From positions 1 to 64,000 of the IMG/VR virus record IMGVR_UViG_3300025372_000639: a stretch of 64,000 nucleotides of DNA; one strand, written 5' to 3'. How positions within the stretch are numbered: position 1 is the first letter of the stretch; each line of letters begins with the position of its first letter. This DNA comes from a virus. Lineage: Duplodnaviria; Caudoviricetes. Positions 1 to 64,000 of this stretch are shown one piece after another. The translations under genes were made by a program, and so were the position numbers. A model generated the notes under the pieces. It did not search any database. It had not been told where the DNA came from and was given only the letters and a program-made list of their open reading frames with translations.

Positions 1-33
1 GGAAATTTTAACCCTAGTCCGGGACATGTTTAT

Positions 34-240
34 ATGGAATATATGATTATTAAAGACGGTGCTGGCTGTTATCCTTGGATCAAAACATTTATCATATGGC
101 CAAGAAAAACTATCAGCGGTAAACGTATATTCTGGGAAAAGGCTTACAAGCGTAGGGTTTGGGTAGTATGGGGAACTGGCTTTCATATGGAACCCGAAGT
201 GCAATATGCAACATTGTTTGAGATATTAGAGGGCAAATAG
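34..240 (+). CDS. hypothetical phage protein
   Basis: 68-aa ORF in a tightly packed + strand run. Confidence 0.5.
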   Translation: MEYMIIKDGAGCYPWIKTFIIWPRKTISGKRIFWEKAYKRRVWVVWGTGFHMEPEVQYATLFEILEGK

Positions 241-241
241 T

Positions 242-493
242 TTGGAAGAATGGGCACATAAAATGTCAATAGTTTTGGGTCAAGAAATTGACCGTGAGAT
301 ACTTTGGAGTATGTTAAAAGAAATGGGATGGACTCGTGTCATGTTACCTACTACCATAAGTAAAGAGCAAGCTATCGAAATCACTGACTGGTTAGAATTG
401 AATGTTAAACATCCATACGAATCCCATAACAAAGATTTTATATTTGAAAATGTTAAAGATGCCACAACATTTATTTTAAGGTGGGCTTCATGA
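242..493 (+). CDS. hypothetical phage protein (C-terminal FILRW motif)
   Basis: ORF ends ATTFILRWAS, similar to the next ORF's MMFLLRWSS. Confidence 0.55.
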   Translation: MEEWAHKMSIVLGQEIDREILWSMLKEMGWTRVMLPTTISKEQAIEITDWLELNVKHPYESHNKDFIFENVKDATTFILRWAS

Positions 494-681
494 TGTTGTT
501 GATAAATCACGAATACCATGTTGTTGAATTAAACGGGTTCTGGATACCGGATAAAATGTTTGAATGGCTACAACTACGATTGGGACCTGGCGATGGCACA
601 CGGTGGTGGTATAAGCACCCTAAGTTATATTTTGCAGATCCTAAGGATCATATGATGTTTTTATTAAGGTGGAGTTCATGA
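490..681 (+). CDS. hypothetical phage protein (C-terminal FLLRW motif)
   Basis: ATGA overlaps at both ends; C-terminus paralogous to the previous ORF. Confidence 0.55.
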   Translation: MMLLINHEYHVVELNGFWIPDKMFEWLQLRLGPGDGTRWWYKHPKLYFADPKDHMMFLLRWSS

Positions 682-1484
682 AGAAAATTGTGTTGTGTTT
701 GATTATAATGTTTACTTCTGTATATTCGTATGCAGGCGCACATGCCTTATATGATTTTGGCAGTGCCTCTTATATTATAGAAAGTAACAGACATGAGGTT
801 AGATCCATTGCCAGCATCACTAAATTGTTTACTGCTGTTACCGTTTTAAATAGCGGTGTAGATCTAAATGAAAAGATCAAGGTAGATGGTAAGAGTGGAG
901 GTCATATACCCAGGGGAGTTTATATGACACGTATGGATCTTATGCGAGCCATGCTGATTAGCAGTGATAATAGGGCGGCTGAAACGTTGGCAAATAATCA
1001 TCCGGGCGGATTTGATAAGTTTATTAAAGATGCTAACGAATACGCATTCAGTAAATCTTTATACAATACCACAATCGTAGACAGCACAGGTCTTTTACCC
1101 GGAAATCAAAGTACAGCAACAGATTTAATTGAACTACTATCTTTAATAAAAAATAACGTAATCATACGTTCAATCGCCAGCGACAGAAATGCTGTATTAA
1201 ATTTTCCAAAAGGAAAGAAACATATTACAATCAACATACACAATACCAATCCAGAAATATTTGTATACGATAATATCTTAATAAGTAAAACAGGATTTAC
1301 CAATCCCGCAGGACGATGTGTACTGATGCTAATTGAAAAGAAAAAAGAATTATATGGTGTTGTTGTCCTAGGTCAGCGTAATGTAAAATCTAGAAGTATT
1401 CTAGTAAAAGAATTACTAAGTGTTGAGCATGAGCCAGAACCTATCCCAAGAATAAACGGAACCTTAGATTTTCGTCAACCGTGA
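678..1484 (+). CDS. D-alanyl-D-alanine carboxy/endopeptidase, peptidase S11 (PBP7-like)
   Basis: signal peptide; ASITK (SxxK), SDN (SxN) and KTG motifs. Confidence 0.9.
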   Translation: MKKIVLCLIIMFTSVYSYAGAHALYDFGSASYIIESNRHEVRSIASITKLFTAVTVLNSGVDLNEKIKVDGKSGGHIPRGVYMTRMDLMRAMLISSDNRAAETLANNHPGGFDKFIKDANEYAFSKSLYNTTIVDSTGLLPGNQSTATDLIELLSLIKNNVIIRSIASDRNAVLNFPKGKKHITINIHNTNPEIFVYDNILISKTGFTNPAGRCVLMLIEKKKELYGVVVLGQRNVKSRSILVKELLSVEHEPEPIPRINGTLDFRQP

Positions 1485-1756
1485 AACCAAATCCAAATGA
1501 ATCTTATGAATCTTGGTGTGAACGTGTTCGTATGTTTGAACACGGTGCCGCCTTGCAGGAGATTGCTCTGGGTAAAGATCCAAATGAAGTAATGGAAAAA
1601 ATGAGCCGTAAGATTATGAATAAACTGCTACATCCACTTTACCAAGCTATAAACGAAAGCGTAAAAATAGAAGATGCTAAAGATTCCAGAACCAGCTACG
1701 AAGAAAAAATGAAGTACCGAGGATTGGTTGCGGATCATGTTGACAAAGATACATGA
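1481..1756 (+). CDS. small protein resembling the glutamyl-tRNA reductase dimerization domain
   Basis: SRKIMNKLLHP resembles the HemA C-terminal motif; weak. Confidence 0.45.
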   Translation: MKPNPNESYESWCERVRMFEHGAALQEIALGKDPNEVMEKMSRKIMNKLLHPLYQAINESVKIEDAKDSRTSYEEKMKYRGLVADHVDKDT

Positions 1757-1848
1757 TTCATCTATAATAAATAAATGTGTAGTAGACCTAATGGCTACTA
1801 CATAGGGCATAGTGCCCAAATGATTCTTACTTTAATAGGAGAAATATT

Positions 1849-2283
1849 ATGAATCAACTAGTACGTTTCGACACCAACGCTTTAAACAAAGCTCTTTTAG
1901 GATTTGACGAGATCTTCAATAACTTTGAACATCGTTTCGCAAATCAAATCAACAACAACTATCCTCCATATAACGTCATCAAAAAAGATGAAAATAACTA
2001 TGAGTTGGAAGTGGCCGTAACAGGTTTTGCTCCAGAGGAAGTTACCGTTGAAATTGATCAAAATCAATTGATCGTTAAAGGAGAACGTAAGCGTAACGAT
2101 GATGAAGATACACAATATCTACATCGCGGTCTTGCTACTCGTGACTTCAATCGTGCTTGGACTTTGGCCGAGCACATGGAAGTAGATACAGGAACCATTA
2201 AAAATGGTGTACTTCGTATTGCACTCGAGCGTGTAGTCCCAGAAGCACTGAAACCACGTGTTTTAAAGATTACTGCTGAGTAA
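1849..2283 (+). CDS. small heat shock protein Hsp20 (IbpA-like)
   Basis: NYPPYNV, YLHRGLA and NGVLRI alpha-crystallin motifs; AGGAG RBS. Confidence 0.95.
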   Translation: MNQLVRFDTNALNKALLGFDEIFNNFEHRFANQINNNYPPYNVIKKDENNYELEVAVTGFAPEEVTVEIDQNQLIVKGERKRNDDEDTQYLHRGLATRDFNRAWTLAEHMEVDTGTIKNGVLRIALERVVPEALKPRVLKITAE

Positions 2284-2289
2284 ACTTGT

Positions 2290-2313
2290 GGGGGCGCCTT
2301 TCCCGCCCCCTTT
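2290..2313 (+). terminator. probable intrinsic terminator after hsp20
   Basis: GGGGGCG/CGCCCCC stem followed by a short T run. Confidence 0.5.
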
Positions 2314-2334
2314 AATAACTTTTAAAATAAAATT

Positions 2335-2643
2335 ATGACAACTGACTCTCAGATCATTGAAAAGAAAAAGGTTACCAGCAAACCTCCAAAAGAACCTGGT
2401 AAGTTTAAAGTTCTTGTGTGTAACGACGATGTTACTCCCATGGAGTTTGTTGTCGCTATGTTAGTGGCAGTTTTCAAACATCCACAAGGTAATGCCATTG
2501 ACTTAACAATGAAAATTCATAACAACGGCGCCGCTGTTGCTGGAATTTATAATTATGAAATAGCAGAACAGAAGCATGTAGATGCTACTGAAATGGCCCG
2601 AGAAAACGGATTTCCACTTGTACTAAAAGTGGAGGCTGAATGA
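2335..2643 (+). CDS. clpS: ATP-dependent Clp protease adaptor ClpS
   Basis: KVLVCNDDVTPMEFVV...IHNNG...FPL signature. Confidence 0.92.
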   Translation: MTTDSQIIEKKKVTSKPPKEPGKFKVLVCNDDVTPMEFVVAMLVAVFKHPQGNAIDLTMKIHNNGAAVAGIYNYEIAEQKHVDATEMARENGFPLVLKVEAE

Positions 2644-3179
2644 GTTTAAAAGAACTTACCGCAGATAAACATAAAGAAGCAGAAACAACACCGTTTATGA
2701 AAGCGGTGTTTGATAAGAAATTGCCTCAAGAAATATGGGCAGATTGGACGTATCAAAAAACATTATTCTACGGTGCTATTGAAGGTGCCGCAAGTGCATG
2801 TGGTCTATTGGACGACCTATATGGTATCCAACGAACATCTTTCCTATATCAAGATTTTAGCGAATTGTGGTCAAAGAATACTTCTCGACCCGATTTTCGT
2901 CCTGTAGTAGTTGACTACTACAACTATATTCTTTCAATTGGTAATGACCCTAACAGGATCATGGCACACCTATACACTTGGCATATGGGTGATATGTTCG
3001 GTGGGCAGATGATTAAAAAGATTGTTCCAGGTCCACATCGCAATTTAGAATTTGAAGACCTCCGCACACTGATGACCAACATTCGTGCTAAACTAAATGA
3101 CAGCATGGGTGATGAAGCCAATGTAGCCTTTGATTGGGCAATATGCATGATGAGGGACTATGACATCAGTTTGGGATAA
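2640..3179 (+). CDS. heme oxygenase (HemO/Ho1-like)
   Basis: LKELTADKHKEAE (proximal His) and AHLYTWHMGDMFGGQMI distal helix. Confidence 0.9.
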   Translation: MSLKELTADKHKEAETTPFMKAVFDKKLPQEIWADWTYQKTLFYGAIEGAASACGLLDDLYGIQRTSFLYQDFSELWSKNTSRPDFRPVVVDYYNYILSIGNDPNRIMAHLYTWHMGDMFGGQMIKKIVPGPHRNLEFEDLRTLMTNIRAKLNDSMGDEANVAFDWAICMMRDYDISLG

Positions 3180-3828
3180 GTCTATTGCCTGTGCCCAGGA
3201 AATCGAAAAACGTTTTAGAGAAACAGGTGAGTTAGTAGAAGTACACAAAGACGAAAGACTGGGGATTTATGACCTAGTGTTTACATCTCTCCGGTATCGT
3301 AGAGCACATATAAGCATTGTAGATTCACGCAACGATAAGAAAGTGTGGATGCTACATGTAACCGTATTTCCACAACTTAACGATCCTAGCCCTATTTACG
3401 GGTTTGATATTGTAGCAGGTCCTAGTAAAGTTAGCGGCGCCTTTCATGACTTTAGCCCAGCAGGTGATCCTACGAGCTTTATGTGGCTTTGGTATAATGC
3501 ACAGGTAGACGGTCTAGAATGGAACAAGAAACGTGAGTTGCCAGATTGGGCACAACAAATCTTTAGCCGTAGTATTGTTGCTATCGGAGCAGTAGGCGAA
3601 GAAGAACTAGATAGTTTTATTAAAGTTGGTTTAAAGAACTTAGAGTTTTACTTAAACAACGTGGGCAAAGATCAGCAAGATGTTGCTACCTATGAAATGG
3701 CGCAAGATCGTTACTGCCGCTATCAAAAGAAGAATCCACATACTCCTAAAGTACTGGTCAATCTAGGGTTTACAGAGCAAGAAGCAGCCGATTTTATAAG
3801 GAATAGCTTGTTTCCCGAAATAGAATAA
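3160..3828 (+). CDS. ferredoxin-dependent bilin reductase (PcyA/PcyX-like)
   Basis: MLHVTVFP, PIYGFDIV, RELPDWAQQIFS and QKKNPHT motifs; adjacent to heme oxygenase. Confidence 0.88.
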   Translation: MTSVWDKSIACAQEIEKRFRETGELVEVHKDERLGIYDLVFTSLRYRRAHISIVDSRNDKKVWMLHVTVFPQLNDPSPIYGFDIVAGPSKVSGAFHDFSPAGDPTSFMWLWYNAQVDGLEWNKKRELPDWAQQIFSRSIVAIGAVGEEELDSFIKVGLKNLEFYLNNVGKDQQDVATYEMAQDRYCRYQKKNPHTPKVLVNLGFTEQEAADFIRNSLFPEIE

Positions 3829-3839
3829 ATACTTCTATT

Positions 3840-4946
3840 ATGCGTATAACAGAATTAATACTCGAAGCTCCTTTAGGCCAAGGTCTATACAAGTATGAAC
3901 AGAACCCTAAGAAAGATAGGGTTCCTACATTCTTAGAAAAGATTATCACAAAACAGCCCTTTACTATCAAAGTTCCCAACGGGCAAGAAGAACAAGTAGT
4001 ATTTGATCCAGCTCAGTACGAAGAAATTGCTCAACATTTAGAGCAAAGAAGCACCAAGTTTAAATTAAAAACATTAGAAAATCCTCCAAGAATGATTCCA
4101 TTTGGATACATTGTTAAAACCAAAACATTTGGTGGAGAGGTAGCAGGACAGCGTGAGAAGATCGAACAGGGTCAAATTGGTGAGATTGCTGAACAACTTG
4201 AGAAAGCAAAAGCTGGAAAACCATATATTACTTTAAAAGTAGGTAACCGTTCTGTTAATGCAGCCAGTGTAATTAAGACTCCCGAATTAGTAGGAGGAAG
4301 AGCTCCTAAGAGTGATATGAGCGTAATGGATCAATCCGGAAAAGCGGTTGCTTGGGTAAGTTTAAAAGGTCGTCCATTCCGTTGGGGTGGTTGGAACCAT
4401 TTGGCAAGTATCCCAGAAATTGCAAATTGGCTACAAAGAATACGTGAAGAAACAAATGGAGTATTTCAAACTGGACAAAGTTACGGACTACATATAAGTG
4501 ATAACATAGCTGATCGTATTATTTTTGGTAAAGATTTTCCTACAGGCAAGCCCGGTATTTCTAACGTAGATTGCGTATTAGTAGGCAATGTGTCAATTAC
4601 TCCTAAGAATGGAGAATTTGTATTAAGTGCTGAAACAGAGTATAAAAATGGTGAAATTCCTAGAGGGGAAGATGCTCCGTATATTGTTATGCGATATATG
4701 TTAGGTCGTCCTGATCTTGGATTTAAAAATGCTCGTGCTGAAACTAACACCAAGAGCGAAACACGCAAGGTAAAATGGCTAGACGGCAATTCTGATACTG
4801 CTAAATCGCCAGATCTAGGAAGTGGCAAGAACGTTACAAAATTAAAGGGAACAAACTTTGTATCACCGGGTATTGCCAATCAAACCGCAAAATTAGCGGC
4901 CAGCAAACAAAAAATGGGTCAAAATCCCGCAAATACCGACATCTAA
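3840..4946 (+). CDS. hypothetical protein, possible PD-(D/E)xK-like nuclease fold
   Basis: 368-aa ORF; PKSD...VSLK spacing; TAAATA just upstream. Confidence 0.5.
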   Translation: MRITELILEAPLGQGLYKYEQNPKKDRVPTFLEKIITKQPFTIKVPNGQEEQVVFDPAQYEEIAQHLEQRSTKFKLKTLENPPRMIPFGYIVKTKTFGGEVAGQREKIEQGQIGEIAEQLEKAKAGKPYITLKVGNRSVNAASVIKTPELVGGRAPKSDMSVMDQSGKAVAWVSLKGRPFRWGGWNHLASIPEIANWLQRIREETNGVFQTGQSYGLHISDNIADRIIFGKDFPTGKPGISNVDCVLVGNVSITPKNGEFVLSAETEYKNGEIPRGEDAPYIVMRYMLGRPDLGFKNARAETNTKSETRKVKWLDGNSDTAKSPDLGSGKNVTKLKGTNFVSPGIANQTAKLAASKQKMGQNPANTDI

Positions 4947-4986
4947 AAATAGCATCGCAGTTAAGTAGATATATAAATAGTTGACC

Positions 4987-5358
4987 ATGGAAATACTATT
5001 TTTACTGCTACTATTGCAGATCAAACATTGGTACGCGGATTTTAAAATCCAAACTTATATGCAAACCGTTAAAAAGGGGGTTTGGTTAGATCCCATTGGT
5101 ATGACACATACCAGAGATCACATGTTATCCTCTTTCGTGGTATTGTTAATATTTTCCTTAATACATCCTATTGCACCTTTGACCCTATTAGTGGTTGTAG
5201 TTTTAGAAGGTATATACCATTATCTAGTCGACTACACCAAAGTAAGATACGGTTCTAAAGATAACACTACACCTTTATTTTGGAATCAATTTGGCCTAGA
5301 TCAAATGGCCCATCAACTATCATACCTTGTCATAGCATGGTATTTGCTACTTTATTAA
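4987..5358 (+). CDS. membrane protein, DUF3307-like
   Basis: HWYADF, HYLVDY and GLDQMAH His/Asp motifs within hydrophobic helices. Confidence 0.7.
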   Translation: MEILFLLLLLQIKHWYADFKIQTYMQTVKKGVWLDPIGMTHTRDHMLSSFVVLLIFSLIHPIAPLTLLVVVVLEGIYHYLVDYTKVRYGSKDNTTPLFWNQFGLDQMAHQLSYLVIAWYLLLY

Positions 5359-5432
5359 TCTAGATTAATAATTATACACTAATATAACTCCAGCATACCT
5401 GTCAGTAAATACTGGTGATAAGGGAGTTATCT

Positions 5433-5924
5433 ATGAAAAAATTCTTAGTGACGTTTGCATCGATATTGTCGATGACCGTAGTACACGCAGAACTAGTTCA
5501 ACAATTTAAAGACCCCACATTCAGTGGGCAAGGATGGTCTAGCCAGGTTCTTACACTAGAACAAATGCGCCAATCGGCACAAAGTTCAGTAGATTCTAAA
5601 GCATCATCAGCACAGGCGGCCGCAGATGCTGCTGCTCAAAATACCCCATTGGCTAAATTCATGGCGTTGTTTACCGGACAGGTTTACAGCCAATTAGCCA
5701 CACAATTGACAAACAATTTGTTTAAAGATTGTACAGCGGGCGGAGGAGCAAGTTGTTCTAATGGTAACTTTATGGTAACCGATACACAACAAATTCAATG
5801 GTCAAAAGTAGGAAATAATGTCACATTGAATGTATATGATGGTACAAAAGTTAATGGAGCATTTGTTGCCAATGCTAGTCCGACACAGACTATTGTGGTT
5901 CCAGTTTCGAGTTTTAGTTTTTAA
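5433..5924 (+). CDS. csgF: curli assembly protein CsgF-like
   Basis: signal peptide then ELVQQFKDPTFSG (CsgF N-terminal motif); directly upstream of csgG. Confidence 0.75.
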   Translation: MKKFLVTFASILSMTVVHAELVQQFKDPTFSGQGWSSQVLTLEQMRQSAQSSVDSKASSAQAAADAAAQNTPLAKFMALFTGQVYSQLATQLTNNLFKDCTAGGGASCSNGNFMVTDTQQIQWSKVGNNVTLNVYDGTKVNGAFVANASPTQTIVVPVSSFSF

Positions 5925-5934
5925 GGAGCGATAG

Positions 5935-6813
5935 ATGAAAACATTTAAATTAGCAGCTATGGCTCTAGCAGTAACAGCACTAGTAGGCTGCTCAACCGTA
6001 CGTCCATTAGGTGAGGTTGCTGTCAAAGAACAACCAAAAGAGTCAACAACAATTATTAAAGAAATTGATACACTACCAGCACCGGCAGGTCCTAAGGTTG
6101 CTGTAGCAGTTTATAGTTTTAAAGACCTAACTGGACAACGTAAACCAAGCACTACACTGAGTTTGTTTAGTACGGCGGTTACACAAGGTGCTGAAAGTTA
6201 TTTGATCAAGAGCCTACAAGAAGCAGGCAACCGTCAATGGTTTACGGTAGTCGAACGTACTAACTTAGACAATCTGTTAAAAGAACGTCAAATGATCAAG
6301 CAGACCCGCGAAATCTACGAAGGGGCTAATGCTAAACCACTTCCTCCATTGACACTAGCAGGTGTTATTGTTGAAGGCGGTATCATTGATTATAATAGCA
6401 ACGTTCTAACAGGTGGTACAGGATTTGCTGTGTTAGGTATTGGTCCTTACACACAATATACACAGGATCAGGTTGTTATTAGTTTGAGACTAGTAAGTGT
6501 TCAAACTGGTGAGATCTTGACTAGTGTTACTATTGAAAAGAACTTATTGAGTACACAAGATGGTGCTACAGCAATGAGATTCTACGATCAGGGTACAAAG
6601 TCGTTTGAGTTTGATTCAAGTCAAACGTTCAATGAACCTGGGAACTACGCACTTCGATCAGCAATTGAGCAAGGTATTGTTGAGTTGGTGAAGAAGGGTG
6701 AAAAATTAGGTCTTTGGAAATATAAGGAGGCATCCAATGAGTTGGTTCAAAAGGAAACCCCGAGTAAAGGAACCGTCAACACCGACGAGTCACCGAAGCA
6801 GTCCGACAAGTGA
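5935..6813 (+). CDS. csgG: curli secretion channel lipoprotein CsgG
   Basis: lipobox LVGC; VAVYSFKDLTGQRK, STAVTQGA, WFTVVER...LLKERQ. Confidence 0.93.
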   Translation: MKTFKLAAMALAVTALVGCSTVRPLGEVAVKEQPKESTTIIKEIDTLPAPAGPKVAVAVYSFKDLTGQRKPSTTLSLFSTAVTQGAESYLIKSLQEAGNRQWFTVVERTNLDNLLKERQMIKQTREIYEGANAKPLPPLTLAGVIVEGGIIDYNSNVLTGGTGFAVLGIGPYTQYTQDQVVISLRLVSVQTGEILTSVTIEKNLLSTQDGATAMRFYDQGTKSFEFDSSQTFNEPGNYALRSAIEQGIVELVKKGEKLGLWKYKEASNELVQKETPSKGTVNTDESPKQSDK

Positions 6814-6897
6814 AAGACTACGGAGAGAATTGATCGAGAAACATCGAATCATTAGAGAGGAAAACACTAACAATAAGGAAACCTCGGAGCAAAAATT

Positions 6898-7704
6898 ATG
6901 ATTAAAAAATTACTAGCAACACTAATCGCAGGTATTTTCGTTGGTTCTGTTTATGCACAAACAGCACCTACAGCCCCAACACAAGCATCTGCCCCAACAA
7001 TTACACAAGCATCTACAACTCGTTTTGCATCGGGCGTAACAGCATCATTGAATGCGAGTACAACAAACATTATCTATCTAGAGCAGACAGGTAATAGTCC
7101 TACTATCAGTATTAACCAAGACGGTAATAGTAACCGTGCTGGATCTGATAGTGCTGGAACAATTAACAGCATGGTGCTAAATGGTAATAACCAAATTGTT
7201 ACTATTGATCAAACTGGTAACAACAACATTATCAACACAATGAAAATCATTGGCAACGATGCTAATGTTTACCTACAACAAGCTGGTACAGGTAATACGG
7301 CTGTCGTAAGTTGCGGCTTGACAACAAGTTGCGCTGGTCAAGCAAGTCAGAACCAAAATGCATTGTTAGATTTGCGTTTTGCTGGTAACAGCAACGCCTT
7401 AAACTACACAGGCAATGGTGCCTCATTACAGGCCGCTGGTTATGTAACAGGTAATGGTAACACACTTAGTTTACAACAAACTGGTACAGCTGGACAACAA
7501 ATGTTAGTTAACCTAGCTAGCAGTGACAACAATACCGTAAATGTATTACAATCTAGTGCTTCTATGAGCAGCCTGGTATTGTCACAAAATGGTACAGGTG
7601 GCACAACATTTAATATCAGCCAGACTGGTGTATACTCTAATGTAGCCAACATCCAAGCAACTGCTGCCGGTGGTAGTTTTAATATTATCCAACGCAGCCA
7701 TTAA
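6898..7704 (+). CDS. curlin-repeat protein (CsgA/CsgB-like)
   Basis: signal peptide; repeated I-x-Q-x-G-N-x-N units. Confidence 0.8.
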   Translation: MIKKLLATLIAGIFVGSVYAQTAPTAPTQASAPTITQASTTRFASGVTASLNASTTNIIYLEQTGNSPTISINQDGNSNRAGSDSAGTINSMVLNGNNQIVTIDQTGNNNIINTMKIIGNDANVYLQQAGTGNTAVVSCGLTTSCAGQASQNQNALLDLRFAGNSNALNYTGNGASLQAAGYVTGNGNTLSLQQTGTAGQQMLVNLASSDNNTVNVLQSSASMSSLVLSQNGTGGTTFNISQTGVYSNVANIQATAAGGSFNIIQRSH

Positions 7705-7716
7705 TAAGGGGCGGCT

Positions 7717-8844
7717 GTGAAAAAATGGTTGCTACTTCTTTCGTGGTTAATTTCAACGGCGGTATTTGCTGAAATTGGATCAGTTACTGATCTTACAGGT
7801 ACCGCTGTTATTAAGCGTGGTAAAGAAACCGTTGCCATCGCTAAAGGCACACCTGTTGAAACTAACGACAAAGTAGAAACTAAAAACGGTATTGTTAATA
7901 TTAAATTCAAAGATGATACTACCGTTAAAGTAACTGAAAACTCTAGCCTAGTAATTGACGACTTTGTATACGACCCAAAAAATTCTGCAGGTGGAAAACT
8001 TAGTCTTAAGGCTGCTGCCGGAACCGTTCGATATGTATCTGGCAATATTGCACATAACAATCCCAACTCTGTAAAGATTAATACTCCTACTGCGGCTATT
8101 GCTGTTCGTGGAACTGATTTTGTTATGGCAGTTGACGAGACTGGTAAAAGTCTTGTTATGCTAATGCCAACTTGCGAAATAGAACAAAGTGTTAACCTAA
8201 AAGGATTGACCTGTGGCAGTGGTAAGATTGATGTAGATAGCGGCAACACCATTGTACGATTAGATCAACCGTATCAAGCAACCATTGTTGAGACTGCTGC
8301 CAATCCTCCTAGCCTACCTGTTATTGTTAATTTAAGCAACACGCCCATAGGAAATAACCTTATTATTCGTCCACCGATGACTATGTCTGGACAAAGTATC
8401 CAGCAGGCTGCTCGAGCTGCCGCAGAGAAAACAGGCGATGCTAAGAAAGAAGATAAACAACAAATGGCGCAGGCTGAAGCGCAGGCTGTTCAAGAGCAAG
8501 AGAAACAACAGCAACAACAACTTTTAGAAGCACAGGCCAAAGAAGATGCAGCGCTTGCTGAATTATTAAAATTAAAAGATCAAGGAGTTGATGTTAAAAG
8601 CAGTAGCAATACTGACGAGCATGTAGTCCGTATGTACAAAAACGACAATCCTAATTTGAACCAAACTGGTTGGGCATGGATGGGATTGAGTCCAAACGGT
8701 AATAACTTTACAGCAATCACATTAACAAATGACACCAAGGCTCTTGTAGTTGTTACACAGGACAGAATTACAGATGCTATGAACTTCAGTGGTCCTTACG
8801 GCAAACCTCAAGGTATTATTACTATTAATCAAAGTTACAAATGA
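7717..8844 (+). CDS. secreted FecR-domain protein
   Basis: signal peptide; INTPTAAIAVRGTDF FecR motif. Confidence 0.85.
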   Translation: MKKWLLLLSWLISTAVFAEIGSVTDLTGTAVIKRGKETVAIAKGTPVETNDKVETKNGIVNIKFKDDTTVKVTENSSLVIDDFVYDPKNSAGGKLSLKAAAGTVRYVSGNIAHNNPNSVKINTPTAAIAVRGTDFVMAVDETGKSLVMLMPTCEIEQSVNLKGLTCGSGKIDVDSGNTIVRLDQPYQATIVETAANPPSLPVIVNLSNTPIGNNLIIRPPMTMSGQSIQQAARAAAEKTGDAKKEDKQQMAQAEAQAVQEQEKQQQQQLLEAQAKEDAALAELLKLKDQGVDVKSSSNTDEHVVRMYKNDNPNLNQTGWAWMGLSPNGNNFTAITLTNDTKALVVVTQDRITDAMNFSGPYGKPQGIITINQSYK

Positions 8845-11135
8845 AAAAATTATTCTTTGCCTTAATGATGCTATTATGCTGTGTTAAAGTATTTGCACAA
8901 GCGTATGACTCGATAGCCACTGCTTATGTTACCACAACTATATCACAGAACGTTGTGTTTAACAGCACCATGCAGGCTGGAGGTACATTTACCTTTAGCG
9001 TACTGGCACACAATGGCGGTGGCAGGGCGGGACAAAGTGATACGGCCAACGTTAAGATACAATTTTATACAAGTTCGGGATCATTAGTAACCAGTGTAAA
9101 CTCAAGTTACAACGCTAACTTACCGAACCCAAACGCAGTATGTGGTAATCCCTGTATTGATACTAGTGTCCCTTGGACAACGGTAACTACGTCGGCCACA
9201 CTGACTTCAACACAGGCTGCAAGTGTAGCATACGCCAAGGTCAGCATGTACGGTATTGATGGTAGTTATTGGGCCGGAGATTACGGTCCTTGGTACCGTG
9301 CTCCTACTCTACAACTTAACGGTAGTGGCAACTTATTGTATAATCCAGAGTTTGGACCATACAATGGTGTAACAGCACAGGGCTGGACCAGTAGTCCCGG
9401 CTTCGGTGCTTGTCAAGGTGCTTGGGGCGGATCAAATGCTTGTATTGTTAACAGCGACGGTGTACCGGGTACAAGTACAACAGGATTAGTTGCTAACCAA
9501 AACGGTGGCGGCCCAAGTTCCACTGGTGGTACTACAAGTGGACAGGCCGGCGGATACAATAGCACCATGAGCGTGACTAATGCCGGTACAGGAGCAACAG
9601 CAGGTTCACCACCTGCTCCTACCTTGGTCAGCACAACTACAACTAATACAACATCTACGATCATTGTAGGCAATCAACAACAAACCATAACAACACCAGT
9701 GACTACAAAAACTTATAGTGACGGAACACATACAACTACAAACGGAACTTCAACTACTACAACGGTCAGCAATACTGCATTTACCGGAGTTCATTTCGGT
9801 GCTGCCCAAGTAGCAGACGTTCAATGGGATGTATATGCTTGTACTCAAACTAGTACCTGTAATATCTATAGCACAATGCCCGGAGGAACATACAATACAG
9901 GAAGTTGGACCCCTATTGGTAGTAATCAATATATCACATTTATACCTAATACAGCATCAGACTCCGCTACAAATCCTTGGAGAATGATTCTAGTTAATAG
10001 TGACGGAACATTTACTGATTTAGGTAGCTGTACGATTACCGTACAAGGTACAGATAGTGCAGGCAACATTTACTTATTTGTTACAAATGATAATTGGAAC
10101 GGAACTTTATTAAGCGGCAACCTGGGACTAACCGGGCAAGGTATGACGTTTACAGGAACAGCAAATCCTTCAATGTCCGATACAAACTCATTAGCAGGTA
10201 ACATGAGTCCTACACCACTGGCTCCTGGACAGAGTGGAGGTGGAGCAGCTCCTACAATTACCAGTTCAACTACAACAAACAGCGTGAGTTCAAGTTCGAA
10301 TGTGGGGGCAACAACTACCACAACCAACACATATAACTGGAACGGAACAACGTATACAATAACTGGCACAGGAACTCCTACTACTATTACTACCGTTACA
10401 ACTCCTGTAACAACTAATACATGGAGTGACGGATCAACTACTACAACAAATGGTAGTAGCACTACAACAAATTCTACAACTTGGAACTACACGGTAACCG
10501 GTCCTACTAATGCTCCTACAAGTCCTTATGTAGGAACAAACGTTAATGGTGTTTATATAACTCAAGTCAACGCAGGCAGTAGCAATAATACAACTGCTGA
10601 CCAAAGTGGTCATGGTAACTATATGAATATTACATTAGGTGGAAGTAATAATACTACCAATGTTGGTCAAGGCTATACATTTAATACTATTGGCACAGCA
10701 AGCGAGTCAGCAACTGCTAGCAATTATAACGTACTAGGATACAACACATCCGGAAACACTAATACATTGGTTAGTTCTCAATTGGGATTATCAAATAGTG
10801 TTATTATCAGCAGTAGCGGTAACAACAATACTTCTACAATAACCCAATCGGGCAACAATAACCAAATGTATAGTTTAATAAACGGAAATGGAAACGCATT
10901 ATCATCTTCACAAACAGGAAATAGCAATATTGCTTCCACTAGTTTATACGGTAATAATAACGTGGCCAGCATTTCACAAACTGGTAGCAACCACGGTGTT
11001 GTAATAACTTTGGTAAATGCGGGTGGTGCCAACAATGCAAGCGTGGTCCAAACGGGCACAGGAGATGCTTATAGCCTACAACAAACCTGTACAAACTCAG
11101 CTGGATGCTCGGTCTCAGTTATTAGAAACAAATAA
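8841..11135 (+). CDS. large secreted Thr/Ser/Gly-rich protein with C-terminal curlin repeats
   Basis: signal peptide, Cys pairs, two Thr-rich linkers, C-terminal QxGNxN repeats. Confidence 0.75.
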   Translation: MKKLFFALMMLLCCVKVFAQAYDSIATAYVTTTISQNVVFNSTMQAGGTFTFSVLAHNGGGRAGQSDTANVKIQFYTSSGSLVTSVNSSYNANLPNPNAVCGNPCIDTSVPWTTVTTSATLTSTQAASVAYAKVSMYGIDGSYWAGDYGPWYRAPTLQLNGSGNLLYNPEFGPYNGVTAQGWTSSPGFGACQGAWGGSNACIVNSDGVPGTSTTGLVANQNGGGPSSTGGTTSGQAGGYNSTMSVTNAGTGATAGSPPAPTLVSTTTTNTTSTIIVGNQQQTITTPVTTKTYSDGTHTTTNGTSTTTTVSNTAFTGVHFGAAQVADVQWDVYACTQTSTCNIYSTMPGGTYNTGSWTPIGSNQYITFIPNTASDSATNPWRMILVNSDGTFTDLGSCTITVQGTDSAGNIYLFVTNDNWNGTLLSGNLGLTGQGMTFTGTANPSMSDTNSLAGNMSPTPLAPGQSGGGAAPTITSSTTTNSVSSSSNVGATTTTTNTYNWNGTTYTITGTGTPTTITTVTTPVTTNTWSDGSTTTTNGSSTTTNSTTWNYTVTGPTNAPTSPYVGTNVNGVYITQVNAGSSNNTTADQSGHGNYMNITLGGSNNTTNVGQGYTFNTIGTASESATASNYNVLGYNTSGNTNTLVSSQLGLSNSVIISSSGNNNTSTITQSGNNNQMYSLINGNGNALSSSQTGNSNIASTSLYGNNNVASISQTGSNHGVVITLVNAGGANNASVVQTGTGDAYSLQQTCTNSAGCSVSVIRNK

Positions 11136-11154
11136 TTTTTGCAATAAATAAGTG

Positions 11155-11703
11155 ATGAGAATAGCTGAATTATTAGAAGATGTACGCCAGGCATTAGACT
11201 ATGCTACACAAGCACACGCTGGCCAAACTCGCAGTGGCGGTGAACCATATATCGGACACCCTGTTAGAGTAGCAAATACTATTAAGCAATATAAGCAATC
11301 GCACAATATTGATGCACTAATTGCAGCCGCATATTTGCACGATACTATCGAAGACACTGATACTACACACGAAGCCCTGCATGATTTGTTCGGCGGATTA
11401 GTTGCCAGTCTAGTGTTAGAACTTACTAGTGATTTGGATCAGATTAAAAAGGTAGGCAAGAAGGAATACCTTGCCAAGAAGATGGCACACGATATGAGCA
11501 GTTACGGCCTAGTTATAAAACTAGCAGATAGATTAGATAATGTGCAGGACATTGCCACTGCTAAAGATGCAAACTGGCGAGCACGTTACAAAGCAGAGAC
11601 CCTACATATCATGGATTATATTGAGAAGAATCGTGTATTGTCCGGCACACATAAAAAGTTAGTTAAGTTAATTAGAGATAAACTACAAGAAATACCACAA
11701 TGA
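11155..11703 (+). CDS. HD-domain hydrolase, RelA/SpoT small alarmone hydrolase (Mesh1-like)
   Basis: AHAGQTR..GEPYIGHP, AAYLHDTIEDT, IKLADRLDN. Confidence 0.88.
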   Translation: MRIAELLEDVRQALDYATQAHAGQTRSGGEPYIGHPVRVANTIKQYKQSHNIDALIAAAYLHDTIEDTDTTHEALHDLFGGLVASLVLELTSDLDQIKKVGKKEYLAKKMAHDMSSYGLVIKLADRLDNVQDIATAKDANWRARYKAETLHIMDYIEKNRVLSGTHKKLVKLIRDKLQEIPQ

Positions 11704-13763
11704 AGAAAATATTATTATCTCCATGGTTGGCATTAGTAACACTTGCGATAGTCTTAGGCGTTCGATTTGCTGACTTTAGTTTTGTGGAGTCAGTTAGACT
11801 CCGTTATTTTGACCAGTTAGTTACTAGTCAACCTGCAAAAGACATTCCTGTACATACGGTAAACATAGATGAGGAGACGTTAGACAAGTATGGACAATTC
11901 CCATTCCCAAGATCAACCTATGCCGCTATTATTGAAGACCTTTATAAGCGTAACGCCGGGCTTGTTGTTTTTAATATTCTTATGCCAGAGAAAGACAGAT
12001 TTGGCGGTGATTATGCCCTATTTAGGACTATCGAGCAATATCCTACCGTACTTCCTGAAGTAGCAAGTACTAAAGGTAAAAATAAAACATTTGGATCTGC
12101 TGTACAAATAGTAGGACAAGATCCACATGGTATGCTAGTAGAGTATCCGGGTATTATTGCTAACATACCTATACTAGAAGAACGTGCCGCAGGTGTAGGC
12201 GTTGTAAATACTTTTCCAGAAATTGACGGTGTTGTCCGTCGTATGCCTTTGTTGATCATGAGTGAAGACACGGTGCATCCTAGTATAGCACTTGAAACTC
12301 TACGCCTAGCAGCAGGTGATACAAAGATACAAGTTAAGATTACAGACATGGGTGTAGAAGCACTTCGTGTACCTAAGTTAAGTAAGATCACGGTAGATCC
12401 TTTGAGTCGTATATGGATCGATTGGTCGGCTACTCCTAAGGAACATAGCTTGGCCAACTTACCAAAAGATTTCAACGGTGAGATTGTTATTGTTGGTTTA
12501 AGTGCGGCAGGTTTAGTGAATCCTGTTAGTACTGCCAAAGGTGAAGTATGGCCTCAATATTTACAGGCCAGTTTGCTAGGAACAATGTTGAACGGAACAA
12601 CTATTCAACGTCCTGTATATGCTGACACTTTAGAAATTGTGTCATTAATTGTAGCAGGACTATTATTATTATTTTTAACAAGGTGGATGTATGTCGGTAT
12701 TGGAACTATGGTTCTTCTTAGTGTGGCTAGCGTATATGGTAGCATGTGGGCTTATGCTAATTACGGTATTCTTTTTGACATTACTGCCTTTGTATGCGGT
12801 ATTGTATTGGTCGGGCTACATGCCTATGTCGCCAAATTCCTTGACGAATACTTCCAAAAATCTTTAATCAAGAAACAATTTGGAAGTTATGTAAACCCTG
12901 TCATTGTTGAACGTTTACAAAAGAATCCTGAATTTATTAAGTTAGGTGGTGAGAAAAAAGACCTTACTATCATTATGAGCGACATGCGTAACTTTACTGG
13001 ACTAGGCGAAACCTATGGTGAAGACGTTGTAGCATTTACACAGACAATGAACCGTTACATGACTGCTATTGCAGAACCCATTCTACGAAACAACGGTTGT
13101 TTAATCAAGTTTATCGGTGACGCAAGCCTACACGTACACGGGGCTCCTATTCAGGAGGAACAAGATCCAGATCACGCACATGCCGCAGTACGCACAGGAT
13201 TAGAAATGATCCATGCTGTTGAAATGTTTAACATTGAATTAGAAAAAGAAGGCAAGCCGCACGTAGGTATGGGACTTGGTATCAACACAGGTCCTACACT
13301 AATCGGTAACATTGGTAGTAAAGACCGCTTTGGTTATGACGTATTAGGCGACTCAGTTAGTTTAACAGCACGTTTAGAAAGTCAAACTAAAAATTACGGA
13401 CAAGTAATTATTATTAGTGAGTTTACAGAGAAGCGTGTCAATGATGTTTATTTTACATTACCACTTGATTGTATTGCTGTTAAAGGTAAGACAATAGGTG
13501 TTAACATCTTTACCGTATTCTACATGCCAGACGAAACCGTTGCCGATGCTTGGAATAGTGCTAGAGAGAAACACAAGGAAATGTTGGCATTGTATCGAGC
13601 ACAAGAGTGGGACAAGGCTATCACATTATGTAACGAACTTACAGGTGAGTTTGATAGTAAGATGGATCATTACTATGAAAAGTGGATTGATCGTATCGCC
13701 GAAATGCGTACAAGAGATCTGCCTAAAGATTGGGATGGTACATATCATGCTACTTCGAAGTGA
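11700..13763 (+). CDS. CHASE2-domain class III adenylate/guanylate cyclase
   Basis: GQFPFPRS and DGVVRRMP (CHASE2), 3 TM helices, SDMRNFT, KFIGDA, YDVLGDSVSLTARLES. Confidence 0.92.
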   Translation: MKKILLSPWLALVTLAIVLGVRFADFSFVESVRLRYFDQLVTSQPAKDIPVHTVNIDEETLDKYGQFPFPRSTYAAIIEDLYKRNAGLVVFNILMPEKDRFGGDYALFRTIEQYPTVLPEVASTKGKNKTFGSAVQIVGQDPHGMLVEYPGIIANIPILEERAAGVGVVNTFPEIDGVVRRMPLLIMSEDTVHPSIALETLRLAAGDTKIQVKITDMGVEALRVPKLSKITVDPLSRIWIDWSATPKEHSLANLPKDFNGEIVIVGLSAAGLVNPVSTAKGEVWPQYLQASLLGTMLNGTTIQRPVYADTLEIVSLIVAGLLLLFLTRWMYVGIGTMVLLSVASVYGSMWAYANYGILFDITAFVCGIVLVGLHAYVAKFLDEYFQKSLIKKQFGSYVNPVIVERLQKNPEFIKLGGEKKDLTIIMSDMRNFTGLGETYGEDVVAFTQTMNRYMTAIAEPILRNNGCLIKFIGDASLHVHGAPIQEEQDPDHAHAAVRTGLEMIHAVEMFNIELEKEGKPHVGMGLGINTGPTLIGNIGSKDRFGYDVLGDSVSLTARLESQTKNYGQVIIISEFTEKRVNDVYFTLPLDCIAVKGKTIGVNIFTVFYMPDETVADAWNSAREKHKEMLALYRAQEWDKAITLCNELTGEFDSKMDHYYEKWIDRIAEMRTRDLPKDWDGTYHATSK

Positions 13764-13883
13764 TGATATCTTAGATGAAATGACTAGGGTTTGGATTATG
13801 ATGTACTTCTGGCCTTACTTTTTAGCAGGTAATGTTGATAACTTTAAAGAAATAGGGCGAATGTATCGCCCTATGTGTAAGTA

Positions 13884-15341
13884 TTAAAGTGCGCCTAGTG
13901 CTTTACAATAGCCGATCATAAATCTCTTACATTCCTCATTGATATGATTAAAATCTATCTCATGCCACTTTGATTTACCAACCGTTGTAGGATCTAATCC
14001 GTATGTAGAATATTCTATTAAGAACCACCAAGGTGGACCACTAAATGGTTTTATGTCATTCACTAGCTCATCAACCCAGTCATAAACCATTAATTGATCA
14101 CACTTATCATTATACCATATAGGTTGGCCTTCGACTATCTTAAACTTAAATCCGTACTTTTCTGCGTTTAAATCAAAATCGCTTTTATAATAATTTCCAT
14201 CATTAGGGTGATGAATATGTAATGGATGCCACATCCATGAAGGCATTTTATTTTCTATAAACCATTCGTTAATCTTTTTATAATCTTCAAATGTTTCATA
14301 CGGTAGACCTGCTATTAACCCAGCAGTTACATTTATTTTTGTTTTCCACTTATCGTGATAGATATAAGGAAGATATTCTTTACCATGTTTTGAAGACCAC
14401 GGCTTCCCTATCATCTTTGCATTATCTTCCTGAAAACTTTCTATACCAAAAAACGTACCCACTAGCCCGTTTTCTAAAAACATATCTTCCTGCTCGGGAT
14501 GTGCGTGTAATAAATCTGCCCTTAAAAATGTAGAATATTCCAACTTAAAAGGTAAAGATTTAGACATGTTAGTAAATGCCTCTACAAAATCGCTGTCTGC
14601 ATTGAATGTATCATCAGTAACCGTATATCTTGTAGTACCAAAGTTTTCGTAATTATATATTAACTCTTCTCTAATGCAATCTATATGTTTAGTAAAATCA
14701 TTTTTACTTTTTCCTATATGGGGATATCTACAAAAAGCACATTTGAAAATACAACCTCTAGCAAACTCAATAGATAATGCCTCTCCTGGTTGAATGCAAT
14801 CTCGCTTATGCCATTGATGACTAGAACGTGCAAAGTCAAAGGTATTAGGTGTAAGATGTTCTGGTAAGTGTTTATTACCGTCTGCAAGTTCAAACCCCGG
14901 ATGTAGTGTCCCTTTATAGTAGTGATCAAACAATGCCAATGTTTGATTTTCTCCGTAACCTTTTATAACATAATCAAACAGCAGTCTGTTGGCAAATCTT
15001 TTACTCCAAATGAAACTGGTACTACCACCTACTATAAATTTAATATTAGGGTAACGGTCTTTTAAATTTTTAAATAAATCTACTATACGGGGAACATAAC
15101 TCTGCAATCTAGGATGTCGATAATCTGCCATAAAACCTAAACCAATAAATTTTGTCTCAGGTGTTATAAACTTGTTAAGAAATTTATGTAAATCTTCTTG
15201 AGGAATTAGATGTATAAAGTCAATGACCTGTATATCATAACCGTTATTTCTTAAATGAGAAGCAATACGATGAGTGCCTAATGATCGAACTACTGATCCA
15301 TCTCTGTGACAAAGTATTGTAGAAAGGAAAATTCCGTGCAT
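13884..15341 (-). CDS. B12-binding radical SAM protein
   Basis: RGCIFKCAFC CxxxCxxC, DDTFN, N-terminal cobalamin-binding-like domain. Confidence 0.85.
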   Translation of the reverse strand: MHGIFLSTILCHRDGSVVRSLGTHRIASHLRNNGYDIQVIDFIHLIPQEDLHKFLNKFITPETKFIGLGFMADYRHPRLQSYVPRIVDLFKNLKDRYPNIKFIVGGSTSFIWSKRFANRLLFDYVIKGYGENQTLALFDHYYKGTLHPGFELADGNKHLPEHLTPNTFDFARSSHQWHKRDCIQPGEALSIEFARGCIFKCAFCRYPHIGKSKNDFTKHIDCIREELIYNYENFGTTRYTVTDDTFNADSDFVEAFTNMSKSLPFKLEYSTFLRADLLHAHPEQEDMFLENGLVGTFFGIESFQEDNAKMIGKPWSSKHGKEYLPYIYHDKWKTKINVTAGLIAGLPYETFEDYKKINEWFIENKMPSWMWHPLHIHHPNDGNYYKSDFDLNAEKYGFKFKIVEGQPIWYNDKCDQLMVYDWVDELVNDIKPFSGPPWWFLIEYSTYGLDPTTVGKSKWHEIDFNHINEECKRFMIGYCKALGAL

Positions 15342-15386
15342 ATTGTAAAAAAAATATTTATACTCACATGAGATAGTAAATACAAA

Positions 15387-16184
15387 ATGCGATTACCACT
15401 TAACAAAATTAAAAGTCTTCAACAACAATTAGCTGAACATCCGTTACTCAACGACAACATTATCACAGACATAACAGGTATCCAAATTTTTATGGAGAAT
15501 CATGTGTTTGCAGTATGGGATTTCATGAGCCTAATTAAAAGTCTTCAACACTATGTCTGCCCTAGCACAACTTGTTGGGTACCTCGACAAAAAATTAGAA
15601 GCGGAACAGCACGTTTGATCAATGAAATTATTTTAGGTGAAGAAACAGACCTTGATATTGACGGTGTTAGTAGTATTAGTCATCACGATCTATATTGTCA
15701 AGCAATGCTAGAAATAGGTGCTGATGCTAGAATGATCGAGTCTTGGACTCATCAAGTGTCTATTCAAGGATTTAGAGGTGCTATCGAAACATGCGGAGTA
15801 CCAAATGCTTCTATGAAATTCATGCAAAAAACATTTGACTTTATAGATACCGGAGAAGCACATACAATTGCCGCGGCATTTGCATTTGGAAGAGAAACAA
15901 TTATTCCTAATATGTTTACTAGACTTGCTGAACAATTGAATATTACAAAAGCAGATTGTCCTAAGTTCCATTACTATTTAGAACGACACATTCAACTTGA
16001 CGGTGAAGAACATGGACCTGCTAGTCTCGCTATGGTAGAAGACCTTTGTGACCATGATCCAGTAAAAATACACGAAGCGGAACAGGCAGCATTAAAAGCA
16101 ATTAGAGCAAGAATTACATTTTGGAATGATGTTGCAGATGTAATTAGAAAAAAGAAACACGAGTATTACTACAACGCTTTATAA
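15387..16184 (+). CDS. DUF3050 heme-oxygenase-like diiron protein
   Basis: FMENHVFAVWDFMSL, INEIILGEE, YYLERHIQLDGEEHG. Confidence 0.85.
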   Translation: MRLPLNKIKSLQQQLAEHPLLNDNIITDITGIQIFMENHVFAVWDFMSLIKSLQHYVCPSTTCWVPRQKIRSGTARLINEIILGEETDLDIDGVSSISHHDLYCQAMLEIGADARMIESWTHQVSIQGFRGAIETCGVPNASMKFMQKTFDFIDTGEAHTIAAAFAFGRETIIPNMFTRLAEQLNITKADCPKFHYYLERHIQLDGEEHGPASLAMVEDLCDHDPVKIHEAEQAALKAIRARITFWNDVADVIRKKKHEYYYNAL

Positions 16185-17639
16185 TGCCCACAAGTCTTTG
16201 ATATAGTTTTTTAAAAAGTCATTAAACTTTTGTTCAACTAACTGCCAGTTTATATTTTGATTAAATGTTTTTGCAGTTTCTTTCAAAGGTAGACCAAGGG
16301 TACTTAATTCAGTCAATGCCCAAGTAGAAGGAGTCTGTTTACTTTTTAATTCATTGTTCAATGTTGATGCCCAATCCATTGCAATAAATTCATCGCAGTG
16401 ATCAGTATACCATATCTGCCTACCTTCTACTACACGAAATTTAAACCCATATTTTTCTGCGTTCAGATCAAATTCACTTTTGTAGTACATAGGTCCTCTC
16501 CAAATATTTAAGGGATGCCACATGGCGGATGGTATGTTATTATCTACAATCCATTGATTTACTTTAGAAAAATCTTCATAGTACTCGTTTGGAAACCCTA
16601 TTATCAATCCCATAGTAAGGTGTATTTGTTTTTGCCATTTTTCATTATATAGATAAGGTACATAATCTTTGGCGTGCTTTCCTGACCATGCCTTACCTAC
16701 CATTTTCGAATCCTCTGGATGAAAGGTTTCAATACCAAAGAACGTAGATACCATTCCGTTCTCTAAGAACATGTCTTCTTGTTCAGGATGGGCATGTATT
16801 AAGTCAGCTCTTGTGTATGCTACATATTGAAGTTTAAATGGCAACGACTTAGACATTTCTGTAAATGCAATAACAAAATTGTTATCAGCATTGAATGTAT
16901 CATCTGTTACAAAATACACGGTGGTACCGAAGTTTTCGTAATTATAGATTAGTTCTTCTTTGATACATTCCATTTCTCTAGTAAAATCATTTTTACCTTT
17001 TCCTATGTGAGGAAATCGACAGAATGCACATTTAAAAATACATCCTCTAGCAAATTCAATTGGTAATGATTCGCCGGGTTGAATGCAATCACTAGAATGC
17101 CATTTGTGTCTTGACGTATTAAATTTAAAATGCTTTATCTCGTCAGTGACAATGTGTTCAGGAAGGTGTTTATTTCCGTCTGTAATTTCAAAGGGAGGAT
17201 GTGCTGTTCCTTTATATACATGATTAAACAATGCCAATGTTTGATCTTCACCGTATCCTTTTACATAATAATCGAACAACGAACCATTTGCAAATCTAGG
17301 ACTCCATACATGTATGTTAGGGCCACCGAATATAAATTTTAGTTGAGGATACTTCTTTCTCAAACTCATCATTAAGGTTCCGAATTTTGTTTTTAAAGAT
17401 ATTATGTTAGGATTGTTAGGATCTGACATCATACCATATCCTATGAATTTAGTTTCAGGAGTTATAAATTTTTCAATTAGAGCTTCAATTTGATCATTCT
17501 CTAATGCGTATACAAAGTCTATAACTTGAATATCATATCCGTGTTCACGAAGATACCAAGCAACTTGGTAAGGACCTAACGGTCTATATATTGCAGTTTT
17601 ACGATGTGGAACACAAGCTGAAAGGAAAATACCATGCAT
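16179..17639 (-). CDS. B12-binding radical SAM protein (paralog of 13884-15341)
   Basis: same MHGIFLS start and RGCIFKCAFC motif. Confidence 0.85.
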   Translation of the reverse strand: MHGIFLSACVPHRKTAIYRPLGPYQVAWYLREHGYDIQVIDFVYALENDQIEALIEKFITPETKFIGYGMMSDPNNPNIISLKTKFGTLMMSLRKKYPQLKFIFGGPNIHVWSPRFANGSLFDYYVKGYGEDQTLALFNHVYKGTAHPPFEITDGNKHLPEHIVTDEIKHFKFNTSRHKWHSSDCIQPGESLPIEFARGCIFKCAFCRFPHIGKGKNDFTREMECIKEELIYNYENFGTTVYFVTDDTFNADNNFVIAFTEMSKSLPFKLQYVAYTRADLIHAHPEQEDMFLENGMVSTFFGIETFHPEDSKMVGKAWSGKHAKDYVPYLYNEKWQKQIHLTMGLIIGFPNEYYEDFSKVNQWIVDNNIPSAMWHPLNIWRGPMYYKSEFDLNAEKYGFKFRVVEGRQIWYTDHCDEFIAMDWASTLNNELKSKQTPSTWALTELSTLGLPLKETAKTFNQNINWQLVEQKFNDFLKNYIKDLWAL

Positions 17640-17682
17640 AGAATAATATTTATATGCGTACATAACTCCTATAAATATCTTA

Positions 17683-18231
17683 ATGCAAACATACACTTGG
17701 ATTCCGGGCACAGAGCCTGAATTAGATAATATCTTTGAACAAGCAAGACAGATTCAGTATAACGACCGCAGTCATCGATTGTGGGAAAACTATGATTTAA
17801 AAAGTTTCGAGGAAGTTTCTGCACTAACAATTTCATTCAATGACGATTTTGTTCCTGAAGTATGTTCTAGTATTTTAACAAGAGACTGCTGGCCAACTAA
17901 TGCTTACAGGATTTTAAATAGGACTTGGCGCCATACAAATAGATTAATAGGTGCAAGAGAAACAATTAGCCCAGAGTTTGCCGATTGTGCCCGCAGTCAG
18001 ATAGAATGGCTCAATGGCAACATAGAACCGGATTTGATTTTTATAAGCAGACAAACAGATAACTGGATGAAATGGGTTGTTAAACACTTCGATCAGGGTT
18101 ATAAGATGAAGTTTAAAATTGCCGACGGTAAGTATCTTACCTGTCCTAACGAATGCGATGATTCGTGTTGGCAACATATCATATACCAAGGAAGCAAGAA
18201 GTTTTTAAAAGGTTGGAAAAAGAGAGATTAA
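17683..18231 (+). CDS. hypothetical protein
   Basis: 182-aa ORF with TAAATA directly upstream. Confidence 0.6.
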   Translation: MQTYTWIPGTEPELDNIFEQARQIQYNDRSHRLWENYDLKSFEEVSALTISFNDDFVPEVCSSILTRDCWPTNAYRILNRTWRHTNRLIGARETISPEFADCARSQIEWLNGNIEPDLIFISRQTDNWMKWVVKHFDQGYKMKFKIADGKYLTCPNECDDSCWQHIIYQGSKKFLKGWKKRD

Positions 18232-18590
18232 TCGTCGCCGGCAGCAGATTTAATTTCTTCTTTAGTTGCTCTTCTTCCTTTACCAATTGGTGGAATTGGA
18301 TCTTCTTTTTTCTTTGTAGTATTAATATCTTTTTCTGCTTCGATACGTTCACGTTCAATAGTCTTACCGCGTAATTCCATAACGGTTTCTACTTTTTGAT
18401 TAAGACGTATAAGATCATTATCGAGCATACGAATACGATCAATGAGTGCGATAAGAGTTCCATTGGCTTGTCCTATAACAGGTTTAATTTCTGTGGTCAC
18501 CCAAGTCCACACATAGTATATCATGTAGCCAACACCAAATGCCGCTACAATAGGAAATCCATATTTGTTAATTAGTTCTGCTAAATCCAT
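18228..18590 (-). CDS. small membrane protein (GFPI motif, YvrJ-like)
   Basis: LINKYGFPIVAA TM helix plus coiled coil; paralog at 19437-19715. Confidence 0.6.
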   Translation of the reverse strand: MDLAELINKYGFPIVAAFGVGYMIYYVWTWVTTEIKPVIGQANGTLIALIDRIRMLDNDLIRLNQKVETVMELRGKTIERERIEAEKDINTTKKKEDPIPPIGKGRRATKEEIKSAAGDD

Positions 18591-19089
18591 GATCTTTCTC
18601 TTTACAATTATCAAAATGGTACCTGGTCATATTGGCACCTTTACCTGTTAATCCACAATGCGGACAGGTCCTTATAGGTTGTCTTGCTTGTGCATCTTTA
18701 AGTGCCTTTTTCCATTCTTCAGAAAATTCACCTCTAACTTTTCCTTTGTGTGCTTCAGCAATCTTTTTTTTATGTTCTTCGCTTTTAGGTTTACCAGCGT
18801 TACCTTTAGCGTTCGTATTACCAAAATATTTAGACTTGTTAGATTTTGGCTTTCTATTTTTTGCTTTCCATTCTTCACTTTTAGGAGAAGTTAAAATTTC
18901 TCGAACAATTTCTTCACCTGTCATTAGTTTTGCTAACCCCATCCACGCCCTTTTATCTTGATGTCGACCATATTGTTCATATAGTTTTCGATGTGCTTCT
19001 GCATGTTCTTCTATCGTAAGTGCCACCAAATTAGATGGGTCATCAGTACCACCCATATGCTTAGGTAAAATATGATGTAAATGTTTCAT
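18568..19089 (-). CDS. HNH homing endonuclease with NUMOD-like repeats
   Basis: HHILPKHMGGTDDPSNLVALTIEEHAEAH; SEEHKKKI; C-terminal CPHC. Confidence 0.88.
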   Translation of the reverse strand: MKHLHHILPKHMGGTDDPSNLVALTIEEHAEAHRKLYEQYGRHQDKRAWMGLAKLMTGEEIVREILTSPKSEEWKAKNRKPKSNKSKYFGNTNAKGNAGKPKSEEHKKKIAEAHKGKVRGEFSEEWKKALKDAQARQPIRTCPHCGLTGKGANMTRYHFDNCKEKDHGFSRTN

Positions 19090-19123
19090 ACATTTATTTA
19101 TCTATTTTATCTATTATGTTTGG

Positions 19124-19303
19124 TTAGTTGTACCCTCTTACAAATTGCTCTAGCTCATCTAATTTAACTAGTGCTAGTCCAGATTCTGTTTTAACCACTC
19201 TAAAATAATCCCCTGGCATCCAACCTAGACTTTTTACATCAAGTTCAGGATCTAAAACAATTTTGTCTTTGTATAAATCCCAAGTATAATCCATGTATAT
19301 CAT
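19124..19303 (-). CDS. small hypothetical protein (59 aa)
   Basis: manual translation MIYMDYTWDLY...LGWMPGDYF...; below the ORF-track cut-off. Confidence 0.45.
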   Translation of the reverse strand: MIYMDYTWDLYKDKIVLDPELDVKSLGWMPGDYFRVVKTESGLALVKLDELEQFVRGYN

Positions 19304-19436
19304 CTTAGTCCTTTCGTTGATCTACCAGACCGTCCATTATCAATCCTCAAATGTTATAGAAATATACATAGCATATATTGCAACAATAGATGCAAGTATA
19401 ACTATTACTTTCATAATTAGCTCATGGTGATCCATA

Positions 19437-19715
19437 TTAGTCTTTCCTTTGATCGGCTTGTTCTGCTCTAGCAATTCTGTCGTAGTCGGGTTGTAAGCCT
19501 AGTGCGTGACTTACTTTAACATCGATACGCTGTAGTTGATTAGTCATAGTATCAACACGGGCATCTAAACCTTTAATAATGCCACCCATACCATTGACTG
19601 AACTAGTAACACCTGCTAAAATAAACTTTAGAGTTAAGAAAACAAAATAGCCAGCGGCCATTGCTCCTGCAATAGGAAACCCAAGTTCTGCTACTAATTT
19701 AAAAAATTCACCCAT
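19437..19715 (-). CDS. small membrane protein (GFPI motif)
   Basis: LVAELGFPIAGA TM helix; AGGAG RBS. Confidence 0.6.
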   Translation of the reverse strand: MGEFFKLVAELGFPIAGAMAAGYFVFLTLKFILAGVTSSVNGMGGIIKGLDARVDTMTNQLQRIDVKVSHALGLQPDYDRIARAEQADQRKD

Positions 19716-19759
19716 CTCTTGCTCCTTTACTACTATTTAGTTGGTATATAAATAAATTT

Positions 19760-20590
19760 ATGAAAGCCGCAATATTATTACAAGGTGACCCTCGATTTTG
19801 TGCAGAATTTGATCGTTTTTTGGAAAATCTAAGAGGATTTGACCAAGTAGATTATTTCATGTACATGTGGGAAGATAACACTCCTACTGAAAATATATCA
19901 GGAAGTGGAGGATACGAAGTAGTAGCACCTGCTTGGAGGCACATTAATAAAGAATGGGCGTTGAGTAAATTCCAAGAATTACTACCGCAAGGACATCGAG
20001 TTGTATCATTGGAGTTAGGAAACCAAAACGATGTTCCTATTGTAGATGTTACAGATAACGTATGTGTCTCAGCAAGACCTAAGAATATGTGGAAAATGCT
20101 GTATAGCCTTTATACCGCCAATCAAGCCCGTGTAAAGTACGAACAAGACAACAATTTTACCTATGATGTAGTAATAAGAACTCGACCCGATGTTGCATTA
20201 TTAGATGCAGTGAATGCGTCTGATATAAAAAACAGGCTAAACAATGAGCCAAATCTGGTTATTATACCTAATAATAAACGATGCGGACATGGTGGAATAT
20301 GGATGTGTGATCTTTTTGGTATGGGCACTTCAGAAACTATGACAAAATATTGCGACTTATACAATCAAATATTAGACCATCACAGACAAGGAACGATCTT
20401 TCATCCAGAAACTATGTTAGGAAAACACTTACAAAAGAACGATTGTAGGTATGATGGAATGGGATTCAATATAGAGTTTAGACACATGGGCAAGTGGCGT
20501 GATATAAACTCTGGAGAGGAATGGCCATCGACTAATGTGCCAGGGTGGGATAATAAGATTTATATCAGCGATTTTGGTCGATGGGCATAA
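19760..20590 (+). CDS. putative glycan-modifying protein (YDxVIRxRPD family)
   Basis: YDVVIRTRPD motif; paralog at 22399-23133. Confidence 0.55.
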   Translation: MKAAILLQGDPRFCAEFDRFLENLRGFDQVDYFMYMWEDNTPTENISGSGGYEVVAPAWRHINKEWALSKFQELLPQGHRVVSLELGNQNDVPIVDVTDNVCVSARPKNMWKMLYSLYTANQARVKYEQDNNFTYDVVIRTRPDVALLDAVNASDIKNRLNNEPNLVIIPNNKRCGHGGIWMCDLFGMGTSETMTKYCDLYNQILDHHRQGTIFHPETMLGKHLQKNDCRYDGMGFNIEFRHMGKWRDINSGEEWPSTNVPGWDNKIYISDFGRWA

Positions 20591-21035
20591 TGTCTTTTAA
20601 TTTCAAGACATAGTCGCTACAGATAGCATAACATTCGACATCTTTAATTTTATCAAATTCAGGATCATTCCATTCGGGCATGACCATAATACCGAACTTT
20701 CCAACTTCTTTATCTGGATATGTCCAAATAAAACCTTTGCTAGTTAATGTATAGTCATCTGTGTTATGCCAAAAATAGTTTAACTTAATATCATTTTGAC
20801 AATACTCTAATGCAGGTAGATGTTTACAATGTATCCATAGCCCGGGTTTCTTAATAAATTCTTCAGTAACGTGATACTGCGGACCGTCATGTCCTAAGTA
20901 TAACCTATCTTCAAACACCCATAAATCTACTTCACAATCAAATCCTTGCTCCATTGCAGAAATAATGGTAGCGGGACGATTTTCTATTTGTTTATTAGGA
21001 CCTTTAGTTAGCCCACGGTGTGCAATTAGTTTCAT
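20565..21035 (-). CDS. glycerophosphodiester phosphodiesterase-like protein
   Basis: IAHRG...EN...EVD...GHD. Confidence 0.7.
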   Translation of the reverse strand: MKLIAHRGLTKGPNKQIENRPATIISAMEQGFDCEVDLWVFEDRLYLGHDGPQYHVTEEFIKKPGLWIHCKHLPALEYCQNDIKLNYFWHNTDDYTLTSKGFIWTYPDKEVGKFGIMVMPEWNDPEFDKIKDVECYAICSDYVLKLKDIMPIDQNR

Positions 21036-22402
21036 TCTTTATAGTGATTTAAAAAATATTCTAAGTCTTCGGGTGTACCTATGCCCCACATCTTAGGAAT
21101 CTGTTTGATTTTAATTTTCTTACCATCGCCTATTGCTTCGTTAAACACAGGACAAACATAGAACTCGTTATTGGTACGAATGTCTTTTTCAATCATTTGT
21201 TCCGCATACTTAACATAGTCGCTACCTTTCTTCCAGAAGTAGATACCTACCGTAGCATCATCACTGATAGGATTCTTTTCTGCAACTTCTGCAACAAATC
21301 CATCATTGCCTACACGGGCAAATGACCATTTAGGATGCGTGGCTTTAAATGTTACAATGCCGCCATCGACTTCATCTGCTGTGAATCCGTATAAACATTC
21401 GTTTGAATTCCATTCAACGAATTGATCGCTGTTAGCCATTAGTAAAGGTTCATCGCTATTAATAAGTTCTTTAGCAAGCAATGTTGTACGAGCAGCACCG
21501 TCAGTGATACCATCTACTTGTACAATGTCACATCCCGGAGCGATAAGGTTTAGTAATTGTTTTAGGTTATATTTTTCGTAGTGTTCTTTTTGTACAAGGA
21601 AAATATAGTGTGCTTCTACATTTAAGTTTTCAACAACAACCTGAATCATAGGTTTGCCGTTAACTTCAATCAAAGGCTTAGGAAATGTATAGCCTGCTTG
21701 AGCAAATCTGCTGCCAGCGCCTGCCATAGGAATTAGTACATTCATCTTATTGTTTCTCCAGGGGATTTTTTTAGTGCTTACACCGTTAAGAATGTCAACG
21801 GCTTCTTGAATTTTATCTTTGGTAAGGTCATAACTATCACGTACAGGTACTAAGTGAGCACCACTATCTATAGCACCTTGACGGCCAATGTGGCTATCTT
21901 CGATAATTACCGTGGTCTTAGGTAATGCGTTCATAGCAATCATGCACTTCCAATACATCTCGGGGTAAGGTTTAGTCCTGCTAACATCTTCATTAGAAAC
22001 AAAATAGTCAACAAACTCTAACACACCTATGCTCAAGAGGGCTAGTTTAATAGTTTCTCTAACACTATTACTGGCTACAGCAATCTTAATTCCCTGACTA
22101 TTCAATTCAGCAAACATTTGGCGTAGGTGATTGTTTCTAGGAAATTCTTTGATCAGTTTGAATGTAGCCTTTTGTTTATCTTCCCATACTTGATTAAAAA
22201 ATTTACGATCTAATCCTTTACGTTCGGACAGCATTTCTAATTTGCGTGTGGTACTTAATCCATCATATGTGCTAAGATGTTCTTCTTTTGAGATAACAAA
22301 CTGAGGACTAACTCTAGACAATGCGGCATTGAGCGCCTCGTAGTGTAGTTCTCTACTTTCTATCAGTACTCCATCAAGATCGAATATAATTAACTTATTC
22401 AT
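21032..22402 (-). CDS. HAD phosphatase / sugar nucleotidyltransferase fusion
   Basis: FDLDGVL, KPYP and IEDS (HAD); IPMAGAGSRF..PKPLI and GTPED (NTP transferase). Confidence 0.9.
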   Translation of the reverse strand: MNKLIIFDLDGVLIESRELHYEALNAALSRVSPQFVISKEEHLSTYDGLSTTRKLEMLSERKGLDRKFFNQVWEDKQKATFKLIKEFPRNNHLRQMFAELNSQGIKIAVASNSVRETIKLALLSIGVLEFVDYFVSNEDVSRTKPYPEMYWKCMIAMNALPKTTVIIEDSHIGRQGAIDSGAHLVPVRDSYDLTKDKIQEAVDILNGVSTKKIPWRNNKMNVLIPMAGAGSRFAQAGYTFPKPLIEVNGKPMIQVVVENLNVEAHYIFLVQKEHYEKYNLKQLLNLIAPGCDIVQVDGITDGAARTTLLAKELINSDEPLLMANSDQFVEWNSNECLYGFTADEVDGGIVTFKATHPKWSFARVGNDGFVAEVAEKNPISDDATVGIYFWKKGSDYVKYAEQMIEKDIRTNNEFYVCPVFNEAIGDGKKIKIKQIPKMWGIGTPEDLEYFLNHYKE

Positions 22403-23133
22403 GCTGTAGGATCTTCTGCAATTGGTAAGTGCGGATGCTTATCTGCGGTGTACGCAGATTTGCCTAATCTGTTTATAGTGTAATCAAAATTTCCAAGGCA
22501 TAATTTTTTGCCGTGTAGTTTAAAATAAGTTCCGACAATATGTTCTAATGCCCAATTATGTACATCATTTTCCCAATTAGGGCAACACTCGATCATATAT
22601 TTGTCAAACTCTAAATATAGATCGCACCAGAATTTTATTCCTTGTTGTGTTCCTACAAAGAATTGATCGTTAGGTTCTGTTTTATGAGCACCCATTAATG
22701 TACGACAAAATATAATTTCGTTGTTAACCAAATCCAGAGAAGATATGTCTAAATCTTCATAAAGACTTCCATCCGGTCTGATTCTAATAACAATGTCGTA
22801 TTGTTCTTGTATCAAGTCAAATGCAAGTTTTAAACAATGTATTTGTCCTATTCTTCGATCATACCACCATTTCAATTCGCTAAAATTTGATTCAGGACGG
22901 TGTGATGGTAATGTTCTTTCCACCTGAGGTGTTATTGCTAATTTTTTAAGATGTATGTGAGCTGGCAATATTTTATTGATCTTTTCATACCCATGCTCGA
23001 TCGTGTCAACCCATGTGCTTTCCCATAAATTTACGTATAGATCAGCAGTATCAAATCCTTTTAATTGATTCAATCCTATAATAAATTCTCTAGTAAATCT
23101 CGGCAGACCTGCCGTGATAATAGCAACTCTCAT
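22399..23133 (-). CDS. putative glycan-modifying protein (YDxVIRxRPD family)
   Basis: YDIVIRIRPD; lies in the glycosyltransferase operon. Confidence 0.55.
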   Translation of the reverse strand: MRVAIITAGLPRFTREFIIGLNQLKGFDTADLYVNLWESTWVDTIEHGYEKINKILPAHIHLKKLAITPQVERTLPSHRPESNFSELKWWYDRRIGQIHCLKLAFDLIQEQYDIVIRIRPDGSLYEDLDISSLDLVNNEIIFCRTLMGAHKTEPNDQFFVGTQQGIKFWCDLYLEFDKYMIECCPNWENDVHNWALEHIVGTYFKLHGKKLCLGNFDYTINRLGKSAYTADKHPHLPIAEDPTA

Positions 23134-23699
23134 TCAGTAATTTCTATCCAAAAATGTATGCCGTGAATAAACTCTACTACCAATCCTGTACCTTCAACAG
23201 CGTCACGAGCCGCACGTTGGATGTCTTCTGTGAAAGCATCGTCGCCTGTAATAACTCCGCCGACTTTCATCTTAGGTAAGAAATTTAAAATATCTTGTTT
23301 AACTGCTTCGTAAGAATGATCGCCATCAATCATTAGAAAATCAATACTTCCGTCGGAATATCTATTAACTGCATTGCTACTGGTATCCTGCACTAGATTA
23401 TAATAACCTTCAACTGGTTTTAATCTCTCACAGAATTCTTCAACGCCATATCCTTCCCATTCTTCGGGATGTTCTTGGGAAGAGTTAGAATAATGTCCCA
23501 ACGGCAACATAGGATCAATGCAATCAAATTGAATCTTTTTTCCGCTGTTAATAATTTCAACAGCCATGAATGCACTACTTTTTCCTTTAAAGGATCCAAT
23601 CTCAACAAACACCGCACCATCTTCTGCTCTGTCTACAGCATCTTTATACAAATAGTCATAGCTGAACCACCCGTGTATGTTTTCGTAAAAATGTTCCAT
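23130..23699 (-). CDS. class I SAM methyltransferase (Methyltransf_24-like)
   Basis: VEIGSFKGKS, IDGDHSYE, GGVITGDD. Confidence 0.85.
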   Translation of the reverse strand: MEHFYENIHGWFSYDYLYKDAVDRAEDGAVFVEIGSFKGKSSAFMAVEIINSGKKIQFDCIDPMLPLGHYSNSSQEHPEEWEGYGVEEFCERLKPVEGYYNLVQDTSSNAVNRYSDGSIDFLMIDGDHSYEAVKQDILNFLPKMKVGGVITGDDAFTEDIQRAARDAVEGTGLVVEFIHGIHFWIEITE

Positions 23700-23700
23700 A

Positions 23701-24480
23701 TTAAAAATACCTTATGTTTAATCTTAGTGGGTAGTTGTATTCGTGTCGTTCCCAAGGTTCGTTCTTGCGTGTTTCTAACCACATAGTCTTACCGAGGCAT
23801 AATGCTAACGCACTAGGACTACTCATGCTACTGATAAACAATTCGCTACCTTGTATAACACGGGCTAGTTCCATAAAGTCAGGAGTACGATAGTGAGGTA
23901 TTCGAACCTTAAGTGTATCTTCAAACCATGCATGTTCGCTATCAAGGCCTACATAAACTGCTTGTTCAGTCAACCCTCGATTGATTAAATCACGCCATAC
24001 TGGGCTTTCTAATTCGTTACCATCTTGATAATGAGGTCCACGGAAAATAACAATTGGTCTGCCAGGAAACTTACGCTCTTCTCGACATTCCATCCATGGC
24101 ATCATTTGTAATTGACGAACATGATAATCTGTATCAATACCCTGTGCCACAGCATGTTGAGTGCTAAAGTTACGAGGACGAACTGCTGTTTCTAAATGTA
24201 GTGCGGCATTCTCTAATTCGTAATCAATTGCTTCGCCGTTCCAAGGTTTGAAGTCTGTGATGTATGGTTGATGAAGCATGAGTTCACGCATTGATTCAAA
24301 ATCATCTTCAGTCATGCGGCCTTCATGTCGCCCGCCTTGAACTGACCAACTTAACTTTTCCTTGAGCATGTTTTCAAGGTTGTGTAATTTTAAATAAAAT
24401 TCACCACCACCCAAAATCTTTGCGGCTACTAGACTACAGAATGTGTCACCTGTAGTACCTGAATGACTAAATGTTGCCAT
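23701..24480 (-). CDS. putative glycosyltransferase (GT-B/GT9-like)
   Basis: SGTTGD start and ELARVIQGSELFIS motif; operon context. Confidence 0.5.
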   Translation of the reverse strand: MATFSHSGTTGDTFCSLVAAKILGGGEFYLKLHNLENMLKEKLSWSVQGGRHEGRMTEDDFESMRELMLHQPYITDFKPWNGEAIDYELENAALHLETAVRPRNFSTQHAVAQGIDTDYHVRQLQMMPWMECREERKFPGRPIVIFRGPHYQDGNELESPVWRDLINRGLTEQAVYVGLDSEHAWFEDTLKVRIPHYRTPDFMELARVIQGSELFISSMSSPSALALCLGKTMWLETRKNEPWERHEYNYPLRLNIRYF

Positions 24481-25328
24481 TATACTCCGTCCTCTCTATA
24501 TAAGTCTGTTACATGGAATACTGCTCCAGGAGCAATTAGGTGTTGATATTTGTCTAAGTTGTCTGTGATACACTTAGGAAAGTACTCGTCAACTACTACG
24601 ATATCAAATCGTTCTTCGTGTCCGGGGCCGTGATGACCATATTTGTTTTCAACCATCCACTCGATATTGTGTCGATCGATTAGATCCTTGCGATCTGATT
24701 CTGTATGAGCAAAGTTTTGTAGTTTAACAATAGCATTAGCATCGTCACCGAAGTAGGTAAAATGCCAGCCACCGTGTTCAATGTATGCTGTGTTAGGATG
24801 ATCAGGAACCCAAGGGAATGTAAATTCACGCTCTTGTTGTGCGTTAGTAAAAGCACGACCCCTAGTAAGCATGATGTTTGGTTGTTTACTACGCTCAATA
24901 TATTTCATGTTATTGATCTTATATTGGAACATAGGAATTGTTAGCACATACTTGTCGTAATCATTCTCATCTGTTTTGATCATGTCCACAACTTCTGCTC
25001 GGGGAATCTCGTCTAAGTCCGAAACAATAATAATGTCATCGGGCTGCCGATCTTCTAATCCTCGACCTAGGCTATATCGTTGAAACTTTTCACGAACCCA
25101 ACTATCTCGAGTTTCGGGCATATCATCAACTTGGATGCGTACAATTTTATCTGCGTAAGGTTTAAATCTATCCCAATTGTCTAATAAAATATAGTCCTTG
25201 GGTTTACCGCTGTGACTAAGATTAGATTCGGCAATGACAAAATGGTCAGTGACATCCCACATTTCTTGTAAGCGGATTTCTAATACATCTAATTCGTTAA
25301 AGAATGTAAAGCAATCGTATGTTTTCAT
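24480..25328 (-). CDS. glycosyltransferase family 17
   Basis: YDCFTFFNELDVLEIRL, SDLDEIP, GGWHFTY. Confidence 0.88.
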   Translation of the reverse strand: MKTYDCFTFFNELDVLEIRLQEMWDVTDHFVIAESNLSHSGKPKDYILLDNWDRFKPYADKIVRIQVDDMPETRDSWVREKFQRYSLGRGLEDRQPDDIIIVSDLDEIPRAEVVDMIKTDENDYDKYVLTIPMFQYKINNMKYIERSKQPNIMLTRGRAFTNAQQEREFTFPWVPDHPNTAYIEHGGWHFTYFGDDANAIVKLQNFAHTESDRKDLIDRHNIEWMVENKYGHHGPGHEERFDIVVVDEYFPKCITDNLDKYQHLIAPGAVFHVTDLYREDGV

Positions 25329-26770
25329 TTAGTATCTTGTATATATTGTTGGTATTGTTGTGCCAACTGCACACGGGTTTCGTTTGGTAATCCTGGCCAA
25401 TGTATAACAAAGTCACCTGGATACCATTGTCCGTCTTGACCTAGCAAGTCGATCCCTTCTACATTATACATTCTGTAGTCATAGGAATTCAACCATTGCT
25501 GAGGAATAATTTTAAACAGGTCTTGGAATTTAGGATAGAAGTCAATAACGGCTTGTTGTTCAAACCATTTCTTATCATTCTTGTATTCTAGTTTCTTGCT
25601 TAGTAAAAAGTTCAACCATTCACGAGCCTGTGCGCTGTTGCGTACAATAAAACTGCCTGTGTTCAAGGCCGCAATGTCTGTTGGCATGATCACATGATAG
25701 TCATTGTCTACTAAGTCTTCAACTTTGATATCAAAGTTAGTGATCATTGCATCGTTGTCTAACCACCAAACCCAATCCACTGAAGTATTCTTTTCCATTA
25801 CATCAAGGATGTGTACAAACTTGTCAAAGTGAACTTGCTCTGGGCTAAAGTTATCTGTTTTTGAGAGTGCCAGGTAGCCGTGTTTTTCTGCGTATTTGAC
25901 CTTGTTGTTGTACCAAGTTAGATCAGCAAGGTCCTTATGTCGATCATTGAAGATACTGACAATGGCCATGTTTGGTTTGTTGCTGTCTTTCCACAACTGC
26001 GGTACGCTGTTCCACAGCTCATCAATGTCAATGTAGGGGTCCTTGCCGCTTTCGTCCATGATGTGAAATGCTAGACCAGGGATAGGACTGAACAGGGCAA
26101 CATCTTCTTTGTTCCAAACAAGATTGATACTCTTGTTTTCAACATAGTCCACTTTTTGCTCTGTTAGAGTAACAACATCTTGGAAATGATTTTTATATCT
26201 TGTGTAAAGAGCCTTACTGGCAAAACAAGTATAGGTAGTATGTTTAACCGTTCTGTAATGTCTATAAGGCCCGTGTAATAGGAAACTTGGATAAATTTCA
26301 TACTTATATCGCCAAACATCGTCATGAGGGTTTATAGCAACATACTTTCCGGTCTTGCTTTCAAACTCATCAAAAGTATCAATCATATCGTGGATTGCCT
26401 CTGGGTAATGCAGGTAATCATCTTCTATATGATACCACAAGTCGGTTGCCTTGGCTTCAACTTGCTCGAAGACTTTCTTCATAGTATAAGCATTACCTGT
26501 ACCGCCGTCTACCGGTATAAACGTTGTTGGGAATTTACAATGTGCTAAAATGTTTTTAATATCTGCTACGCAGGTAGCATCACTATGGTCATCCAATACT
26601 ATTAGTTCAACGTCATGCCCTTGTACATGATTGATACTTTCAACAAGACTGCTAACGCACACATTTACTAATTGTGATTTTGGTACTTTGACATATCGAC
26701 CGGCTCCGTTATCGTTGAGCATATTGACACGAGTGCATGTTCTTAGTACAATTAATAAATTTCTTTTCAT
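25325..26770 (-). CDS. two-domain glycosyltransferase (GT2-like + GT34-like)
   Basis: LDDHS and IEDDYLH in the N half; WWLDND, LNTGSF, EQ and HWPG in the C half. Confidence 0.8.
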   Translation of the reverse strand: MKRNLLIVLRTCTRVNMLNDNGAGRYVKVPKSQLVNVCVSSLVESINHVQGHDVELIVLDDHSDATCVADIKNILAHCKFPTTFIPVDGGTGNAYTMKKVFEQVEAKATDLWYHIEDDYLHYPEAIHDMIDTFDEFESKTGKYVAINPHDDVWRYKYEIYPSFLLHGPYRHYRTVKHTTYTCFASKALYTRYKNHFQDVVTLTEQKVDYVENKSINLVWNKEDVALFSPIPGLAFHIMDESGKDPYIDIDELWNSVPQLWKDSNKPNMAIVSIFNDRHKDLADLTWYNNKVKYAEKHGYLALSKTDNFSPEQVHFDKFVHILDVMEKNTSVDWVWWLDNDAMITNFDIKVEDLVDNDYHVIMPTDIAALNTGSFIVRNSAQAREWLNFLLSKKLEYKNDKKWFEQQAVIDFYPKFQDLFKIIPQQWLNSYDYRMYNVEGIDLLGQDGQWYPGDFVIHWPGLPNETRVQLAQQYQQYIQDTK

Positions 26771-26828
26771 CCTACTATTTAACTACCAATATAATGAAAT
26801 GTCAAACTATTTGAAAGTAAATAACTCC

Positions 26829-27590
26829 ATGAGTGATGTAACCTTCTTTTTAACCAGTTGCAAGCGACACGACTTGCTTAAAGTATGCTTAGAGACTTTT
26901 GTCCAACATAATACATACCCAATTGAACATGGAATTATTGTAGAAGACAGCGACATGGACTTAGAGTGGGTCCGTGAAATTCTTCCGTTTGCCAAGTTAG
27001 ATCTTATCAATACAGCAGGGCGCCAGGGGCAACTAAAGAACATCGATACTTACTATCCGTTGATCAAAACACCATATGTTTTCCATTGCGAGGACGATTT
27101 TGTGTTTATCCGTGATAGTTTCATTGAGCCTAGTAAGAAAATTTTAGAAGCAGACGATTGTTGTATCAATGTTTGGCTAACAGAATATGAAACTGAGTGG
27201 GAGGCTACCAGTCAGGATCCTACAAATTTAACCAATCATGCCCGCATACTTCCTCCTTATCATAGACAATTTACGCTAGATGACATTACATTTTGGAATG
27301 TAAACAACGTCATGCACCAAGAATGGGCATTGGGATTTACCTTTCAACCCAGTTTGCATCGGATGGAAGACTGGTCTCGCTACGGAGGATACGAAGCAAT
27401 TATAGATCATGTTGCTCCTTGGTGCAATAAAATGGACGGAGCACAAGTTGAACGAAACTTGTGTAGACATTACATCATGGACGGGTTCCATACATTCATG
27501 TTGGCTGGCCCAAACGACAAACAAGACGGATACGTAAACACTACAGGTCATCAACGCCATGTAGAAATTGTAAACAAAGGTACTAACTAA
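26829..27590 (+). CDS. GT2-like glycosyltransferase
   Basis: LTSCKR, IIVEDS, FHCEDDF. Confidence 0.75.
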   Translation: MSDVTFFLTSCKRHDLLKVCLETFVQHNTYPIEHGIIVEDSDMDLEWVREILPFAKLDLINTAGRQGQLKNIDTYYPLIKTPYVFHCEDDFVFIRDSFIEPSKKILEADDCCINVWLTEYETEWEATSQDPTNLTNHARILPPYHRQFTLDDITFWNVNNVMHQEWALGFTFQPSLHRMEDWSRYGGYEAIIDHVAPWCNKMDGAQVERNLCRHYIMDGFHTFMLAGPNDKQDGYVNTTGHQRHVEIVNKGTN

Positions 27591-27618
27591 TGTGGCAAAA
27601 AAGCCACATTATCAGGGG

Positions 27619-27647
27619 TTGACAAGAGAGATAAATAAATATACAAT
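27619..27647 (+). promoter_or_regulatory. sigma70 promoter P1 of the tRNA array
   Basis: TTGACA-17-TACAAT; TAAATA in the spacer. Confidence 0.85.
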
Positions 27648-27707
27648 AGATACTTAGTTAAGAGGTTCGGCGTTAACAACTTATTTTGCCAAAATTGCAA
27701 ATAGGGG

Positions 27708-27736
27708 TTGACAAGAGAACTAAATAACTATACAAT
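27708..27736 (+). promoter_or_regulatory. sigma70 promoter P2 of the tRNA array
   Basis: TTGACA-17-TACAAT; TAAATA in the spacer. Confidence 0.85.
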
Positions 27737-27795
27737 AGAGTCATAGGTAGTTTAGTGTTAGCAAAAACTATTTTGCAAAAAAATGCAAATAGGGG

Positions 27796-27824
27796 TTGAC
27801 ACAAAGACTAAATATGTGTATAAT
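27796..27824 (+). promoter_or_regulatory. sigma70 promoter P3 of the tRNA array
   Basis: TTGACA-17-TATAAT; TAAATA in the spacer. Confidence 0.88.
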
Positions 27825-27884
27825 TAACACATAGACAGCAATGGTGCTGTTTATGTAAACAAAAGATTTTAAAGAGAAAACAAA

Positions 27885-28043
27885 ATGCAATCGTTTAACA
27901 GACATCAACAATTTAATACGATAGCCAAACAGGTAGGCGTGATGCCCTCTTGCTGGTTAGCGATTAATAGTCTGTCATATGATCGCACACCAGAGGGGAT
28001 TACCCCGGGGTCCATAGGAGGCGAGAAGATTCCCAGAATCTAA
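27885..28043 (+). CDS. putative attenuator leader peptide (52 aa, all 20 amino acids)
   Basis: MQSFNRHQQFNTIAKQVGVMPSCWLAINSLSYDRTPEGITPGSIGGEKIPRI; its stop codon lies inside the antiterminator hairpin. Confidence 0.65.
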   Translation: MQSFNRHQQFNTIAKQVGVMPSCWLAINSLSYDRTPEGITPGSIGGEKIPRI

Positions 28044-28067
28044 TCGCAAACAACTCCAAAGGACCCC
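28007..28067 (+). promoter_or_regulatory. putative antiterminator hairpin
   Basis: nested pairings GGGGTCC/GGACCCC, GGAG/CTCC, GCGA/TCGC, GATTC/GAATC. Confidence 0.65.
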
Positions 28068-28097
28068 AGGATTAAAAACCCTGGGGTTTTTTGTTTT
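28062..28097 (+). terminator. intrinsic terminator (attenuator) upstream of the tRNA array
   Basis: ACCCCAGG/CCTGGGGT stem followed by TTTTTGTTTT. Confidence 0.85.
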
Positions 28098-28534
28098 CTA
28101 GATTGGAAACATGACAGAAACAGATAGTAAAAAATATAAACAGATTGAGTTTATAAAACAGCATACACTATCTCCAGATCAGTTTAAAACACTGATCGAG
28201 GAAAAGATAGAACGTGCTAGGTTGTACTCACAATCAGTTGGCAGAAAGCGAGAGACGGTCCTTCAACAAGACTATCGTTAGAATCGCAACTTGTGAATAG
28301 AGGAAACGAGGTCCTCGCTAGGCAAGTAAAACATCTAGCAAACGGGCGGCCTATCGGATGAAACTCCTTTTCTGGAGCGAAAAATGGTAGCGTATTAAAG
28401 TGTACTATAACCACTCCCCACTGAAGGGTAGAACGGCCGCGTAGCGTTAGTGCATTTTAATACACACATTCGGTCTGAGTACATAGTATAAAGAGGCAGA
28501 AAGATAAACTGCTAGAGTGTGTTGTAATAAATTT

Positions 28535-28621
28535 GGAGCCCTTTCCCGCTTGCGGTCTGTAAAATCGTAGCCATAACAAGGTGGGTGGTGGCAAGAGGTT
28601 CGATTCCTTAGGGCTCCACCA
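28535..28621 (+). tRNA. atypical tRNA-Tyr(GTA)-like, D-arm missing
   Basis: GGAGCCC/GGGCTCC-ACCA, loop CTGTAAA, TTCGATT T-loop. Confidence 0.6.
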
Positions 28622-28626
28622 AATTT

Positions 28627-28701
28627 GGTCTCGTCATATAGTGGTTATTATACCGGCCTGTCTAGTCGGATATCGGGGTTCGATTCCCCGCGGGATCGCC
28701 A
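28627..28701 (+). tRNA. tRNA-Asp(GTC)
   Basis: cloverleaf, loop CTGTCTA, GCCA end. Confidence 0.9.
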
Positions 28702-28705
28702 AACA

Positions 28706-28985
28706 TAAGATAGTCCTTATTGTTAGGACCGTAACGTCAAGGGAGTCGGGGCTAACCTTGTAAATCACGCCCGGCAGAAATACTAAGACAACACTTAGTA
28801 AGATGAGTAGACGGAAACCGACCCCTGCCGGAGCGCGGGGGCTTCAGCAGCATATGAGGTGGCTGACGATGCGAGAGTAAGTCGGTCCAGTAGGGGTAAG
28901 AAAAGTGTTGTTGGCGGCAAGAGCTGTTGAAGGACAGAAGCACAAATCCATAGAGGTGAAGATGTGCGCCGTGTATTCCTTCAAG
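28706..28985 (+). ncRNA. unidentified structured RNA
   Basis: GC-rich, hairpin-rich spacer between tRNAs; starts with a motif repeated at 30187. Confidence 0.4.
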
Positions 28986-28993
28986 AATTTTAT

Positions 28994-29069
28994 TCCATCT
29001 TCGTATTCTCGGTGAGTACCCCCGGCTGTTAACCGGAAGAGGTTGGTTCGAATCCAACAGATGGAGCCA
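28994..29069 (+). tRNA. tRNA-Asn(GTT)
   Basis: TCCATCT/AGATGGA, loop CTGTTAA, GCCA. Confidence 0.88.
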
Positions 29070-29143
29070 ATATTAAAACACGCTAACAGCGTCGTACCGG
29101 TCGCCGGACTTAGGTTGAATTCCTAATAGTGTGTTTTTATATT

Positions 29144-29218
29144 GGGGGCAGTAGTGGGCTACGGGTAACCCTTGCAAGGTTGCTGACTAGAAGGATTCGA
29201 TTTCCTCGGCCTCCACCA
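29144..29218 (+). tRNA. atypical tRNA-Ala(TGC)
   Basis: G3:U70, loop CTTGCAA, ACCA; short D-arm, irregular T-arm. Confidence 0.7.
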
Positions 29219-29376
29219 ATTTTCGGGATAGACGGTAGTTTAGAGTCCCACCCAACCTAGCATAGTGACTCAGCTATGTGACAGCAACAGGACGGTTAGG
29301 AGTGGTATTAGACTTGACTATTCGAGACAATCTAGCGAGTTCACCCAGGTGGATAGTTAGGCTCCCAACTTTTTAT

Positions 29377-29452
29377 CTCTCTAAAGTGTTATCTGGTTGC
29401 ATCCGCGGTTTGGGGCCGTGTGGTCCTGGTTCAAATCCAGGTAGGGAGACCA
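29377..29452 (+). tRNA. tRNA-Pro(TGG)
   Basis: cloverleaf, loop TTTGGGG, ACCA. Confidence 0.88.
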
Positions 29453-29458
29453 AGTTTT

Positions 29459-29521
29459 AGGTTGCGTTCAGCAAACATAATACATTTGACTTTTAATCAA
29501 AACCGTAAAAAAGCAACCTGT
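29459..29521 (+). ncRNA. CAGCAA-stem RNA 1 (Lys UUU anticodon stem-loop)
   Basis: AGGTTGC-GTTCAGCAA...TTTGA CTTTTAA TCAAA...GCAACCT-GT. Confidence 0.75.
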
Positions 29522-29529
29522 TATTTTAT

Positions 29530-29603
29530 TCCTCTATAGTTAAATGGTATAACAATCGGCTGATAACCGGTCATTACAAGTTCGATTCTTGTTGGAGGAA
29601 CCA
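29530..29603 (+). tRNA. tRNA-Ile(GAT)
   Basis: cloverleaf, loop CTGATAA, ACCA. Confidence 0.9.
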
Positions 29604-29608
29604 GTTTT

Positions 29609-29663
29609 AGGATACATTCAGCAAATTTAAATCTTTTTGGTATAAAGAAAAAAAGTATCCTGT
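29609..29663 (+). ncRNA. CAGCAA-stem RNA 2 (Thr GGU-like stem-loop)
   Basis: AGGATAC-ATTCAGCAA...TCTTT TTGGTAT AAAGA...GTATCCT-GT. Confidence 0.75.
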
Positions 29664-29671
29664 TTTATTGT

Positions 29672-29746
29672 TGGGGTGTAGTGTAATGGCTATCACAACG
29701 GGCTTTGAACTCGTTAATCTTGGTTCGATTCCAAGCACCCCTACCA
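29672..29746 (+). tRNA. tRNA-Gln(TTG)
   Basis: cloverleaf, loop CTTTGAA, ACCA. Confidence 0.9.
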
Positions 29747-29751
29747 GTTAT

Positions 29752-29827
29752 ATTGCGTTAGACTTCTGGGCTAGGTCAATAGGCTTTCAACCTATCTAGG
29801 CGGGTTCGATTCCCGTACGCAATACCA
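29752..29827 (+). tRNA. tRNA-Glu(TTC)
   Basis: cloverleaf, loop CTTTCAA, ACCA. Confidence 0.9.
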
Positions 29828-29835
29828 ATTTTAAT

Positions 29836-29927
29836 GCCAGCGAGACTTGGAAGTCAGAGAGTCCTTATAAGACTTTTAGCGCCAGATTAGCGTTCTTGAG
29901 AGGGTTCGATCCCCTCCGCTGGTACCA
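29836..29927 (+). tRNA. atypical tRNA with TAT anticodon (Ile) and long variable arm
   Basis: GCCAGCG/CGCTGGT-ACCA, GAGTC CTTATAA GACTT, T-arm GAGGG TTCGATC CCCTC. Confidence 0.7.
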
Positions 29928-29934
29928 ATATTAT

Positions 29935-30012
29935 GTACCGGTGGCAGAGAGGCCCAATGCAGTGGATTGCAAATCCGCAAAACCGTGAGTTCGAATCTCA
30001 CCCGGTATTCCA
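29935..30012 (+). tRNA. tRNA-Cys(GCA)
   Basis: loop TTGCAAA, U73 discriminator, CCA. Confidence 0.92.
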
Positions 30013-30020
30013 ATTTTAAT

Positions 30021-30098
30021 GCGTGGTTAGTGTTTAACGGTTTAGCATCACTGGCTTCCACCCAGTAGGAAAGAGTTCGAATCTCTTACCCCGCACCA
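30021..30098 (+). tRNA. tRNA-Gly(TCC)
   Basis: loop CTTCCAC, ACCA. Confidence 0.88.
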
Positions 30099-30105
30099 AT
30101 TCAAT

Positions 30106-30182
30106 GCGTGTGTAGTATAGCCAGGTAATTATTCTGGGTTGCCAACTCAGAGACTCGGGTTCGAATCCCGACACCCGCACCA
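30106..30182 (+). tRNA. tRNA-Gly(GCC)
   Basis: loop TTGCCAA, ACCA. Confidence 0.88.
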
Positions 30183-30282
30183 AATGTAAGATAGTTGCTA
30201 TCGCGTCCTGCAGGTAAGTTAGCAACCGTAACATCACGGACGGGCGTATATGCCGTGTAAGAAATGCGACTCAGAAATTTAT

Positions 30283-30356
30283 GCTTCGGTAGTTTAATGG
30301 CAGAACCTTGCTTTTACATAGCAAAGATGGGAGTTCGATTCTCCAACGAAGTACCA
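30283..30356 (+). tRNA. tRNA-Val(TAC)
   Basis: loop TTTACAT, ACCA. Confidence 0.85.
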
Positions 30357-30372
30357 GATAGAACATTTAGGT

Positions 30373-30443
30373 GTGGCCATAGTGTAATGGTAGCACTACA
30401 TGTTGTGACCTTGTCAGTACGGGTTCAAATCCCGTTGGTCACC
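30373..30443 (+). tRNA. tRNA-His(GTG), CCA not encoded
   Basis: GTGGCCA/TGGTCAC, C73, loop TTGTGAC. Confidence 0.8.
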
Positions 30444-30459
30444 CCTAAATGTTTTAATT

Positions 30460-30535
30460 GCCGCTTTAGCTGATGTGGTCATAGCACCGGTTTGAAGCAC
30501 CGAGGAACTAGGTTCGATCCCTAGAGGCGGCACCA
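30460..30535 (+). tRNA. tRNA-Phe(GAA)
   Basis: loop TTGAAGC, ACCA. Confidence 0.85.
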
Positions 30536-30543
30536 ATTTTTAT

Positions 30544-30620
30544 ATACCGGTAGTTCCAACTGGCAGAACATCAGTCTCCAAAATTGAGTGTTGGGGGTTC
30601 GAATCCCTCCCGGTATGCCA
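30544..30620 (+). tRNA. tRNA-Trp(CCA)
   Basis: loop CTCCAAA, GCCA. Confidence 0.9.
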
Positions 30621-30623
30621 AGT

Positions 30624-30819
30624 TTTGTAAGTGTTAGTAAGTGAAAATCACCGATTCGAGTAGCCGGCCAGCCAAAGAGTAGGTAAACAACGAGGGGCGC
30701 AATACCCTAGCACAAACATAGAAGCGTTGGATGAGTAACTGCAATGACGTACCGAGTCCTAGCCGGCTTTATATACATAGGTGAATGGTGCCAATAACGA
30801 TGGTGGCACAACTTACAAA
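30624..30819 (+). ncRNA. unidentified ~196-nt structured RNA
   Basis: closed by TTTGTAAGT/ACTTACAAA; fills the spacer between two tRNAs. Confidence 0.45.
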
Positions 30820-30827
30820 TTCAATAT

Positions 30828-30902
30828 GCCGTAGTAGTTCTCTGGGAGGGCAACGGATTGTCTATCCGACTCAGGCGAGTTCGATTCTCGTCTACGGCGC
30901 CA
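30828..30902 (+). tRNA. tRNA-Asp(GTC)
   Basis: loop TTGTCTA, GCCA. Confidence 0.85.
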
Positions 30903-30907
30903 GTTTT

Positions 30908-31008
30908 AGGATGATTACAGCAAACTTTTTTCTGCAGCCATATTTGCAGGCCGGCCCGCTTGGGGGCGTGTCGTGGGTTCGAGTCCCGGCTTAGACACAG
31001 CATCCTGT
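30908..31008 (+). ncRNA. CAGCAA-stem RNA 3 (contains a T-arm)
   Basis: AGGATG-ATTACAGCAA...GGG TTCGAGT CCC...CATCCT-GT. Confidence 0.75.
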
Positions 31009-31023
31009 TATTTTTGACCATTT

Positions 31024-31142
31024 AGGTTCTTTTCAGCAATCTTATTAAATCTTTCTGAAAAAAAGACGGACCGGGTTCGAATCCCGGGCACTGCTTGGTC
31101 AGCGGTGTTGGTGTAGTGGTAGCACAAAAAATGAGAACCTGT
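31024..31142 (+). ncRNA. CAGCAA-stem RNA 4, circularly permuted tRNA-Phe mimic (YrlA-like)
   Basis: AGGTTCT/AGAACCT stem enclosing anticodon arm, T arm, loop-closed acceptor stem and D arm. Confidence 0.82.
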
Positions 31143-31145
31143 TTT

Positions 31146-31220
31146 GCCCCTGTAGTATAATGGATAATACACCGGTCTACGAAATCGGGAATTGTGGTTC
31201 GATTCCATACAGGGGCGCCA
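31146..31220 (+). tRNA. tRNA-Arg(ACG)
   Basis: loop CTACGAA, GCCA. Confidence 0.92.
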
Positions 31221-31221
31221 G

Positions 31222-32193
31222 TTATAGTAAATCAATTTCACTGATTACGGTTTGGCCACCAAATGCTAAACTAGTTTTCAGCATTCTTTTATATGTAAAA
31301 GATGTAGGACTAGTAATAATTCTATCATCGTTTACTAGTTTATTACCTGATATGATGTTAGGTTTTAACACATTATCTTTTTTGCAGTCCAGTGCCATGC
31401 AAATTTCAACAGCACCGGATGCACTCATGCAGTGACCTACATAACCTTTGAAACCTACAATAGGTATATCGTGTTTGCAGGTCTCCTTAAAGAATGTATA
31501 CTCAAAGGTATCTCCAATTGGAGTGCCTGTTGCGTGTGCGTTCCATAGATCGATTTTATCATAGTCTATGTGACTGAATTGTTTAACAATGTTTTCTACA
31601 TCGCCTGGATGTGTAACAAGATCAGGCTGTGTGTAGAATGAAAAATTTTGTATGATTGCTTTTGCATCTAGCGGATATTTAACACTAGGATGTTTAACAA
31701 TCATTAAAGAAATACCTGTTCCCATTTTGAATCCTTGACTGGTAGAGTCAAATGGCAATCCTTTATCGGAATCAATAGCACCAATGCTATTAAACTGCCA
31801 CAGACGATATCCTAAATTAAAGTCATCGCCGCAAAATACCACAACAGGTGTTTGTGAATCTAAGCTCATCAATGTAGCTTGATATAATGCATACAATGAT
31901 CCTGCACATGCGGCACGAACGTTGAATGCTTGTTTTTGCAGTCCTAATTTTTGTCCTACCATTGATGTAAGGAAATTAGACAGAGCATTTTTAAATAAAC
32001 TAGGCTTGTTCCTAGCTTTTCCAGACAGATATCTTGCCCAGGAATCTTCCTCTCCCTGATATTCAACGGTAGACATTGAGGCTGTTACCAACGGCCAATT
32101 AGGTTTAACAATAGATTGAAATTGCGGATCAGAAAGAAAACTTTCTGGATTCCAAATTGTGTCGTACTTGTATTCGAGTATTTCGCATTGCAT
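31222..32193 (-). CDS. beta-ketoacyl synthase (FabB/FabF-like)
   Basis: AACAGSL (catalytic Cys), NAHATGTPIGD, KGYVGHCMSASG, SLAFGG. Confidence 0.88.
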   Translation of the reverse strand: MQCEILEYKYDTIWNPESFLSDPQFQSIVKPNWPLVTASMSTVEYQGEEDSWARYLSGKARNKPSLFKNALSNFLTSMVGQKLGLQKQAFNVRAACAGSLYALYQATLMSLDSQTPVVVFCGDDFNLGYRLWQFNSIGAIDSDKGLPFDSTSQGFKMGTGISLMIVKHPSVKYPLDAKAIIQNFSFYTQPDLVTHPGDVENIVKQFSHIDYDKIDLWNAHATGTPIGDTFEYTFFKETCKHDIPIVGFKGYVGHCMSASGAVEICMALDCKKDNVLKPNIISGNKLVNDDRIITSPTSFTYKRMLKTSLAFGGQTVISEIDLL

Positions 32194-32236
32194 AGGCAGA
32201 TATTTAATCCTGCGAATGACTGGTATAAATATTAAC

Positions 32237-32785
32237 ATGAAGAAGTATCATTCTAATTTAAAATTACCTGTACCGTTTGTACCTTTTGAAAAAGGATCTG
32301 ATCATTTTGATGAAGTTCCTATAACGGACGAGCATATGAGTCCGGAGTTCCTCAACTGGTTAGCAGGTATGGGATTAACTTTCCGTAAGGCAAGATTTTT
32401 TAACAGCATTCCGAATCAACAATATCGATTACATGTCGACGGAGACGTTGTAAAAGAATTAGTAAAATTAAACATAGTATTTGATAGTACAGATACAATT
32501 ATGAACTGGTACGAGCCCGTAGATGGTTATCAAGGTACACTTAAACCTAACGGCCTAGGTCAACCGGTATTGTATTATGATAAAGATAAATGTAATTTAT
32601 TACACAGCAAACCAGTGAATACACATTGTATCCTAGCTGGAAACATTGTACATGATCTAGTAAACGGTCCTAACAATGGACAAAGTCGAAAATGTTATTC
32701 GATGTTTTTAGTTCACAAGGCTACAGATACATTAGTGAAATGGGACGAAGCACTAGAGTTGTTTGGCCCACATCTAATCGATTAA
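32237..32785 (+). CDS. 2OG-Fe(II) oxygenase-like / cupin protein
   Basis: HVD...H...R pattern. Confidence 0.55.
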   Translation: MKKYHSNLKLPVPFVPFEKGSDHFDEVPITDEHMSPEFLNWLAGMGLTFRKARFFNSIPNQQYRLHVDGDVVKELVKLNIVFDSTDTIMNWYEPVDGYQGTLKPNGLGQPVLYYDKDKCNLLHSKPVNTHCILAGNIVHDLVNGPNNGQSRKCYSMFLVHKATDTLVKWDEALELFGPHLID

Positions 32786-32793
32786 TATTTCTT

Positions 32794-33411
32794 ATGAAGT
32801 ACACTATTATCGAAGATTGTAGTCCCTACTACATTAGATTTAAACACGAAGGTATTGAAGATCTTATAGAATACTTGCGTAACATTTATAGCACATCAAA
32901 ATTTGTTCAATCATTTACATGGAACAAATATTTTATGCATTGTAGATTAACACGCGAAGACGGTATACGGCTACTGGAAAAAATTCCAGTAGCCGATGAC
33001 ATGAACTTTTTAAAACAACGAGTTAGTTTCTTTGTAAGCAAACCAGGTCTATATTATAGAGCACACAAGGATGGTATAAATGATCAGTTTAGTATAAACT
33101 ATACTATTGATATTGCCGACGATAAGTGTGTTACAAGTTGGTATGATGATGCTGATTTAAAAGAGTACCAATCTTCTACCAATTCTGGCAATTCTAGAGA
33201 ATGTATCAACTTTGATAAAAGTAAACATGTCCCGTTAAAATCAATGATAGCAAAACAAGGTGAATGCATATTGTTTAATACTAACATATATCATGATTGG
33301 GATAATACACTTTCTTCAAATCAACGAGTAGTACTAACACTTCGTCACGAAACACCGGGACAGGTGACATTTGATGATGCTAAACAAATTTTATTCAGGT
33401 CCTTAGTTTAA
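32794..33411 (+). CDS. 2OG-Fe(II) oxygenase-like protein
   Basis: HKD...FNTNIYH...RVVLTLR. Confidence 0.6.
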   Translation: MKYTIIEDCSPYYIRFKHEGIEDLIEYLRNIYSTSKFVQSFTWNKYFMHCRLTREDGIRLLEKIPVADDMNFLKQRVSFFVSKPGLYYRAHKDGINDQFSINYTIDIADDKCVTSWYDDADLKEYQSSTNSGNSRECINFDKSKHVPLKSMIAKQGECILFNTNIYHDWDNTLSSNQRVVLTLRHETPGQVTFDDAKQILFRSLV

Positions 33412-33470
33412 TGGTAGAACACTACCTCGACACGGTGAAGACACAAGTTCAATTCTTGTAGGACCTACCA
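33397..33470 (+). tRNA. tRNA-Val(GAC)
   Basis: AGGTCCT/AGGACCT-ACCA, loop TCGACAC (C33); overlaps the stop of the upstream CDS. Confidence 0.8.
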
Positions 33471-33475
33471 ATTAT

Positions 33476-33550
33476 GCTCCTTTAATATAAAGGCTATTAT
33501 ACCGGTTTTGTAGTCCGGTTATTGCGGTTCGAGTCCGTGAGGGAGCACCA
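33476..33550 (+). tRNA. tRNA-Thr(TGT)
   Basis: loop TTTGTAG, ACCA. Confidence 0.8.
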
Positions 33551-33556
33551 AATTAT

Positions 33557-33647
33557 AGTGAGTTGGCAGAGCGGCGAATGCAGAAGTTTGCTAAACTTTA
33601 GGTTGACGGAAGTTGACCCGTGGGTTCGAGTCCCACACTCACTGCCA
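33557..33647 (+). tRNA. tRNA-Ser(GCT)
   Basis: loop TTGCTAA, long variable arm, GCCA. Confidence 0.88.
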
Positions 33648-33656
33648 AGAAAACGG

Positions 33657-33685
33657 TTGACAACTACCGCAAAAGGTTGTATAAT
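33657..33685 (+). promoter_or_regulatory. sigma70 promoter
   Basis: TTGACA-17-TATAAT. Confidence 0.85.
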
Positions 33686-33829
33686 AAACACATAAACAAA
33701 AAGGAAACGACATGAAACGTTCAGGTAAACGATAGTGTCAACCTTAGATCCCGTATTGGTCTAGGGTTGGCACATTAAAGATCTCTTTAACAAGAATTAA
33801 GACGTTAAAGAAACTTTTAATACAACTAA

Positions 33830-33905
33830 CCCTTTCTAGCGTTAATGGTAGCGCACTTGACTCTTAATCAATGAGGTGTCGGTTCGAATCCGACGGGAGG
33901 GACCA
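33830..33905 (+). tRNA. tRNA-Lys(CTT)
   Basis: loop CTCTTAA, ACCA. Confidence 0.9.
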
Positions 33906-33909
33906 ATAT

Positions 33910-33985
33910 GGGGCCATAGTTAAGCGGTTATAACATCACCCTTTTAAGGTGTAAGACCTCGGTTCGAATCCGAGTGGCCCTACCA
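33910..33985 (+). tRNA. tRNA-Lys(TTT)
   Basis: loop CTTTTAA, ACCA. Confidence 0.88.
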
Positions 33986-34046
33986 AAAGATGTTGTTTTA
34001 TATGGAACTTTGCTAAATAATAGTAATATTTTAATTAAGGTTCGAT

Positions 34047-34625
34047 ATGAAACAATGTCCTAAATGTAAAGCAGAGCACAATAATTCTGGAACGTTCTGT
34101 TCAAGAAGTTGTGCTAATAGCAGAGTATTTTCTGATGAGTCTAAATTTAAAAAGAGTATAGCACTCAAAGGTAGAAAGCCCACAGGCGTTATTGCAGACA
34201 AAGAAGCATGGGCAAGGAAGATAAAGGAAACGGCATTACAAAAATACTTAGCAAAGTCCTTTGATGAGTTAGGTATGGAAAATAAACGTCGAAGAGTATT
34301 TGAGGAACAGAAGTATTGTTGTAATAAGTGCGGCATAAGTGAATGGTTCACTAGGCCTATATCTTTAGAGTTAGAACATAAAGATGGGAATAACTTAAAC
34401 AATATAAGAGAAAATTTAGAAGGATTGTGCCCTAATTGTCATAGTATCACAGATACATGGCGAGGAAGAAACAAGCCTGCTAAAAATGGAATTAATCAAA
34501 TTAGTGATGAATCTTTGTTGCAATGTCTTAAAGAGTCTAAAAATATTAGACAGGGCTTGTTAAAGGCAGGTATAGCGGCAAAAGGTAAGAACTACGAGAG
34601 AGCAAAAAAATTATTAGGACGTTAA
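34047..34625 (+). CDS. HNH endonuclease
   Basis: FCSRSC zinc motif; LELEHKDGNNLNN..NLEGLCPNCH. Confidence 0.9.
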   Translation: MKQCPKCKAEHNNSGTFCSRSCANSRVFSDESKFKKSIALKGRKPTGVIADKEAWARKIKETALQKYLAKSFDELGMENKRRRVFEEQKYCCNKCGISEWFTRPISLELEHKDGNNLNNIRENLEGLCPNCHSITDTWRGRNKPAKNGINQISDESLLQCLKESKNIRQGLLKAGIAAKGKNYERAKKLLGR

Positions 34626-34732
34626 CGTCCTACCATATAAAAACACATTAGAGAGTGGGCTAGCGTATATTCTACCATAAGAACGGATATAGGTGACTTG
34701 GTTCAATTCCAAAGTCTAGTGTGTTTCTATAT

Positions 34733-34808
34733 GGTGATGTAGCATAGCGGCTAATGTACCTCCTTCATACGGAGATTATCGTCGGTTCGAGTCCGACCAT
34801 CACTACCA
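34733..34808 (+). tRNA. tRNA-Met(CAT) (elongator or Ile2)
   Basis: loop TTCATAC, ACCA. Confidence 0.85.
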
Positions 34809-34815
34809 AGAATAC

Positions 34816-34904
34816 GGAGGGTTAACTGGGCTGGGCCCAGCACGGTCTTGAAAACCGATGGTGTGCGAAAGCGCATAGAGTTCGATTCTACTAGCCCTCC
34901 TCCA
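34816..34904 (+). tRNA. tRNA-Ser(TGA)
   Basis: loop CTTGAAA, variable arm GTGC GAAA GCGC, CCA. Confidence 0.82.
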
Positions 34905-34911
34905 AGTTAAT

Positions 34912-35004
34912 GGGGAATACTTCCGCTTGGTTGCGGAGGCATTCTGTTTAGAATGTGTACAGCAAAACATCAAACAATTGGTTCGACTCCAATATTCCCC
35001 GCCA
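34912..35004 (+). ncRNA. CCA-ended tRNA-like RNA with a permuted CAGCAA module replacing the anticodon arm
   Basis: GGGGAAT/ATTCCCC-GCCA, T-arm, GCATTCT gttt AGAATGT-GTACAGCAA. Confidence 0.78.
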
Positions 35005-35010
35005 CAATTT

Positions 35011-35131
35011 GCCGCTGTCGTCTAATGGTAGGACACCTTATAAAAGGGTGACTCTGTATAGAGTACGTTCAGCAATTTTCTTAATCCATGCCAAGGGGGT
35101 TATCTAGGTTCGAATCCTAGCGGCGGCACCA
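35011..35131 (+). ncRNA. CCA-ended tRNA-like RNA with a permuted CAGCAA module
   Basis: GCCGCTG/CGGCGGC-ACCA, D and T arms, ACTCT gtat AGAGT-ACGTTCAGCAA. Confidence 0.78.
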
Positions 35132-35307
35132 ATTTATAAGTTGTTAATGAAGCGTAGTGCTTTATTGACATTAGTGAAATAACGTATCATAAATTCTTGA
35201 TCATAGATATCTTGAATCATAACACAGCACACACCTTCATACAAAGACAGATGAAAGTGAAGTCCGTTTGGTGTTAAACTATCATACGTTCTCACAAAAA
35301 TATTTAT

Positions 35308-35384
35308 GCCCCGTTACGCTAATTGGTAGTGCGGATTCTCTCAAAAGGAGTTGGTTGTAGGTTCGAATCTTACACGGGGTACCA
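35308..35384 (+). tRNA. tRNA-Leu(CAA) lacking a long variable arm
   Basis: loop CTCAAAA, ACCA, short variable loop. Confidence 0.78.
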
Positions 35385-35391
35385 AACATTT

Positions 35392-35467
35392 GCCCGCGAA
35401 GTATTAGTCGGTGGTACACCGCCCTCGTAACGCGGAAGATTCAGTTCGAGGCTGAACGTGGGCACCA
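35392..35467 (+). tRNA. tRNA-Thr(CGT)
   Basis: loop CTCGTAA, ACCA. Confidence 0.8.
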
Positions 35468-35509
35468 AAAAATGCCAAGTTATCGTAAATATATTTGATA
35501 AATAGAATT

Positions 35510-36154
35510 ATGCAATATTGGATATTTGGACATACAGGTTCGGGATACATAGAAATATCAAACCTCATAGAACATGCGGATAATGTTTATCCAGCTGACG
35601 GTCAGAAGCTTTGGAAAAATGTAGATCGAAATTTTAAGAAAAGACAGATAGGATGGATGCCTCCGAGATGGGTTAACATTTACGGTCTATTTGAAGCACC
35701 TCAACCTGACTTTGACCCTTCAGATTATATATTGAACCCTGTCTATCTTAAATTATTAGAAGAAGGGAAAAATACGGTTATACCTGCACATTATCGTCAG
35801 TACTTAAATTATATTGATCTTGTTCCATTTAAAGACACAATAACCAAAGACATGCATAAAATCTTTGTGTCTTCGAGTGATAAGCAAAGAATGATAAACG
35901 ATATAGCAGTCAATCATCCTAACTTAACGGATCAAGATAAAATCAAAGCCCAAGCAGAGATTATAGATTATAATCCACTAACCATGCAATATTTTAAACC
36001 AGAAGGTGGATACGATACCATCATCGAATTAGAAAGAGTGTGGGAAGACTGGAACTATTTGAATAACATTCTAACTGCAATTGGCATCAATCTTCAGAAA
36101 AAATTCTACGATACTTACATGGAAAAGTCTAATGCCATGCGTTCCAGGTCTTGA
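35510..36154 (+). CDS. hypothetical protein
   Basis: long ORF with TAAATA upstream. Confidence 0.6.
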   Translation: MQYWIFGHTGSGYIEISNLIEHADNVYPADGQKLWKNVDRNFKKRQIGWMPPRWVNIYGLFEAPQPDFDPSDYILNPVYLKLLEEGKNTVIPAHYRQYLNYIDLVPFKDTITKDMHKIFVSSSDKQRMINDIAVNHPNLTDQDKIKAQAEIIDYNPLTMQYFKPEGGYDTIIELERVWEDWNYLNNILTAIGINLQKKFYDTYMEKSNAMRSRS

Positions 36155-36190
36155 CATTATAGCAAAAATCTGCTAAACTTATAAAATAAT

Positions 36191-36265
36191 CTGGCGTTAG
36201 TATAATGGATAATACAATGAGCTTCTACCTCATGAATGTGGGTTCGATTCCTGCACGCCGGGCCA
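36191..36265 (+). tRNA. tRNA-Arg(TCT)
   Basis: ATGAG CTTCTAC CTCAT, GCCA. Confidence 0.9.
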
Positions 36266-36272
36266 TACATTA

Positions 36273-36349
36273 CGGTCATTAGCTCAACTGGATAGAGTCC
36301 CGGTCTTCGAAACCGGTTGTTGCAGGTTCGAGTCCTGTGTGGCCGGCCA
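36273..36349 (+). tRNA. tRNA-Arg(TCG)
   Basis: CCGGT CTTCGAA ACCGG, GCCA. Confidence 0.92.
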
Positions 36350-36371
36350 CTGCACTCTGTTAAATAACTTC

Positions 36372-37121
36372 ATGAATATTCCTTTTACAACTACATTTAA
36401 AACAGATAAAGGTCCATGTACCGTAAGTTATAACAACGGAGATCTTTTTAGATCAGTATGCGGAGGACAATCTGGACTCTTTGATCGATTATCTCCGGAA
36501 CAATTTAATACATGGTTTAATCGATATCATCGAAATTGTTGGAATAGACGATGGGGACACGGATTGTGGAAAGAAGTACCAACAGATAATCCTATTACTA
36601 TTACTGACATAGGCTGCGGACACGCCTTTCAGGATTTAATGTCCGCAGTATATATGCCTAATGCTAGCTTTCATTTAATTGATGGCGATGAATTTTGCCA
36701 AGGTAAAAACCCTACATGGACTGCTGATGGATCATTTATATACAATGATTGGAATGTTGTACGTGACGGTATTGCTAGTAATAATTTAGATCCTGATAGA
36801 TTTGTAATTAATACTCTCGGAAGAGACCCATGGCCTATGAGTGACATCGTTACTAGTTTTTATAGTTGGTGCTTTCATTATAGTACAGATGTATATTTAG
36901 AAAAAGTACTGGCGTCATTAAAACCAGGTGGCAAATTATATCTTACTATTAGAATGATCAAAAATGATCCTAGTATTGAAAAAATTTCAAACGCATTAGG
37001 TGTTAGACCAGAATTTATGAATACATACGACGTTAGTACTAAATCAAATCATATACCAGTATTCAACGATGCTGTTGATTATTTTTATGCAGAGGTCATG
37101 TGGATTCGACCTAAGGCATAA
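36372..37121 (+). CDS. class I SAM methyltransferase
   Basis: DIGCG motif I; LKPGG. Confidence 0.8.
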   Translation: MNIPFTTTFKTDKGPCTVSYNNGDLFRSVCGGQSGLFDRLSPEQFNTWFNRYHRNCWNRRWGHGLWKEVPTDNPITITDIGCGHAFQDLMSAVYMPNASFHLIDGDEFCQGKNPTWTADGSFIYNDWNVVRDGIASNNLDPDRFVINTLGRDPWPMSDIVTSFYSWCFHYSTDVYLEKVLASLKPGGKLYLTIRMIKNDPSIEKISNALGVRPEFMNTYDVSTKSNHIPVFNDAVDYFYAEVMWIRPKA

Positions 37122-37130
37122 TATTAATAT

Positions 37131-38588
37131 ATGAGCAATATAATTGTAATAGGCGGAATTTCTTACGATAAATTAGCCAGACCACTCGGACCGTTTCGAT
37201 TAAGAACTGCGGCAGAGGCGTCAGGGTATTCTTTAAAAGTAGTCGATTATGCATGGGCGTTTGATGAAGATAAGATGTTAAATCTTCTTGAAGGCCTAAT
37301 ATCTGACGACACTAAAATATTAGGTATTAGTGCCGCATGGTTTGATCGCCACTACGACGGATCTGCAAATAAATGGGCTAATCAATCTTTTTTTAATCGA
37401 TTTAAAGAAAAATATCCTAACATTGAAATAGTAATAGGTGGAACAAAAACAAATGCACAACCGCTGTTGTTTAACAATGCCAGTTGGTTTATTACTGGAT
37501 TCAGTGATATTGCATTTATTAAACTTTTAGACTATATCTACGGAAAAGATACTAACTTAAAATATTGGAAAGAATCTAATGTTAAGGTCATACACGGTGA
37601 TTCACATTACCCTGTGGCTAACATGGACGACTTAGAAACTATCTTTAAACCAGAGGATAATTTTTTAAGTTATCAACCAATGCCTCTTGAAGTGAGTAGG
37701 GGATGTATTTTCAAATGTTCATTCTGTACTCATCCTTTTCTAGGAAAAAAGAGTTACGATTATATCCGTTCGTCAGAAAGTTTAGCAAAGGAACTCGCAC
37801 GTAACTATGCGTTATTTGGAACTTACAGATACACTATTTCGGACGACACATTTAATGATAGTTACGAAAAACTAGATATGGTCCGTCGTGCAGTTGATAT
37901 TGCAAAAATACCCAATTTTGAATTTGTGGGATATATAAGACCAGAGCTGTTGGTTACTAAAACAGAAATGATTCCTAAATTGATAGACCTAGGTTTAAAG
38001 GGTTGTCACTTAGGTGTAGAATCTATGAATACTGATGCTAGAAAAGTTATCGGTAAAGGCATGGATGTTAACAGAGTTTTAGAAGTAGTAGAACGTTTAA
38101 GAGAACATGATGTAAGAGTTCATGCTAGTTTTATTATTGGTCTCCCTCACGAAACAGAAGAAGAAAATTATAAATGCAAAGATTTTCTAATAGCAAATAA
38201 ACATAGGTATTTTCAGAGCTGGGGATTCAACGGACTAGGTTTAGTTCGAGGAGCTACCGGAGAAGGGTACAGCCTGTTTGAAAAGGATCCTGAAAAATAC
38301 GGCATCAAAACATTTGAAATTCCAAATTCAATGTGGTTAGGATGGACCAATGATTACGGAATGGATAATAAAAAAGCAGAAGATCTAGCTAGAAAATTTA
38401 ATAACGAATCTTGGCCGCATCAGCAATTTGCAGGATGGACATTGGCCCAAGCATGGTTCCACAATCTTACTGATGACCAAATACGCAACGAAACACACAA
38501 GTCTCTTAATATCGATTCTTTAATAAAAAGAAATGGTATAGCAAGAGCAGAAATGAATTACAATGCGATTGTCAATACATCAAGATAA
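37131..38588 (+). CDS. B12-binding radical SAM protein
   Basis: RGCIFKCSFC, DDTFN, FIIGLPHE. Confidence 0.85.
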   Translation: MSNIIVIGGISYDKLARPLGPFRLRTAAEASGYSLKVVDYAWAFDEDKMLNLLEGLISDDTKILGISAAWFDRHYDGSANKWANQSFFNRFKEKYPNIEIVIGGTKTNAQPLLFNNASWFITGFSDIAFIKLLDYIYGKDTNLKYWKESNVKVIHGDSHYPVANMDDLETIFKPEDNFLSYQPMPLEVSRGCIFKCSFCTHPFLGKKSYDYIRSSESLAKELARNYALFGTYRYTISDDTFNDSYEKLDMVRRAVDIAKIPNFEFVGYIRPELLVTKTEMIPKLIDLGLKGCHLGVESMNTDARKVIGKGMDVNRVLEVVERLREHDVRVHASFIIGLPHETEEENYKCKDFLIANKHRYFQSWGFNGLGLVRGATGEGYSLFEKDPEKYGIKTFEIPNSMWLGWTNDYGMDNKKAEDLARKFNNESWPHQQFAGWTLAQAWFHNLTDDQIRNETHKSLNIDSLIKRNGIARAEMNYNAIVNTSR

Positions 38589-39113
38589 CAGAGATTGATC
38601 TATTAAATGATCACTGCTCCATCTTGATGTTAGCCAGTATCTATATTCCGAACTGAAGTTTACGGAACTATGTATTCTACAATTATCAAATGCGTAGATT
38701 CCGCCTTCCTCTAAATGTAGTGCTGTTGATTTATGCACAGCATTGAATTTCCACATTAGTCCTGCGCCAGGGTTCGTAATAATAGGTATTTGAAATTTAA
38801 TTATTCTATTTTGCTTTGCGCCATATACGCCTGCGGCATAATCCGAATGTTCGGGTACATAAGAGTACGGAGACATCCTAGATATATTTGATCCAACATG
38901 CCCGTCGATTGTAAAATATTTAGACATGTGTCTATCAAATAATTTTTGTAATGCAGGGGTATCTGATAAATGAGCAGTAGGTGTTATCTTAATAGAATAC
39001 TCTGCAAAGTCGTTGGAAACTACAAACGGTCCTAATACGGCATACTCTTTTAGATCACTGAGTACATCGTCATCCATTTTCTCAAGAAGTTTGTAAGTAA
39101 AATTATGTTTCAT
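38580..39113 (-). CDS. 2OG-Fe(II) oxygenase (Asp/Asn hydroxylase-like)
   Basis: HSD...IPIITN...FDNCRIHSSVN...R. Confidence 0.7.
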   Translation of the reverse strand: MKHNFTYKLLEKMDDDVLSDLKEYAVLGPFVVSNDFAEYSIKITPTAHLSDTPALQKLFDRHMSKYFTIDGHVGSNISRMSPYSYVPEHSDYAAGVYGAKQNRIIKFQIPIITNPGAGLMWKFNAVHKSTALHLEEGGIYAFDNCRIHSSVNFSSEYRYWLTSRWSSDHLIDQSLLS

Positions 39114-39799
39114 TTTTGTTTACTATGCAACTGCTTGGGTCTTAATCCTCTTTCAAAATCTGGATAATTTCTAGCACGGTGAATAAGTTCTTCTCTAGTA
39201 AACGGTTCAGTAGGAGGTAATCCTATGTACTTACGTTCTATATCTATTAGATAAACAAGACGTCTAGTATCAGAATAATTGTGAGCACTATGCACATACT
39301 GATTAGCAAATCCGTATATGTCACTCCAATCTATTTCAACACCTTCTGTTTCTAAGAAGATATCGCCCTCGGGGACAAACAAAGGAATGTGAATCCTAAC
39401 GGTACTGCCGTCTATGTTTTCAAGTCCCACATGTCTAGTTATAACATTGTTTTTTTCTAAAATGCTGTATGTACTAACTGGACATACGCTCATATATTTT
39501 TTAGTAAGGGCTACAGCAGTAGGGAATCTATCAAGGATTTCAGGAGTCTCAGTTCTCGATGAGTATATACCTTTTTCTTCCCATGAGTATTTTATTCCTT
39601 CATACTTCCATGCATACTCACTACTTTGAATAGTAGTAGTATCATAGGCAGCACTTCTGTAAGGTTTACCTTTAGCATAATCACCCTCAATGAAGTCAGT
39701 GTGATAATCTAGAAATTCTTTTAGTAAGTTTGGTGCAAGAGCCAGTAACTCCTCTGCAATGGGAAGTTCTTCTCTAAGAAAATAGTATTTTGGATCCAT
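39110..39799 (-). CDS. aspartyl/asparaginyl beta-hydroxylase-like protein
   Basis: H...RIHIPL...HSAHN...RLVYLID. Confidence 0.75.
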   Translation of the reverse strand: MDPKYYFLREELPIAEELLALAPNLLKEFLDYHTDFIEGDYAKGKPYRSAAYDTTTIQSSEYAWKYEGIKYSWEEKGIYSSRTETPEILDRFPTAVALTKKYMSVCPVSTYSILEKNNVITRHVGLENIDGSTVRIHIPLFVPEGDIFLETEGVEIDWSDIYGFANQYVHSAHNYSDTRRLVYLIDIERKYIGLPPTEPFTREELIHRARNYPDFERGLRPKQLHSKQK

Positions 39800-39806
39800 G
39801 AAATAT

Positions 39807-40376
39807 TTATGGTACTGCTATGTCAGCGAATATTTCTTTGGCTCGAGACATTGTAAGTCTCGGAAGTTGAGTGGTATTGCTTCCGTCAGTTACTCCTATA
39901 CTGATGCAATAACGCCCTTCACGGTATGCAGTGACATTATGAGGAACTCCAGTTTGAACAACCGTTGGGCCTTTTATTTCGTATCGTTCTATTAGTTTTA
40001 AAGATCTTGGTTCGAAGAATATGATGTTTGTAGCAACCGGAGTAATAGATGCTACTGGTTTGGCATTGTCACGTTCTTCGTACCAATTCATAGTACTGCC
40101 GGTTCCGCCAATTACCCAATTTATTTTGGTCGCATCACCGGGCTCAATGTCTATATGAGGCTTACTAGAATTGTTAGGATAGAGATAAAAAAGCTCAACC
40201 ATTAACGGTGTTAGTTTATATTTGGTAAAAAAATTCTTTAATTCTTCACTGATTAGGTCTTGGTAATCGAGACTGGCATAGTTATAAGATTGATTGTGTG
40301 CAATAAGTTTGGACACATCGACTCCGTTTTTAAAAACAGGAATATTTAAATTTAAATCAAAATAATGGATGCCCAT
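39807..40376 (-). CDS. 2OG-Fe(II) oxygenase-like protein
   Basis: HID...PHNV...RYCIS. Confidence 0.6.
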   Translation of the reverse strand: MGIHYFDLNLNIPVFKNGVDVSKLIAHNQSYNYASLDYQDLISEELKNFFTKYKLTPLMVELFYLYPNNSSKPHIDIEPGDATKINWVIGGTGSTMNWYEERDNAKPVASITPVATNIIFFEPRSLKLIERYEIKGPTVVQTGVPHNVTAYREGRYCISIGVTDGSNTTQLPRLTMSRAKEIFADIAVP

Positions 40377-40397
40377 GAAAATATTTATTTTAACGGT

Positions 40398-40426
40398 TGA
40401 CAGGTATCGTAAATAGTAATATAATA
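40398..40426 (+). promoter_or_regulatory. sigma70 promoter
   Basis: TTGACA...TATAAT with TAAATA in the spacer. Confidence 0.7.
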
Positions 40427-40431
40427 TATTT

Positions 40432-40544
40432 GCGACCGTGAGTGGAATTTGGCAGACCTGCCGCTTCTTTCGAAAGGAAAAGCTGGTGATGGGGCAACGT
40501 CTTAGACACAGCCTTTGTAGGTTCGAGACCTACCGGTCGTACCA
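40432..40544 (+). ncRNA. 113-nt tRNA-like RNA with expanded anticodon region
   Basis: GCGACCG/CGGTCGT-ACCA, Leu-type D region, T-arm GTAGG TTCGAGA CCTAC; no canonical anticodon arm. Confidence 0.65.
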
Positions 40545-40548
40545 AACA

Positions 40549-41319
40549 TTAACTATATTTTTCCATTAAGAATGGAACAATAACATCTTGTGCTAATTTC
40601 CGGCTATGATCTTTAGTAGGATGCATAGGAACAAAAGGATAATCTATTACTCGTGTTGACTCGTGATAGTTAGAATCAAAATTATTTAACCAACGTCGAT
40701 CATCTTCATTAACAGGCAGACCACTTTCTTCGACACACCATTCTATAATACTTTTTATTTTGAGAAAATGATCAAAGTTTACTTGCTCAAATAAATGTTT
40801 ATTATTTTGAGTAATAGCATCCGGTAAAACACCCGGAGCAAATGTGGTCATAAAATATTTTATTTTATATTTTTCTAAGAACCATTGTGTTCTAAGTATG
40901 TGTTCTAATGTAATAATTTCTGATTCAGCTTGATCATGTAGATATAGATAATAGTTAGTGCTATATATATCAGTCCAATGATGATTTAAGGTTACCCAAT
41001 TTTTACAACCTGGAATAAAACCTGTTGGATTTTCAGTAGATATTCTATGAATATTATCAAAATCTACTTTGGATTGAAAAACTTCTCTACGGCTATTTCC
41101 GCTCCAAGAAATACCAACTAGTATATCTTCGGGGTTATATGTTTTTAAAGCTTCGGTGACTCCGTAGATAATGGATCTAGAAATTTTTCCATTACCAACA
41201 CTGGTCGTTCCAAAATTATTTAAAGAACATTTAAGCTCTTCAGCTGTTGGATTCGGCCAGTTCTCAGGTCCTGCTGTATAACTACAGCCGCTGGTAATTA
41301 ATAGTTTAATCGGTTTCAT
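40549..41319 (-). CDS. SGNH-like hydrolase (GCS motif)
   Basis: SGCSYT...GN...WS...R...HP. Confidence 0.6.
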   Translation of the reverse strand: MKPIKLLITSGCSYTAGPENWPNPTAEELKCSLNNFGTTSVGNGKISRSIIYGVTEALKTYNPEDILVGISWSGNSRREVFQSKVDFDNIHRISTENPTGFIPGCKNWVTLNHHWTDIYSTNYYLYLHDQAESEIITLEHILRTQWFLEKYKIKYFMTTFAPGVLPDAITQNNKHLFEQVNFDHFLKIKSIIEWCVEESGLPVNEDDRRWLNNFDSNYHESTRVIDYPFVPMHPTKDHSRKLAQDVIVPFLMEKYS

Positions 41320-41362
41320 GTGAGTATTTATACGCATATAATAAATATTTTAACAAACATAT

Positions 41363-41394
41363 GGAATGGTCCCATAATGGTATTGGAGCGGATT
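41363..41394 (+). pseudogene. 5' half of a disrupted tRNA gene
   Basis: acceptor strand, D arm CCATAATGGTATTGG, then GCGGA-TT, ending just before the anticodon. Confidence 0.6.
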
Positions 41395-41418
41395 AACGCA
41401 AAAATGCTAAATATTTGT

Positions 41419-41997
41419 ATGAAAGCAAAATACGATTGGGAATTCATTCAGTCAGAATATGACAACGGTATGTCGCATAGTCAGCTATATGTCACTTACG
41501 GAGTATCTCCTGGGGCTATACGAATGGCTATTAAACGAGGAGTCTTTAAATCAAGAAACAGAAGTGATGCGGGAAATCTGCATAACTTAACTAAAGCGCC
41601 CGTAAAACATTCTGACGAGTTTAAAGAAACGCAGAGAAAACGAATTATCTCAAGATACGAATCAGGTTGGATGCCCAAGTCAGGGCGATGCAAAAAATAT
41701 AAGCATATCTCGCCCATTGCAGGTGAAGTTTTGTTAGATGGGACTTGGGAACTTGCAGTGGCTAAGTGGTTAGATGAAATGAACTACAACTGGAAACGAA
41801 ACACAAAACGATTCCAGTATGTAAATTTGAAGAACAAAATAAGTCATTACACTCCTGACTTTTGGGTAGAAGAACTAAACGGATACTTAGAGGTCAAGGG
41901 GTATGAGACAGAATTAGACCGTTGTAAATGGTCTCAATTTGTTGACCCGTTAACCGTGTGGAAACGCAACGAGTTAATAGAAATGAAAATAATATAG
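41419..41997 (+). CDS. PD-(D/E)xK-family endonuclease (putative homing)
   Basis: GTWELAVAKWLD...YTPDF...LEVKG; NUMOD-like KHSDEFK. Confidence 0.78.
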   Translation: MKAKYDWEFIQSEYDNGMSHSQLYVTYGVSPGAIRMAIKRGVFKSRNRSDAGNLHNLTKAPVKHSDEFKETQRKRIISRYESGWMPKSGRCKKYKHISPIAGEVLLDGTWELAVAKWLDEMNYNWKRNTKRFQYVNLKNKISHYTPDFWVEELNGYLEVKGYETELDRCKWSQFVDPLTVWKRNELIEMKII

Positions 41998-42086
41998 TGA
42001 GTTGGATGAGTGGCTTAAATCGGCACCCTGCTAAGGTGTTTCTCTATTAATATGGGACGTGGGTTCGAATCCCACACTCACTGCCA
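41996..42086 (+). tRNA. tRNA-Ser(GCT)
   Basis: loop CTGCTAA, long variable arm, GCCA. Confidence 0.88.
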
Positions 42087-42093
42087 AGTTTAT

Positions 42094-42172
42094 CTGTGTG
42101 TAATGTCAGCCAGGTCAGACGGCCCGCCTTGGAAGTGGGAGGTCGCAAGTTCGAATCTTGCCACACAGACCA
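42094..42172 (+). tRNA. tRNA-Pro(TGG)
   Basis: loop CTTGGAA, ACCA. Confidence 0.88.
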
Positions 42173-42177
42173 GTTAT

Positions 42178-42252
42178 TCCCTGGTAGCTCAGCGGTAGAG
42201 CAGTTGGCTGTTAACCAATTGGTCGCTGGTTCGATCCCAGCCTGGGGAGCCA
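42178..42252 (+). tRNA. tRNA-Asn(GTT)
   Basis: canonical cloverleaf, loop CTGTTAA. Confidence 0.93.
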
Positions 42253-42321
42253 AGTACTCCTATTAGATTCATGTACTTTGTCTAATAGGGAAGGAGAGTG
42301 TACATGCTCTCCGAGAGATTT

Positions 42322-42395
42322 GCTCTTATAGTTAAATGGCATAACGCATCCTTGGTAAGGATGTATTTCAAGTTCGATTCTTGGTAAGAGCACCA
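42322..42395 (+). tRNA. tRNA-Thr(GGT)
   Basis: CATCC TTGGTAA GGATG, ACCA. Confidence 0.92.
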
Positions 42396-43552
42396 AACTC
42401 GGGATAAATCTGTTTATAATCAGTTCCCGCAACTTTATCAAATTCCGATATAAAATCTATAAACATTTGAAATTCTTCTTTAGGTTGTTCTTTCAACAAT
42501 CCTATCGCACTTTTTAATAAATCATCACTTCCGGGTATTGTTAATCTTCCTCGGTAATTAGATAACTTTTCTAGATACATATCTTTGACATTGTCGGGAA
42601 TATTTCCCGGAAATAAAAATTTCTTATCATGCACTATTGACGGATTACAAAATTTAAATTTTGTCTGTAGTGCAACTTCTAAAGAATGTAAAAACTTAAG
42701 AGTATCTGAAACGTATCCTACATTCATAATGCTAATAGTGCTATTGAACCCAAATTTTATTTCAGGATAGTGTTTCCTAATATACTGCATATTTTTATAA
42801 ATTTGATCCCACTTGCTGAGATACCTTATGTACTCTTGTAACTTAGGTGGTCCATCTATGCTTACCGCTAGTATAACAGAAGTGTTCATACTGGAAACAA
42901 TATCGAGTATTTCGTGATTCAATCTTGTTAGGTTGGTGATAAAAACAATTTCTTCTAACTTAGTAGCTTCGTCCTTTATCAATTTTAAAATTTCTAAACA
43001 ATCATTGTCCATCATAGGTTCACCACCTACAAACAACACATGCCGAGTTTCTGAAAAACTTCCTGCAAGAGTTTTAGGGTCAATTGAGTTATCCGAAACA
43101 AACTCTGCATAATATTTTTTTAAATTTGGAGATTTAGAGATAACCTGATTTAATTTAGAACTTTGATTAGGTCCGCACATTCTGCAAGCAAGGTTACATA
43201 TATTCTTTAATCCTATATGAAATATTTTAGGCAATGTAGGATTCTCGGCATCTACCTTGGTAAGTAAATTTTCGTAATCAGTATTCTTTTTATCTTTATA
43301 AGAAAATACATCATCCGATATATGACATGCTTTACACTTGTCAATTGTATCGCCGTTTATCATTTGGCTTCTTAAATCTTTAAAATTTTGATTAAACCAC
43401 GTTACTGGAAATTCAGTTTCTTTTAAAGATCCTAAATTGCCTTCGTACTTACAGCACACTCCTACCAAGTCGTTGTGTAATTGAATTTCAGCTAATATCC
43501 AAGGTAGACTACATGCTCCTTTTTCTTTAACTATTTTATCTAATGGTATCAT
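42368..43552 (-). CDS. radical SAM protein with N-terminal twitch/SPASM-like domain
   Basis: CSLPW..CC..CKAC; CNLACRMC; GGEP. Confidence 0.85.
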   Translation of the reverse strand: MIPLDKIVKEKGACSLPWILAEIQLHNDLVGVCCKYEGNLGSLKETEFPVTWFNQNFKDLRSQMINGDTIDKCKACHISDDVFSYKDKKNTDYENLLTKVDAENPTLPKIFHIGLKNICNLACRMCGPNQSSKLNQVISKSPNLKKYYAEFVSDNSIDPKTLAGSFSETRHVLFVGGEPMMDNDCLEILKLIKDEATKLEEIVFITNLTRLNHEILDIVSSMNTSVILAVSIDGPPKLQEYIRYLSKWDQIYKNMQYIRKHYPEIKFGFNSTISIMNVGYVSDTLKFLHSLEVALQTKFKFCNPSIVHDKKFLFPGNIPDNVKDMYLEKLSNYRGRLTIPGSDDLLKSAIGLLKEQPKEEFQMFIDFISEFDKVAGTDYKQIYPEFGALTKNRT

Positions 43553-43571
43553 GTGGACTATAAATATTTTA

Positions 43572-44294
43572 ATGAGATCCGATCAAGACATTGCCAAAAT
43601 CAAATCAAGATTTTCAGAACCCTATTCTATTTATGGGTTCCTTACACAGGAAGAAATATCTCATTTGATCTCTATATTTGATTCCAACAACGAAAATATT
43701 ATCAAAGGATACGAGGGGAAAATTAAAAAGAACACAGGGCCGGTTACATTAAACTTGGATCCATTCTTAGATGATCCTGTTATCAAAAGCATATTTGAAA
43801 AATTAAAAACCTACATAGGTGAGTTTGAATTAAATGCAGGATTCTTTTTTAAGACAGATTACCCCCATATCATACATAACGACGATACTTTTGACCTCAA
43901 CGATGTTTATAAAGGTATCACAATTCCTCTTGCCTTAGAAGGCACATATACAGAGCTTCCTAAGTTATGTTTTTTTGATCAATGTTATTTCCAAGGACCT
44001 ACAAAGTTCTTTAACGGAAGTGCTAACATTCCTACATACTACAACAAGCAACTTTACGAGTATTCTACTCTAGAAGGAACCGTAGACGAACCGTTTGATA
44101 AAAAAATATACAGAGAATTGTTTACTCATCTAAATCCTAAATGGTTAGAAGGTTTGAGTTTATACAGAACATTAGAATGGCGTCCTACTACTGCTTTGAT
44201 ATTTGATAGTGTTAGATTACATTGTGCTAGTGATTTTAGACGTTTAGGAATAGAATCTAAATTGGCTATAAGTATTTTCACAAGAAAAGTTTAA
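43572..44294 (+). CDS. 2OG-Fe(II) oxygenase-like protein
   Basis: HND...FDSVRLHC...K. Confidence 0.55.
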   Translation: MRSDQDIAKIKSRFSEPYSIYGFLTQEEISHLISIFDSNNENIIKGYEGKIKKNTGPVTLNLDPFLDDPVIKSIFEKLKTYIGEFELNAGFFFKTDYPHIIHNDDTFDLNDVYKGITIPLALEGTYTELPKLCFFDQCYFQGPTKFFNGSANIPTYYNKQLYEYSTLEGTVDEPFDKKIYRELFTHLNPKWLEGLSLYRTLEWRPTTALIFDSVRLHCASDFRRLGIESKLAISIFTRKV

Positions 44295-44295
44295 T

Positions 44296-44778
44296 ATGTT
44301 CTCATACCAATATATTGATAATTTAGATCCTACTGAAATTAAAAGGATGCAGGATCTATATCTAAAAGCAACATCGGATCCTAAATTTCACTTTCAATAT
44401 GTAGATATAAATGCCACACACTTCATGGGTATGGAAATAGAAAAGACGGTATTAATTACCGTGCATCCCGGATATCCGTTGCCTATGCACATAGATCAAA
44501 GAGAAGGACTTGCATTAAATATTCCATTGTTAAACTGCGAACATACAATAACTGAATTATGGCAATGCGATCAGCCGCATAAAGTAGGATATACTACCAA
44601 CGGCATTCCTTATTTTTACTACTCTCCTGATACAATTAAAACTAAAATAGGAGAATTTGTTTTAACAAGACCTGTGCTATTTGATGTTAGGGTACCACAT
44701 TCGGTTACCAATAATGGTCGCAAATCGAGATTGGCAATCAGCCTTAGGTTTAAGGAAGACCCGTGGCACTTGATTTAA
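44296..44778 (+). CDS. 2OG-Fe(II) oxygenase-like protein
   Basis: HID...PHSVTN...RLAISLRF. Confidence 0.65.
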   Translation: MFSYQYIDNLDPTEIKRMQDLYLKATSDPKFHFQYVDINATHFMGMEIEKTVLITVHPGYPLPMHIDQREGLALNIPLLNCEHTITELWQCDQPHKVGYTTNGIPYFYYSPDTIKTKIGEFVLTRPVLFDVRVPHSVTNNGRKSRLAISLRFKEDPWHLI

Positions 44779-45299
44779 CTTCATTCCGTTGGCAATACCT
44801 TGACATAAACGACGATTATCTAACTGAAATTAGAGAACGGTGTTTGTTAGCATTGCCCAATAATAAAATACACTTCCAACAATTTGATGTATCGATAAAA
44901 GAATTTCTAGGAATGGAAGTAAACAATGTAGTAATAGTTCAGATACCTCCGAGATTTATGCAAGAAATTCATGCAGACTTTCGACCTGATAATAACGTAT
45001 TGGCAATAAATTTTCCTTTAATAAATTGTCAAGATGCGGTAACTGAAATGTGGGAAAGTAACGAATCAACTTTGTTAACTGAAAGGTTAGGGTATCCTAC
45101 AAATTTAGCAAGGAGAGGTGCTTGTAAAAAAATAGATCAGTTCATAGTAGACAGACCTGTTATATTCAATACAAAAATCTTACACTCAGTTAGAAACAAC
45201 TCAAGGAATACTAGGATTGCAGTTAGTCTTAGATTTAAAAACGATCCTTGGCACTTAATAGATCAGCAGCCTGATCAAATGACTGATAAAACTCTGTAA
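44763..45299 (+). CDS. 2OG-Fe(II) oxygenase-like protein (tandem paralog)
   Basis: HAD...LHSVRN...RIAVSLRFKNDPW. Confidence 0.65.
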   Translation: MALDLTSFRWQYLDINDDYLTEIRERCLLALPNNKIHFQQFDVSIKEFLGMEVNNVVIVQIPPRFMQEIHADFRPDNNVLAINFPLINCQDAVTEMWESNESTLLTERLGYPTNLARRGACKKIDQFIVDRPVIFNTKILHSVRNNSRNTRIAVSLRFKNDPWHLIDQQPDQMTDKTL

Positions 45300-45741
45300 G
45301 ATCAATAGTTAAAGATATCCTATCTGGTCCTATTATATTTCGAACGCCGTGGTGAACACCATTATTAAACAGATACCAGGTTCTTAATTTCATTTTATAA
45401 GATGATATTTCTTCTAATTCATTATTGTAAAAAGAAGTTTCAGCCAACCCTTTTATGGTATACATTGCTGTTAATTTTCTATGCACATCAACGTGGGGCG
45501 GCAAATCTCCTGTAATTCGTTGAATAGACATAAAATTAAAATACTTCGGATCTAATGTGCTGTTTGAAAATAGTTGTTTAAAAAAATGTTCTTTATCTTT
45601 AAAATTCCATAAATTTCTGTAGGCAGATTTTTGTGTGTTCGAAGGGTGTGTTTGATCTTTAATGTTTGAGTAATAGCATTCTATAATAGCAGGTTCTCTA
45701 TTGACATCGATAGGGTCAAATGGTAACTCTAAACAAAACAT
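45235..45741 (-). CDS. 2OG-Fe(II) oxygenase-like protein
   Basis: PHVD...HHGV...RISL. Confidence 0.6.
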   Translation of the reverse strand: MFCLELPFDPIDVNREPAIIECYYSNIKDQTHPSNTQKSAYRNLWNFKDKEHFFKQLFSNSTLDPKYFNFMSIQRITGDLPPHVDVHRKLTAMYTIKGLAETSFYNNELEEISSYKMKLRTWYLFNNGVHHGVRNIIGPDRISLTIDLTEFYQSFDQAADLLSAKDRF

Positions 45742-45742
45742 A

Positions 45743-46438
45743 TTAATGTGTATAGGCTAAATTTGCAATGACCTTTGCTACATTAGAAGTAGTAAAAGGA
45801 ACATTAAGAATTAGGTGTTGACTATTATCAACCCAACTAATAGTTCTATGTGTCATGCGTGTATTGACATAATATACTTGGCCGGGTTGAATAAACATCT
45901 TTCTTCCGTCCATGATCCAATCGTATTGATCAGGACCAACATTATTTAAGAACACAATCAATCTAAAGCACTCCCGTGGCATACTAGGATGATCACGGTG
46001 TGGAACAAAGTATCCGCCTGTATTGCTTTGCACAATAAATGTACGGCCTAAAGGTTGAAACATATCAAGGAACAGGTGTAGGCTTGTACAAGCACGGTAA
46101 ACATCAGTAGGTTCATTAAATTCAAGTTCGCTAAGTTTACGACCTGCCGCATAACTTGCTTCAGCTAGACTAGGAACATCAGTATGTGTTTTATCCGGTA
46201 GGTTGGTCAATGTCAATGCTCGTCGATTGTTAGGACGATCAGTTCGTGGCAAGTAGTCAACCCAGTCGCTATCAAATTGACTGATCTCTTGCATATACTT
46301 ACCCAGGTCAATATTAATTTTTAAAGGTTCGAAAGGTCCTAAATTTAACAAGGCTAGTTCGTTTGCCATATCGCTAGGTTTTACTAATCCTGTGTATTGT
46401 GCAGACTGCCCGCTAATTCCTGGTGGTACTTTATTCAT
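45743..46438 (-). CDS. 2OG-Fe(II) oxygenase-like protein
   Basis: PHRD...NTRMTH. Confidence 0.6.
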   Translation of the reverse strand: MNKVPPGISGQSAQYTGLVKPSDMANELALLNLGPFEPLKINIDLGKYMQEISQFDSDWVDYLPRTDRPNNRRALTLTNLPDKTHTDVPSLAEASYAAGRKLSELEFNEPTDVYRACTSLHLFLDMFQPLGRTFIVQSNTGGYFVPHRDHPSMPRECFRLIVFLNNVGPDQYDWIMDGRKMFIQPGQVYYVNTRMTHRTISWVDNSQHLILNVPFTTSNVAKVIANLAYTH

Positions 46439-47007
46439 TTTGTTCCTGTGTCTACTTTATCTAATTGTTTAAATGCCCATGCACGTTCAGTACATTGCCA
46501 ACACCGACCGCATCTACCAATCTTTTTCTCAGTGCATGAGTGAGTTATATCTGCAAGGTCTTCCTGCCCTTCGTCAAGCATGATCTTAATTATTTCATCT
46601 TTGAGCATATGAGCAAATGGATATAGAAGTTTTGGATCAGTGCTTTCTAATTTACGTTTAGGAGCACCATTTAAGTTATCTAGTTCGGGAGGGTTTGTAT
46701 TTACTCCCATAAACAGATAATCTACTTTATGGTTTTTAAATATTTCTATAATTGCTGTTGTACTTTGCTCAGTGTGATGTGCATCAGGATTACCTACAAA
46801 AATGGTGCGAGGAATAGATAATCCAAATTTTTTATTAAAATGATCAATTATCAGGTCTGCATAAAGAGCAGAACCGTCATGCTTTGGAATTGTAAAAGGC
46901 TGTAAGTTAATTGTTGAACATTGTTTTATCAACAAGTAAAGTAATACAGCACTATCTAACCCACCGCTCAACAACAACCCATATTTTTTTGTAGGATCAA
47001 GATTCAT
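46435..47007 (-). CDS. QueC-like PP-loop ATPase
   Basis: SGGLDS; THSC...CGRCWQCTER zinc motif. Confidence 0.75.
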   Translation of the reverse strand: MNLDPTKKYGLLLSGGLDSAVLLYLLIKQCSTINLQPFTIPKHDGSALYADLIIDHFNKKFGLSIPRTIFVGNPDAHHTEQSTTAIIEIFKNHKVDYLFMGVNTNPPELDNLNGAPKRKLESTDPKLLYPFAHMLKDEIIKIMLDEGQEDLADITHSCTEKKIGRCGRCWQCTERAWAFKQLDKVDTGTK

Positions 47008-47707
47008 TTGGTGGGGTCCAATATATAGTCCTATCTTTAAACTTGTTAGACGAGTTTAAAATAAGATTCTTTGTTGCGGGCGGTAATTGGGATATTCTCA
47101 ATGATGATATTATCAATACAGCTAATCTAGGAATATTTTTCTTTTTAGTACTGACTGCATGTACCGCATTTATGTTGTTTAAAAAATTTGCTTGAGGTCC
47201 GGGAACTGGCACTACGGTATGCATAACGTCTTGTTGTACTTTGTCACAAATTCCTGTTCTAGGAATTACACCTAACTCTTTTCTACTATTAAATTTTTTA
47301 GTGGTAGGTTTTATTAGCAAGTCTGCATTTTCTGCATCAGAATTTTCCAGATACAATCTAAGTCCGGATTCGTCAGGATCTGCATGCCAGAACCCAATTC
47401 CTTCAAAATCAGTTCTAAGTGGTAAGAAGCAAACAACTTCTAGGTCATTTTCATCTAGCCCAAACGCTTCATAAAAGAACTTTGCTAATTCTGGGAACTG
47501 CTGAGAGAAACCGTTTAGCCATTGTGTATCCTGTCTAGCATACACAATATTCCAAGGATATCGGTTGCCCAAAAGTTGACTGGCATCTTTTTCGTGACTT
47601 ACTTCTTGACTTTGATTTTTGGCTATCCATGCCTTGATATCGGAAATATCAAATTGAGGCAAAGGAGGAATGTCCAAGGGAGTGTATAATATATCTGTAA
47701 TATCCAT
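46997..47707 (-). CDS. hypothetical protein, possible 2OG-Fe(II) fold
   Basis: WHAD...VHAV...R. Confidence 0.5.
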   Translation of the reverse strand: MDITDILYTPLDIPPLPQFDISDIKAWIAKNQSQEVSHEKDASQLLGNRYPWNIVYARQDTQWLNGFSQQFPELAKFFYEAFGLDENDLEVVCFLPLRTDFEGIGFWHADPDESGLRLYLENSDAENADLLIKPTTKKFNSRKELGVIPRTGICDKVQQDVMHTVVPVPGPQANFLNNINAVHAVSTKKKNIPRLAVLIISSLRISQLPPATKNLILNSSNKFKDRTIYWTPPNES

Positions 47708-47750
47708 AGCAATATTTACAACGTTGTCTTTTTACAACAACCAAAAGTGG

Positions 47751-47817
47751 TTGACAGGTAAATAGAAAGACGTTACAATATACACATACGTTAAGCAATT
47801 AACACCGCTCTTTAAAA
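47751..47817 (+). promoter_or_regulatory. sigma70 promoter followed by a boxA-like antitermination site
   Basis: TTGACA-17-TACAAT; CGCTCTTTAAAA at 47806-47817. Confidence 0.7.
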
Positions 47818-47832
47818 ATGTAACGCACAATT

Positions 47833-47908
47833 GTCCCGTTCGTCTAGTGGCCTAGGACACCAGCCTTTCACGTTGGGTACACGAGTTCGAATCTCGTACG
47901 GGACGCCA
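47833..47908 (+). tRNA. tRNA-Glu(TTC)
   Basis: canonical, loop CTTTCAC, GCCA. Confidence 0.93.
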
Positions 47909-48060
47909 TTATAAAGTGTTATCAAGGTATCGTCTATGGACGCATAGACTATGCGGGTCCAACCGGCCGGGAACGGATCCTAATATAACTGCATCGGCTT
48001 TGTCAAGTTAGCTACTTCACGACTAAATTTGCACGATAGCACTTTATAATGGCAAATAAT

Positions 48061-48083
48061 GCGAGTGTGGTGAAATAGGTAGA
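48061..48083 (+). pseudogene. 5' fragment of a split tRNA (Leu-like)
   Basis: GCGAGTG-TGGTGAAATAGGTAGA; pairs with CACTCGC at 48703-48709. Confidence 0.75.
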
Positions 48084-48100
48084 ATGATAAATAACATTAT

Positions 48101-48589
48101 ATGTTTACTATCTATAAAACTACAAATAAACTTAACGGACGATACTACATTGGTGTAACTAATGGTAGAAATAAATCGTACAAGGGATCAGGTACAGCGT
48201 TAAAAACAGCTATTAAGAAGTACGGTGGTAATAACTTTATTACTGAAACTTTAGAAGTGTTTGATAACGAAGAAGACATGTTCAACAGAGAGGCAGAAAT
48301 AGTCAATGAAGACTTCGTCGCCAATCCGTTAACTTATAATATGAAGTTAGGCGGCAGAGGAGGACGAGGGTCTACTAAAACCGATATACACAAAGCAAAT
48401 ATATCAAAGTCTATCTTAAAGAAGAAAGAAGAAGGTACACTTGTAAGTAACGGTGGCAGAAAACTTAAAATGTCTGTAGAAGAAATATCGAAGTTAGTTG
48501 ATACATTTGGAATAGTAGGAGCGGCTGCTCATGTAAATGAACCGTACAATACTTTCAGAAGTCGATACTATACTGCTAAAAAGAAATAA
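48101..48589 (+). CDS. GIY-YIG homing endonuclease (Seg-like)
   Basis: TIYKTTN..GRYYIG, YKGSG, YNMKLGG. Confidence 0.9.
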   Translation: MFTIYKTTNKLNGRYYIGVTNGRNKSYKGSGTALKTAIKKYGGNNFITETLEVFDNEEDMFNREAEIVNEDFVANPLTYNMKLGGRGGRGSTKTDIHKANISKSILKKKEEGTLVSNGGRKLKMSVEEISKLVDTFGIVGAAAHVNEPYNTFRSRYYTAKKK

Positions 48590-48590
48590 T

Positions 48591-48675
48591 GCTCCGATGA
48601 TGAAATAGGTAACCATAGCAGACTTAAAATCTGCCGCTTAACGGCTTCCCGGTTCGATTCCGGGTCGGAGCACCA
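48591..48675 (+). tRNA. tRNA-Leu(TAA)
   Basis: GCAGA CTTAAAA TCTGC, variable arm, ACCA. Confidence 0.92.
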
Positions 48676-48676
48676 A

Positions 48677-48713
48677 GCATTTGCGAACGGTTCGATTCCG
48701 GCCACTCGCACCA
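48677..48713 (+). pseudogene. 3' fragment of the split tRNA (T arm, acceptor strand, ACCA)
   Basis: CGG TTCGATT CCG, CACTCGC-ACCA. Confidence 0.75.
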
Positions 48714-48719
48714 AATACT

Positions 48720-48803
48720 GGAGTAGAAGCATCAATGGTGATGCAGCGGTCTGTAACACCGCCGCCTCTGGCACGCCCGGTTCGATCCCAGGATACTCCA
48801 CCA
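48720..48803 (+). tRNA. tRNA-Tyr(GTA)
   Basis: GCGGT CTGTAAC ACCGC, variable arm, ACCA. Confidence 0.88.
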
Positions 48804-48806
48804 AGT

Positions 48807-49361
48807 TTAAGAAACTATATAATCTTTAAATAGATCAACAGCTTCAGACCAAGTTAATGATCTAGCATTGCTTCTCATGCTGACTGCATATCTGTCTCCA
48901 GTTCCAGTTGCTCTGTGAGTAACTGATGCATTGATTAGATATGCTCCAGGTTCCATATTGTAAACCTTGTAGGCAGGTTTTGTAACCTTACAATTGATTC
49001 GTTTATAAATTCCTGTTAAGTCTACAATTGGATCAGAAAACTCAACATCCTCGTGCAACCAATATTCTAGATTACCTGTTCCTCCATGGATCCAGTTAAT
49101 TGCATATCTAGCACGTTCGTTTGATTGATGTACTCGTACATCATCAAGGTGTACATCACCTGTGAAATCTTTTTTAAAGAATACACTTAGTATATCCCAA
49201 GGTACTCCATTAAAATTTAACCATTCCGGTTTAATGAAGTCTTTAGGATCATACACTTTGTATTGAGCTTTTCCTGTTGCATCAAATAATTTTTGATGAA
49301 CATCTGGGTTAATAACATCGATTAACGATGGTAGATTTAATCGGTAAACAAATTCTAACAT
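48807..49361 (-). CDS. 2OG-Fe(II) oxygenase-like protein
   Basis: HLD...THRA...RYAVSMR. Confidence 0.6.
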   Translation of the reverse strand: MLEFVYRLNLPSLIDVINPDVHQKLFDATGKAQYKVYDPKDFIKPEWLNFNGVPWDILSVFFKKDFTGDVHLDDVRVHQSNERARYAINWIHGGTGNLEYWLHEDVEFSDPIVDLTGIYKRINCKVTKPAYKVYNMEPGAYLINASVTHRATGTGDRYAVSMRSNARSLTWSEAVDLFKDYIVS

Positions 49362-49426
49362 ACAAATATTTATTGCAGGTATTGACAATATATAAATATC
49401 CTGCTACAATTAATTTTTTAACAAAT

Positions 49427-49511
49427 GCCCCGGTGATGTAACTGGTAGCCATGCGAGTCTTAGAAGCTCGTGCCGTGAGGCGTGTCGGTTCGAGTCCGAC
49501 CTGGGGCACCA
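49427..49511 (+). tRNA. tRNA-Leu(TAG)
   Basis: loop CTTAGAA, variable arm, ACCA. Confidence 0.92.
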
Positions 49512-49533
49512 AAATTTTAACAGAAAGAGTAAT

Positions 49534-49749
49534 ATGAAAAGTACCATTAGGCACAATGTTGATACAGATAAATGTGTTAAAAACATTGGCAACAGATTTG
49601 ATCTTGTTCTTGCCGCGGCTGTTCGTGTACGCGAATTGAAACGTGGACATAGAAAACTAACTAATGGTTATGATAATCCTACCATTACTGCTCTTAAAGA
49701 AATTGAAGAAGGCCTAGTAGGCCGTGAATTACTAAGGAAAATACGATGA
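49534..49749 (+). CDS. rpoZ: RNA polymerase omega subunit homolog
   Basis: IGNRFDLVLAAAVRVREL...PTITALKEIEEG matches the omega consensus. Confidence 0.85.
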   Translation: MKSTIRHNVDTDKCVKNIGNRFDLVLAAAVRVRELKRGHRKLTNGYDNPTITALKEIEEGLVGRELLRKIR

Positions 49750-49904
49750 CCTGTAGAGGATACGATGCCAAGGCAGTTAAGGTGCCTAAAAGTGTAAAAC
49801 GAGTAGCGGCTGCATATCTTGACAATCATGCTCGTGGCGAATTTATTCGTAGCTATGTTCGAATCTTAGAAGAACAATCTAGATCTTATAAGAGAGAAAA
49901 ATAA
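49746..49904 (+). CDS. small hypothetical protein (52 aa)
   Basis: manual translation; overlaps the stop/start of both neighbours. Confidence 0.5.
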   Translation: MTCRGYDAKAVKVPKSVKRVAAAYLDNHARGEFIRSYVRILEEQSRSYKREK

Positions 49905-50182
49905 TGGGCGACGGCGGCAAAGGGTCGGCGCCAAGACCATTCAGTGTAAGCCAAGAAACTTTTGGCAATAACTTTGACGCAATTTTTAGAAAGAATAAAG
50001 AAATGACACCAAGTGTTGAACAAATGAAAAAAGGTACTTGCGGTTGCGGTCGTAGCCCAACTGGCGATTGTATCGGTTGGCATAGTCTAACCCAAGAACA
50101 ATTTCAGCGAGCACAGGCTGCTTGGCTAGAAGAAGAATTTCGCAAAGACAACGAAGTTCAAGATAGTTCACAAGGTGGTTAA
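49904..50182 (+). CDS. CDGSH-type iron-sulfur (NEET-like) small protein
   Basis: CGCGRSPTGDCIGWH. Confidence 0.6.
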   Translation: MGDGGKGSAPRPFSVSQETFGNNFDAIFRKNKEMTPSVEQMKKGTCGCGRSPTGDCIGWHSLTQEQFQRAQAAWLEEEFRKDNEVQDSSQGG

Positions 50183-50192
50183 ATAGTTTAAT

Positions 50193-50275
50193 GCTGGAGT
50201 CGCATAGCGGCAATTGCAACGGTTTTGTAAGCCGTCGGGAAACCTCCGTGAGTTCGAGTCTCACCTCCAGCACCA
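50193..50275 (+). tRNA. tRNA-Thr(TGT) with extended variable arm
   Basis: ACGGT TTTGTAA GCCGT, ACCA. Confidence 0.8.
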
Positions 50276-50281
50276 AATATT

Positions 50282-50962
50282 ATGATTTTGTTTACAAATG
50301 GTTGTAGTTGGACATACGGTGGAAGTCTAGGATTAGACCTAGACGAACAAACTGATCAAAGACTTGCTAGTGTATGGCCTGCCCAGTTAGGAAAACTAAC
50401 ATCAGCTGAAAAGGTAATAAATCTTTCAGATGGTTGCGGAAGTAACCAACGAACATTTAGAACAACTTTTGATTGGATATCAAATCAATCCAAAGAAGAT
50501 TTAGAAAAGACCGTGGCTGTAATACAACTTACAGAACTATCTAGGTACGAGTACTATCTTCCTAGATTTGAAAATGATCCGGACGGTTGGATAAAATGCA
50601 AGGTTGGAGTAGTTACCAGTCATATTGTACGTGATGAAATCGGCGATTACTTAAATGATTGCAATAGCAAAAGATTATCGTTACATACAGATCAAGAAGG
50701 TATGTATAGTCTAATTACATATTGTGAAGCGTTGGATAATTTATTCAAACATCATAATATCAAATATTACCTTTGGAGTAATAGTTTTAAACATAAAACT
50801 GAACCAGGTGTTCCCGAACATATTCGGCAATACCTAGATCGTAATTTTAATTGGTTAGATGATTACGGTGTTTGGGATTATGATAGAGTTAGTTTACAAG
50901 ATGCACATCCATCATTTAATGGACATAAAGATCTAGCAAAACTTATTTTTGATAGAATGTAA
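50282..50962 (+). CDS. SGNH-like hydrolase (GCS motif)
   Basis: NGCSWT...GSN...DAHP. Confidence 0.6.
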   Translation: MILFTNGCSWTYGGSLGLDLDEQTDQRLASVWPAQLGKLTSAEKVINLSDGCGSNQRTFRTTFDWISNQSKEDLEKTVAVIQLTELSRYEYYLPRFENDPDGWIKCKVGVVTSHIVRDEIGDYLNDCNSKRLSLHTDQEGMYSLITYCEALDNLFKHHNIKYYLWSNSFKHKTEPGVPEHIRQYLDRNFNWLDDYGVWDYDRVSLQDAHPSFNGHKDLAKLIFDRM

Positions 50963-50965
50963 TAA

Positions 50966-51166
50966 CCCGGATACACTTCTCCGTTAGCGAAGTGGGTGGG
51001 GAGATCACCATAGAAACCTCCGGGCACGTACGAACTTGGCCCGCCGTCCTGTGCAGGGATCCGACAAACTATCGTAGGTTAGGTACATCACCTAGCCAGA
51101 AGCATAAATGATGTGGACGTAGTAACTGACCAGTCTAGGGCTCCTGTGGTGGGAGTAGCTAGACAC
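50966..51166 (+). ncRNA. unidentified structured RNA
   Basis: GC-rich multi-hairpin intergenic region (CCCGG/CCGGG, CACTT/AAGTG, CTAGG/CCTAG, GTCTAG/CTAGAC). Confidence 0.4.
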
Positions 51167-51248
51167 TTTTATTAAACGCATTTAACTTACGATGTAATCT
51201 GAGTATAGGAAAGGCCACCTTCTAGGAAAACGGCATAAGTGTGTTTAA

Positions 51249-51929
51249 TTAAAGTTTTTTAAGTACAGATTTTGAAAAATCAATATTAGCCTGGATACCA
51301 GGATGTGCAAGATCTCTTGCTAGGTCTTGATAATGAATATCCTCTACATTAACATACAAAAATTTAATATTGAGCAAATTACATAATTGTGCAATGGCTA
51401 ACCTATTTTTTACTTTAAGTAGTGTAGCATTGTACTTGTTTGATAACCAAGTGTTATAAAATTCAGGAAGTTCGGATGATATATTTGCAATAGATCCTTC
51501 TGAATCAAATATTTCTATTCTATGATCGTATGTTTGGCAAAATACAACTACCTTAGGTTTAATTCGTTCTAACCAAGAGTTAGCCAATCTAAAGGCTGTG
51601 TCATTTGATGAACCGCCTATACCTAAATTATAACAGGCAAGATTTAATTCAGCTGATACTAAACTTGCCCAGGTTGCTTCTAACGGTATTCCTATACCAG
51701 CAGTTATGCTACAACCTAAAAATACAATAGACGGGTCGTTTGTAAATTCATTACATCGAAAACCATGGCTGTTAAATTTATAGGTAAAGTTAGAATCAAT
51801 CCAATTATATTTTTCAAGTAGTTCTTTTTTGTTATTGAGATTTTCTTTATATAACTTTTCAGTGTCCATAGGAAGCCAATATAATTCTTTGTTGGCAAGG
51901 TCAATGTAAGGGTTATGGTCAATGTTCAT
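51249..51929 (-). CDS. SGNH-like hydrolase (GCS motif)
   Basis: LGCSIT...NLGIGGSSN...DLAHPG. Confidence 0.65.
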   Translation of the reverse strand: MNIDHNPYIDLANKELYWLPMDTEKLYKENLNNKKELLEKYNWIDSNFTYKFNSHGFRCNEFTNDPSIVFLGCSITAGIGIPLEATWASLVSAELNLACYNLGIGGSSNDTAFRLANSWLERIKPKVVVFCQTYDHRIEIFDSEGSIANISSELPEFYNTWLSNKYNATLLKVKNRLAIAQLCNLLNIKFLYVNVEDIHYQDLARDLAHPGIQANIDFSKSVLKKL

Positions 51930-51970
51930 AAAAATATTTATACGGTACTTTTGACCATAAATAGTTTCAC

Positions 51971-52044
51971 GCGGAGTTAGTTTAATGGTAGAACGAGAGC
52001 CTTCCAAGCTCACGGCAGGAGTTCGATTCTCCTACCCCGCTCCA
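51971..52044 (+). tRNA. tRNA-Gly(TCC)
   Basis: loop CTTCCAA, U73, CCA. Confidence 0.9.
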
Positions 52045-52050
52045 AATTTT

Positions 52051-52126
52051 GCATCCTTAACTCAGTTGGTAGAGTTCCGCCTTTACACGGCGGCTGTCGG
52101 GAGTTCGAGTCTCTCAGGATGCACCA
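52051..52126 (+). tRNA. tRNA-Val(TAC)
   Basis: CCGCC TTTACAC GGCGG, ACCA. Confidence 0.92.
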
Positions 52127-52133
52127 GTTTAAT

Positions 52134-52169
52134 CGGTGTGTAGCTCAGCCTGGTAGAGCTCCTGGTTTG
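52134..52169 (+). pseudogene. 5' half of tRNA-Pro truncated in the anticodon
   Basis: CGGTGTG TAGCTCAGCCTGGTAGAGC T CCTGG TTTG. Confidence 0.75.
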
Positions 52170-52269
52170 ACGTTGTGCTGATTTTAAATAACAATGGTCG
52201 TCAATAATGCGGTAATAAATAAGTGTTATTGGTCCTGTAAGGATAGATAGTTGTGCCCTAATTTTATTT

Positions 52270-52288
52270 CGGACATTAGCGCAGTCTG
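52270..52288 (+). pseudogene. second short 5' fragment of a tRNA-Pro-like gene
   Basis: CGGACAT TAGCGCAGTCTG. Confidence 0.5.
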
Positions 52289-52331
52289 ATTGAGAAAATC
52301 TCGTTTTTGTATCGCTATACTAAATAGTTAT

Positions 52332-52814
52332 ATGAAAAACAGAATAACAAAACCTGGATTAATAGCAATGAATCGCAAGATAGGTTGCGTACATTGTTCG
52401 AAAAAAACTACAATAGGTAATATAAAGAAACATGAAAAATCATGTTATTTAAATCCTACTAATGTAGTAGAGTGTTTAGTATGTAGTAAGCCAATAAAGA
52501 ACTATAAAGAATCAAAAGGTACTTGTAGTCGTAGTTGCGCCAATAAACACTTTAGAAGTGGTGAAGACAATGGTAACTGGAAAGGTGAAAACTACCAATC
52601 AATTTGTTTCCTTTATCACGAAAAAAAGTGCATAGTATGCGGCGAGGATAAGATTGTAGCAGTTCATCATTATGATCATAATCATGAGAACAATGATCCT
52701 AACAATTTAGTTCCGCTGTGTCCTACACATCATAGTTATGTACATAGTCGTTATGCTATTGAAGTACAACCTACAATAGATGAGTATGTTAAGCAATTTC
52801 TCCGTATGGCGTAA
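52332..52814 (+). CDS. HNH endonuclease
   Basis: CSRSC zinc motif; VHHYDHNHENNDPNNLVPLCPTHH. Confidence 0.9.
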   Translation: MKNRITKPGLIAMNRKIGCVHCSKKTTIGNIKKHEKSCYLNPTNVVECLVCSKPIKNYKESKGTCSRSCANKHFRSGEDNGNWKGENYQSICFLYHEKKCIVCGEDKIVAVHHYDHNHENNDPNNLVPLCPTHHSYVHSRYAIEVQPTIDEYVKQFLRMA

Positions 52815-52875
52815 CCTGGTAGCGTCCATGCTTTGGGAGCATGTGGTGAAGGTTCAAATCCTTCTATGGAGACCA
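52800..52875 (+). tRNA. tRNA-Pro(TGG)
   Basis: CATGC TTTGGGA GCATG, ACCA; overlaps the HNH stop. Confidence 0.9.
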
Positions 52876-52879
52876 GTTT

Positions 52880-52953
52880 GGGGGATTGATGTAATAGTAG
52901 CCTGGGACCTTTGCAAGCTTCAATCCCCGGTTCGAGTCCTGTCACCTCCACCA
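52880..52953 (+). tRNA. degenerate tRNA-Ala(TGC)
   Basis: G3:U70, loop TTTGCAA, ACCA; weak stems. Confidence 0.55.
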
Positions 52954-53006
52954 AGATCACCATTACACACGGTGTACAATAGGATAAGTAGTGTGTAAAG
53001 AATTTA

Positions 53007-53080
53007 CGCGGGGAGGGTGGTCACCACACCGGTCTCATAAGCCAGGTGCATCGGCAGTTCGAATCTGTCCCCCGCATCCA
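53007..53080 (+). tRNA. initiator-like tRNA-Met(CAT), shortened D arm
   Basis: CGCGGGG/CCCCGCA (C1:A72 mismatch), loop CTCATAA. Confidence 0.7.
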
Positions 53081-53099
53081 TTTTATCAGTCTATATAAC

Positions 53100-53966
53100 A
53101 TGTTAATTTATGTAATCAAGGGTCCGTCAAAATTAATACCCGATCAAGAATTTAGCATGTTAAAAGAAAGTTTTAACAAAAAAGGTATTCATTGTATAGA
53201 CTTTCGTATAGAAGATTTAAATCTTGAAATTATCGACTCAAAACTACTGATCAACGGAGGAAGCACTCCTTTACCCGATTTAGTATTAATACGTAATCCT
53301 ATTTTATTTAAAAAAGATATAAAAAAATTTGAAGACGTTGGCATTCCGTGCGTTAATTCGAGCACTGCTATTCAAAATAGTAGAATGAAATTAGACGCCG
53401 CAAATATATTAAACGATCATCAAGTACCAGTTCCTAAAACAATACCGTTTACTGAAAATTTAAATGACATTGTATCAAGTATTGGATTTCCTTTTATTAT
53501 AAAACCGTACCCTAGTTCATTAGGATTAGATGTTTGGTTATGCAGGAATGAAGAAGATTTTTTTAAATTTCTACCAAATGCAAATAAAATATCTTCAGGA
53601 CAAAAATGGTTGGTTCAAGAATTTATAGAACACCGATATAAAGAAGTGGTTAGGTCTTTTGTAATAGATCACAAAGTAGTATTTGCTTTGCATAAAACTT
53701 ACTCGCCCGAAGATGTATTTGTCAACACATCAATACTGAACAGAAAATTTTATCCTATCACTGATGACCTTATAAATATTTCTATAAAAACAACCAAGGC
53801 ATTAAATATCGAAATAGCTGGTATTGATTTATTGTATGACAAAGACGGTATGAAAGTATGTGAGGTAAATTGTTCTCCATTCTTTATACGTGCAGTTGAT
53901 ACACATCCTGCTCTAAATGTAGCAGATATTATTGTTGATTATGTATCAGATCGATATTTAAAATAA
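53100..53966 (+). CDS. RimK-family ATP-grasp ligase
   Basis: VPKT, FPFIIKP..SLG, VQEFI, AGIDLL, EVNCSP. Confidence 0.85.
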   Translation: MLIYVIKGPSKLIPDQEFSMLKESFNKKGIHCIDFRIEDLNLEIIDSKLLINGGSTPLPDLVLIRNPILFKKDIKKFEDVGIPCVNSSTAIQNSRMKLDAANILNDHQVPVPKTIPFTENLNDIVSSIGFPFIIKPYPSSLGLDVWLCRNEEDFFKFLPNANKISSGQKWLVQEFIEHRYKEVVRSFVIDHKVVFALHKTYSPEDVFVNTSILNRKFYPITDDLINISIKTTKALNIEIAGIDLLYDKDGMKVCEVNCSPFFIRAVDTHPALNVADIIVDYVSDRYLK

Positions 53967-53973
53967 TTTTTAT

Positions 53974-54048
53974 GGCCAGGTGGCAGAGCGATTATGCGCT
54001 GGATTGCAAACCCGGTACAGGTAGGTTTAACTCCTACCCTGGCCTCCA
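53974..54048 (+). tRNA. tRNA-Cys(GCA)
   Basis: loop TTGCAAA, U73, CCA. Confidence 0.85.
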
Positions 54049-54054
54049 AACATT

Positions 54055-54130
54055 GCGGGAATAGCTCATTTGGTAGAGCGAGTGCTTGCCAAGCACTAGG
54101 TGGCCAGTTCGATCCTGGTTTCCCGCTCCA
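54055..54130 (+). tRNA. tRNA-Gly(GCC)
   Basis: canonical, loop TTGCCAA, U73. Confidence 0.93.
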
Positions 54131-54166
54131 TTTGACTTTTGTTAAAAACTATGTTATAATATTGAC

Positions 54167-54640
54167 ATGGATAAAAAACAACCTAAATTATACGTTCTAA
54201 TTGGTGTTCCCGGTGCAGGTAAAAGCACTTGGGTAGCTAATCAAGAATGGGCTAAAAATTGTGCGTACATTTCTACAGACAGAATCATTGAACGATACGC
54301 TCGTTGGGTAAAGAAAACTTATACTGAAGTTTTTGGATTATATATGCCCCGTGCTGTCAACGTTATGGTTAAACAAGTTAAACATGCACGAGAGCATGGC
54401 AAGGATGTAATTTGGGATCAAACTTCGACTTCTGTGTCAAGCAGAGGAAACAAGTTTCGTTTATTACCCGATTATTATGCTATCGCTGTAGTTTTTAAAA
54501 CTCCCGAAAAAGAAGAACTAGAACGCCGATTGGCAAGTCGTCCTGGCAAAATTATTCCTACAGAAGTTGTAGAGAGTATGATCAATCGTTGGGAAGATCC
54601 AACTGAGGAAGAAGGTTTTAAGGAGATTTGGTTTGCCTAA
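54167..54640 (+). CDS. P-loop kinase (AAA_33, polynucleotide-kinase-like)
   Basis: GVPGAGKST, STD, DQT...R. Confidence 0.85.
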   Translation: MDKKQPKLYVLIGVPGAGKSTWVANQEWAKNCAYISTDRIIERYARWVKKTYTEVFGLYMPRAVNVMVKQVKHAREHGKDVIWDQTSTSVSSRGNKFRLLPDYYAIAVVFKTPEKEELERRLASRPGKIIPTEVVESMINRWEDPTEEEGFKEIWFA

Positions 54641-54875
54641 AGAAATTCCAGAACACAGAGATAAATTAGGTCGCTTACTTAAAGTAGGCGATTGTGTTGC
54701 TTACCCAGGTAGCAATACCCTTATGATTGGCACGGTTAAAAAGCTCAATCCTAAAATGGTAGGTGTTGCTATGCTGGGCAAAAATGCTTGGGGACCTAGT
54801 AACAAATATCCTAATGATTTAGTATTACTCGACGGTCCCGAAGTCACAATGTATTTGCTTAAAAATAGCGGTTGA
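54633..54875 (+). CDS. hypothetical protein
   Basis: DKLGRLLKVGD start typical of small phage proteins. Confidence 0.55.
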   Translation: MPKEIPEHRDKLGRLLKVGDCVAYPGSNTLMIGTVKKLNPKMVGVAMLGKNAWGPSNKYPNDLVLLDGPEVTMYLLKNSG

Positions 54876-54930
54876 CTTTTTGGTAAACTCCTGCTATACT
54901 ATAAGCACAGAAAGCAAAAAGGAGTCTAAA

Positions 54931-55119
54931 ATGTCTGAAGTTAAATTCAATGGTCCCCTGTATAAAGTCACAATGACTGAATATGAGAGAGGTTATGGAC
55001 AGCGCCCAATGGGTGAAAAGTTCTTCGACAACGAGGAAGAAGCCAAAAAGTTCTGTGAAGAATACTTCTCCGGAGATCCTGATTGTTATTACAGAGCAGA
55101 TTATAGAAAGGTAAACTAA
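54931..55119 (+). CDS. hypothetical protein
   Basis: AGGAG RBS and upstream TTGACT..TATACT promoter. Confidence 0.6.
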   Translation: MSEVKFNGPLYKVTMTEYERGYGQRPMGEKFFDNEEEAKKFCEEYFSGDPDCYYRADYRKVN

Positions 55120-55120
55120 C

Positions 55121-55681
55121 ATGCCATGGATTCAAAACATAGCATTAAGTGACATTAAGAGAGGGCTTCATATTGATCCCGGTCCTAATGCCATGCTGAT
55201 TCAAATTGTGGATCCACCCGGCGACTTTCCTACACCCTTGTACAAGTTCAAAGAAGTGCATCAGTTTCAATTCCTTGATGTTGAGGAAAAGGATGAAGTG
55301 CTAGACGAGGCAATGCGGTGTAGTCATGAGCAGGCTGCTGAATTAGTTCGCTTGTTGCAACATGCACTGGACAATAGAATGAATGTTATTGTTCATTGTC
55401 ATGCAGGAGTTTGTCGTAGTGGTGCGGTGTGCGAAGTCGGAGTCATGCTCGGTTTCGGTGATACAGAAGTATTTCGTAGTCCTAACCTTCTAGTCAAGCA
55501 TCGCATGATGAAGGCACTAGGTTGGACCTACGACGAGAATGAACCTCATACTATTAACGGTGTAACAACTGAGTTTGGGATCATTCTTCCTAAAGAAATT
55601 GAATGGGCTAACGACAATGAGAAAGTGTTTGTCTTGGCCAAAGAAAGAAAAGAAAGAAGAGAACGAGAAGGTGATGTATAA
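55121..55681 (+). CDS. Cys-based (tyrosine/dual-specificity) phosphatase
   Basis: VHCHAGVCRS CX5R motif. Confidence 0.85.
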   Translation: MPWIQNIALSDIKRGLHIDPGPNAMLIQIVDPPGDFPTPLYKFKEVHQFQFLDVEEKDEVLDEAMRCSHEQAAELVRLLQHALDNRMNVIVHCHAGVCRSGAVCEVGVMLGFGDTEVFRSPNLLVKHRMMKALGWTYDENEPHTINGVTTEFGIILPKEIEWANDNEKVFVLAKERKERREREGDV

Positions 55682-55907
55682 AGTAATAGACAATACAGGT
55701 TTTGTGCGAGGCGCATTTGATGATTTAGCCACAGCAATGGAAGCCGCAAAACTTGTAGACGAGTTTGTAACTATCAAAGGTACAGACTTTGAAGTGTGTG
55801 GCATATTTGGAGTAGACTCTGTGAAGAACGGAGTCTGCCCAGATGGTGTTGCATATGACTGGAACAAGGCTTCTCGCATAGGACGAGTGAAAAAAGAACG
55901 GGTATAA
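55674..55907 (+). CDS. hypothetical protein
   Basis: overlapping start; plausible protein sequence. Confidence 0.5.
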   Translation: MYKVIDNTGFVRGAFDDLATAMEAAKLVDEFVTIKGTDFEVCGIFGVDSVKNGVCPDGVAYDWNKASRIGRVKKERV

Positions 55908-55928
55908 TACCGATACATAAATATCGGT

Positions 55929-56711
55929 ATGCCCTATCTAAACACCTATCAAAAATTTAAAATACTGCATTTAATCAATCACTGCATTGGTATTACAGGA
56001 CTGATTTGGTTTGCAACAACTGCCAACTCGTGGCCTTGGTTGTTATTGGGTTTTGTATGTTTCCTATGGACTGGTATCGTTGGTGTCAATGTTGCGCTAC
56101 ACAGATATTATAGTCACGTAGCATTTAAAACTACTAAATTTAAAGAATATATACTCTTAGCCAGTAGTGTAATTACAGGCTTAGGAAGTCCCGCTATGTG
56201 GTGTAGCGTACATCGTGTACACCACACTACTTCAGATACTATTAAAGATCCCCACAATCCTGCTAGGGATGGTATTTTAAGAACTTGGTTTACATTCTGG
56301 GATCCTATAAAAATTCCAAAAAGACATGTTGCACCTTTCTTAAGAAATTCAGCATTAAAATTTGTTCACAATAATTATTTCTTGCTGAACTATGCTGTAC
56401 TAATTTTGCTCGCAGTAATTAACTGGAGGCTGGCTGCTTTTGCATATTGCTTGCCTGCTGTTGGTTGCTTTCACGGAAGTGCCGCTATCGGCGTTTTGCC
56501 GCACCTAACAGGCCCTTGGCAAATAGGTTACCGTAGATATGATGTAAAAGATTTAAGTCATAACAACTGGCTAGCAAGTATCTTGGCATTAGGAGAAGGA
56601 TGGCATAATAACCATCATGCTAATCCAGGTCGTTGGTGGCAGGGAGAAACATGGTGGGAAATTGACCCTCCGGCATTTATGATCAAACACTTTTTTATGG
56701 AGAAACAATGA
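55929..56711 (+). CDS. membrane fatty acid desaturase (delta-9 type)
   Basis: HRYYSH, HRVHH and HNNHH His boxes. Confidence 0.92.
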   Translation: MPYLNTYQKFKILHLINHCIGITGLIWFATTANSWPWLLLGFVCFLWTGIVGVNVALHRYYSHVAFKTTKFKEYILLASSVITGLGSPAMWCSVHRVHHTTSDTIKDPHNPARDGILRTWFTFWDPIKIPKRHVAPFLRNSALKFVHNNYFLLNYAVLILLAVINWRLAAFAYCLPAVGCFHGSAAIGVLPHLTGPWQIGYRRYDVKDLSHNNWLASILALGEGWHNNHHANPGRWWQGETWWEIDPPAFMIKHFFMEKQ

Positions 56712-57502
56712 ACTGGTATTTTTATAAGGTGTGGATTCCTTTACAACTGCTAACCATTGCATCTGCAATTGGTATCGTAATGGGTTATGTTCACGTTAAC
56801 TGGTGGGTTGTTTTTATCAGTTGGTTCATTGTAGGACCGATCGGCGTAGGAGTAGGATACCACAGATTGTTTAGTCATAGACAATTTGAAACATGGAAAC
56901 CTTTAGAGTACCTGATTGCACTATGTGGTACATTGAGTGCTTATGCACCTGTATCTTTCTGGGCCAGCGAGCATCAGTACCATCACAAGATCAGCGATAC
57001 TACAGCTGATCCTAGTACTCCTAATTTAGGATTCTGGGAAAGTTTCTTATGGTGGCGTATGAGACAAAGTGTTCTTAAGAAGATTGACTTACGCAGTTAT
57101 CCAACAAGAGTTCTGTTAAGAGATCCTGTGCTTATGTTTTTGAGTAAACATTTCATAAAGATTGTTTGGGCCTTTGCAATTATACTGGCGTTGATTGATA
57201 TCAACTGGTTAGTGGCTGTGTTTGTAATTCCGTCATTTATTGAAAGACAACGTGTTAACCTTGTTAGTAGTTTTAGTCATATGAACATTCCATTCAATTA
57301 CAGAAACTTTGAAACAAGTGATCAAAGCCAGAACAATATTTTAATGGGATACTTAACTATGGGATTCGGATGGCATAACAACCATCACGCATATCCAAGA
57401 AAACTAATTAACCAAGAACGTTGGTGGGAAATTGACATCGAAGGTATCATTGCAAAATTGATTTCTAAAAACAATGACGTACACAGACAAAGTTGCCATT
57501 AA
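56708..57502 (+). CDS. membrane fatty acid desaturase
   Basis: HRLFSH, HQYHH, HNNHH. Confidence 0.92.
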   Translation: MNWYFYKVWIPLQLLTIASAIGIVMGYVHVNWWVVFISWFIVGPIGVGVGYHRLFSHRQFETWKPLEYLIALCGTLSAYAPVSFWASEHQYHHKISDTTADPSTPNLGFWESFLWWRMRQSVLKKIDLRSYPTRVLLRDPVLMFLSKHFIKIVWAFAIILALIDINWLVAVFVIPSFIERQRVNLVSSFSHMNIPFNYRNFETSDQSQNNILMGYLTMGFGWHNNHHAYPRKLINQERWWEIDIEGIIAKLISKNNDVHRQSCH

Positions 57503-58217
57503 GGTAGTACTGCTGACAATTATAGCATTGTTGGCGGTTCCTTATTATTTTATTGCAGGTGGAACAATTTTAGGTTTTATAGCCATACGATTAGTTGCCC
57601 ACCTCATTGCATTATTCACTCCTGTAGCATATCATAGATGGTTATGTCATAATAGCTTTCAACCTAACCTACTTGGAAAATTTTTAATGGGAACTGCAAT
57701 GATCGGGTCAGGATTTGGCGATCCGTTACATAATGTAGTAGCACATAGACTTCACCATCCTCATGCAGACACCGATAAAGATCCGCATAGTACTGACATA
57801 GGTTTTTGGAAATTATGGTTAGGACAATTTAAGGTGCCCACTGGCGGTGTTAGACCCCCTAAAGATTTTTTTAGAAATAATATGGCTGTGTTTATGCACA
57901 ATCATTATTGGAAACTTTATGTGCTGTTTAACATAATGTTATTCCTAATTTTTGATTTAAAAACGGTTCTCATTTATTGTCCGATAAACTTTGTCTACGG
58001 TTGGACATTAAACACAATGGTTAATTACTACGGACACATTGACCCCGATACAGGTGCAGTAGGGCCACGTAATACAAATCAAGTGTTTACTCTGCTTACA
58101 GCCGGCGAAGGGTTACACGGAAACCATCATATAACCCCTGCAAGTGCGGATTTTTCGTCAACTGATAGAAAAGATCCAATGTCAGGCGTTATTAAATTAA
58201 TATCAAAAACCGGTTGA
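57474..58217 (+). CDS. membrane fatty acid desaturase
   Basis: HRWLCH, HRLHH, HGNHH. Confidence 0.92.
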   Translation: MTYTDKVAIKVVLLTIIALLAVPYYFIAGGTILGFIAIRLVAHLIALFTPVAYHRWLCHNSFQPNLLGKFLMGTAMIGSGFGDPLHNVVAHRLHHPHADTDKDPHSTDIGFWKLWLGQFKVPTGGVRPPKDFFRNNMAVFMHNHYWKLYVLFNIMLFLIFDLKTVLIYCPINFVYGWTLNTMVNYYGHIDPDTGAVGPRNTNQVFTLLTAGEGLHGNHHITPASADFSSTDRKDPMSGVIKLISKTG

Positions 58218-58267
58218 CACACCGGTAAAATGATAGTATAATATAATTTTAAAGAAAGGAGGCGAAT

Positions 58268-58873
58268 ATGCCAGCTACATTTTTAGTTAGCGATACCCAC
58301 TTCGGTCATATGGGCGTATGTCGCTTCACCCGTAATGACGGAGTAACAAAGTTAAGGCCATGGAATAGTCCTGAGGAAATGGACGAAGCCATGATCAAGG
58401 CATGGAACGAACGTGTTAAGCCCACGGATAAGGTTTACCACTTAGGTGACGTTGTTATCAACCGCAGAGCATTACCTACGTTAGCAAGGTTAAACGGCGA
58501 CAAAGTCTTAATCCGCGGTAACCATGACATCTTCCGTGATGATGAGTATAGACAATACTTCCGTGAGTTACGTGCTTATCACGTTGTAGAAGGTATGATT
58601 TTTAGTCATATCCCATTACACGCAGAATCATTAGGCCGTTTTGGTGTCAACGTTCACGGACACTTACACGCTAATCGAGTTAAGCGGGCTCGCGGTGTTG
58701 ATGCAAGGACTGGAGAAGTCTTATACAGCGATGAGAACGATGTTCGTTATCATTGTGTCTGTGTTGAACAAACTCCAGACTTTGCCCCTATCTTATTCGA
58801 AGATGTGAAGAATCGCATTGTTGAAGAAGGTGGTTCTATTACTTTTAAGAACGGCAACGGGCCGACAATGTAA
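58268..58873 (+). CDS. calcineurin-like metallophosphoesterase
   Basis: SDTHFGH, HLGD, RGNHD, HGHLH. Confidence 0.9.
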   Translation: MPATFLVSDTHFGHMGVCRFTRNDGVTKLRPWNSPEEMDEAMIKAWNERVKPTDKVYHLGDVVINRRALPTLARLNGDKVLIRGNHDIFRDDEYRQYFRELRAYHVVEGMIFSHIPLHAESLGRFGVNVHGHLHANRVKRARGVDARTGEVLYSDENDVRYHCVCVEQTPDFAPILFEDVKNRIVEEGGSITFKNGNGPTM

Positions 58874-58874
58874 T

Positions 58875-59801
58875 ATGGATCTATTGTTCAATAATCATAT
58901 GAAAGGTTCCGGACACGGAAAGACTTGGAGGGTTGAACTCAGCTCTCCAAGTCGCCCTGTGGGCACATATTATCAAGAAGCCGTAAAGGCCGCTGAAATG
59001 ATTTGGGCACAACGACAAGGACCATTGTATGTCTGTTATAGCGGCGGACTTGATAGCGAGTTTGTATTAAGTTTATTCTTATCGTTAGGTATGAATATTA
59101 CTCCTGTGATCATGCGTACACAATACAATGATCCAGATACAAAGTATGCTTTTAAGTATTGCCAGGATAGGAATATTGAGCCCAAGGTTGTAGATTTAGA
59201 CTTTGACAAATTTGTTGAATCTGGAAAGATTGTTGACATAGCATTACAGATGAAATGTAGTGCTTATCAAATTCCTACCAATATGTGGTTGTGTAGCCAG
59301 TTAGACGGAACCGTGTTAACAGGAAATGATCCTCCCCATTTATCAAACAAAAACAATGTTTGGTATATGGATGAGGACGAGTGGAACCATACTCAGTTTA
59401 CCTATTTCAAAGAAAACAATATACACGGTACTCCGTTTTTCTTGCATTATACTCCAGAAATGGTTTTATCATTTTTGTTAGATCCTACTATACACCGTTT
59501 GGCGAATAATATGATTCCCGGAAAGTTAGGTACAAATTCTACAAAAGTCTTTGTCTATAACAACAATGATGGTGCATTTGAATTGGAAAATAGGCAAAAA
59601 TTACACGGGTATGAAGATGTCGAGTCTGCTCAAATATACAAACACCCTAACATCAAACTGATAAACGGTTTGAAAAGAAAGTGGTCAGGTGTTTGGGCAT
59701 GTCCGTATTATGATGTTGTCAAACAACTACAATCATTACAACCAGTTGTTAATATGCCAAACGAACTCAATAGTAATCGAAAGAATTGGTATCATCAATA
59801 A
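58875..59801 (+). CDS. PP-loop (adenine nucleotide alpha hydrolase) protein
   Basis: YSGGLDSE. Confidence 0.6.
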   Translation: MDLLFNNHMKGSGHGKTWRVELSSPSRPVGTYYQEAVKAAEMIWAQRQGPLYVCYSGGLDSEFVLSLFLSLGMNITPVIMRTQYNDPDTKYAFKYCQDRNIEPKVVDLDFDKFVESGKIVDIALQMKCSAYQIPTNMWLCSQLDGTVLTGNDPPHLSNKNNVWYMDEDEWNHTQFTYFKENNIHGTPFFLHYTPEMVLSFLLDPTIHRLANNMIPGKLGTNSTKVFVYNNNDGAFELENRQKLHGYEDVESAQIYKHPNIKLINGLKRKWSGVWACPYYDVVKQLQSLQPVVNMPNELNSNRKNWYHQ

Positions 59802-59827
59802 TTTGGACAAATAGTTAGAAAAAAGTG

Positions 59828-59856
59828 TTGACAAAGCGTAAAAAGTGCGCTATAAT
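59828..59856 (+). promoter_or_regulatory. sigma70 promoter of the Ro60-like locus
   Basis: TTGACA-17-TATAAT. Confidence 0.88.
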
Positions 59857-59885
59857 AAATGCTTAGTTAGAAACAAAAAGTTTTT

Positions 59886-59939
59886 AGGATCGATACAGCA
59901 ATCTTATTACATTCATAAAGTAAACAAAGACGATCCTGT
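59886..59939 (+). ncRNA. CAGCAA-stem RNA 5 (leader of the Ro60-like gene; CAU-type loop)
   Basis: AGGATCG-ATACAGCAA...TTAC A TTCATAA A GTAA...CGATCCT-GT. Confidence 0.78.
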
Positions 59940-59962
59940 CATTTTAACGAAAGGAGAAAGAA

Positions 59963-61354
59963 ATGACTACATTCGCTGAAGCAGTTAAGTCTACCCCAGC
60001 GGTAGCTCGTACCGAAAACGGTATGAAGGCAAAGGCTCATTCGGGCAATGCCCTTGTAGACCTGTTCTACAAGATTGGTGCATCACGTGGTAAGTCTGTA
60101 ACCGCAGACTTCGAAAAGGCCTTCCAGGAAGATGCCGACCTAGCAATGAAAATTGCATTCTGGTCGCGTGACGTCCGTGGCGGTGCTGGTGAACGTCAGA
60201 TCTTTCGTGATGTACTTGTACATCTAGAAAAGTTGCATCCAGAAACTCTGGAAGCAGTTCTTCCTTTCGTATCCGAATTCGGTCGTTGGGATGATTTGCT
60301 AGTGTTCAAGACTGAAAAGTTCAAGCACATGGCATACACCCTAATCGGTGATGCTTTGCGTGAACGCAATGGTCTTTGCGCTAAGTGGATGCCACGTCAA
60401 GGTCCAATTGCAATCGAAATCCGTAACTTCTACGGCATGACACCTAAGCAATATCGTAAGAGCCTAGTTGCCCTTACTAATGTTGTTGAACAAAAGATGT
60501 GTGCTAAGGACTGGGACGGTATCGAATTCGGTAAGTTGCCATCGCTAGCTTCGGCTCGATACAACAAGGCATTCGCTAAGAACGCTACTGCGTCTTACGA
60601 AGCATACAAGGCTCGCTTGACTGCGGGTACAGACAAGGTAAACGCTAGTGCAGTTTACCCATACGATGTCATCAAGACCTTGCGTCATGGTGGCGATAGT
60701 GTGGTAGCAGATGCTCAATGGGCATCGTTGCCAAACTACATCGGCGATGCCAGCGTTATGCCTTTGGTTGACGTTTCTGGTTCGATGTGTTGCCCAGTTG
60801 GCGGAAACGCTAACCTGCAATGTATCGATGTTGCTTTGTCGTTGGGTCTGTACTGCGCTGATAAGAACACAGGTGTATTCAAGGATACATTCTTGACTTT
60901 CAGTGCTAAGCCAAAGGCACAAGTTGTTAAGGGTACACTTGCTCAGAAAATGAGCCAAATGAACTCTAGCGACTGGGGCATGAACACTAACCTACATGCG
61001 GCGTTTGACGAAATCTTACGCATCGCTGTTAAGGGTGGTGTGTCGCAAGACAACATGCCTAAGACTTTGCTGATCTTGTCAGACATGCAATTTGATGCTT
61101 GCATCAAGCACGATGACTCTGCTATGCAGATGATCAAGCGTAAGTACAAGGATGCAGGATACGAAGTTCCAAACGTTGTATTCTGGAACCTGAACAGCAA
61201 GGACAATGTCCCTGTTAAGTTCGACAAGCAAGGTACTGCTTTGGTGTCTGGATTCAGTCCAGCAGTTATGAAGGGCATCTTAAGTGGTGCTGACATGACT
61301 CCATATGGTATCATGCTAGCCACGGTTGACGTACCACGTTATTCCGTGTTATAA
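59963..61354 (+). CDS. DUF2828-type TROVE/Ro60-like protein with C-terminal vWA domain
   Basis: RDVRGGAGER, FGRWDDL, AKWMPR; vWA MIDAS DVSGSM...T...SDMQFD; strong AAGGAG RBS. Confidence 0.82.
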   Translation: MTTFAEAVKSTPAVARTENGMKAKAHSGNALVDLFYKIGASRGKSVTADFEKAFQEDADLAMKIAFWSRDVRGGAGERQIFRDVLVHLEKLHPETLEAVLPFVSEFGRWDDLLVFKTEKFKHMAYTLIGDALRERNGLCAKWMPRQGPIAIEIRNFYGMTPKQYRKSLVALTNVVEQKMCAKDWDGIEFGKLPSLASARYNKAFAKNATASYEAYKARLTAGTDKVNASAVYPYDVIKTLRHGGDSVVADAQWASLPNYIGDASVMPLVDVSGSMCCPVGGNANLQCIDVALSLGLYCADKNTGVFKDTFLTFSAKPKAQVVKGTLAQKMSQMNSSDWGMNTNLHAAFDEILRIAVKGGVSQDNMPKTLLILSDMQFDACIKHDDSAMQMIKRKYKDAGYEVPNVVFWNLNSKDNVPVKFDKQGTALVSGFSPAVMKGILSGADMTPYGIMLATVDVPRYSVL

Positions 61355-61364
61355 ATAAAGTACG

Positions 61365-61523
61365 AGGTTAGGTTCAGCAATATTCAATAACATTGAACTG
61401 CTTACATCTATGTCAATAACTGGAGCCTTAATTGTCTTTGAAGGTTATTGACATATATGGATGTAAGATAAAGGAGTTTCGATATTCTCCTTGACAAAAA
61501 CAAAAAGTAGACAACTAGCCTGT
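61365..61523 (+). ncRNA. CAGCAA-stem RNA 6
   Basis: AGGTTAG-GTTCAGCAA...long internal hairpin, GGAG-TTTCGA..CTCC...CTAGCCT-GT. Confidence 0.75.
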
Positions 61524-61533
61524 TTATTTTATT

Positions 61534-61719
61534 AGGATGGGTACAGCAATGTACTACTAACGAAGGTTTGGGGTAACCCGAACGGCTGGTCCGGCTTTAT
61601 AAGGACTTTGTGTCTAGTCGAGAAACTAGAATCGGGCGCTACCGATTAGCGATAGGGTCGGGGAGACACAAAAGTGATATCGACCAGAAAATAAATTAAT
61701 AAATCTCCAACCATCCTGT
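61534..61719 (+). ncRNA. CAGCAA-stem RNA 7
   Basis: AGGATGG-GTACAGCAA...multi-hairpin insert...CCATCCT-GT. Confidence 0.75.
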
Positions 61720-61720
61720 A

Positions 61721-61749
61721 AATAGGACTCTTCGGAGTCCTATTTTTTT
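61721..61749 (+). terminator. intrinsic terminator
   Basis: AATAGGACTC TTCG GAGTCCTATT TTTTT. Confidence 0.9.
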
Positions 61750-61763
61750 GACTTAAATATAGA

Positions 61764-62378
61764 ATGTGGATCGACAGCGATTACAAAGAAATAGGACCTA
61801 TAAACGAATTATTATTTGATCCGTTATTGTCCCTTATCAAAGATATCAATTGGAATAAGAAAGAATATCATAGATTATTCCACGAAATACCGTTAAGAAA
61901 TGGTAGAGTACTTATTCTTCCTTTTTCAATGTCTCCTGATATCACTTATACAACAGAACAACAAGCCGTTATAGATTGTATTGCTCCTATAACTCAGATA
62001 GTAACTGATACATTTTTTAATCTTAAAATAATAAGAGGAGAATTAGGAACATTACCGCCTGGCTCTTATCTACGAGACCATTTTGATGATAAAGTGTTCC
62101 ATGAAAGATGTGTAAGAGTGCATGTTCCTATTACTACCAATGATCAATGTTTTCAAATCTTTGAAGGTAGAAAGGTTCATTTTAACACAGGAAAAATATA
62201 CGAAATCAATAATAGGATAATGCATTCTGCAAACAATGAAGGCAAAACTATTAGGACTCATTTAATACTAGACCTGTTAGATCAAAATGACTCTAGTACT
62301 CCGTCGGATTTAATAAAAACTTCCATTCCTTCTGAGTATCGTAATCTTACAAAAAATCCTTTTAATATTTTAAAATAA
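61764..62378 (+). CDS. aspartyl/asparaginyl beta-hydroxylase-like 2OG-Fe(II) oxygenase
   Basis: HFD...RVHVPITTN...HSANN...RTHLILD. Confidence 0.8.
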   Translation: MWIDSDYKEIGPINELLFDPLLSLIKDINWNKKEYHRLFHEIPLRNGRVLILPFSMSPDITYTTEQQAVIDCIAPITQIVTDTFFNLKIIRGELGTLPPGSYLRDHFDDKVFHERCVRVHVPITTNDQCFQIFEGRKVHFNTGKIYEINNRIMHSANNEGKTIRTHLILDLLDQNDSSTPSDLIKTSIPSEYRNLTKNPFNILK

Positions 62379-62417
62379 ATATTGATCTGTTTAACAATTC
62401 TGTCTATAATCTAAATA

Positions 62418-62882
62418 ATGAAACAAAAATTTATCAACCTTTACATGGATTGGGCAAAACGAACTGCCCAAATGAGTTACGCTCGAAGATTACAAGTAGG
62501 CGCTGTTATCGTAAAAGATGATAGTGTTATTAGTTATGGATATAACGGTATGCCGGCTGGTTGGGATAACAACTGCGAGGACGAAATTAAATGGCCTAAT
62601 GGACATATCGCCCACCTAACAACCAAACCTGAGGTATTACATGCAGAATCAAATGCTATTGCAAAATTGGCGAAGTCTCACAACTCTGGTGTTGGGGCTG
62701 ACTTATTTGTTACTCACAGCCCTTGTCTCCAGTGTGCCAAGCTCATTTATCAGTCAGGTATTCGTCGTGTGTTCTATAATGAAAACTATAGAGATGATGC
62801 TGGCATCAAGTTCTTAGAGAAGTCTGGAGTGGAGGTAATACAACCCCAACCAGATGTATCCGTGCCACCTCAGAGCAGTTAA
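62418..62882 (+). CDS. dCMP deaminase
   Basis: GYNG, HAESNAI, PCLQC. Confidence 0.93.
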   Translation: MKQKFINLYMDWAKRTAQMSYARRLQVGAVIVKDDSVISYGYNGMPAGWDNNCEDEIKWPNGHIAHLTTKPEVLHAESNAIAKLAKSHNSGVGADLFVTHSPCLQCAKLIYQSGIRRVFYNENYRDDAGIKFLEKSGVEVIQPQPDVSVPPQSS

Positions 62883-63354
62883 TAAACGTATGTTTTTTAG
62901 TTGTATCAACATAGTATGAAGTGCCATCGGCAGGCATAAATTGCATACCATTGTCATCAGGAAACAACATTAAGCATTGTTTGTTTGTTATTATAGGTAT
63001 GTGTATTCTAGGGTATGGATCAGAATGTATGCTATAACATGTCTTAGGTTTCATGTACATTAACCTAGTTCTAACAATCCTGTACTCCGATAAAGATTGT
63101 AGCCACTGATCTATATATCCTCCTTTTAAAATAGGATTGATATACTTGTAATGAGGTTCAATTATCATACCTCCAGGTTTTTGAATTCTACCAGTAGATT
63201 CATACCACGCTTCATCGCTTGAATCAGTTGGATCTTTTACCTGTAGTCCTAATTGAAGAACATTATCAACAAACGGCATTTTGTCTAAGAGCCCCGTTAC
63301 CTCTGACACGAGTTCTTTGAACAGAGCAAATTTATTAATAGGTTGACATAGCAT
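62806..63354 (-). CDS. aspartyl/asparaginyl beta-hydroxylase-like 2OG-Fe(II) oxygenase
   Basis: HSD...RIHIPIITN...HTFIN...RIHLV. Confidence 0.78.
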   Translation of the reverse strand: MLCQPINKFALFKELVSEVTGLLDKMPFVDNVLQLGLQVKDPTDSSDEAWYESTGRIQKPGGMIIEPHYKYINPILKGGYIDQWLQSLSEYRIVRTRLMYMKPKTCYSIHSDPYPRIHIPIITNKQCLMLFPDDNGMQFMPADGTSYYVDTTKKHTFINCSEVARIHLVGVVLPPLQTSLRT

Positions 63355-63392
63355 CAAGTATTTAAGTATACTATATCAAAGGAAATCACTAA

Positions 63393-64000
63393 ATGAAAAT
63401 TAAACCAATTGTACTTGCTATTTTAAGTGCATTGTCGTTACACACAGCAATCGCACAGACTCAGTTTGATCCAAGAAAAAAACCAGTTACCGTTATTATG
63501 CCGTTTGCACCCGGCGGTGGTGTGGATCAAACATTTAGACACCTGCAGAAATATGCTTCACAAAAAGGAATCACTCTAGTAGGAGTTTATAAGCCCGGTG
63601 CAGACGGACTTGTTTCAATGAGCGAGCTAGCGATTGAGCCAAGAGATGGTTATTATATCAGTGTGACTACTGCTGGAGTTATTGCCAATTATAGGCTACA
63701 TCATCCGTCGTCTGATGTTACTGCTATTACCACACTAAGAGATAGTGTTATGGCATTGGTGGTTAGCAACAAGAGTGAGATACAAGATATAAATCAATTA
63801 GAACGATACTTGCAACAAGGTAAGAAACTTAACTTAGGTTATGGAGCACCCGGACAGCAGATGTTCTTAGAACAATTATTTGAACTTGCAAAGGCCAAGG
63901 CTGGCTCTGTCATGGTGCCTTATAAAGGTGGCGGTCCTGTAGTCAATGATTTACTAGGCGGACACATAGACGTTGCCGCAGTGCCTCTTTCTATTGTAAA
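63393..64000 (+). CDS. Bug/TctC tripartite tricarboxylate transporter substrate-binding protein (partial)
   Basis: manual translation: signal peptide, VIMPFAPGGGVD, KPGADG, VPYKGGG..DLLGGHID; runs off the window. Confidence 0.88.
   Translation, partial: MKIKPIVLAILSALSLHTAIAQTQFDPRKKPVTVIMPFAPGGGVDQTFRHLQKYASQKGITLVGVYKPGADGLVSMSELAIEPRDGYYISVTTAGVIANYRLHHPSSDVTAITTLRDSVMALVVSNKSEIQDINQLERYLQQGKKLNLGYGAPGQQMFLEQLFELAKAKAGSVMVPYKGGGPVVNDLLGGHIDVAAVPLSIV

Follow-up and report, generated by a model that had tools for sequence, protein, structure and literature searches.

The DNA analysed here, hereafter the window, is a stretch of 64,000 nucleotides (positions 1 to 64,000 of the IMG/VR virus record IMGVR_UViG_3300025372_000639, Caudoviricetes). 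Within it, a short open reading frame (ORF) lies downstream of a set of promoters and upstream of a tRNA array. The question raised by this locus is whether the ORF encodes an ordinary phage protein or serves as the leader of an attenuator, in which the progress of a ribosome through all 20 amino acids decides if the genes behind it are transcribed. The locus contains the following features:

27586..27834, + strand: three direct repeats, each with one promoter of the sigma-70 type (consensus matching)
27832..27853, + strand: stem-loop at the 5' terminus of the transcript from the third promoter (helix at alignment columns 21-38)
27872..27877, + strand: weak Shine-Dalgarno-like AAGAGA, 7 nt 5' of the ATG (read from the sequence)
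27885..28043, + strand: leader ORF of 52 codons plus TAA, with all 20 amino acids (frame open in 65/65 homologs)
28007..28067, + strand: antiterminator hairpin (minimum free energy (MFE) fold and pairing across 65 sequences)
28064..28097, + strand: intrinsic terminator, stem 28064-70/28080-86 and then the run TTTTTTGTTTT (100% paired; RNAalifold consensus)
28111..28281, + strand: conserved small ORF2, 56 aa, starting 14 nt past the T-rich run (tblastn and pN/pS)
28300..28400 (about), + strand: conserved structured RNA motif between ORF2 and the first tRNA (homolog alignment)
28534..54130, + strand: tRNA array (ARAGORN)

A leader ORF between tandem promoters and a tRNA array

The original prediction placed three promoters ahead of the ORF, and a tandem trio of the sigma-70 type was found there. 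Their -35 to -10 spans lie at 27619-27647 and 27708-27736 (11/12 consensus positions each) and at 27796-27824 (12/12), in the three copies of a direct repeat spaced by 89 and 88 bp. Homologous loci carry 2-3 promoters of this type. A second perfect promoter of the window, at 33657, is followed only by an ORF of 7 codons. The 5'-terminal stem-loop shows many compensatory pair types (GC, AU, UA, CG). The AAAGAGAAA block at the Shine-Dalgarno-like site is kept in most homologs; in 7 of the 65 aligned loci (L048, L058, L062, L067, L089, L096 and L132) the -10 box is located instead about 10 nt before the ATG.

The counts given for the leader ORF in the original prediction were confirmed: the set of 20 amino acids is complete by codon 37, and the 52 codons include 39 distinct sense codons, among these TCG, ACG, GCG, CCG and CGC. 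There is no codon run, and each amino acid is present mostly in 1-3 copies. Taken alone, the amino-acid and codon diversity of this leader is barely above chance, and it gains significance only through the homologs. At least 39 distinct codons would arise with a probability of 0.07 if codon usage were uniform and of 0.05 with the base composition of the ORF itself, and all 20 amino acids in this one leader with a probability of 0.05-0.07. The window has 46 further ATG ORFs of 45-60 aa, and 4 of these also contain all 20 amino acids. A count of 39 distinct codons is nevertheless unusual for its real genes, being reached by none of 1074 segments of 52 codons taken from its long ORFs. Conserved positions of the peptide are W24 (27954-27956) and D33-R-T-P-E37 (27981-27995). 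No second copy of the leader was detected in the 128-kb record.

The leader belongs to a large family from uncultured phages, comprising 284 protein clusters; a second protein search gave 156 representatives at E<=1e-3, and 74 viral loci have a match. Two comparison sets were used, 65 distinct DNA-derived homologs and 128 representatives of 50%-identity clusters (median 47 aa). Since 55 of the 65 DNA loci were retrieved by a pattern inside DRTPE, DNA-level invariance at this motif is partly ascertainment. The ATG is invariant and the frame is open in all 65 homologs although their peptides diverge by about 40-60% and carry indels; the other five frames contain 1.1-4.4 stops on average.

Gene callers predict the ORF, labelled "hypothetical protein" in the sources, and the peptide family matched neither Pfam nor PHROG. 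DNA searches of GenBank phages with the leader and the neighbouring genes returned no relative, in a collection from which records near the window may be omitted, and protein searches of GenBank phages with two leader peptides gave nothing, or two chance matches (E = 2 and E = 6). Among at least 120 loci listed by a pattern scan of cellular genomes none encodes the leader peptide (tblastn E<=1e-2), which is not evidence of absence. Word shares in metatranscriptomes are small (0.05-0.06), in runs labelled freshwater, lake water and wastewater. Four RNA runs contain contigs of relatives, 85-99% alike, over parts of the leader, terminator, structured RNA and tRNAs; these contigs show neither RNA ends, strand nor level, DNA may be present in the libraries, and the uncovered parts carry no meaning.

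Downstream of the terminator, an ATG ORF of at least 30 aa starts within 80 nt in 53/64 loci, and 36/64 have a tblastn match to ORF2 at E<=1e-3. For ORF2, too, no family was found in Pfam or PHROG. The structured RNA at about 28300-28400 was aligned from 33 homologs; 16 of its 17 consensus pairs show compensatory changes, and the block was found in at least 40 loci. An Rfam scan of 27000-37000 at E<=1 left this motif unmatched. The first gene of the array, at 28534-28618, is tRNA-Tyr-like, and ARAGORN called a further 40 tRNA genes after it. Same-strand tRNAs come after the leader in all 64 homologous loci whose downstream sequence extends to 1200 nt or more, at a median distance of 508 nt, and the first of them is Tyr in 22 loci. 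The placement of the element in front of the tRNA array therefore holds as regards position and strand (64/64), but not in the sense of direct adjacency, since ORF2 and the structured RNA intervene.

The end of the leader and the two competing helices

The antiterminator hairpin is composed of an outer helix P1 (GGGGUCC/GGACCCC, 28007-13 with 28061-67), a helix P2 (28017-20 with 28054-57) and an apical P3 (28021-24 with 28044-47 and 28027-32 with 28036-41). The MFE fold agrees with the claim that the stop codon is inside a long hairpin: the stop codon (28041-28043) lies in P3, and it is within the hairpin in 65/65 sequences. The terminator consists of a 7-bp GC-rich stem followed by U6 at 28087-28092. 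Because CCCC at 28064-28067 is common to the 3' arm of the hairpin and the terminator stem, the two structures exclude each other, as had been proposed.

Both helices are conserved across the 65 sequences. P1 is paired in 99.8% of cells and its outer pair is AU in 37 sequences, GC in 26 and GU in 2, a covariation that may in part reflect exchange of whole hairpin modules and not independent compensations. The terminator is paired in 100% of cells, with the pair 28067/28083 being UG in 30 sequences, CG in 26 and UA in 9. Nucleotide 28067 varies in concert with its partner in each helix (A,T,G in 28 sequences; G,C,G in 26; A,T,A in 9; G,T,G in 2), and the A-C combination was never seen at the shared-nucleotide pair. 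The apical sequences of the hairpin vary between homologs and their pairing is retained. The check suggested with the original prediction thus turned out in its favour: homologous leaders keep the ORF, the stop codon within the hairpin and the overlap of antiterminator and terminator in 65/65 cases, with a shared nucleotide that covaries in both helices.

The antiterminator hairpin, of about 58 nt, has a mean energy of -24.3 kcal/mol over the 65 sequences. Hairpin and terminator states are near isoenergetic (mean difference of -0.3 kcal/mol), and when U-tract pairing is left out the hairpin is the more stable of the two by 4.5 kcal/mol in 64/65 sequences. When nucleotides -15 to +14 around the stop codon were masked, P1 was still allowed and slightly favoured (-17.4 vs -16.1 kcal/mol). 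In such a simple energy model a mask for the ribosome is not enough to flip the switch, so that any effect of the ribosome would rest on sterics and timing. The stop codon is 15-34 nt past the 5' arm and 20-41 nt ahead of the 3' arm. The footprint of a terminating ribosome (trailing edge at -18) overlaps the 5' arm in 57/65 sequences, and the 3' arm is within +15 in 0/65. In this window the 5' arm is 28-34 nt before the stop codon, outside the footprint of the terminating ribosome.

The whole leader folds well (z = -6.8), and in the MFE structure of the terminated RNA the U-tract is paired to the 5' end. The fold of the ORF body taken from the MFE of this window is 72% paired across homologs, with weak covariation. 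No convincing pause or anti-antiterminator (1:2) hairpin was found in the leader. A possible helix of CCA/UGG and GGC/GCC in the leader never varies and is thus uninformative either way, and a four-bp GAUC/GGUC pairing proposed by RNAalifold was discounted, since it never varies and is too weak.

Amino-acid completeness is mostly kept in a drifting peptide

Completeness of the leader is far more frequent in the family than the nulls predict. All 20 residues are present in 61 of the 65 distinct DNA-derived leaders, whereas a tree-based site-profile simulation gave 18.5 +/- 7.9 complete leaders (21.0 +/- 7.6 with an all-20 root) and 61 was reached in none of 400 tree simulations. In the set of distant representatives 94/128 are complete, against about 6 expected from composition and 26.8 +/- 4.2 from column shuffling (1000 shuffles, none above 40). 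Completeness is specific to the leader reading frame, the counts in the other five frames being 0, 0, 2, 0 and 3 of 65. That it would be kept while the peptide diverges was a further check raised with the original prediction, and these comparisons bear it out.

The way in which residues are kept was analysed in peptides divided into four anchor-defined zones. Cys occurs in exactly one zone in 235/306 peptides and is absent in 45; Tyr is missing from 1/306. In the 22 peptides where the N-terminal His is absent, His is found elsewhere in 18, as compared with 13 of the 284 in which the N-terminal His is present. For Cys, Tyr, Phe and Lys, the tree requires at least 18-22 changes of zone pattern. 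Hence, Cys, His, Tyr, Phe and Lys shift position across homologs and are seldom lost. The prefix up to DRTPE (median 38 aa) contains at least 19 residue kinds in 273/306 peptides, and in 52/65 leaders no residue except the boundary Glu is confined to the tail. At least one residue, mostly Cys, is missing in 66 of 310 unique peptides. The strong conservation of W24 and D-R-T-P-E is not explained by a rule that any residue will do. Together, the computations show selection for the presence of every amino acid in the leader. We rejected the idea that the residue missing from a leader is the one whose tRNA the phage lacks: the Cys-less leaders L044 and L061 belong to phages with tRNA-Cys, in a comparison made on loci with incomplete tRNA arrays.

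At the codon level the "pan-codon" part of the original prediction did not stand. The 65 leaders have a mean of 36.0 distinct codons, compared with 32.7 from the codon usage of the window (mean z 1.66), but the excess over uniform synonymous choice is a z of only 0.55, nothing beyond near-uniform synonymous usage. Codon-level completeness was consequently dropped as a separate claim. Leaders have a higher GC3 (0.44 vs 0.30) and more of the codons that are rare in long ORFs (22% vs 7%); both the higher GC3 and the rare codons could come from the RNA stems.

The pN/pS of the leader is 0.81-0.85, with flat codon-position entropy, whereas ORF2 at the same loci has a pN/pS of 0.38-0.42 and is most variable at codon position 3. 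Computation shows no ordinary protein-level constraint on the leader peptide, and neither the purifying selection nor the recognisable family of a folded small phage protein was found. A frame open in 65/65 homologs together with a pN/pS of about 0.8, against 0.4 for ORF2, suggests that it is translation which is selected and not a folded product. Homologs fall into two groups by the frame in which they read the GGGTYC arm (25 vs 40 sequences), indicating that the nucleotides of the arm are conserved and not the peptide.

Proposed mechanism, rival explanations and known systems

Conservation across homologs extends to the ORF, to both competing helices and to the tRNA array behind them. A short ORF past the promoter, an intrinsic terminator, an alternative helix and an ORF end overlapping the switch are all present, as in an attenuator; the cluster of regulatory codons for the cognate amino acid or acids was not found. 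We conclude that the element is probably a ribosome-mediated attenuator whose leader ORF puts the translation of all 20 amino acids to the test. The conserved overlap of ORF and switch and the all-20 completeness support the claim, made in the original prediction, of a tRNA-array attenuator read by the ribosome. We infer translation of the leader, the direction of the switch and its response to a shortage of tRNA or amino acid or to anticodon nucleases.

According to this mechanism, strong tandem promoters would launch the leader transcript, and as RNA polymerase advances the hairpin 28007-28067 would form first, sequestering the GGACCCC needed by the terminator stem; read-through would thus be the default outcome. 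A trailing ribosome, if undelayed over the first ~37 codons, would enter the hairpin and reach the stop codon at its apex. There it would occupy the 5' arm and leave the 3' arm free to form the terminator 28064-28086 with its U-tract, so that transcription would end. With any aminoacyl-tRNA in short supply the ribosome would be delayed before the hairpin, the hairpin would persist, and polymerase would read into ORF2, the structured RNA and the tRNA array. In a wider and more tentative form, which we hold to be possible, giant freshwater phages may carry a universal aminoacyl-tRNA gauge made up of a single gene, a test ORF of about 38 codons with each amino acid represented once ahead of the RNA switch, by which any single decoding failure would induce the near-complete tRNA set of the phage, ORF2 and the structured RNA. 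Such a failure could stem from cleavage or decay of host tRNAs, or from starvation.

The same architecture would serve a ribosome-dependent attenuator that senses overall translation capacity, or transcription-translation coupling, with completeness a secondary matter; host shut-off, ribosome-targeting toxins or ribosome shortage would be examples of what it reports. Each residue occurs only about once, so one slow codon might delay little, and about a fifth of the family is without one residue. We nevertheless regard this explanation as unlikely, because it leaves unexplained why rare residues are kept by relocation and why completeness is frame-specific. Completeness also bears on the reading, in our opinion improbable, of an ordinary early gene that encodes a small phage protein and has its own terminator, where the hairpin is a 3' stabiliser or processing site and the overlap incidental. 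Strong promoters followed by a terminator would indeed make a complete transcription unit, gene callers predict the ORF under its "hypothetical protein" label, and M1, W24, D33, R34 and P36 are conserved. However, all-20 completeness is unaccounted for in such a gene, and so are the pN/pS of about 0.8 with flat codon-position entropy (0.4 in ORF2), the C-terminal part read in two frames and the lack of a Pfam or PHROG family. Moreover, an isoenergetic competitor hairpin would weaken a plain terminator, and the element always heads a tRNA array.

The conserved residues could also belong to a nascent-peptide arrest leader, of the kind exemplified by TnaC and SecM, in which the W-x(8-13)-D-R-T-P-E motif, responding to a ligand or state, would halt the ribosome at the base of the hairpin and so set read-through. 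W24, D33, R34 and P36 are invariant in 65 peptides, and Pro in the P site would put the front edge of the ribosome 9-20 nt before P1. This explanation appears quite improbable: the spacing from W to P ranges from 9 to 14 residues among homologs, the invariant TGG and GGC codons are also explicable by the possible CCA/UGG and GGC/GCC helix, the invariance of DRTPE comes partly from locus sampling, and completeness again has no place in it. Hardly credible is a non-coding structured RNA (a small RNA or nuclease processing site) with an incidental ORF. The good fold of the whole leader (z = -6.8), the flat codon-position entropy and the pairing of the 5' end with the U-tract in the terminated RNA agree with it, but the frame is open in 65/65 homologs through ~40-60% divergence and indels while other frames are full of stops, the ATG is invariant, completeness is confined to the leader frame and the structure of the ORF body is poorly conserved.

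Why phages hold large tRNA sets, and when these are used, is an old open question. Phage tRNA sets have been described as countering the loss of host tRNAs (PMC10264068, PMC11555353, PMC12409363), which gives a reason for own tRNAs when those of the host are cleaved or depleted; the titles and abstract openings of these three papers mention no sensor or attenuator upstream of a tRNA array. Literature at the level of titles and abstract openings, with subscription journals largely outside it, likewise yielded neither a leader with all amino acids nor an attenuator ahead of tRNA genes in phages. A conserved switch heading the array predicts that phage tRNAs are induced on decoding failure and not constitutive, and it makes the when and why of phage tRNA sets testable. 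If the proposed mechanism is true, this would be the first regulated phage tRNA regulon. The leader family is, in addition, a natural experiment, in which the presence of residues is selected in a peptide of ~40 residues otherwise nearly free to drift, and the short self-contained element (promoters, leader and switch) could be used to report general decoding stress.

Among known systems, a T-box riboswitch binds one specific uncharged tRNA directly, without translation. The phage element resembles it in the choice between terminator and antiterminator, by which the T-box regulates according to the charging state of a tRNA; no T-box model matched in the Rfam scan of 27000-37000 at E<=1. Translation-stress leaders (erm, cat, the bmrCD/vmlR-type attenuators and the E. 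coli toiL uORF) respond to ribosome-bound drugs, often via nascent peptides or Rho. They share with the phage leader a small upstream ORF that reports disturbed elongation and turns on downstream genes; to our knowledge, neither amino-acid completeness nor control over tRNA genes is a feature of the erm/cat, bmrCD/vmlR and toiL leaders.

The leader-peptide attenuators of the trp, his, phe, thr, ilv and leu type carry codon runs for the one or few amino acids of their operon. In trp/his-type attenuators the position of the ribosome on the leader picks the structure, and slow translation leads to read-through. The phage element is like them in having a short leader ORF followed by a terminator whose 5' arm alternatively pairs upstream. 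It differs in that the leader has about one codon for each of the 20 amino acids, in that its cargo is a tRNA array with a small ORF and a structured RNA instead of biosynthetic enzymes, and in being phage-encoded. Furthermore, since no 1:2 pause or anti-antiterminator helix was found, an untranslated phage leader should read through and not terminate. If true, the element would be the first known sensor of the whole decoding repertoire at once, and would widen attenuation from "one operon, one amino acid" to one sensor that covers all twenty.

Order of elements and the leader taken alone

The source record has 128,309 bases and a CheckV completeness of only 31%, and thus represents one part of a phage genome of very large size; the window comprises its first 64 kb and has a GC content of 38%. 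ARAGORN identified 40 tRNA genes, every one on the plus strand, from 28627 to 54130. Three direct repeats, spaced by 89 and 88 bp and each containing one sigma-70-type promoter, precede the leader, and the elements follow one another in this order:

27619-27647, promoter 1 (11/12 consensus positions)
27708-27736, promoter 2 (11/12)
27796-27824, promoter 3 (12/12)
27832-27853, 5' stem-loop
between stem-loop and leader ORF, weak Shine-Dalgarno-like motif AAGAGA
27885-28043, leader ORF
28007-28067, hairpin
28064-28086 plus U6, terminator
28111-28281, second small ORF (ORF2)
between ORF2 and the tRNAs, conserved non-coding block
3' of this block, tRNAs

The literal statements of the original prediction are correct for this ORF: it has 52 codons, the first 37 of which cover 20/20 amino acids, and it uses 39 different codons, among them TCG, ACG, GCG, CCG and CGC. 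The long hairpin that it described was present in the minimum-energy fold, in place of the terminator (fold z-score -3.5 over 27990-28105, -6.8 over the complete leader). Taken singly, the codon and residue counts are unremarkable: the probability of at least 39 distinct codons was 0.07 with uniform usage and 0.05 with the base composition of the ORF, that of all 20 amino acids was 0.05-0.07, and of the 46 remaining ORFs in the window that start with ATG and encode 45-60 aa, 4 likewise contained all 20. The counts are odd only against real genes of the same phage, since among 1074 windows of 52 codons from long ORFs none reached 39 codons and 54 had all 20 amino acids.

No match to the leader or to its neighbouring genes was found in GenBank phage records. 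In IMG/VR, a neighbouring protein led to one locus (L002) and a scan with a promoter 17-mer to 24 loci, in 10 of which blastn located the leader (68-76% identity; one cut off by the contig end). The nine leaders then available (the window and eight loci, two of them identical) all had an ORF of 43-52 codons with all 20 amino acids. A profile search gave 284 protein clusters at E<=0.01, labelled 'hypothetical' in the source and none with a Pfam domain. At least 120 stretches were obtained with a leader 15-mer scan, and the leader peptide was located by tblastn in 74 of 142 loci, among the matches listed. Omission of one locus truncated by a contig end (L110) left 65 distinct peptides (alignment A3) and 65 distinct leader DNAs (alignment A2). 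An exhaustive HMMER search of 50%-identity cluster representatives yielded 156 matches at E<=1e-3. Because 55 of the 65 loci were retrieved by a pattern inside the DRTPE motif, its invariance at the DNA level is partly due to ascertainment; in the protein sets, too, no block is more conserved than DRTPE.

Coding frame and RNA switch

The leader frame was open in 65/65 sequences and its ATG column was invariant; the other five frames averaged 1.1-4.4 stops. Of the 74 loci, 72 had TAA as stop codon and two had TAG. Codon positions 1, 2 and 3 were equally variable (entropy 0.86, 0.78 and 0.87), with a pN/pS of 0.81-0.85. As control, ORF2 of the same loci gave a pN/pS of 0.38-0.42 and entropies of 1.17, 1.00 and 1.41, position 3 being the most variable. 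The conserved GGGTYC located 3' of DRTPE is read in two frames among the homologs (G-S or G-F in 25 sequences, R-V or G-V in 40), indicating that nucleotides, and not residues, are kept there. From these patterns, the leader ORF appears to be under selection for being translated, but not for its protein product.

The RNA switch is conserved. Cells of the outer helix P1 (28007-28013 with 28061-28067) were paired in 99.8% of cases and those of the terminator stem (28064-28070 with 28080-28086) in 100%. The outermost P1 pair was AU in 37 sequences, GC in 26 and GU in two, and one inner pair showed a full CG to UA change. Nucleotide 28067, common to both helices, was compatible with each of its two partners in all 65 sequences; the triples at 28007, 28067 and 28083 were A,T,G (28), G,C,G (26), A,T,A (9) and G,T,G (2), and A-C never occurred. 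The pair state underwent no fewer than 11 changes on the tree, a figure that could be inflated by exchange of whole hairpin modules. The sequence of the hairpin apex varied, and pairing and the stop codon inside it were always present. The overlap of ORF and antiterminator was retained in all 65 homologous leaders.

The hairpin averaged 58 nt and -24.3 kcal/mol, and the terminator alone -11.2 kcal/mol; with full flanks, the mutually exclusive states differed by a mean of -0.3 kcal/mol. Relative to the stop codon, the 5' arm started 15-34 nt upstream, the 3' arm 20-41 nt downstream, and the T-run ended 52-66 nt downstream. A ribosome at the stop, with its trailing edge at -18, would overlap the 5' arm in 57/65 sequences and would not reach the 3' arm in any (0/65 within +15).

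Completeness of the amino acid set

All 20 amino acids were present in most related leaders, far above every null model:

Amino acid kinds in leader peptides (number of peptides with all 20; with 19; with at most 18)
65 distinct peptides derived from DNA: 61; 4; 0
120 listed representatives of 90%-identity clusters: 91; 27; 2
128 of 146 new 50%-identity representatives: 94; 31; 3
310 pooled unique peptides: 244; 61; 5

Null models for all-20 peptides (expected; observed)
draw on the pooled composition of the family: 6.1 +/- 2.5 of 128; 94
draw on the composition of genes in the window: 5.6 +/- 2.3 of 128; 94
shuffle within alignment columns: 26.8 +/- 4.2 of 128, maximum 40 in 1000 shuffles; 94
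independent-site evolution on the DNA tree, each column with its own fitted rate and residue frequencies: 18.5 +/- 7.9 of 65; 61
same tree model, all-20 root: 21.0 +/- 7.6 of 65; 61

The 128 representatives passed length and coverage filters (18 of 266 proteins were dropped) and had a median length of 47 aa and a median pairwise identity of 40%. Two peptides of just 41 aa contained all 20 amino acids. With either root condition, 0/400 tree simulations reached 61. Despite peptide divergence, amino acid completeness was retained in 61/65 and 94/128 leaders.

The deficit of losses is concentrated in rare residues. Among the 128 representatives, Cys was absent in 17 (43.5 expected), His in 2 (30), Tyr in 1 (19.9), Phe in 4 (21.5) and Lys in 2 (8.8), and exactly one copy was found of Cys in 93 and of His in 95. 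In an alignment-free count of 306 peptides, with zones anchored on W and D-R, Cys was confined to a single one of the four zones in 235 (93 in the N-terminal zone, 67 ahead of W, 67 from W to DR and 8 in the tail). Where the usual N-terminal His was lacking (22 peptides), 18 had His elsewhere; where it was present (284 peptides), 13 did. The tree required a minimum number of zone-pattern changes for each residue (Cys 19, Tyr 18, Phe 22, Lys 21). All 20 residues occurred in the other five frames in only 0, 0, 2, 0 and 3 of 65 sequences, so completeness is a property of the leader reading frame only. The greater part of the amino acid set is located 5' of the hairpin: in 52/65 leaders no residue except the boundary Glu was confined to the tail, and the prefix through DRTPE (median 38 residues) held all 20 in 181 and at least 19 in 273 of the 306 peptides. 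The presence of all 20 amino acids is maintained by selection.

Downstream tRNAs, proposed mechanism and known attenuators

In every locus with 1200 nt or more of downstream sequence (64/64; the other 10 of the 74 had less), same-strand tRNAs were located 3' of the leader, at least three in 63/64; no opposite-strand tRNA was present in the 64 loci. The distance from the stop codon to the first tRNA, which was Tyr in 22 loci, had a median of 508 nt (range 277-1030). ORF2 starts 14 nt past the T-rich run of the terminator and was present between switch and tRNAs in 53/64 loci; it encodes 56 aa with the motif HTLT.EQ..KLI..K.ERA, is under purifying selection (pN/pS about 0.4) and had no counterpart among Pfam or PHROG families. 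Between ORF2 and the first tRNA lies a conserved structured RNA of about 120 nt (28282-28410, core about 28300-28400), with four helices, compensatory changes in 16/17 consensus pairs (33 distinct homologs), the invariant stretches AACGAG, AAACGGGCGG, GGATG, AAAAAT and CGTATTAAAG, and no hit among Rfam models at E<=1.

In a minority of loci, tRNA-Met and tRNA-Leu are found immediately 5' of the leader and a -10 box about 10 nt before the ATG. In the subgroup L048, L058, L062, L067, L132 and L139, the leader is within the array, directly after tRNA-Met and tRNA-Leu(taa). In seven loci of alignment A2 (columns 1-80), L048, L058, L062, L067, L089, L096 and L132, the -10 box of the promoter is at this distance of about 10 nt from the ATG, which implies an almost leaderless mRNA that lacks the 5' stem-loop; L139 supports the tRNA layout only.

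A few further tRNA-like genes of the window were matched by Rfam without an ARAGORN call (28534-28618, 34816-34900, 34912-35000 and 35011-35128). The tRNA-Tyr-like one at 28534-28618 stayed below the threshold of the tRNA-Sec model (30.5 bits), and its sequence reads as that of a long-arm tRNA-Tyr whose D arm is short and whose anticodon is GTA; 34816-34900 scored 50.2 bits on the tRNA-Sec model, above the cut-off of 47. A second perfect promoter (12/12, 33657-33685) lies inside the array, followed by a 7-codon ORF, MKRSGKR (33713-33736), and by no leader-like ORF or switch. Permuted tmRNA-like genes, with tags such as ANDEQFALAA and ANDEQFVLAA, were identified by ARAGORN near related arrays (L088, 7247-7678, minus strand; L061, 5905-6292; L089, 5451-5889; L070, 307-783; L067, 12326-12885), and none in the window. 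The window also contains these genes, the first group being unusual for a phage:

11700-13763; 13884-15341 (minus); 16179-17711 (minus); 37131-38588; 42368-43552 (minus); 59963-61354, CHASE2-adenylate/guanylate cyclase, four radical-SAM proteins (one B12-binding) and a DUF2828/DUF7788 protein
21032-22402 (minus), HAD hydrolase
25325-26770 (minus), GT34-type glycosyltransferase

Conservation, helix competition, geometry and selection for completeness come directly from the computation. As to leader translation, the direction of the switch and its response to shortage, we infer the following. The hairpin would form ahead of the 3' arm of the terminator, and its stability exceeds that of the terminator state by 4.5 kcal/mol when the U-tract is left out (64/65); hence an untranslated or slowly translated leader should allow read-through. 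A ribosome in step with the polymerase would open the hairpin, halt in its apex and hold or crowd the 5' arm, leaving GGACCCC free to form the terminator. Delay anywhere in the first ~37 codons, where every amino acid is represented, would keep the hairpin intact. Several observations, however, stand against this simple picture. In the energy model a mask from -15 to +14 still permits P1 (-17.4 vs -16.1 kcal/mol), and the window's own 5' arm is outside the footprint of the terminating ribosome. W24 and DRTPE are conserved, about a fifth of the members lack one residue, and two Cys-less leaders belong to phages carrying tRNA-Cys. No pause or 1:2 helix was evident in the leader.

Three papers on phage tRNAs as counter-defence (PMC10264068, PMC11555353, PMC12409363) provide a biological motive. 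No description of such a leader was found in the titles and abstract openings returned by a full-text literature search.

Leader-peptide attenuators are a known class, and the leader with its switch is most likely an attenuator of this kind. The phage leader shares four structural features of the class, but lacks a run of cognate codons. It differs further in its cargo, which consists of tRNAs, in its owner, a phage, and in its breadth, which extends to all 20 amino acids.

Follow-up and report, generated by a model that had tools for sequence, protein, structure and literature searches.

Anticodon-arm-like hairpins as the probable variable part of Y-like phage RNAs that adjoin a gene for a predicted Ro60-like protein

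The 64,000-nucleotide stretch of DNA from a large freshwater phage analysed here (the window; positions 1 to 64,000 of the IMG/VR record IMGVR_UViG_3300025372_000639) contains small RNAs with a terminal stem and a CAGCAA motif, and the explanation that we favour, and hold to be rather probable, is that their internal hairpins are mimics of tRNA anticodon arms, which represent the tRNA-derived, variable part of modular phage Y-like RNAs with a constant dock. The dock, constant in each RNA, would consist of the 7-bp terminal stem, the motif NUWCAGCA(A) and G(U), and, by analogy with Ro60 and Y RNA and on the basis of gene linkage, its most likely binding partner is the adjacent DUF2828/DUF7788 protein with its predicted Ro60 fold. 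The variable module, which can be a complete cloverleaf, nested or circularly permuted, or less, to the extreme of a lone anticodon arm, would face outward as a handle or bait for a factor that recognises tRNA anticodon arms, and an immune nuclease, a modification enzyme, a repair ligase or the ribosome are the candidate kinds of partner. We thus infer the binding of the dock by the protein, the exposure of the arm and the existence of a tRNA-recognising partner. Y RNAs that mimic tRNA are known, and the present family adds to them a minimal form with a lone anticodon arm on a putative protein dock.

Results

The RNAs form a widespread family with a 7-bp terminal stem, NUWCAGCA(A) directly after its 5' strand, and G(U) after its 3' strand. 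RNAs were called by motif-anchored scans; an earlier permissive stem scan gave mostly noise. In the 128-kb record, the motif scan resulted in 13 matches, and the nine with a paired stem partner are all located on the plus strand in the window. In 58 sources comprising 961,218 bases, 135 matches were found on the strand of the protein gene versus 6 on the opposite strand, corresponding to 109 unique RNAs. The terminal stems co-vary (AGGATCG/CGATCCT, AGGCTAG/CTAGCCT, AGACTCA/TGAGTCT), and stem-CAGCAA RNAs adjoin homologues of the gene in Salmonella, Escherichia, Listeria, Campylobacter and Staphylococcus phages. Searches for the motif gave no match in the examined parts of the Mycobacterium phage LeBron, Serratia phage BF and Vibrio phage nt-1 genomes (only ±3 kb in the two latter cases) or of three giant-virus loci (L048–L050). 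Rfam contains no gathering-level match to the family, and no description of it was found in the main texts of the literature searched; the PhageMaP preprint includes the guess that some 'tRNA genes' of phage Bas63 may be Y RNAs. The small stable RNAs rnaC and rnaD of the T4 tRNA cluster were considered as relatives and rejected, as they are without the AG-N5-NTW-CAGCA motif. A megablast search with window positions 28500–36500 gave no match among phage records, and the region was found in freshwater metagenomes. Contigs of relatives in four metatranscriptome runs cover RNA 4 with 7–10 differences and RNA 3 with 6, and these contigs, which could be DNA-derived and give neither ends nor strand, are a weak hint of expression.

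The linked gene (59963..61354, plus strand) encodes a 463-aa protein that has DUF2828 and DUF7788 matches in Pfam, belongs to phrog_850, and is predicted to adopt a Ro60-like (TROVE plus vWA) fold. With the AlphaFold2 model (pLDDT 73), Foldseek detected Ro60/TROVE chains at E-values from 2.8e-9 to 6.2e-5, and the best whole-length matches were the TROVE/Ro60 structures 9kop, 9l5y, 2nvo and 9nfa. As phmmer against PDB sequences gave TROVE chains only at an E-value of about 1, the link to Ro60 is visible at the level of the fold; the Pfam assignment is DUF2828/DUF7788 and not TROVE. A protein atlas search returned only viral DUF2828/DUF7788 clusters of the protein itself, and our literature search on DUF2828 revealed nothing on phages or RNAs. 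The preliminary description assumed a protein-protected scaffold, and the adjoining protein has a Ro60 fold in the predicted model. The gene is preceded by RNA 5 and, further upstream, by a sigma-70-type promoter (59828..59856, plus strand; TTGACA-17-TATAAT, a consensus match only). On its 3' side, it is followed by two further plus-strand stem-CAGCAA RNAs of 157 nt (61365..61521) and 184 nt (61534..61717), then by a terminator-like hairpin (61720–61745), and a hairpin scan found no anticodon-arm mimic in these two RNAs. In the gene context, tRNA arrays adjoin, and in Listeria phage LP-083-2 genes for RtcB and an RNA ligase are also nearby; searches for RtcB, RNA_ligase and RNA_lig_T4_1 gave no match in the source record, which is rated 31% complete, and with RNA_lig_T4_1 the control genomes were negative as well, so that these negative results are uninformative. 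We could confirm that gp130 of the E. coli phage Bas63 is homologous to the 463-aa protein, and three stem-CAGCAA RNAs (L059 7382–7439, 7837–7904 and 7924–8049) adjoin gp130. A homologue is present in 710 phage records.

The RNAs that gave rise to this analysis differ in how well they present an anticodon arm. RNA 1 (29459..29519, plus strand; terminal stem AGGTTGC/GCAACCT, motif GTTCAGCAA) has tRNA-Pro on one side and tRNA-Ile on the other. Its hairpin at 29485..29501 (TTTGA 29485–29489, CTTTTAA 29490–29496, TCAAA 29497–29501) had been described as a 5-bp stem with the loop of tRNA-Lys(UUU), and this held: the loop is identical to that of the tRNA-Lys(UUU) at 33910, U33 and A37 are present, and the hairpin occurs in the MFE as well as in the centroid fold, where it is the sole internal helix. 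RNA 2 (29609..29661, plus strand; terminal stem AGGATAC/GTATCCT, motif ATTCAGCAA), flanked by tRNA-Ile and tRNA-Gln, has a possible mimic of the Thr GGU type at 29632..29648 (TCTTT 29632–29636, TTGGTAT 29637–29643, AAAGA 29644–29648). The proposed pairing is possible and satisfies the 5-bp/7-nt/U33/R37 test, with U at position 38, but the MFE and centroid folds favour another weak hairpin with a 5-nt loop. RNA 3 (30908..31006, plus strand), for which no arm had been claimed, pairs at 6 of the 7 terminal stem positions, contains the T-arm-like element GGGTTCGAGTCCC, and has a hairpin with an 8-nt loop at 30932–30949. Reading and folding of RNA 4 (31024..31140, plus strand) revealed a circularly permuted tRNA-like RNA in the order anticodon arm (31050–31066), T arm (31071–31087), closed acceptor hairpin (31088–31108), and D arm (31111–31125). 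Its Phe-type hairpin TCTTT-CTGAAAA-AAAGA turned out to be as clean as proposed, with 5 bp, a 7-nt loop, U33 and A37, and as it stops 4 nt 5' of the T arm, it is in the expected place of an anticodon arm.

RNA 5 (59886..59937, plus strand) lies in the 5' leader of the Ro60-like gene, and for its hairpin (59907–59923, TTAC-A-TTCATAA-A-GTAA) a Met-type loop had been suggested. The 7-nt loop TTCATAA is present (59912–59918), but the stem TTAC/GTAA has only 4 bp, an A·A mismatch closes the loop, and the MFE fold has a 9-nt loop. When 11 RNAs upstream of the gene were aligned by MAFFT and analysed by RNAalifold, only the terminal stem was recovered (5 pairs, 1 compensatory); the internal hairpin was missed because its register varies between the sequences. 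As an observation by eye, seven of the 11 aligned leader RNAs contain CAU, and the loop might pair with the start codon. RNAs 1, 2, 4 and 5 are all without a CCA-ended acceptor stem, in keeping with their description as non-chargeable. The arm stems of the window RNAs are all rich in A-U or G-U pairs, the fold z-scores are −1.1 for RNA 1, −1.9 for RNA 2 and −2.5 for RNA 5, and the thermodynamic support for the window arms is thus weak.

Anticodon-arm geometry is enriched in the family. RNAs passed our test if they contained a stem of at least 5 bp with a 7-nt loop, U33 and R37, T loops being excluded, and the strict rule was Y32-U33-NNN-A37-A38. In the window test, for which dinucleotide shuffles served as null, and from which RNA 3 was excluded because its terminal stem pairs at 6/7 positions, three of six standalone RNAs passed, compared to 0.516 in shuffles, and 57 of 5000 shuffles reached three; with the strict rule, the values were 2/6 versus 0.09, reached by 18 of 5000 shuffles. 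The comparison of loop counts in homologous RNAs and shuffled controls, which had been proposed at the outset as the way to check the idea, gave a clear excess for homologues only, with 28 of 102 RNAs versus 6.62 ± 2.39 in shuffles (maximum 14 in 500 shuffles), or 22 of 102 versus 0.88 (maximum 5) by the strict rule. For all unique RNAs, we counted 31 of 109 versus 7.41 ± 2.52 in shuffles (maximum 15 of 1000), and the strict consensus C/U-U-NNN-A-A was found in 24 of 109 versus 1.02. Among 73 cluster representatives, 15 passed versus 4.87 in shuffles (maximum 12). A canonical arm is thus restricted to 15–16 of the 73 clusters, and among the 29 RNAs of more than 130 nt, only 2 have one. It could be argued that AT-rich hairpins with accidental 7-nt loops have simply been picked up by chance, and the short, AU-rich stems, the modest fold z-scores, and the shuffles that match the window count would agree with this. 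However, the enrichment persists in the homologues and at cluster level, and the hairpins keep a tRNA-like distance from the T arm, and we regard chance as extremely improbable.

This spacing was seen in the RNAs that carry more than one tRNA element. A T-arm-like hairpin is present in 27 of the 109 RNAs, and in 14 of these the T stem is preceded, at a tRNA-like distance of 2–7 nt, mostly 4–5 nt, by a hairpin with a 7-nt loop, as is the case in RNA 4 (on reading, one call in each of the two sets was judged to be spurious). In the related sequence L023, a full tRNA (5210–5281; 60.1 bits with RF00005) is nested inside a stem-CAGCAA RNA, and the variable part can be such a nested cloverleaf, a permuted cloverleaf, a combination of D, anticodon and T arms, or an anticodon arm alone. 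The displayed triplets are UUU, GGU, GAA and CAU in the window and UCU, GUU, GGA and UGU in L023, and UGU is the most common one (12 of 31 arm-bearing RNAs). The triplet differs among orthologues, one of which has an 8-nt loop. C32, U33, A37, A38 and the 5-bp stems are fixed, in contrast to the triplet and to the linkers that flank the arm; no variation of the arm stems is seen across the 86–89-nt group, and L025 shows a compensatory change from TTTGA/TCAAA to TTTCA/TGAAA. The canonical loops are confined to the clade near the window phage. Distant members from Felixounavirus, Staphylococcus, Campylobacter and Listeria phages do not have them: the Felixounavirus loops CAGGTAA and CCGGTAA are without U33, the Staphylococcus phage loop is CGCTAAT or has 8 nt, and the Campylobacter phage loop has 5 nt. 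The arm is therefore dispensable for the core function of the family.

The same data must be considered in view of the possibility that the hairpins are an evolutionary residue, left without function when tRNA genes of the arrays decayed, so that only the terminal stem and CAGCAA matter. The gradation between complete cloverleaves and lone arms, the restriction of canonical arms to one clade and their lack in distant members, as well as the unconstrained triplet, are what such a decay would leave behind. We nevertheless consider it quite unlikely, as the loop positions and stem lengths are fixed next to varying linkers and triplets, as the stem change in L025 is compensatory, and as the strict consensus, with its excess of 24 over 1.02, would be hard to keep unselected once the other tRNA parts had been lost.

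Two further tRNA-like RNAs of the window end with CCA. The first one (34912..35004, plus strand) has an acceptor stem, a T arm and CCA but no anticodon arm, and contains a permuted module at 34939–34965 (GCATTCT-GTTT-AGAATGT, then GTACAGCAA). The second one (35011..35131, plus strand) has an acceptor stem, a D arm, a T arm and CCA, and its permuted module (35049–35075) is preceded by the D arm and followed by a weak anticodon-like hairpin (35085–35097). The Gly-type loop that had been noted in this RNA, ATGCCAA (35088–35094), does exist, but it is closed by only 3 pairs and absent from the MFE fold; the equivalent RNA in Cronobacter phage S13 has the 5-pair arm TTTCC-ATTCCAA-GGAAG. A function in translation may be considered, in which the arms occupy ribosomal decoding sites and the two CCA-ended RNAs are chargeable tRNAs with a protein-docking insert. 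The retained acceptor stems, T arms and CCA ends would permit this, and the S13 record labels its equivalents as tRNA-Ser and tRNA-OTHER. However, a CCA-ended acceptor stem is missing from RNAs 1, 2, 4 and 5, and the 34912 RNA lacks an anticodon arm entirely, so that such a function is highly unlikely.

Discussion

Our data suggest that stem-CAGCAA RNAs are composed of a constant part and an exchangeable, tRNA-derived part, and we have to admit that several observations count against this preferred explanation: few clusters have an arm, arms are absent in distant members, the arm stems are weak, and RNAalifold recovers the terminal stem alone from the 11 leader RNAs. The preliminary description had pointed to tRNA-targeting nucleases. 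The arms would then be candidate decoys of host anticodon-arm nucleases such as PrrC, RloC, PARIS AriB, P2-OLD-like or VapC-like enzymes, or would inhibit these competitively or sense their cleavage, by which phage and host tRNAs would be protected or the attack signalled. One phage displays a panel of different loops, as seen in the window and in L023, the RNAs would be co-transcribed with tRNA arrays from consensus-match promoters, and the fast divergence of triplets on a constant arm would fit an arms race. However, this turnover, including the 8-nt loop in one orthologue, is equally compatible with neutrality, and distant phage members are without U33 or without any 7-nt loop. PrrC and zymocin prefer modified wobble bases, which likewise counts against decoys.

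UGU is the most frequent triplet, and P2-OLD is reported to cut tRNA-Thr(UGU) preferentially and to act more slowly on Lys UUU and Asn GUU (PMC12445682). The same study describes a requirement for a paired CNG motif, which the weak AU-only stems of our RNAs lack, and found that competition is not the way in which resistant phage tRNAs work (PMC12445682), which does not favour a competitive decoy. As to Bas63, a preprint reports that gp130 counters the defence system Ppl, which has a Rad50-like ATPase that resembles the one of OLD (PMC13648713), and a defence-related role of the RNP is plausible on this basis. On the other hand, the Ppl target is described as DNA ends and not as tRNA, and Bas63, the sole phage with an anti-defence phenotype, is without a U33 arm. 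Altogether, we regard decoys, inhibitors or sensors of host nucleases as rather unlikely. The more far-reaching idea that the Ro60-like phage protein carries exchangeable anticodon arms as baits, which titrate or report host anticodon-arm nucleases, is speculative and in our opinion improbable; if it were true, an arms race would have left its mark in the fast triplet turnover among orthologues, and the dock-plus-variable-loop design, also seen in Dictyostelium Class I RNAs, would suggest that this RNP principle is ancient and shared.

Returning to the preferred explanation of a docked module that would be recognised as an anticodon arm, the RNAs of Bas63 together with gp130 are a tractable model, accessible in laboratory strains, for asking what the tRNA-like module binds. 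Furthermore, the likeness to the Dictyostelium Class I RNAs, which have lacked an assigned function since 2004, could offer a candidate class of protein partners for these RNAs.

Among known systems, the bacterial and phage Y RNAs of the YrlA type, which are bound by Ro60/Rsr (RF02553; Chen et al., 2014, PMC4201824), are similar in being small RNAs that adjoin a gene for a protein with a Ro60 fold, which in our case is a predicted one, with several copies per locus, and in combining a terminal stem with a tRNA-like domain in which T arm, closed acceptor stem and D arm are permuted, as in RNA 4. A domain of this type is present in RNA 4 and several relatives and absent in RNAs 1, 2 and 5. The best relative, L023 9638–9736, scores 37.7 bits with RF02553, whose gathering score is 69, and no gathering-level match was found in the window. 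In contrast to YrlA, the phage partner protein is a DUF2828/DUF7788 protein with a likeness to Ro60 at the level of the predicted fold, the dock is a stem with single-stranded CAGCAA instead of a bulged Ro-binding helix, many phage RNAs contain a true anticodon arm that is absent from YrlA, and many have just 49–66 nt and neither T nor D arm. The Yrn1 RNA of Deinococcus radiodurans was modelled with a possible anticodon arm with a 5-bp stem (Chen et al., 2014, PMC4201824), but it has a 6-nt rather than a 7-nt loop and no CAGCAA dock, and it tethers PNPase. The phage tRNAs that evade defence, such as the UGU Thr tRNAs by which cells are rescued from P2-OLD, share the occurrence in phage tRNA arrays and the decisive role of the anticodon arm, but they are functional, chargeable and replace cleaved host tRNAs (PMC12445682), whereas RNAs 1, 2, 4 and 5 are non-chargeable. 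The Dictyostelium Class I RNAs (RF01414; PMC7919456) have 42–65 nt with an A/U-rich variable interior, a 6–7-bp stem between the two ends in which pairing is kept despite sequence variation, a conserved motif ending with UUACAGCAA right after the 5' strand, and conserved termini, A(A)G on the 5' side and CUG(U) on the 3' side. When aligned to the RF01414 model, the phage RNAs show the short terminal stem, the CAGCAA-containing motif and the CUG(U) 3' end, and the scores are 31.6 bits for RNA 2 and 26.2 bits for RNA 1, with two further window scores of 20.6 and 17.6 bits and one of 32.5 bits in L023; all five are below the gathering score of 41.5. Unlike the phage RNAs with their bacterial-type promoters, Class I RNAs belong to dictyostelid hosts and have a DUSE promoter element about 60 nt upstream; none are reported beyond Dictyostelia (Kjellin et al., 2021, PMC7919456), and their only proven binder is described there as the RRM protein Rnp1A.

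Results

The window carries 40 tRNAs (ARAGORN); its DNA occurs in freshwater metagenomes, and its source record of 128,309 bases has a completeness of 31% (CheckV). Between these tRNAs and around the ORF at 59963-61354 lie elements that we term stem-CAGCAA RNAs, in which a 7-nt strand beginning AG(G) is followed by N-T-W, CAGCAA, a variable interior, the complementary 7-nt strand with a CCT end, and G(T). Scanning the complete record with the motif as anchor gave 13 matches to it, nine with a correctly positioned pairing partner, and all nine are on the + strand inside the window: seven standalone RNAs (starting at 29459, 29609, 30908, 31024, 59886, 61365 and 61534) and two circularly permuted modules (3' strand, 4-nt loop, 5' strand, CAGCAA) within the tRNA-like RNAs 34912-35004 and 35011-35131. 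Rfam searches of the window at gathering thresholds returned tRNAs only (36 matches). In the tRNA array, the RNA at 34816-34900, which adjoins both tRNA-like RNAs with a CAGCAA insert, matches the selenocysteine tRNA model RF01852 (50.2 bits, gathering score 47).

The preliminary description had assigned anticodon-like hairpins to several of these RNAs, and all are present at the positions named, but folding shows their quality to be unequal. That of RNA 1 (29459-29519), TTTGA-CTTTTAA-TCAAA at 29485-29501, is found in both the MFE and the centroid folds, and its loop is indeed identical to the loop of tRNA-Lys(UUU) from the same phage. In RNA 4 (31024-31140), a T arm starts 4 nt after the end of the hairpin TCTTT-CTGAAAA-AAAGA (31050-31066), and beyond it lie a closed acceptor hairpin and then a D arm. 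The RNA 2 (29609-29661) hairpin, TCTTT-TTGGTAT-AAAGA, can pair but differs from the predicted fold; RNA 5 (59886-59937) has the 7-nt loop but a 4-bp stem with an A·A mismatch closing the loop; and the ATGCCAA loop of the 35011 RNA is present but has only three closing pairs. In the phage tRNA-Phe(GAA) (30460-30535) the anticodon loop is unusual, TTGAAGC (U32, G37, C38), the RNA 4 loop being CTGAAAA. When arms were defined by a stem of 5 bp or more around a 7-nt loop with U33 and R37, T loops being excluded, three of six standalone RNAs passed, versus 0.516 expected from dinucleotide shuffles, and three or more were reached in 57 of 5000 shuffles; RNA 3 (30908-31006), in which just six of the seven terminal-stem positions pair, was excluded for that reason.

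Homologues of the protein encoded by the ORF were found by tblastn in 710 phage records (query coverage at least 80% in 707), including large phages of Escherichia, Mycobacterium, Salmonella, Vibrio, Listeria, Staphylococcus and Campylobacter. Sequence was examined from 49 IMG/VR loci that surround homologues, along with ten stretches from named phages. Scanning 58 sources, or 961,218 bases, under relaxed criteria (motif, 7/7 stem with no more than one G·U, 3' G) gave 135 matches on the same strand as the protein gene versus 6 on the opposite strand, and the matches represent 109 unique RNAs in 73 clusters. The terminal-stem sequences vary with pairing preserved, and the RNAs lie immediately upstream and downstream of the protein gene and in neighbouring tRNA arrays. 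They stand beside homologues in Salmonella phage BPS17L1, Listeria phage LP-083-2, Campylobacter phage CPX and E. coli phage Bas63 (Escherichia phage JohannRWettstein), the latter with three (7382-7439, 7837-7904, 7924-8049) in the tRNA array behind bas63_0130. The hypothetical CDS bas63_0137, annotated on the minus strand at 7891-8043, is a possible mis-call, since the third RNA overlaps it. In Staphylococcus phage S-CoN_Ph4, three tandem RNAs of 59-63 nt (8815-8877, 8892-8951, 8964-9022) with an AAG/AAA start and a CUU-G end directly follow the homologous gene on its 3' side. Giant-virus metagenome bins (L048-L050) encode homologues of 27-28% identity, and the stretches examined there showed no stem-CAGCAA motif accompanied by a credible stem.

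Anticodon-arm geometry is enriched in the homologous RNAs, so the refuting check proposed in the preliminary description does not refute it. Among homologues alone, 28 of 102 unique RNAs pass the arm test versus 6.62 ± 2.39 in 500 shuffles (maximum 14), and 22 of 102 versus 0.88 fit the strict Y32-U33-NNN-A37-A38 consensus. For all RNAs the count is 31/109 versus 7.41 (maximum 15, 1000 shuffles), for a single representative per cluster 15/73 versus 4.87 (maximum 12), or 10/73 versus 0.70 under the strict rule, and for a narrower RNA set 30/83 versus 5.40. The signal is concentrated in the shorter RNAs (9/39 below 70 nt, 20/41 at 70-130 nt, 2/29 above 130 nt). UGU at loop positions 34-36 occurs in 12 arm-bearing RNAs among the 109; other triplets include UUU, UGA, GAA, GGU, UCA, GGA, GUU, CGU, UAU, UCU and GUA.

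Judged from these sequences, the hairpin is apparently an anticodon arm by descent, and the interiors form a graded series: an entire cloverleaf (L023 5210-5281; RF00005, 60.1 bits) nested in the stem of RNA 5187-5292; D arm, anticodon arm and T arm, the acceptor being replaced by the terminal stem (86-91-nt RNAs); the permuted order arm, T arm, closed acceptor and D arm (RNA 4, L036 1401, L041 9648, S13 5154); D-like hairpin, arm and GNRA-capped hairpin (75-76-nt RNAs); and the arm alone (RNAs 1 and 2). The nested cloverleaf, which has an Arg UCU type loop and no CCA, is a third topology beside the permuted and arm-only forms. ACCA is often retained in the closed acceptor of permuted RNAs, one of which scores 37.7 bits against the YrlA model (gathering score 69). 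A T-arm-like hairpin is found in 27 of 109 RNAs, and in 14 of these a 7-nt-loop hairpin ends 2-7 nt (mostly 4-5 nt) upstream of the T stem. AU-rich stems set the arms apart from the phage's own tRNAs, in which the anticodon stems are GC-rich, so the arms are not recent copies of those genes. In Cronobacter phage S13, two over-long tRNA-likes annotated as 'tRNA-Ser' (121 nt, 4896-5016) and 'tRNA-OTHER' (113 nt, 5026-5138) carry the permuted module between D arm and anticodon arm, and the permuted tRNA-like stem-CAGCAA RNA (5154-5288) comes after both.

Sequence comparison within the 86-89-nt group shows almost invariant arm stems, D arm and T arm, with loop positions 32 and 34-36 variable (GAA, UGU, UGA, UAU) and an 8-nt loop in one member. 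Between loci L010 and L014, the only difference in 55 nt is the middle base of the triplet, and RNA 4 differs from its L015 orthologue at five sites; these include position 35 and, in the T stem, a compensatory pair. UGU is present in eight of nine members of the 75-76-nt group, and the remaining one combines CGU with a compensatory arm-stem change. Arm shape and loop flanks are thus kept, with the triplet often free. Canonical arms occur only in phages whose protein is at least ~54% identical to that of the window, with weaker cases in S13 (49%) and L041 (43%). The Felixounavirus permuted tRNA-like RNA has the arm loop CAGGTAA or CCGGTAA, without U33, and the RNAs of Staphylococcus, Campylobacter and Listeria phages have loops of other kinds. 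The arm is therefore an elaboration within the family and does not define it.

The ORF matches Pfam DUF7788 (E 1.4e-50), DUF2828 (E 2.2e-28) and phrog_850 ('RNA-binding protein', E 1.4e-152). The best whole-length Foldseek matches of its AlphaFold2 model (mean pLDDT 73, from a 15-sequence alignment) are the Thermus phage phiLo TROVE/Ro60 protein (9kop, E 2.8e-9; 9l5y), D. radiodurans Rsr (2nvo) and a Ro60/La complex (9nfa), vWA domains ranking after the TROVE/Ro60 chains. RNA 5 is preceded by a predicted promoter with perfect consensus (TTGACA-17-TATAAT, 59828-59856), and the last stem-CAGCAA RNA is followed by a terminator-like hairpin (61720-61745), which places RNA 5 within the leader of the protein's mRNA. 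The Ro60-like protein could autoregulate its own mRNA via this leader. RNA 5 is situated after the predicted promoter and before the gene's ribosome-binding site (59828-59962); in relatives, the 3' strand of the leader RNA continues directly into GAAAGGA.

Discussion

Y RNAs bound by Ro60 proteins gate or tether Ro60. The Ro60 of a Thermus phage has both phage Y-like RNAs and host PNPase as binding partners, and jumbo-phage TROVE proteins have been grouped with systems that repair RNA in response to cleavage of anticodon loops. The Ro60-like gene of the window adjoins tRNA arrays, and in Listeria phage LP-083-2 the homologous gene is flanked by a tRNA array and by RtcB-like and RNA ligase genes. 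The PhageMaP preprint tested Bas63 gene 130 as a counter to Ppl; deletion led to severely smaller plaques, and complementation restored their size. The same preprint noted the Ro60-like structure of the gene product and guessed that some adjacent 'tRNA genes' are Y RNAs. As bas63_0130 is a tblastn match to the window protein (38.9% identity) with three stem-CAGCAA RNAs behind it, a counter-defence role for the Ro60-like protein/stem-CAGCAA RNP is plausible.

The preliminary description had proposed, more specifically, that the displayed arms could bait, inhibit or sense defences that target tRNA. A panel of different loops within one phage would suit such decoys, as would the prominence of UGU, the anticodon of the preferred P2-OLD target in the consulted sections of PMC12445682; however, the same sections describe a requirement of P2-OLD for paired CNG stem motifs, which the arms lack, and resistant phage tRNAs that do not act by competition. 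For Ppl, the described target is DNA ends (PMC13648713), and Bas63 has no canonical arm. We regard decoys as unlikely.

The nearest families are YrlA and the Dictyostelium Class I RNAs. Bacterial YrlA RNAs mimic tRNA, according to the consulted part of PMC4201824. Dictyostelium Class I RNAs and the phage RNAs have in common a terminal stem, the UUACAGCAA (CAGCAA) motif at the same position and a CUG(U) end. The Class I model RF01414 matches five phage RNAs (window 29460-29520, 29610-29662, 31026-31093, 59887-59938; L023 8297-8353) at 17.6-32.5 bits, all under the gathering score of 41.5, and gave no match outside stem-CAGCAA RNAs in the stretches searched. In the consulted portion of a published survey (PMC7919456), Class I RNAs occur in Dictyostelia alone and have AAG...CUGU ends, to which those of the S-CoN_Ph4 tandem RNAs are close. 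DUF2828 also occurs in eukaryotes, its literature matches being plant and tardigrade papers; together with the Class I likeness of the phage RNAs, this makes a DUF2828 protein a candidate Class I RNA partner. In the 184-nt RNA of the window, GGCTGGTCCG and TCGACCAG (61584-61687) may form a helix with a bulged C, similar to the one bound by Ro in metazoan Y RNAs; an Rfam E-value search of the stretch holding it gave no Y_RNA match. Compared with these known systems, the phage RNAs are tRNA-mimicking Y-like RNAs, and the anticodon arm is their new feature.

Follow-up and report, generated by a model that had tools for sequence, protein, structure and literature searches.

Positions 48061-48713 of the 64,000-nucleotide stretch of phage DNA analysed here (the window) probably constitute a homing cassette that wrecks the tRNA gene it targets and carries a substitute. 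Homing endonuclease genes are thought to persist either between genes or hidden within inteins and self-splicing introns. The locus described here and those that parallel it would represent a third way, in which a cassette enters a gene, kills it and brings a substitute.

A broken tRNA-Leu(TAA) gene and its contents

The cassette is bounded by two fragments of an old tRNA-Leu(TAA) gene (all window features given here lie on the + strand). The 5' fragment (48061-48083, 23 nt) is made up of the GCGAGTG acceptor strand, TG and GTGAAATAGGTAGA, the last comprising the D stem 5' strand and the D loop, and matches positions 1-23 of intact tRNA-Leu(TAA) genes at 100% identity. The 3' fragment (48688-48713, 26 nt) comprises part of the T stem, the T loop, the CACTCGC acceptor strand and ACCA, and is 100% identical to the 3' end of the same genes; its CACTCGC is complementary to 48061-48067. 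In BLAST searches against the tRNA-masked 128-kb genome, E-values of 1e-7 and 2e-9 were obtained for the 5' and 3' pieces, respectively, and CACTCGCACCA occurs only once in the genome. Judged by sequence, the match of both fragments to the ends of one real tRNA family is far above chance, which bears out the proposal of an earlier note on this DNA that both pieces are halves of a single older tRNA-Leu(TAA). That note had started the 3' piece at 48677; its CACTCGC-ACCA end at 48713 stands, but old-tRNA sequence is demonstrable only from 48688 (CGGTTCG...), so that the 5' strand of the old T stem is no longer complete. The old core, from the D stem 3' strand through the T stem 5' strand (36-38 nt), is missing. 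The insert thus sits within a tRNA gene and is flanked by both its ends, as the note had it, and not between intact tRNA genes, but with the core gone the event is a replacement of that core by about 600 nt rather than a pure insertion. Fragments of this kind are easily misannotated as pseudogenes or split tRNAs.

Between the fragments lie a GIY-YIG gene and a divergent intact tRNA-Leu(TAA), as had been claimed. Beyond the 5' fragment, ATAAATA (48087-48093, 7 nt before the nuclease ATG) resembles a T4-type late-promoter core. The TAAATA motif that the note named as a promoter is present, and from the sequence we infer that it acts as one. The same ATAAATA stands between a 5' tRNA fragment and an ATG in L136, L137, L138, L160, L005, L047, L122, L134 and L172, and TAAATA occupies the matching place in cassettes of tRNA-Ser. 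A sigma-70-like promoter heading the tRNA block (47751-47779; TTGACA-17-TACAAT, 11 of 12) is context outside the cassette, and the segment 47751-47822 has a conserved counterpart that directly precedes the intact old-type tRNA-Leu(TAA) of L025, L047 and L052. The nuclease gene (48101-48589) encodes a Seg-like free-standing GIY-YIG endonuclease of 162 aa, and 1 nt past its stop codon begins the intact new tRNA-Leu(TAA) (48591-48675), predicted by ARAGORN and scoring 54.8 bits with the Rfam tRNA model. Between the new tRNA and the 3' fragment is a 12-nt spacer, agcatttgcgaa (48676-48687), defined by sequence only. It matches no tRNA and may be the trailer of the donor's tRNA, or a decayed remnant of the old variable arm and T stem.

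The new tRNA is the only Leu(TAA) gene of the 128-kb contig and is 64-78% identical to 54 intact old-type genes. It is colinear with the L010 type, agreeing at 66 of 85 positions, with the differences concentrated in stems and consisting mainly of paired changes: the loops, variable arm and T arm resemble those of the old family, and the acceptor, D and anticodon stems have a new spelling in which the changes compensate one another. The sharing of sequence between old and new tRNA that had been remarked on earlier was recovered as TGAAATAGGTA, found at both 48071 and 48601, and GGTTCGATTCCGG is likewise common to the two. A 39-mer and a 19-mer from the new tRNA had no exact match in IMG/VR.

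The perfect complementarity of the acceptor halves would be expected if the outer tRNA were still functional, with the insert spliced out as an intron or the halves joined in trans like split archaeal tRNA genes. Group I intron-like inserts do occur in this tRNA-Leu(TAA) family, in L001 and L048; in a permissive Rfam search the L001 insert scored 40.9 bits (E 2.7e-9) with Intron_gpI, under the gathering score of 50, and at gathering level no intron was found in L001, L048 or L072. In the window, however, the anticodon arm and the variable arm are missing, so that splicing could not yield a tRNA, the break falls at the D loop and T stem instead of the anticodon loop, and a complete tRNA is nested inside. 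Within 47700-49600, intron families, Intron_gpI included, gave no Rfam match at E up to 1. With neither ribozyme nor anticodon arm, a group I intron and a split or permuted functional tRNA were both rejected, and a working outer tRNA is scarcely credible.

The nuclease and its family

The 162-aa ORF carries the GIY...YIG motif as IYKTTNKLNGRYYIG and matches PHROG 314, 'homing endonuclease', with an E-value of 9.2e-36. Its Pfam scores lie under the cutoffs, at 19.1 bits for GIY-YIG (cutoff 22.6) and 18.9 bits for SegE_GIY-YIG (cutoff 25). Besides itself it has 21 homologues, among which P0006, P0007 and P0016 carry precomputed PF01541, and across 20 aligned family members Y5, Y16, G18, E64 and N80 are invariant or nearly so; no clear counterpart of I-TevI Arg27 was seen in the alignment. 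The AlphaFold model (pLDDT 86.8) has a GIY-YIG alpha/beta fold, and its top three PDB matches, with a probability of 1.00, a TM of 0.62-0.65 by target length and weak E-values of 0.012-0.017, are to the I-TevI catalytic domain (1ln0/1mk0). A profile-to-PDB sequence search also reached 1mk0, at a weak E of 0.026. The protein has its catalytic domain at the N terminus and, at the C terminus, a helical domain that probably binds DNA, and the conserved residues together with the I-TevI-like fold make the gene look intact. In T4 SegB, the Y17A/G19A substitution is described as dead (PMC13096335).

The source phage is uncultivated and comes from freshwater. A single-protein scan of IMG/VR returned no relative of the nuclease and none of the flanking 193-aa ORF, a combined junction and N-terminus pattern had 0 matches in IMG/VR, and BLAST of 47700-49000 against named phages gave tRNA-sized matches only, with no close relative. 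A search of genome contigs found distant Seg-like genes only, which match the N-terminal domain. At the protein level, the read-through tails of the homologues P0003, P0008 and P0014 resemble translated tRNA-Leu sequence, which is a hint only.

A related locus with this layout is L136, whose nuclease is 53% identical and whose parts run from a 5' fragment (GCCCGGG..GGTAGC) through ATAAATA and the nuclease to an intact tRNA-Leu overlapping the nuclease stop and a 3' remnant (..CTGGGCACCA). The junction of 5' fragment, ATAAATA and ATG is common to L136, L137, L138 and L160, and its position is constant in the nuclease family, GGTAG[A/C] being followed by ATAAATA. L249 contains the 5' 23-mer of L136 within an intact tRNA-Leu(TAA), which makes Leu(TAA) the probable identity of the broken tRNA in L136. 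The intact tRNA nested in L136 is Leu(TAG), so the replacement is not always the same isoacceptor. In L137 and L138/L160 the same nuclease family and 5' fragment junction occur without a downstream tRNA, and L138/L160 have an intact tRNA-Leu(TAG) upstream. The mismatch in L136 and the lack of a downstream tRNA in L137 and L138/L160 count against a strict rescue rule.

Intact targets, second contexts and parallel cassettes

The earlier reading called for relatives with an intact GCGAGTG tRNA at this locus. A 22-mer from the 5' fragment was found at 56 IMG/VR loci, and at 54 of these ARAGORN predicted a tRNA-Leu(TAA) starting at the 22-mer; the exact 26-nt 3' end is present in 23 of the 54 intact genes, and tblastn detected a nuclease relative within about 3 kb at 0 of the 56 loci. 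L025, L047 and L052 share spacer and tRNA order with 47751-54130 of the window and carry the intact old tRNA right after a spacer like 47751-47822, although they are distant relatives in which the Leu/Glu order differs. The reading is thus left standing by intact genes both at large and in the same neighbourhood. Contigs from the runs X4, X6 and X7 connect 48083 to 48688 through a tRNA core of 36-38 nt, so that intact targets are present in the same lakes; since these joints share only 24-28 nt with the window on their shorter side, they may derive from other phages and are not counted as an empty allele of the window phage. The loci and runs examined yielded no close relative in which identical flanks enclose an empty site.

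Because metagenome assemblers can switch at short repeats such as tRNA genes, the locus could in principle be an assembly chimera of two phage populations joined at a repeated tRNA sequence, and the contig itself may derive from runs X1 and X2. Assembled contigs of different runs and studies (X4 records 3 and 5, X5 record 13, X7 records 29 and 30) nevertheless cross both junctions with no differences. X6 record 21, a 1415-nt contig of an independent metagenome, spans the junctions too and covers the entire unit, and unrelated contigs (L136 and L122) have the identical layout; a chimera is accordingly very improbable. X6 record 21 matches the window only over 48058-48713, with 11 differences (98% identity), and its other 38 and 721 nt do not align to the window. 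The Leu cassette is thus also present in a second genomic context, as a unit bounded by the old tRNA ends.

The window holds two more loci of this design. The second cassette (41363-42086) concerns tRNA-Ser(GCT) and consists of an old 5' fragment of 32 nt (41363-41394; 100% identical to positions 1-32 of the L051 tRNA-Ser), a resolvase-like nuclease ORF (41419-41997; matching phrog_15137, an endonuclease, and phrog_9019, a Holliday junction resolvase) and a tRNA-Ser(GCT) that is divergent but intact (41996-42086). In L085, a nuclease 71% identical to that of the Ser cassette is again accompanied by a similar new tRNA-Ser, yet the old 5' fragment ahead of them is not the same one; that nuclease and new tRNA occur together in both settings suggests that the pair has been transferred. 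The third cassette (52134-52875) concerns tRNA-Pro(TGG), with an old 5' fragment of 36 nt ending in the anticodon loop (52134-52169), an HNH ORF (52332-52814; phrog_1271, E 2.9e-13) and a divergent but intact tRNA-Pro(TGG) (52800-52875), which begins within the end of the ORF. Elsewhere, the combination of a nuclease and the same tRNA is found in L005 (Ala), L047 (Ile), L085 (Ser) and L134 (Trp); the Ile cassette of L122 has both fragments with complementary acceptor halves, and the Trp cassette of L172 has a 3' fragment. The distance from nuclease stop to tRNA start ranges from an overlap of 14 nt to a spacer of 4 nt. Duplication of the tRNA's own 5' part was considered as a source of the fragments and rejected, their identity to the downstream tRNA being 15/23 for Leu, 10/32 for Ser and 23/36 for Pro.

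The principal competing explanation is that these loci are recombination scars. Nucleases would break many tRNA genes of an array, and repair through D-/T-loop microhomology would shuffle, duplicate and delete them, leaving the fragments as debris and the new tRNA-Leu as a mere neighbour; adjacency of nuclease and tRNA would then reflect tolerated sites, or mRNA control by tRNA processing, and not rescue. SegB is described as cutting many tRNA genes at a T-loop motif with relaxed specificity, and segmental amplification via microhomology is reported (PMC2330249, PMC13096335). The arrays are indeed rich in tRNA pieces (64 internal, 24 3' and 20 5' fragments in the loci scanned), TGAAATAGGTA and GGTTCGATTCCGG could themselves be microhomology, and the loci without a downstream tRNA (L137, L138/L160) and the pairing of a probable Leu(TAA) with Leu(TAG) in L136 fit debris as well. 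Against this, an intact tRNA of the same anticodon comes next after 8 of 14 interior 5' fragments where 0.49 would be expected, a number that 0 of 10,000 label draws reached and that is bounded by the selection of the loci for old-type tRNA or Seg-like genes, which makes them no random sample. Of the remaining fragments, two are followed by a tRNA of the same amino acid and another anticodon (L136, L072) and four by an unrelated one (L001 and L048, with intron-like inserts, L088 and the window's Ala-like pseudo-tRNA). The nuclease-plus-same-tRNA design advanced at the outset thus recurs well above chance, with several nucleases and tRNAs. Scarring also sits poorly with the way in which, in L122 as in the window, the two fragments of a single gene flank the insert exactly, with the constant junction within the nuclease family, with the entire unit at 98% identity in a second context with tRNA ends as its bounds, and with the recurrence of the Ser nuclease together with its new tRNA where the old fragment differs. 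We consider a scar unlikely and favour the homing cassette.

Proposed mechanism and relation to known systems

As a homing cassette, the locus would have arisen when a resident tRNA-Leu(TAA) of the widespread phage type, with its GCGAGTG/CACTCGC acceptor, was broken and its core swapped for the cassette. The nuclease would be made late in infection, although read-through from the promoter at 47751-47779 is also possible, and, given the tight junction, maturation of the tRNA 5' end might also cleave the nuclease mRNA at the stop codon, a mode of control proposed for T4 segB and tRNA-Arg (PMC2330249). In a mixed infection, the enzyme would cut the intact old-type tRNA-Leu genes that other genomes carry. 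There would be no target site in its own genome, the core being deleted, and the new tRNA would presumably go unrecognized because its junction differs (GGTAGA followed by CAC in the old gene, GGTAAC followed by CAT in the new). The break would then be repaired by copying the cassette, with the retained tRNA ends and flanks providing homology, a step that is partly demonstrated, since the cassette bounded by tRNA ends recurs in a second context. The recipient would lose its own tRNA-Leu(TAA) and gain a copy of the cassette, of which the end state is seen as the single Leu(TAA) gene, and since it receives the cassette's tRNA its decoding capacity would be kept.

Several known systems share parts of this arrangement. 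Group I intron endonucleases also invade conserved genes, even in the same tRNA family (L001), and keep host function by RNA splicing, whereas the window has no ribozyme, its target is destroyed and a second gene supplies the function. The Aeh1 MobE gene, reportedly described by Friedrich et al. in 2007, is said to be a free-standing homing endonuclease gene lying within nrdA, a case of 'genes-in-pieces' in which the pieces still make a working enzyme. The window cassette likewise lands inside a gene, but neither of the resulting pieces functions and a replacement is carried. Integrase-borne prophages and islands enter tRNA genes, restore an intact tRNA and leave a displaced fragment at the other end. 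Their integration depends on short attachment sites and a site-specific recombinase, and they exchange only the 3' part, in contrast to the window, which would rely on a nuclease with homologous or microhomology repair, supplies a whole tRNA and has no integrase.

In logic the cassette resembles synthetic 'cleave and rescue' (ClvR) gene drives, which are engineered, based on Cas9, used in animals and spread by killing non-carriers. There, a nuclease destroying the wild-type allele is tightly linked to a recoded, uncut copy of the gene; the window element would work on the same principle and would instead spread by copying itself into the break. This likeness draws on the 1-nt linkage, the 64-78% identity and the destruction of the target in cis; for it to be complete, the nuclease would have to cut the old allele and spare the new one. 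If the nuclease does discriminate between old and new, the element would be a natural counterpart of engineered cleave-and-rescue drives, a mechanism of gene-by-gene turnover for phage tRNA sets and a selective force on tRNA stem sequences. It is also conceivable, as a generalization that we put forward tentatively and stop short of favouring, that such cassettes form a convergent class, in which at least three unrelated nuclease families (GIY-YIG, HNH and resolvase-like) would each combine an enzyme that cuts tRNA genes with a stem-recoded, uncuttable copy of the tRNA destroyed, so as to constitute natural cleave-and-rescue drives. Turnover of tRNAs gene by gene would then be accompanied by an arms race of stem covariation, and the D-/T-loop stubs would serve as portable homology arms, giving entry to every gene of this tRNA type irrespective of the flanking sequence.

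A close match among natural systems is SegB of T4 and T6, also a Seg-like free-standing GIY-YIG gene in a phage tRNA array (PMC2330249, PMC13096335, PMC2988022). According to these sources, SegB has tRNA genes as targets, as proposed for the window, and its homing takes neighbouring tRNA genes along. The end of its ORF abuts tRNA-Arg as the window nuclease abuts tRNA-Leu, a late promoter is predicted upstream as with ATAAATA, and SegB homologues are reported to be statistically enriched near tRNAs. By sequence the window protein is only a distant SegB relative (SegE_GIY-YIG 18.9 bits). SegB lies between tRNA-Arg and tRNA-Ile, with its target given as 'tRNA intergenic region' (PMC2988022, Table 1), whereas the window nuclease is nested in the wreck of a tRNA; and the available portions of PMC2330249, PMC13096335 and PMC2988022 describe no paired same-anticodon replacement for SegB, such as the window cassette has. 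The T-loop motif that SegB is described as recognizing is identical in the old and new tRNAs of the window. Our verdict is that the cassette is a new variant of SegB-type intronless homing. A literature search found no description of a design combining nuclease, broken tRNA and replacement, the contents of Pope et al. 2014 being outside the comparison. That study is cited as implicating HNH genes beside mycobacteriophage tRNAs in the diversity of tRNA repertoires (Pope et al. 2014 via PMC5966550, PMC6409571), and phage tRNA sets are reported to matter for evading tRNA-cutting host defences (PMC13096335).

The broken tRNA-Leu(TAA) gene and its insert

The Leu cassette (48061-48713), a nuclease gene and an intact tRNA-Leu(TAA) held between the two ends of an older tRNA-Leu(TAA), lies within an array of 40 ARAGORN-called tRNA genes extending from 28.6 to 54.1 kb of the window, which is the first half of a viral contig of 128,309 bp (38% GC) from freshwater metagenomes. 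The 5′ piece of the old gene (48061-48083), GCGAGTG-TG-GTGAAATAGGTAGA, is followed by ATG-ATAAATA-ACATTAT, a nuclease ORF of 162 codons with an ATG start (48101-48589), a single base, the complete inner tRNA (48591-48675), agcatttgcgaa, and the old 3′ piece (48688-48713), CGGTTCGATTCCGGC-CACTCGC-ACCA. In a search against the tRNA-masked genome, no partial tRNA match of their kind ranked above the two outer pieces, each at 100% identity. The earlier note had taken them for halves of one tRNA, and they do match exactly the ends of intact tRNA-Leu(TAA) genes elsewhere; its 3′ piece holds from 48688 onward, while the preceding 11-12 nt are not assignable.

A 22-mer of the old tRNA, GCGAGTGTGGTGAAATAGGTAG, was located in 56 IMG/VR loci, with a tRNA-Leu(TAA) call beginning exactly at the 22-mer in 54 (ARAGORN) and a nuclease relative in none of the 56; the exact 26-nt 3′ end of the window's copy is present in 23 of the 54 intact genes. 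The other two loci (L001 and L048) are interrupted in the anticodon loop, after GACTT; the insert of L001 (3026-3216) matches a group I intron (Intron_gpI) at 40.9 bits and E 2.7e-9, where the gathering score is 50. One tRNA type, bearing a nuclease cassette in one case and an intron-like insert in another, has therefore been hit by two kinds of mobile element. A further group I intron-like insert in the anticodon loop of this tRNA-Leu(TAA) family, at about 730-1420 of locus L072, was grouped with these two. In the window, the core of the old gene is gone (36-38 nt, D-stem 3′ strand through T-stem 5′ strand), about 600 nt stand in its place, and the contig contains neither an intact old copy nor any tRNA-Leu(TAA) besides the inner one.

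The nuclease ORF matches PHROG 314 'homing endonuclease' (E 9.2e-36) and falls below the Pfam thresholds for GIY-YIG (19.1 vs 22.6) and SegE_GIY-YIG (18.9 vs 25). Residues Y5, Y16, G18, E64, and N80 are kept across an alignment of 21 homologues (38-90% identity, for the most part from short metagenome contigs), and the AlphaFold model built from this alignment (pLDDT 86.8) has as its top PDB matches the I-TevI catalytic domain structures 1ln0 and 1mk0 (probability 1.00, E 0.012-0.017), the latter also recovered by a profile search of PDB sequences (E 0.026). The C-terminal third is helical, with weak matches to resolvase- and LuxR-type helix-turn-helix domains. The ORF, called a GIY-YIG gene in the earlier note, is a free-standing, Seg-like GIY-YIG nuclease gene. 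The inner tRNA, described there as intact and sequence-divergent, has an Rfam tRNA score of 54.8 bits and an identity of 64-78% (median 72%) to the 54 intact old-type genes. No exact match to a 39-mer or a 19-mer of the inner tRNA was found in IMG/VR. The inner tRNA aligns colinearly and without gaps to the old-type variant of locus L010, with 66 of 85 positions identical; the T arm (17/17) and anticodon loop are unchanged, as are the variable arm and D loop almost throughout. Most of the 19 differences lie in the acceptor stem, where 5 of 7 pairs are changed with pairing intact in all, in a single D-stem pair, in the anticodon stem, and at the breakpoint, where two bases differ (old GGTAGA|CAC vs inner GGTAAC|CAT). 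Such changes are ordinary tRNA covariation, but a working allele resistant to the nuclease would look the same.

Six nucleotides past the end of the old gene lies a gene that resembles tRNA-Tyr(GTA) and has a long variable arm (48720-48803); it has no ARAGORN call, scores 26.9 bits in Rfam (gathering score 29), and has one mismatch in the T-stem and one in the acceptor; counterparts occur in L010/L043 and in Limnohabitans phage DC31.

Intact old-type genes and the nuclease family at other loci

None of the named phages is close to the window. Distant syntenic relatives of 47751-54130 are three IMG/VR loci (L025, L047, and L052) that share its spacers and the series Glu, Leu(TAG), Thr(TGT), Gly(TCC), Val(TAC), Pro(TGG), Gly(GCC). 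In these loci, an intact old tRNA-Leu(TAA) directly follows the counterpart of spacer 47751-47822, inside which is a promoter-like TTGACA-17-TACAAT; because the Leu/Glu order differs, the neighbourhood matches but the empty site is not an identical one. The intact GCGAGTG-type gene that the earlier note required in relatives is present in 54 of 56 loci, this neighbourhood included. Another spacer of about 135 nt, following tRNA-Glu (47909-48043), is kept beside tRNA-Glu in other phage arrays (L045, 78% over 221 nt; L049, 86% over 78 nt; also L022 and L013); it has no Rfam match and may be an unannotated small RNA.

When contigs from four other freshwater sequencing runs (X4-X7) were aligned to the cassette region, independent contigs crossed both cassette junctions with zero differences. 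Contigs of X4, X6, and X7 join 48083 to 48688 via a tRNA-Leu(TAA) core of 36-38 nt, and intact targets therefore co-occur with the cassette; the flank shared by these contigs is only 24-28 nt, and they may belong to other phages. In one X6 contig (record 21), 1415 nt long, the match is confined to 48058-48713 and has 11 differences; the other 38 and 721 nt of the contig did not align to the window stretch compared. The Leu cassette, bounded by the old-tRNA ends, therefore occupies a second context.

At locus L136, a nuclease 53% identical to that of the window is preceded by GCCCGGG-TG-GTGGAATTTGGTAGC and ATAAATA and followed by an intact tRNA-Leu(TAG) that overlaps the nuclease stop codon, then by aacaa and CCGGTTCCCCCTGGGCACCA, the end of which pairs with GCCCGGG. 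A 23-mer of this locus is part of an intact tRNA-Leu(TAA) in L249; thus the broken gene is probably Leu(TAA) and the nested tRNA a different isoacceptor. Three more loci (L137, L138, and L160) carry GGAGTGGCGGAATAGGTAGC-ATAAATA-...ATG and the nuclease, with no tRNA downstream of it; just upstream is a tRNA-Leu(TAG) in L138 and L160 and a protein-coding region in L137. Read-through tails of three homologues, N-terminal in P0014 and C-terminal in P0003 and P0008, faintly hint at a translated 5′ fragment and downstream tRNA-Leu. The D-loop junction GGTAG[A/C]-then-ATAAATA is shared while the acceptor sequences differ, and is therefore a family trait; this pattern fits repeated entry at one position into different tRNA-Leu genes. 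The main rival explanation, in which nucleases induced promiscuous recombination among tRNA repeats that left these structures as scars and no rescue logic operates, draws on the L136, L137, and L138 variants and on the relaxed specificity of SegB; set against the constant junction and the bounded mobile unit, it appears unlikely.

Cassettes around other tRNA genes

A partial-tRNA search, conducted after masking every called tRNA, revealed two further cassettes in the window. The Ser(GCT) cassette (41363-42086) consists of a 32-nt 5′ fragment (41363-41394), 100% identical to the tRNA-Ser of L051 and broken just before the anticodon, then TAAATA, a resolvase-like nuclease ORF of 192 aa (41419-41997; phrog_15137 endonuclease, phrog_9019 Holliday junction resolvase), and a tRNA-Ser(GCT), intact and divergent, that overlaps the nuclease stop. 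Beyond it are tRNA-Pro, Asn, and Thr, duplicates of isoacceptors elsewhere in the array. The Pro(TGG) cassette (52134-52875) has a 36-nt 5′ fragment (52134-52169) broken in the anticodon loop, an HNH ORF (52332-52814) matching phrog_1271, and an intact divergent tRNA-Pro(TGG) overlapping the ORF end by 14 nt.

Other loci carry cassettes for Ala(TGC) (L005), Ile(GAT) with an HNH gene (L047), Ser(GCT) (L085), and Trp(CCA) with a GIY-YIG gene (L134), and L172 has a GIY-YIG gene, tRNA-Trp, 13 nt, and a 3′ Trp fragment. A perfect hairpin, GGAGACTTAG..CTAAGTCTC (L172 2598-2640), stands between tRNA-Asn and the ATAAATA of that cassette, where a recognisable 5′ tRNA fragment otherwise would. The design is complete in the Ile(GAT) cassette of L122 (1328-2093): a 36-nt 5′ fragment (TTCCCGG...CTGAT), ATAAATA with a Shine-Dalgarno sequence, a nuclease of 200 aa, tRNA-Ile(GAT), and, after 10 nt, a 3′ fragment of 33 nt whose end, CTGGGAA-CCA, pairs with TTCCCGG, the old gene having lost only about 7 nt. 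Across cassettes, the distance from nuclease stop to tRNA start ranges from a 14-nt overlap to a 4-nt spacer. The Ser nucleases of the window and L085 are 71% identical and their new tRNAs are alike, but the old 5′ fragments in front of them are not, so nuclease and new tRNA enter different old genes as a pair.

Twenty 5′ fragments were counted, six of them at a locus end without a downstream tRNA. For the 14 interior fragments, from which the Pro and L122 cases, classed 'internal', are left out, the next tRNA has the same anticodon in eight (seven non-redundant cases, because L092 and L094 are identical in sequence), the same amino acid with another anticodon in two (L136, L072), and something else follows in four (L001, L048, L088, and the window's Ala-like pseudo-tRNA). 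The number of same-anticodon cases predicted from label frequencies is 0.49, and at least eight arose in 0 of 10,000 draws, in loci chosen for the old tRNA or Seg-like genes and so not an unbiased survey. This excess (8/14 vs 0.49) also counts against recombination scars.

The best reading, and a probable one, is a homing cassette that disrupts the tRNA gene it targets and supplies a substitute. Its anatomy, the intact target elsewhere, its recurrence in another context, and the convergence across nucleases and tRNAs have been shown. Under homing, ATAAATA would direct late expression of the nuclease, which would cleave the old tRNA allele; the genome carrying the cassette would be immune through loss of the old tRNA core and through the respelled stems; break repair would use the retained tRNA stubs and flanks as homology; and the replacement tRNA could provide a fitness benefit. 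Processing of the tRNA might also trim the nuclease mRNA, as proposed for segB/tRNA-Arg (PMC2330249).

SegB-type nucleases are described as housed in tRNA clusters, cutting tRNA genes at a T-loop motif and co-carrying tRNA genes (PMC2330249), SegB homologues as enriched near tRNAs and able to amplify them (PMC13096335), HNH genes of mycobacteriophage arrays as associated with tRNA repertoire diversity (PMC5966550, PMC6409571), and T4 segB as intergenic (PMC2988022, Table 1). Full-text searches yielded no account of a nuclease gene and same-anticodon replacement tRNA nested inside a split target tRNA; Pope et al. 2014, outside that scope, might come closer. As a form of intronless homing, the Leu cassette would be new. 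It would function much as an integrase-borne island does in restoring the tRNA it targets, and much as a synthetic cleave-and-rescue drive does, and it is a family member of neither.

Other features of the tRNA island

The tRNA island also includes HNH, QueC-like, and polynucleotide-kinase-like genes and a 463-aa protein (34047-34625, 46435-47007, 54167-54640, 59963-61354), this HNH gene lying between tRNA-Lys and tRNA-Met and the 463-aa protein having phrog_850 'RNA-binding protein' as its match (E 1.4e-152); as a set, these genes point to a toolkit for modifying and repairing tRNA. Short T-arm-like or D-arm-like fragments of 15-25 nt between tRNA genes (30969-31128, 35018-35124, 40515-40535, 34697-34712, 28594-28609) may be older scars. 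Two further tRNA-like sequences have no ARAGORN call: an Ala(TGC)-like one (52880-52953) whose acceptor halves are unpaired, so that it looks chimeric, and a Met(CAT)-like one (53007-53080), 93% identical to the tRNA-Met of L004, which has ATCCA at its end and runs into the start of ORF 53046-53966.
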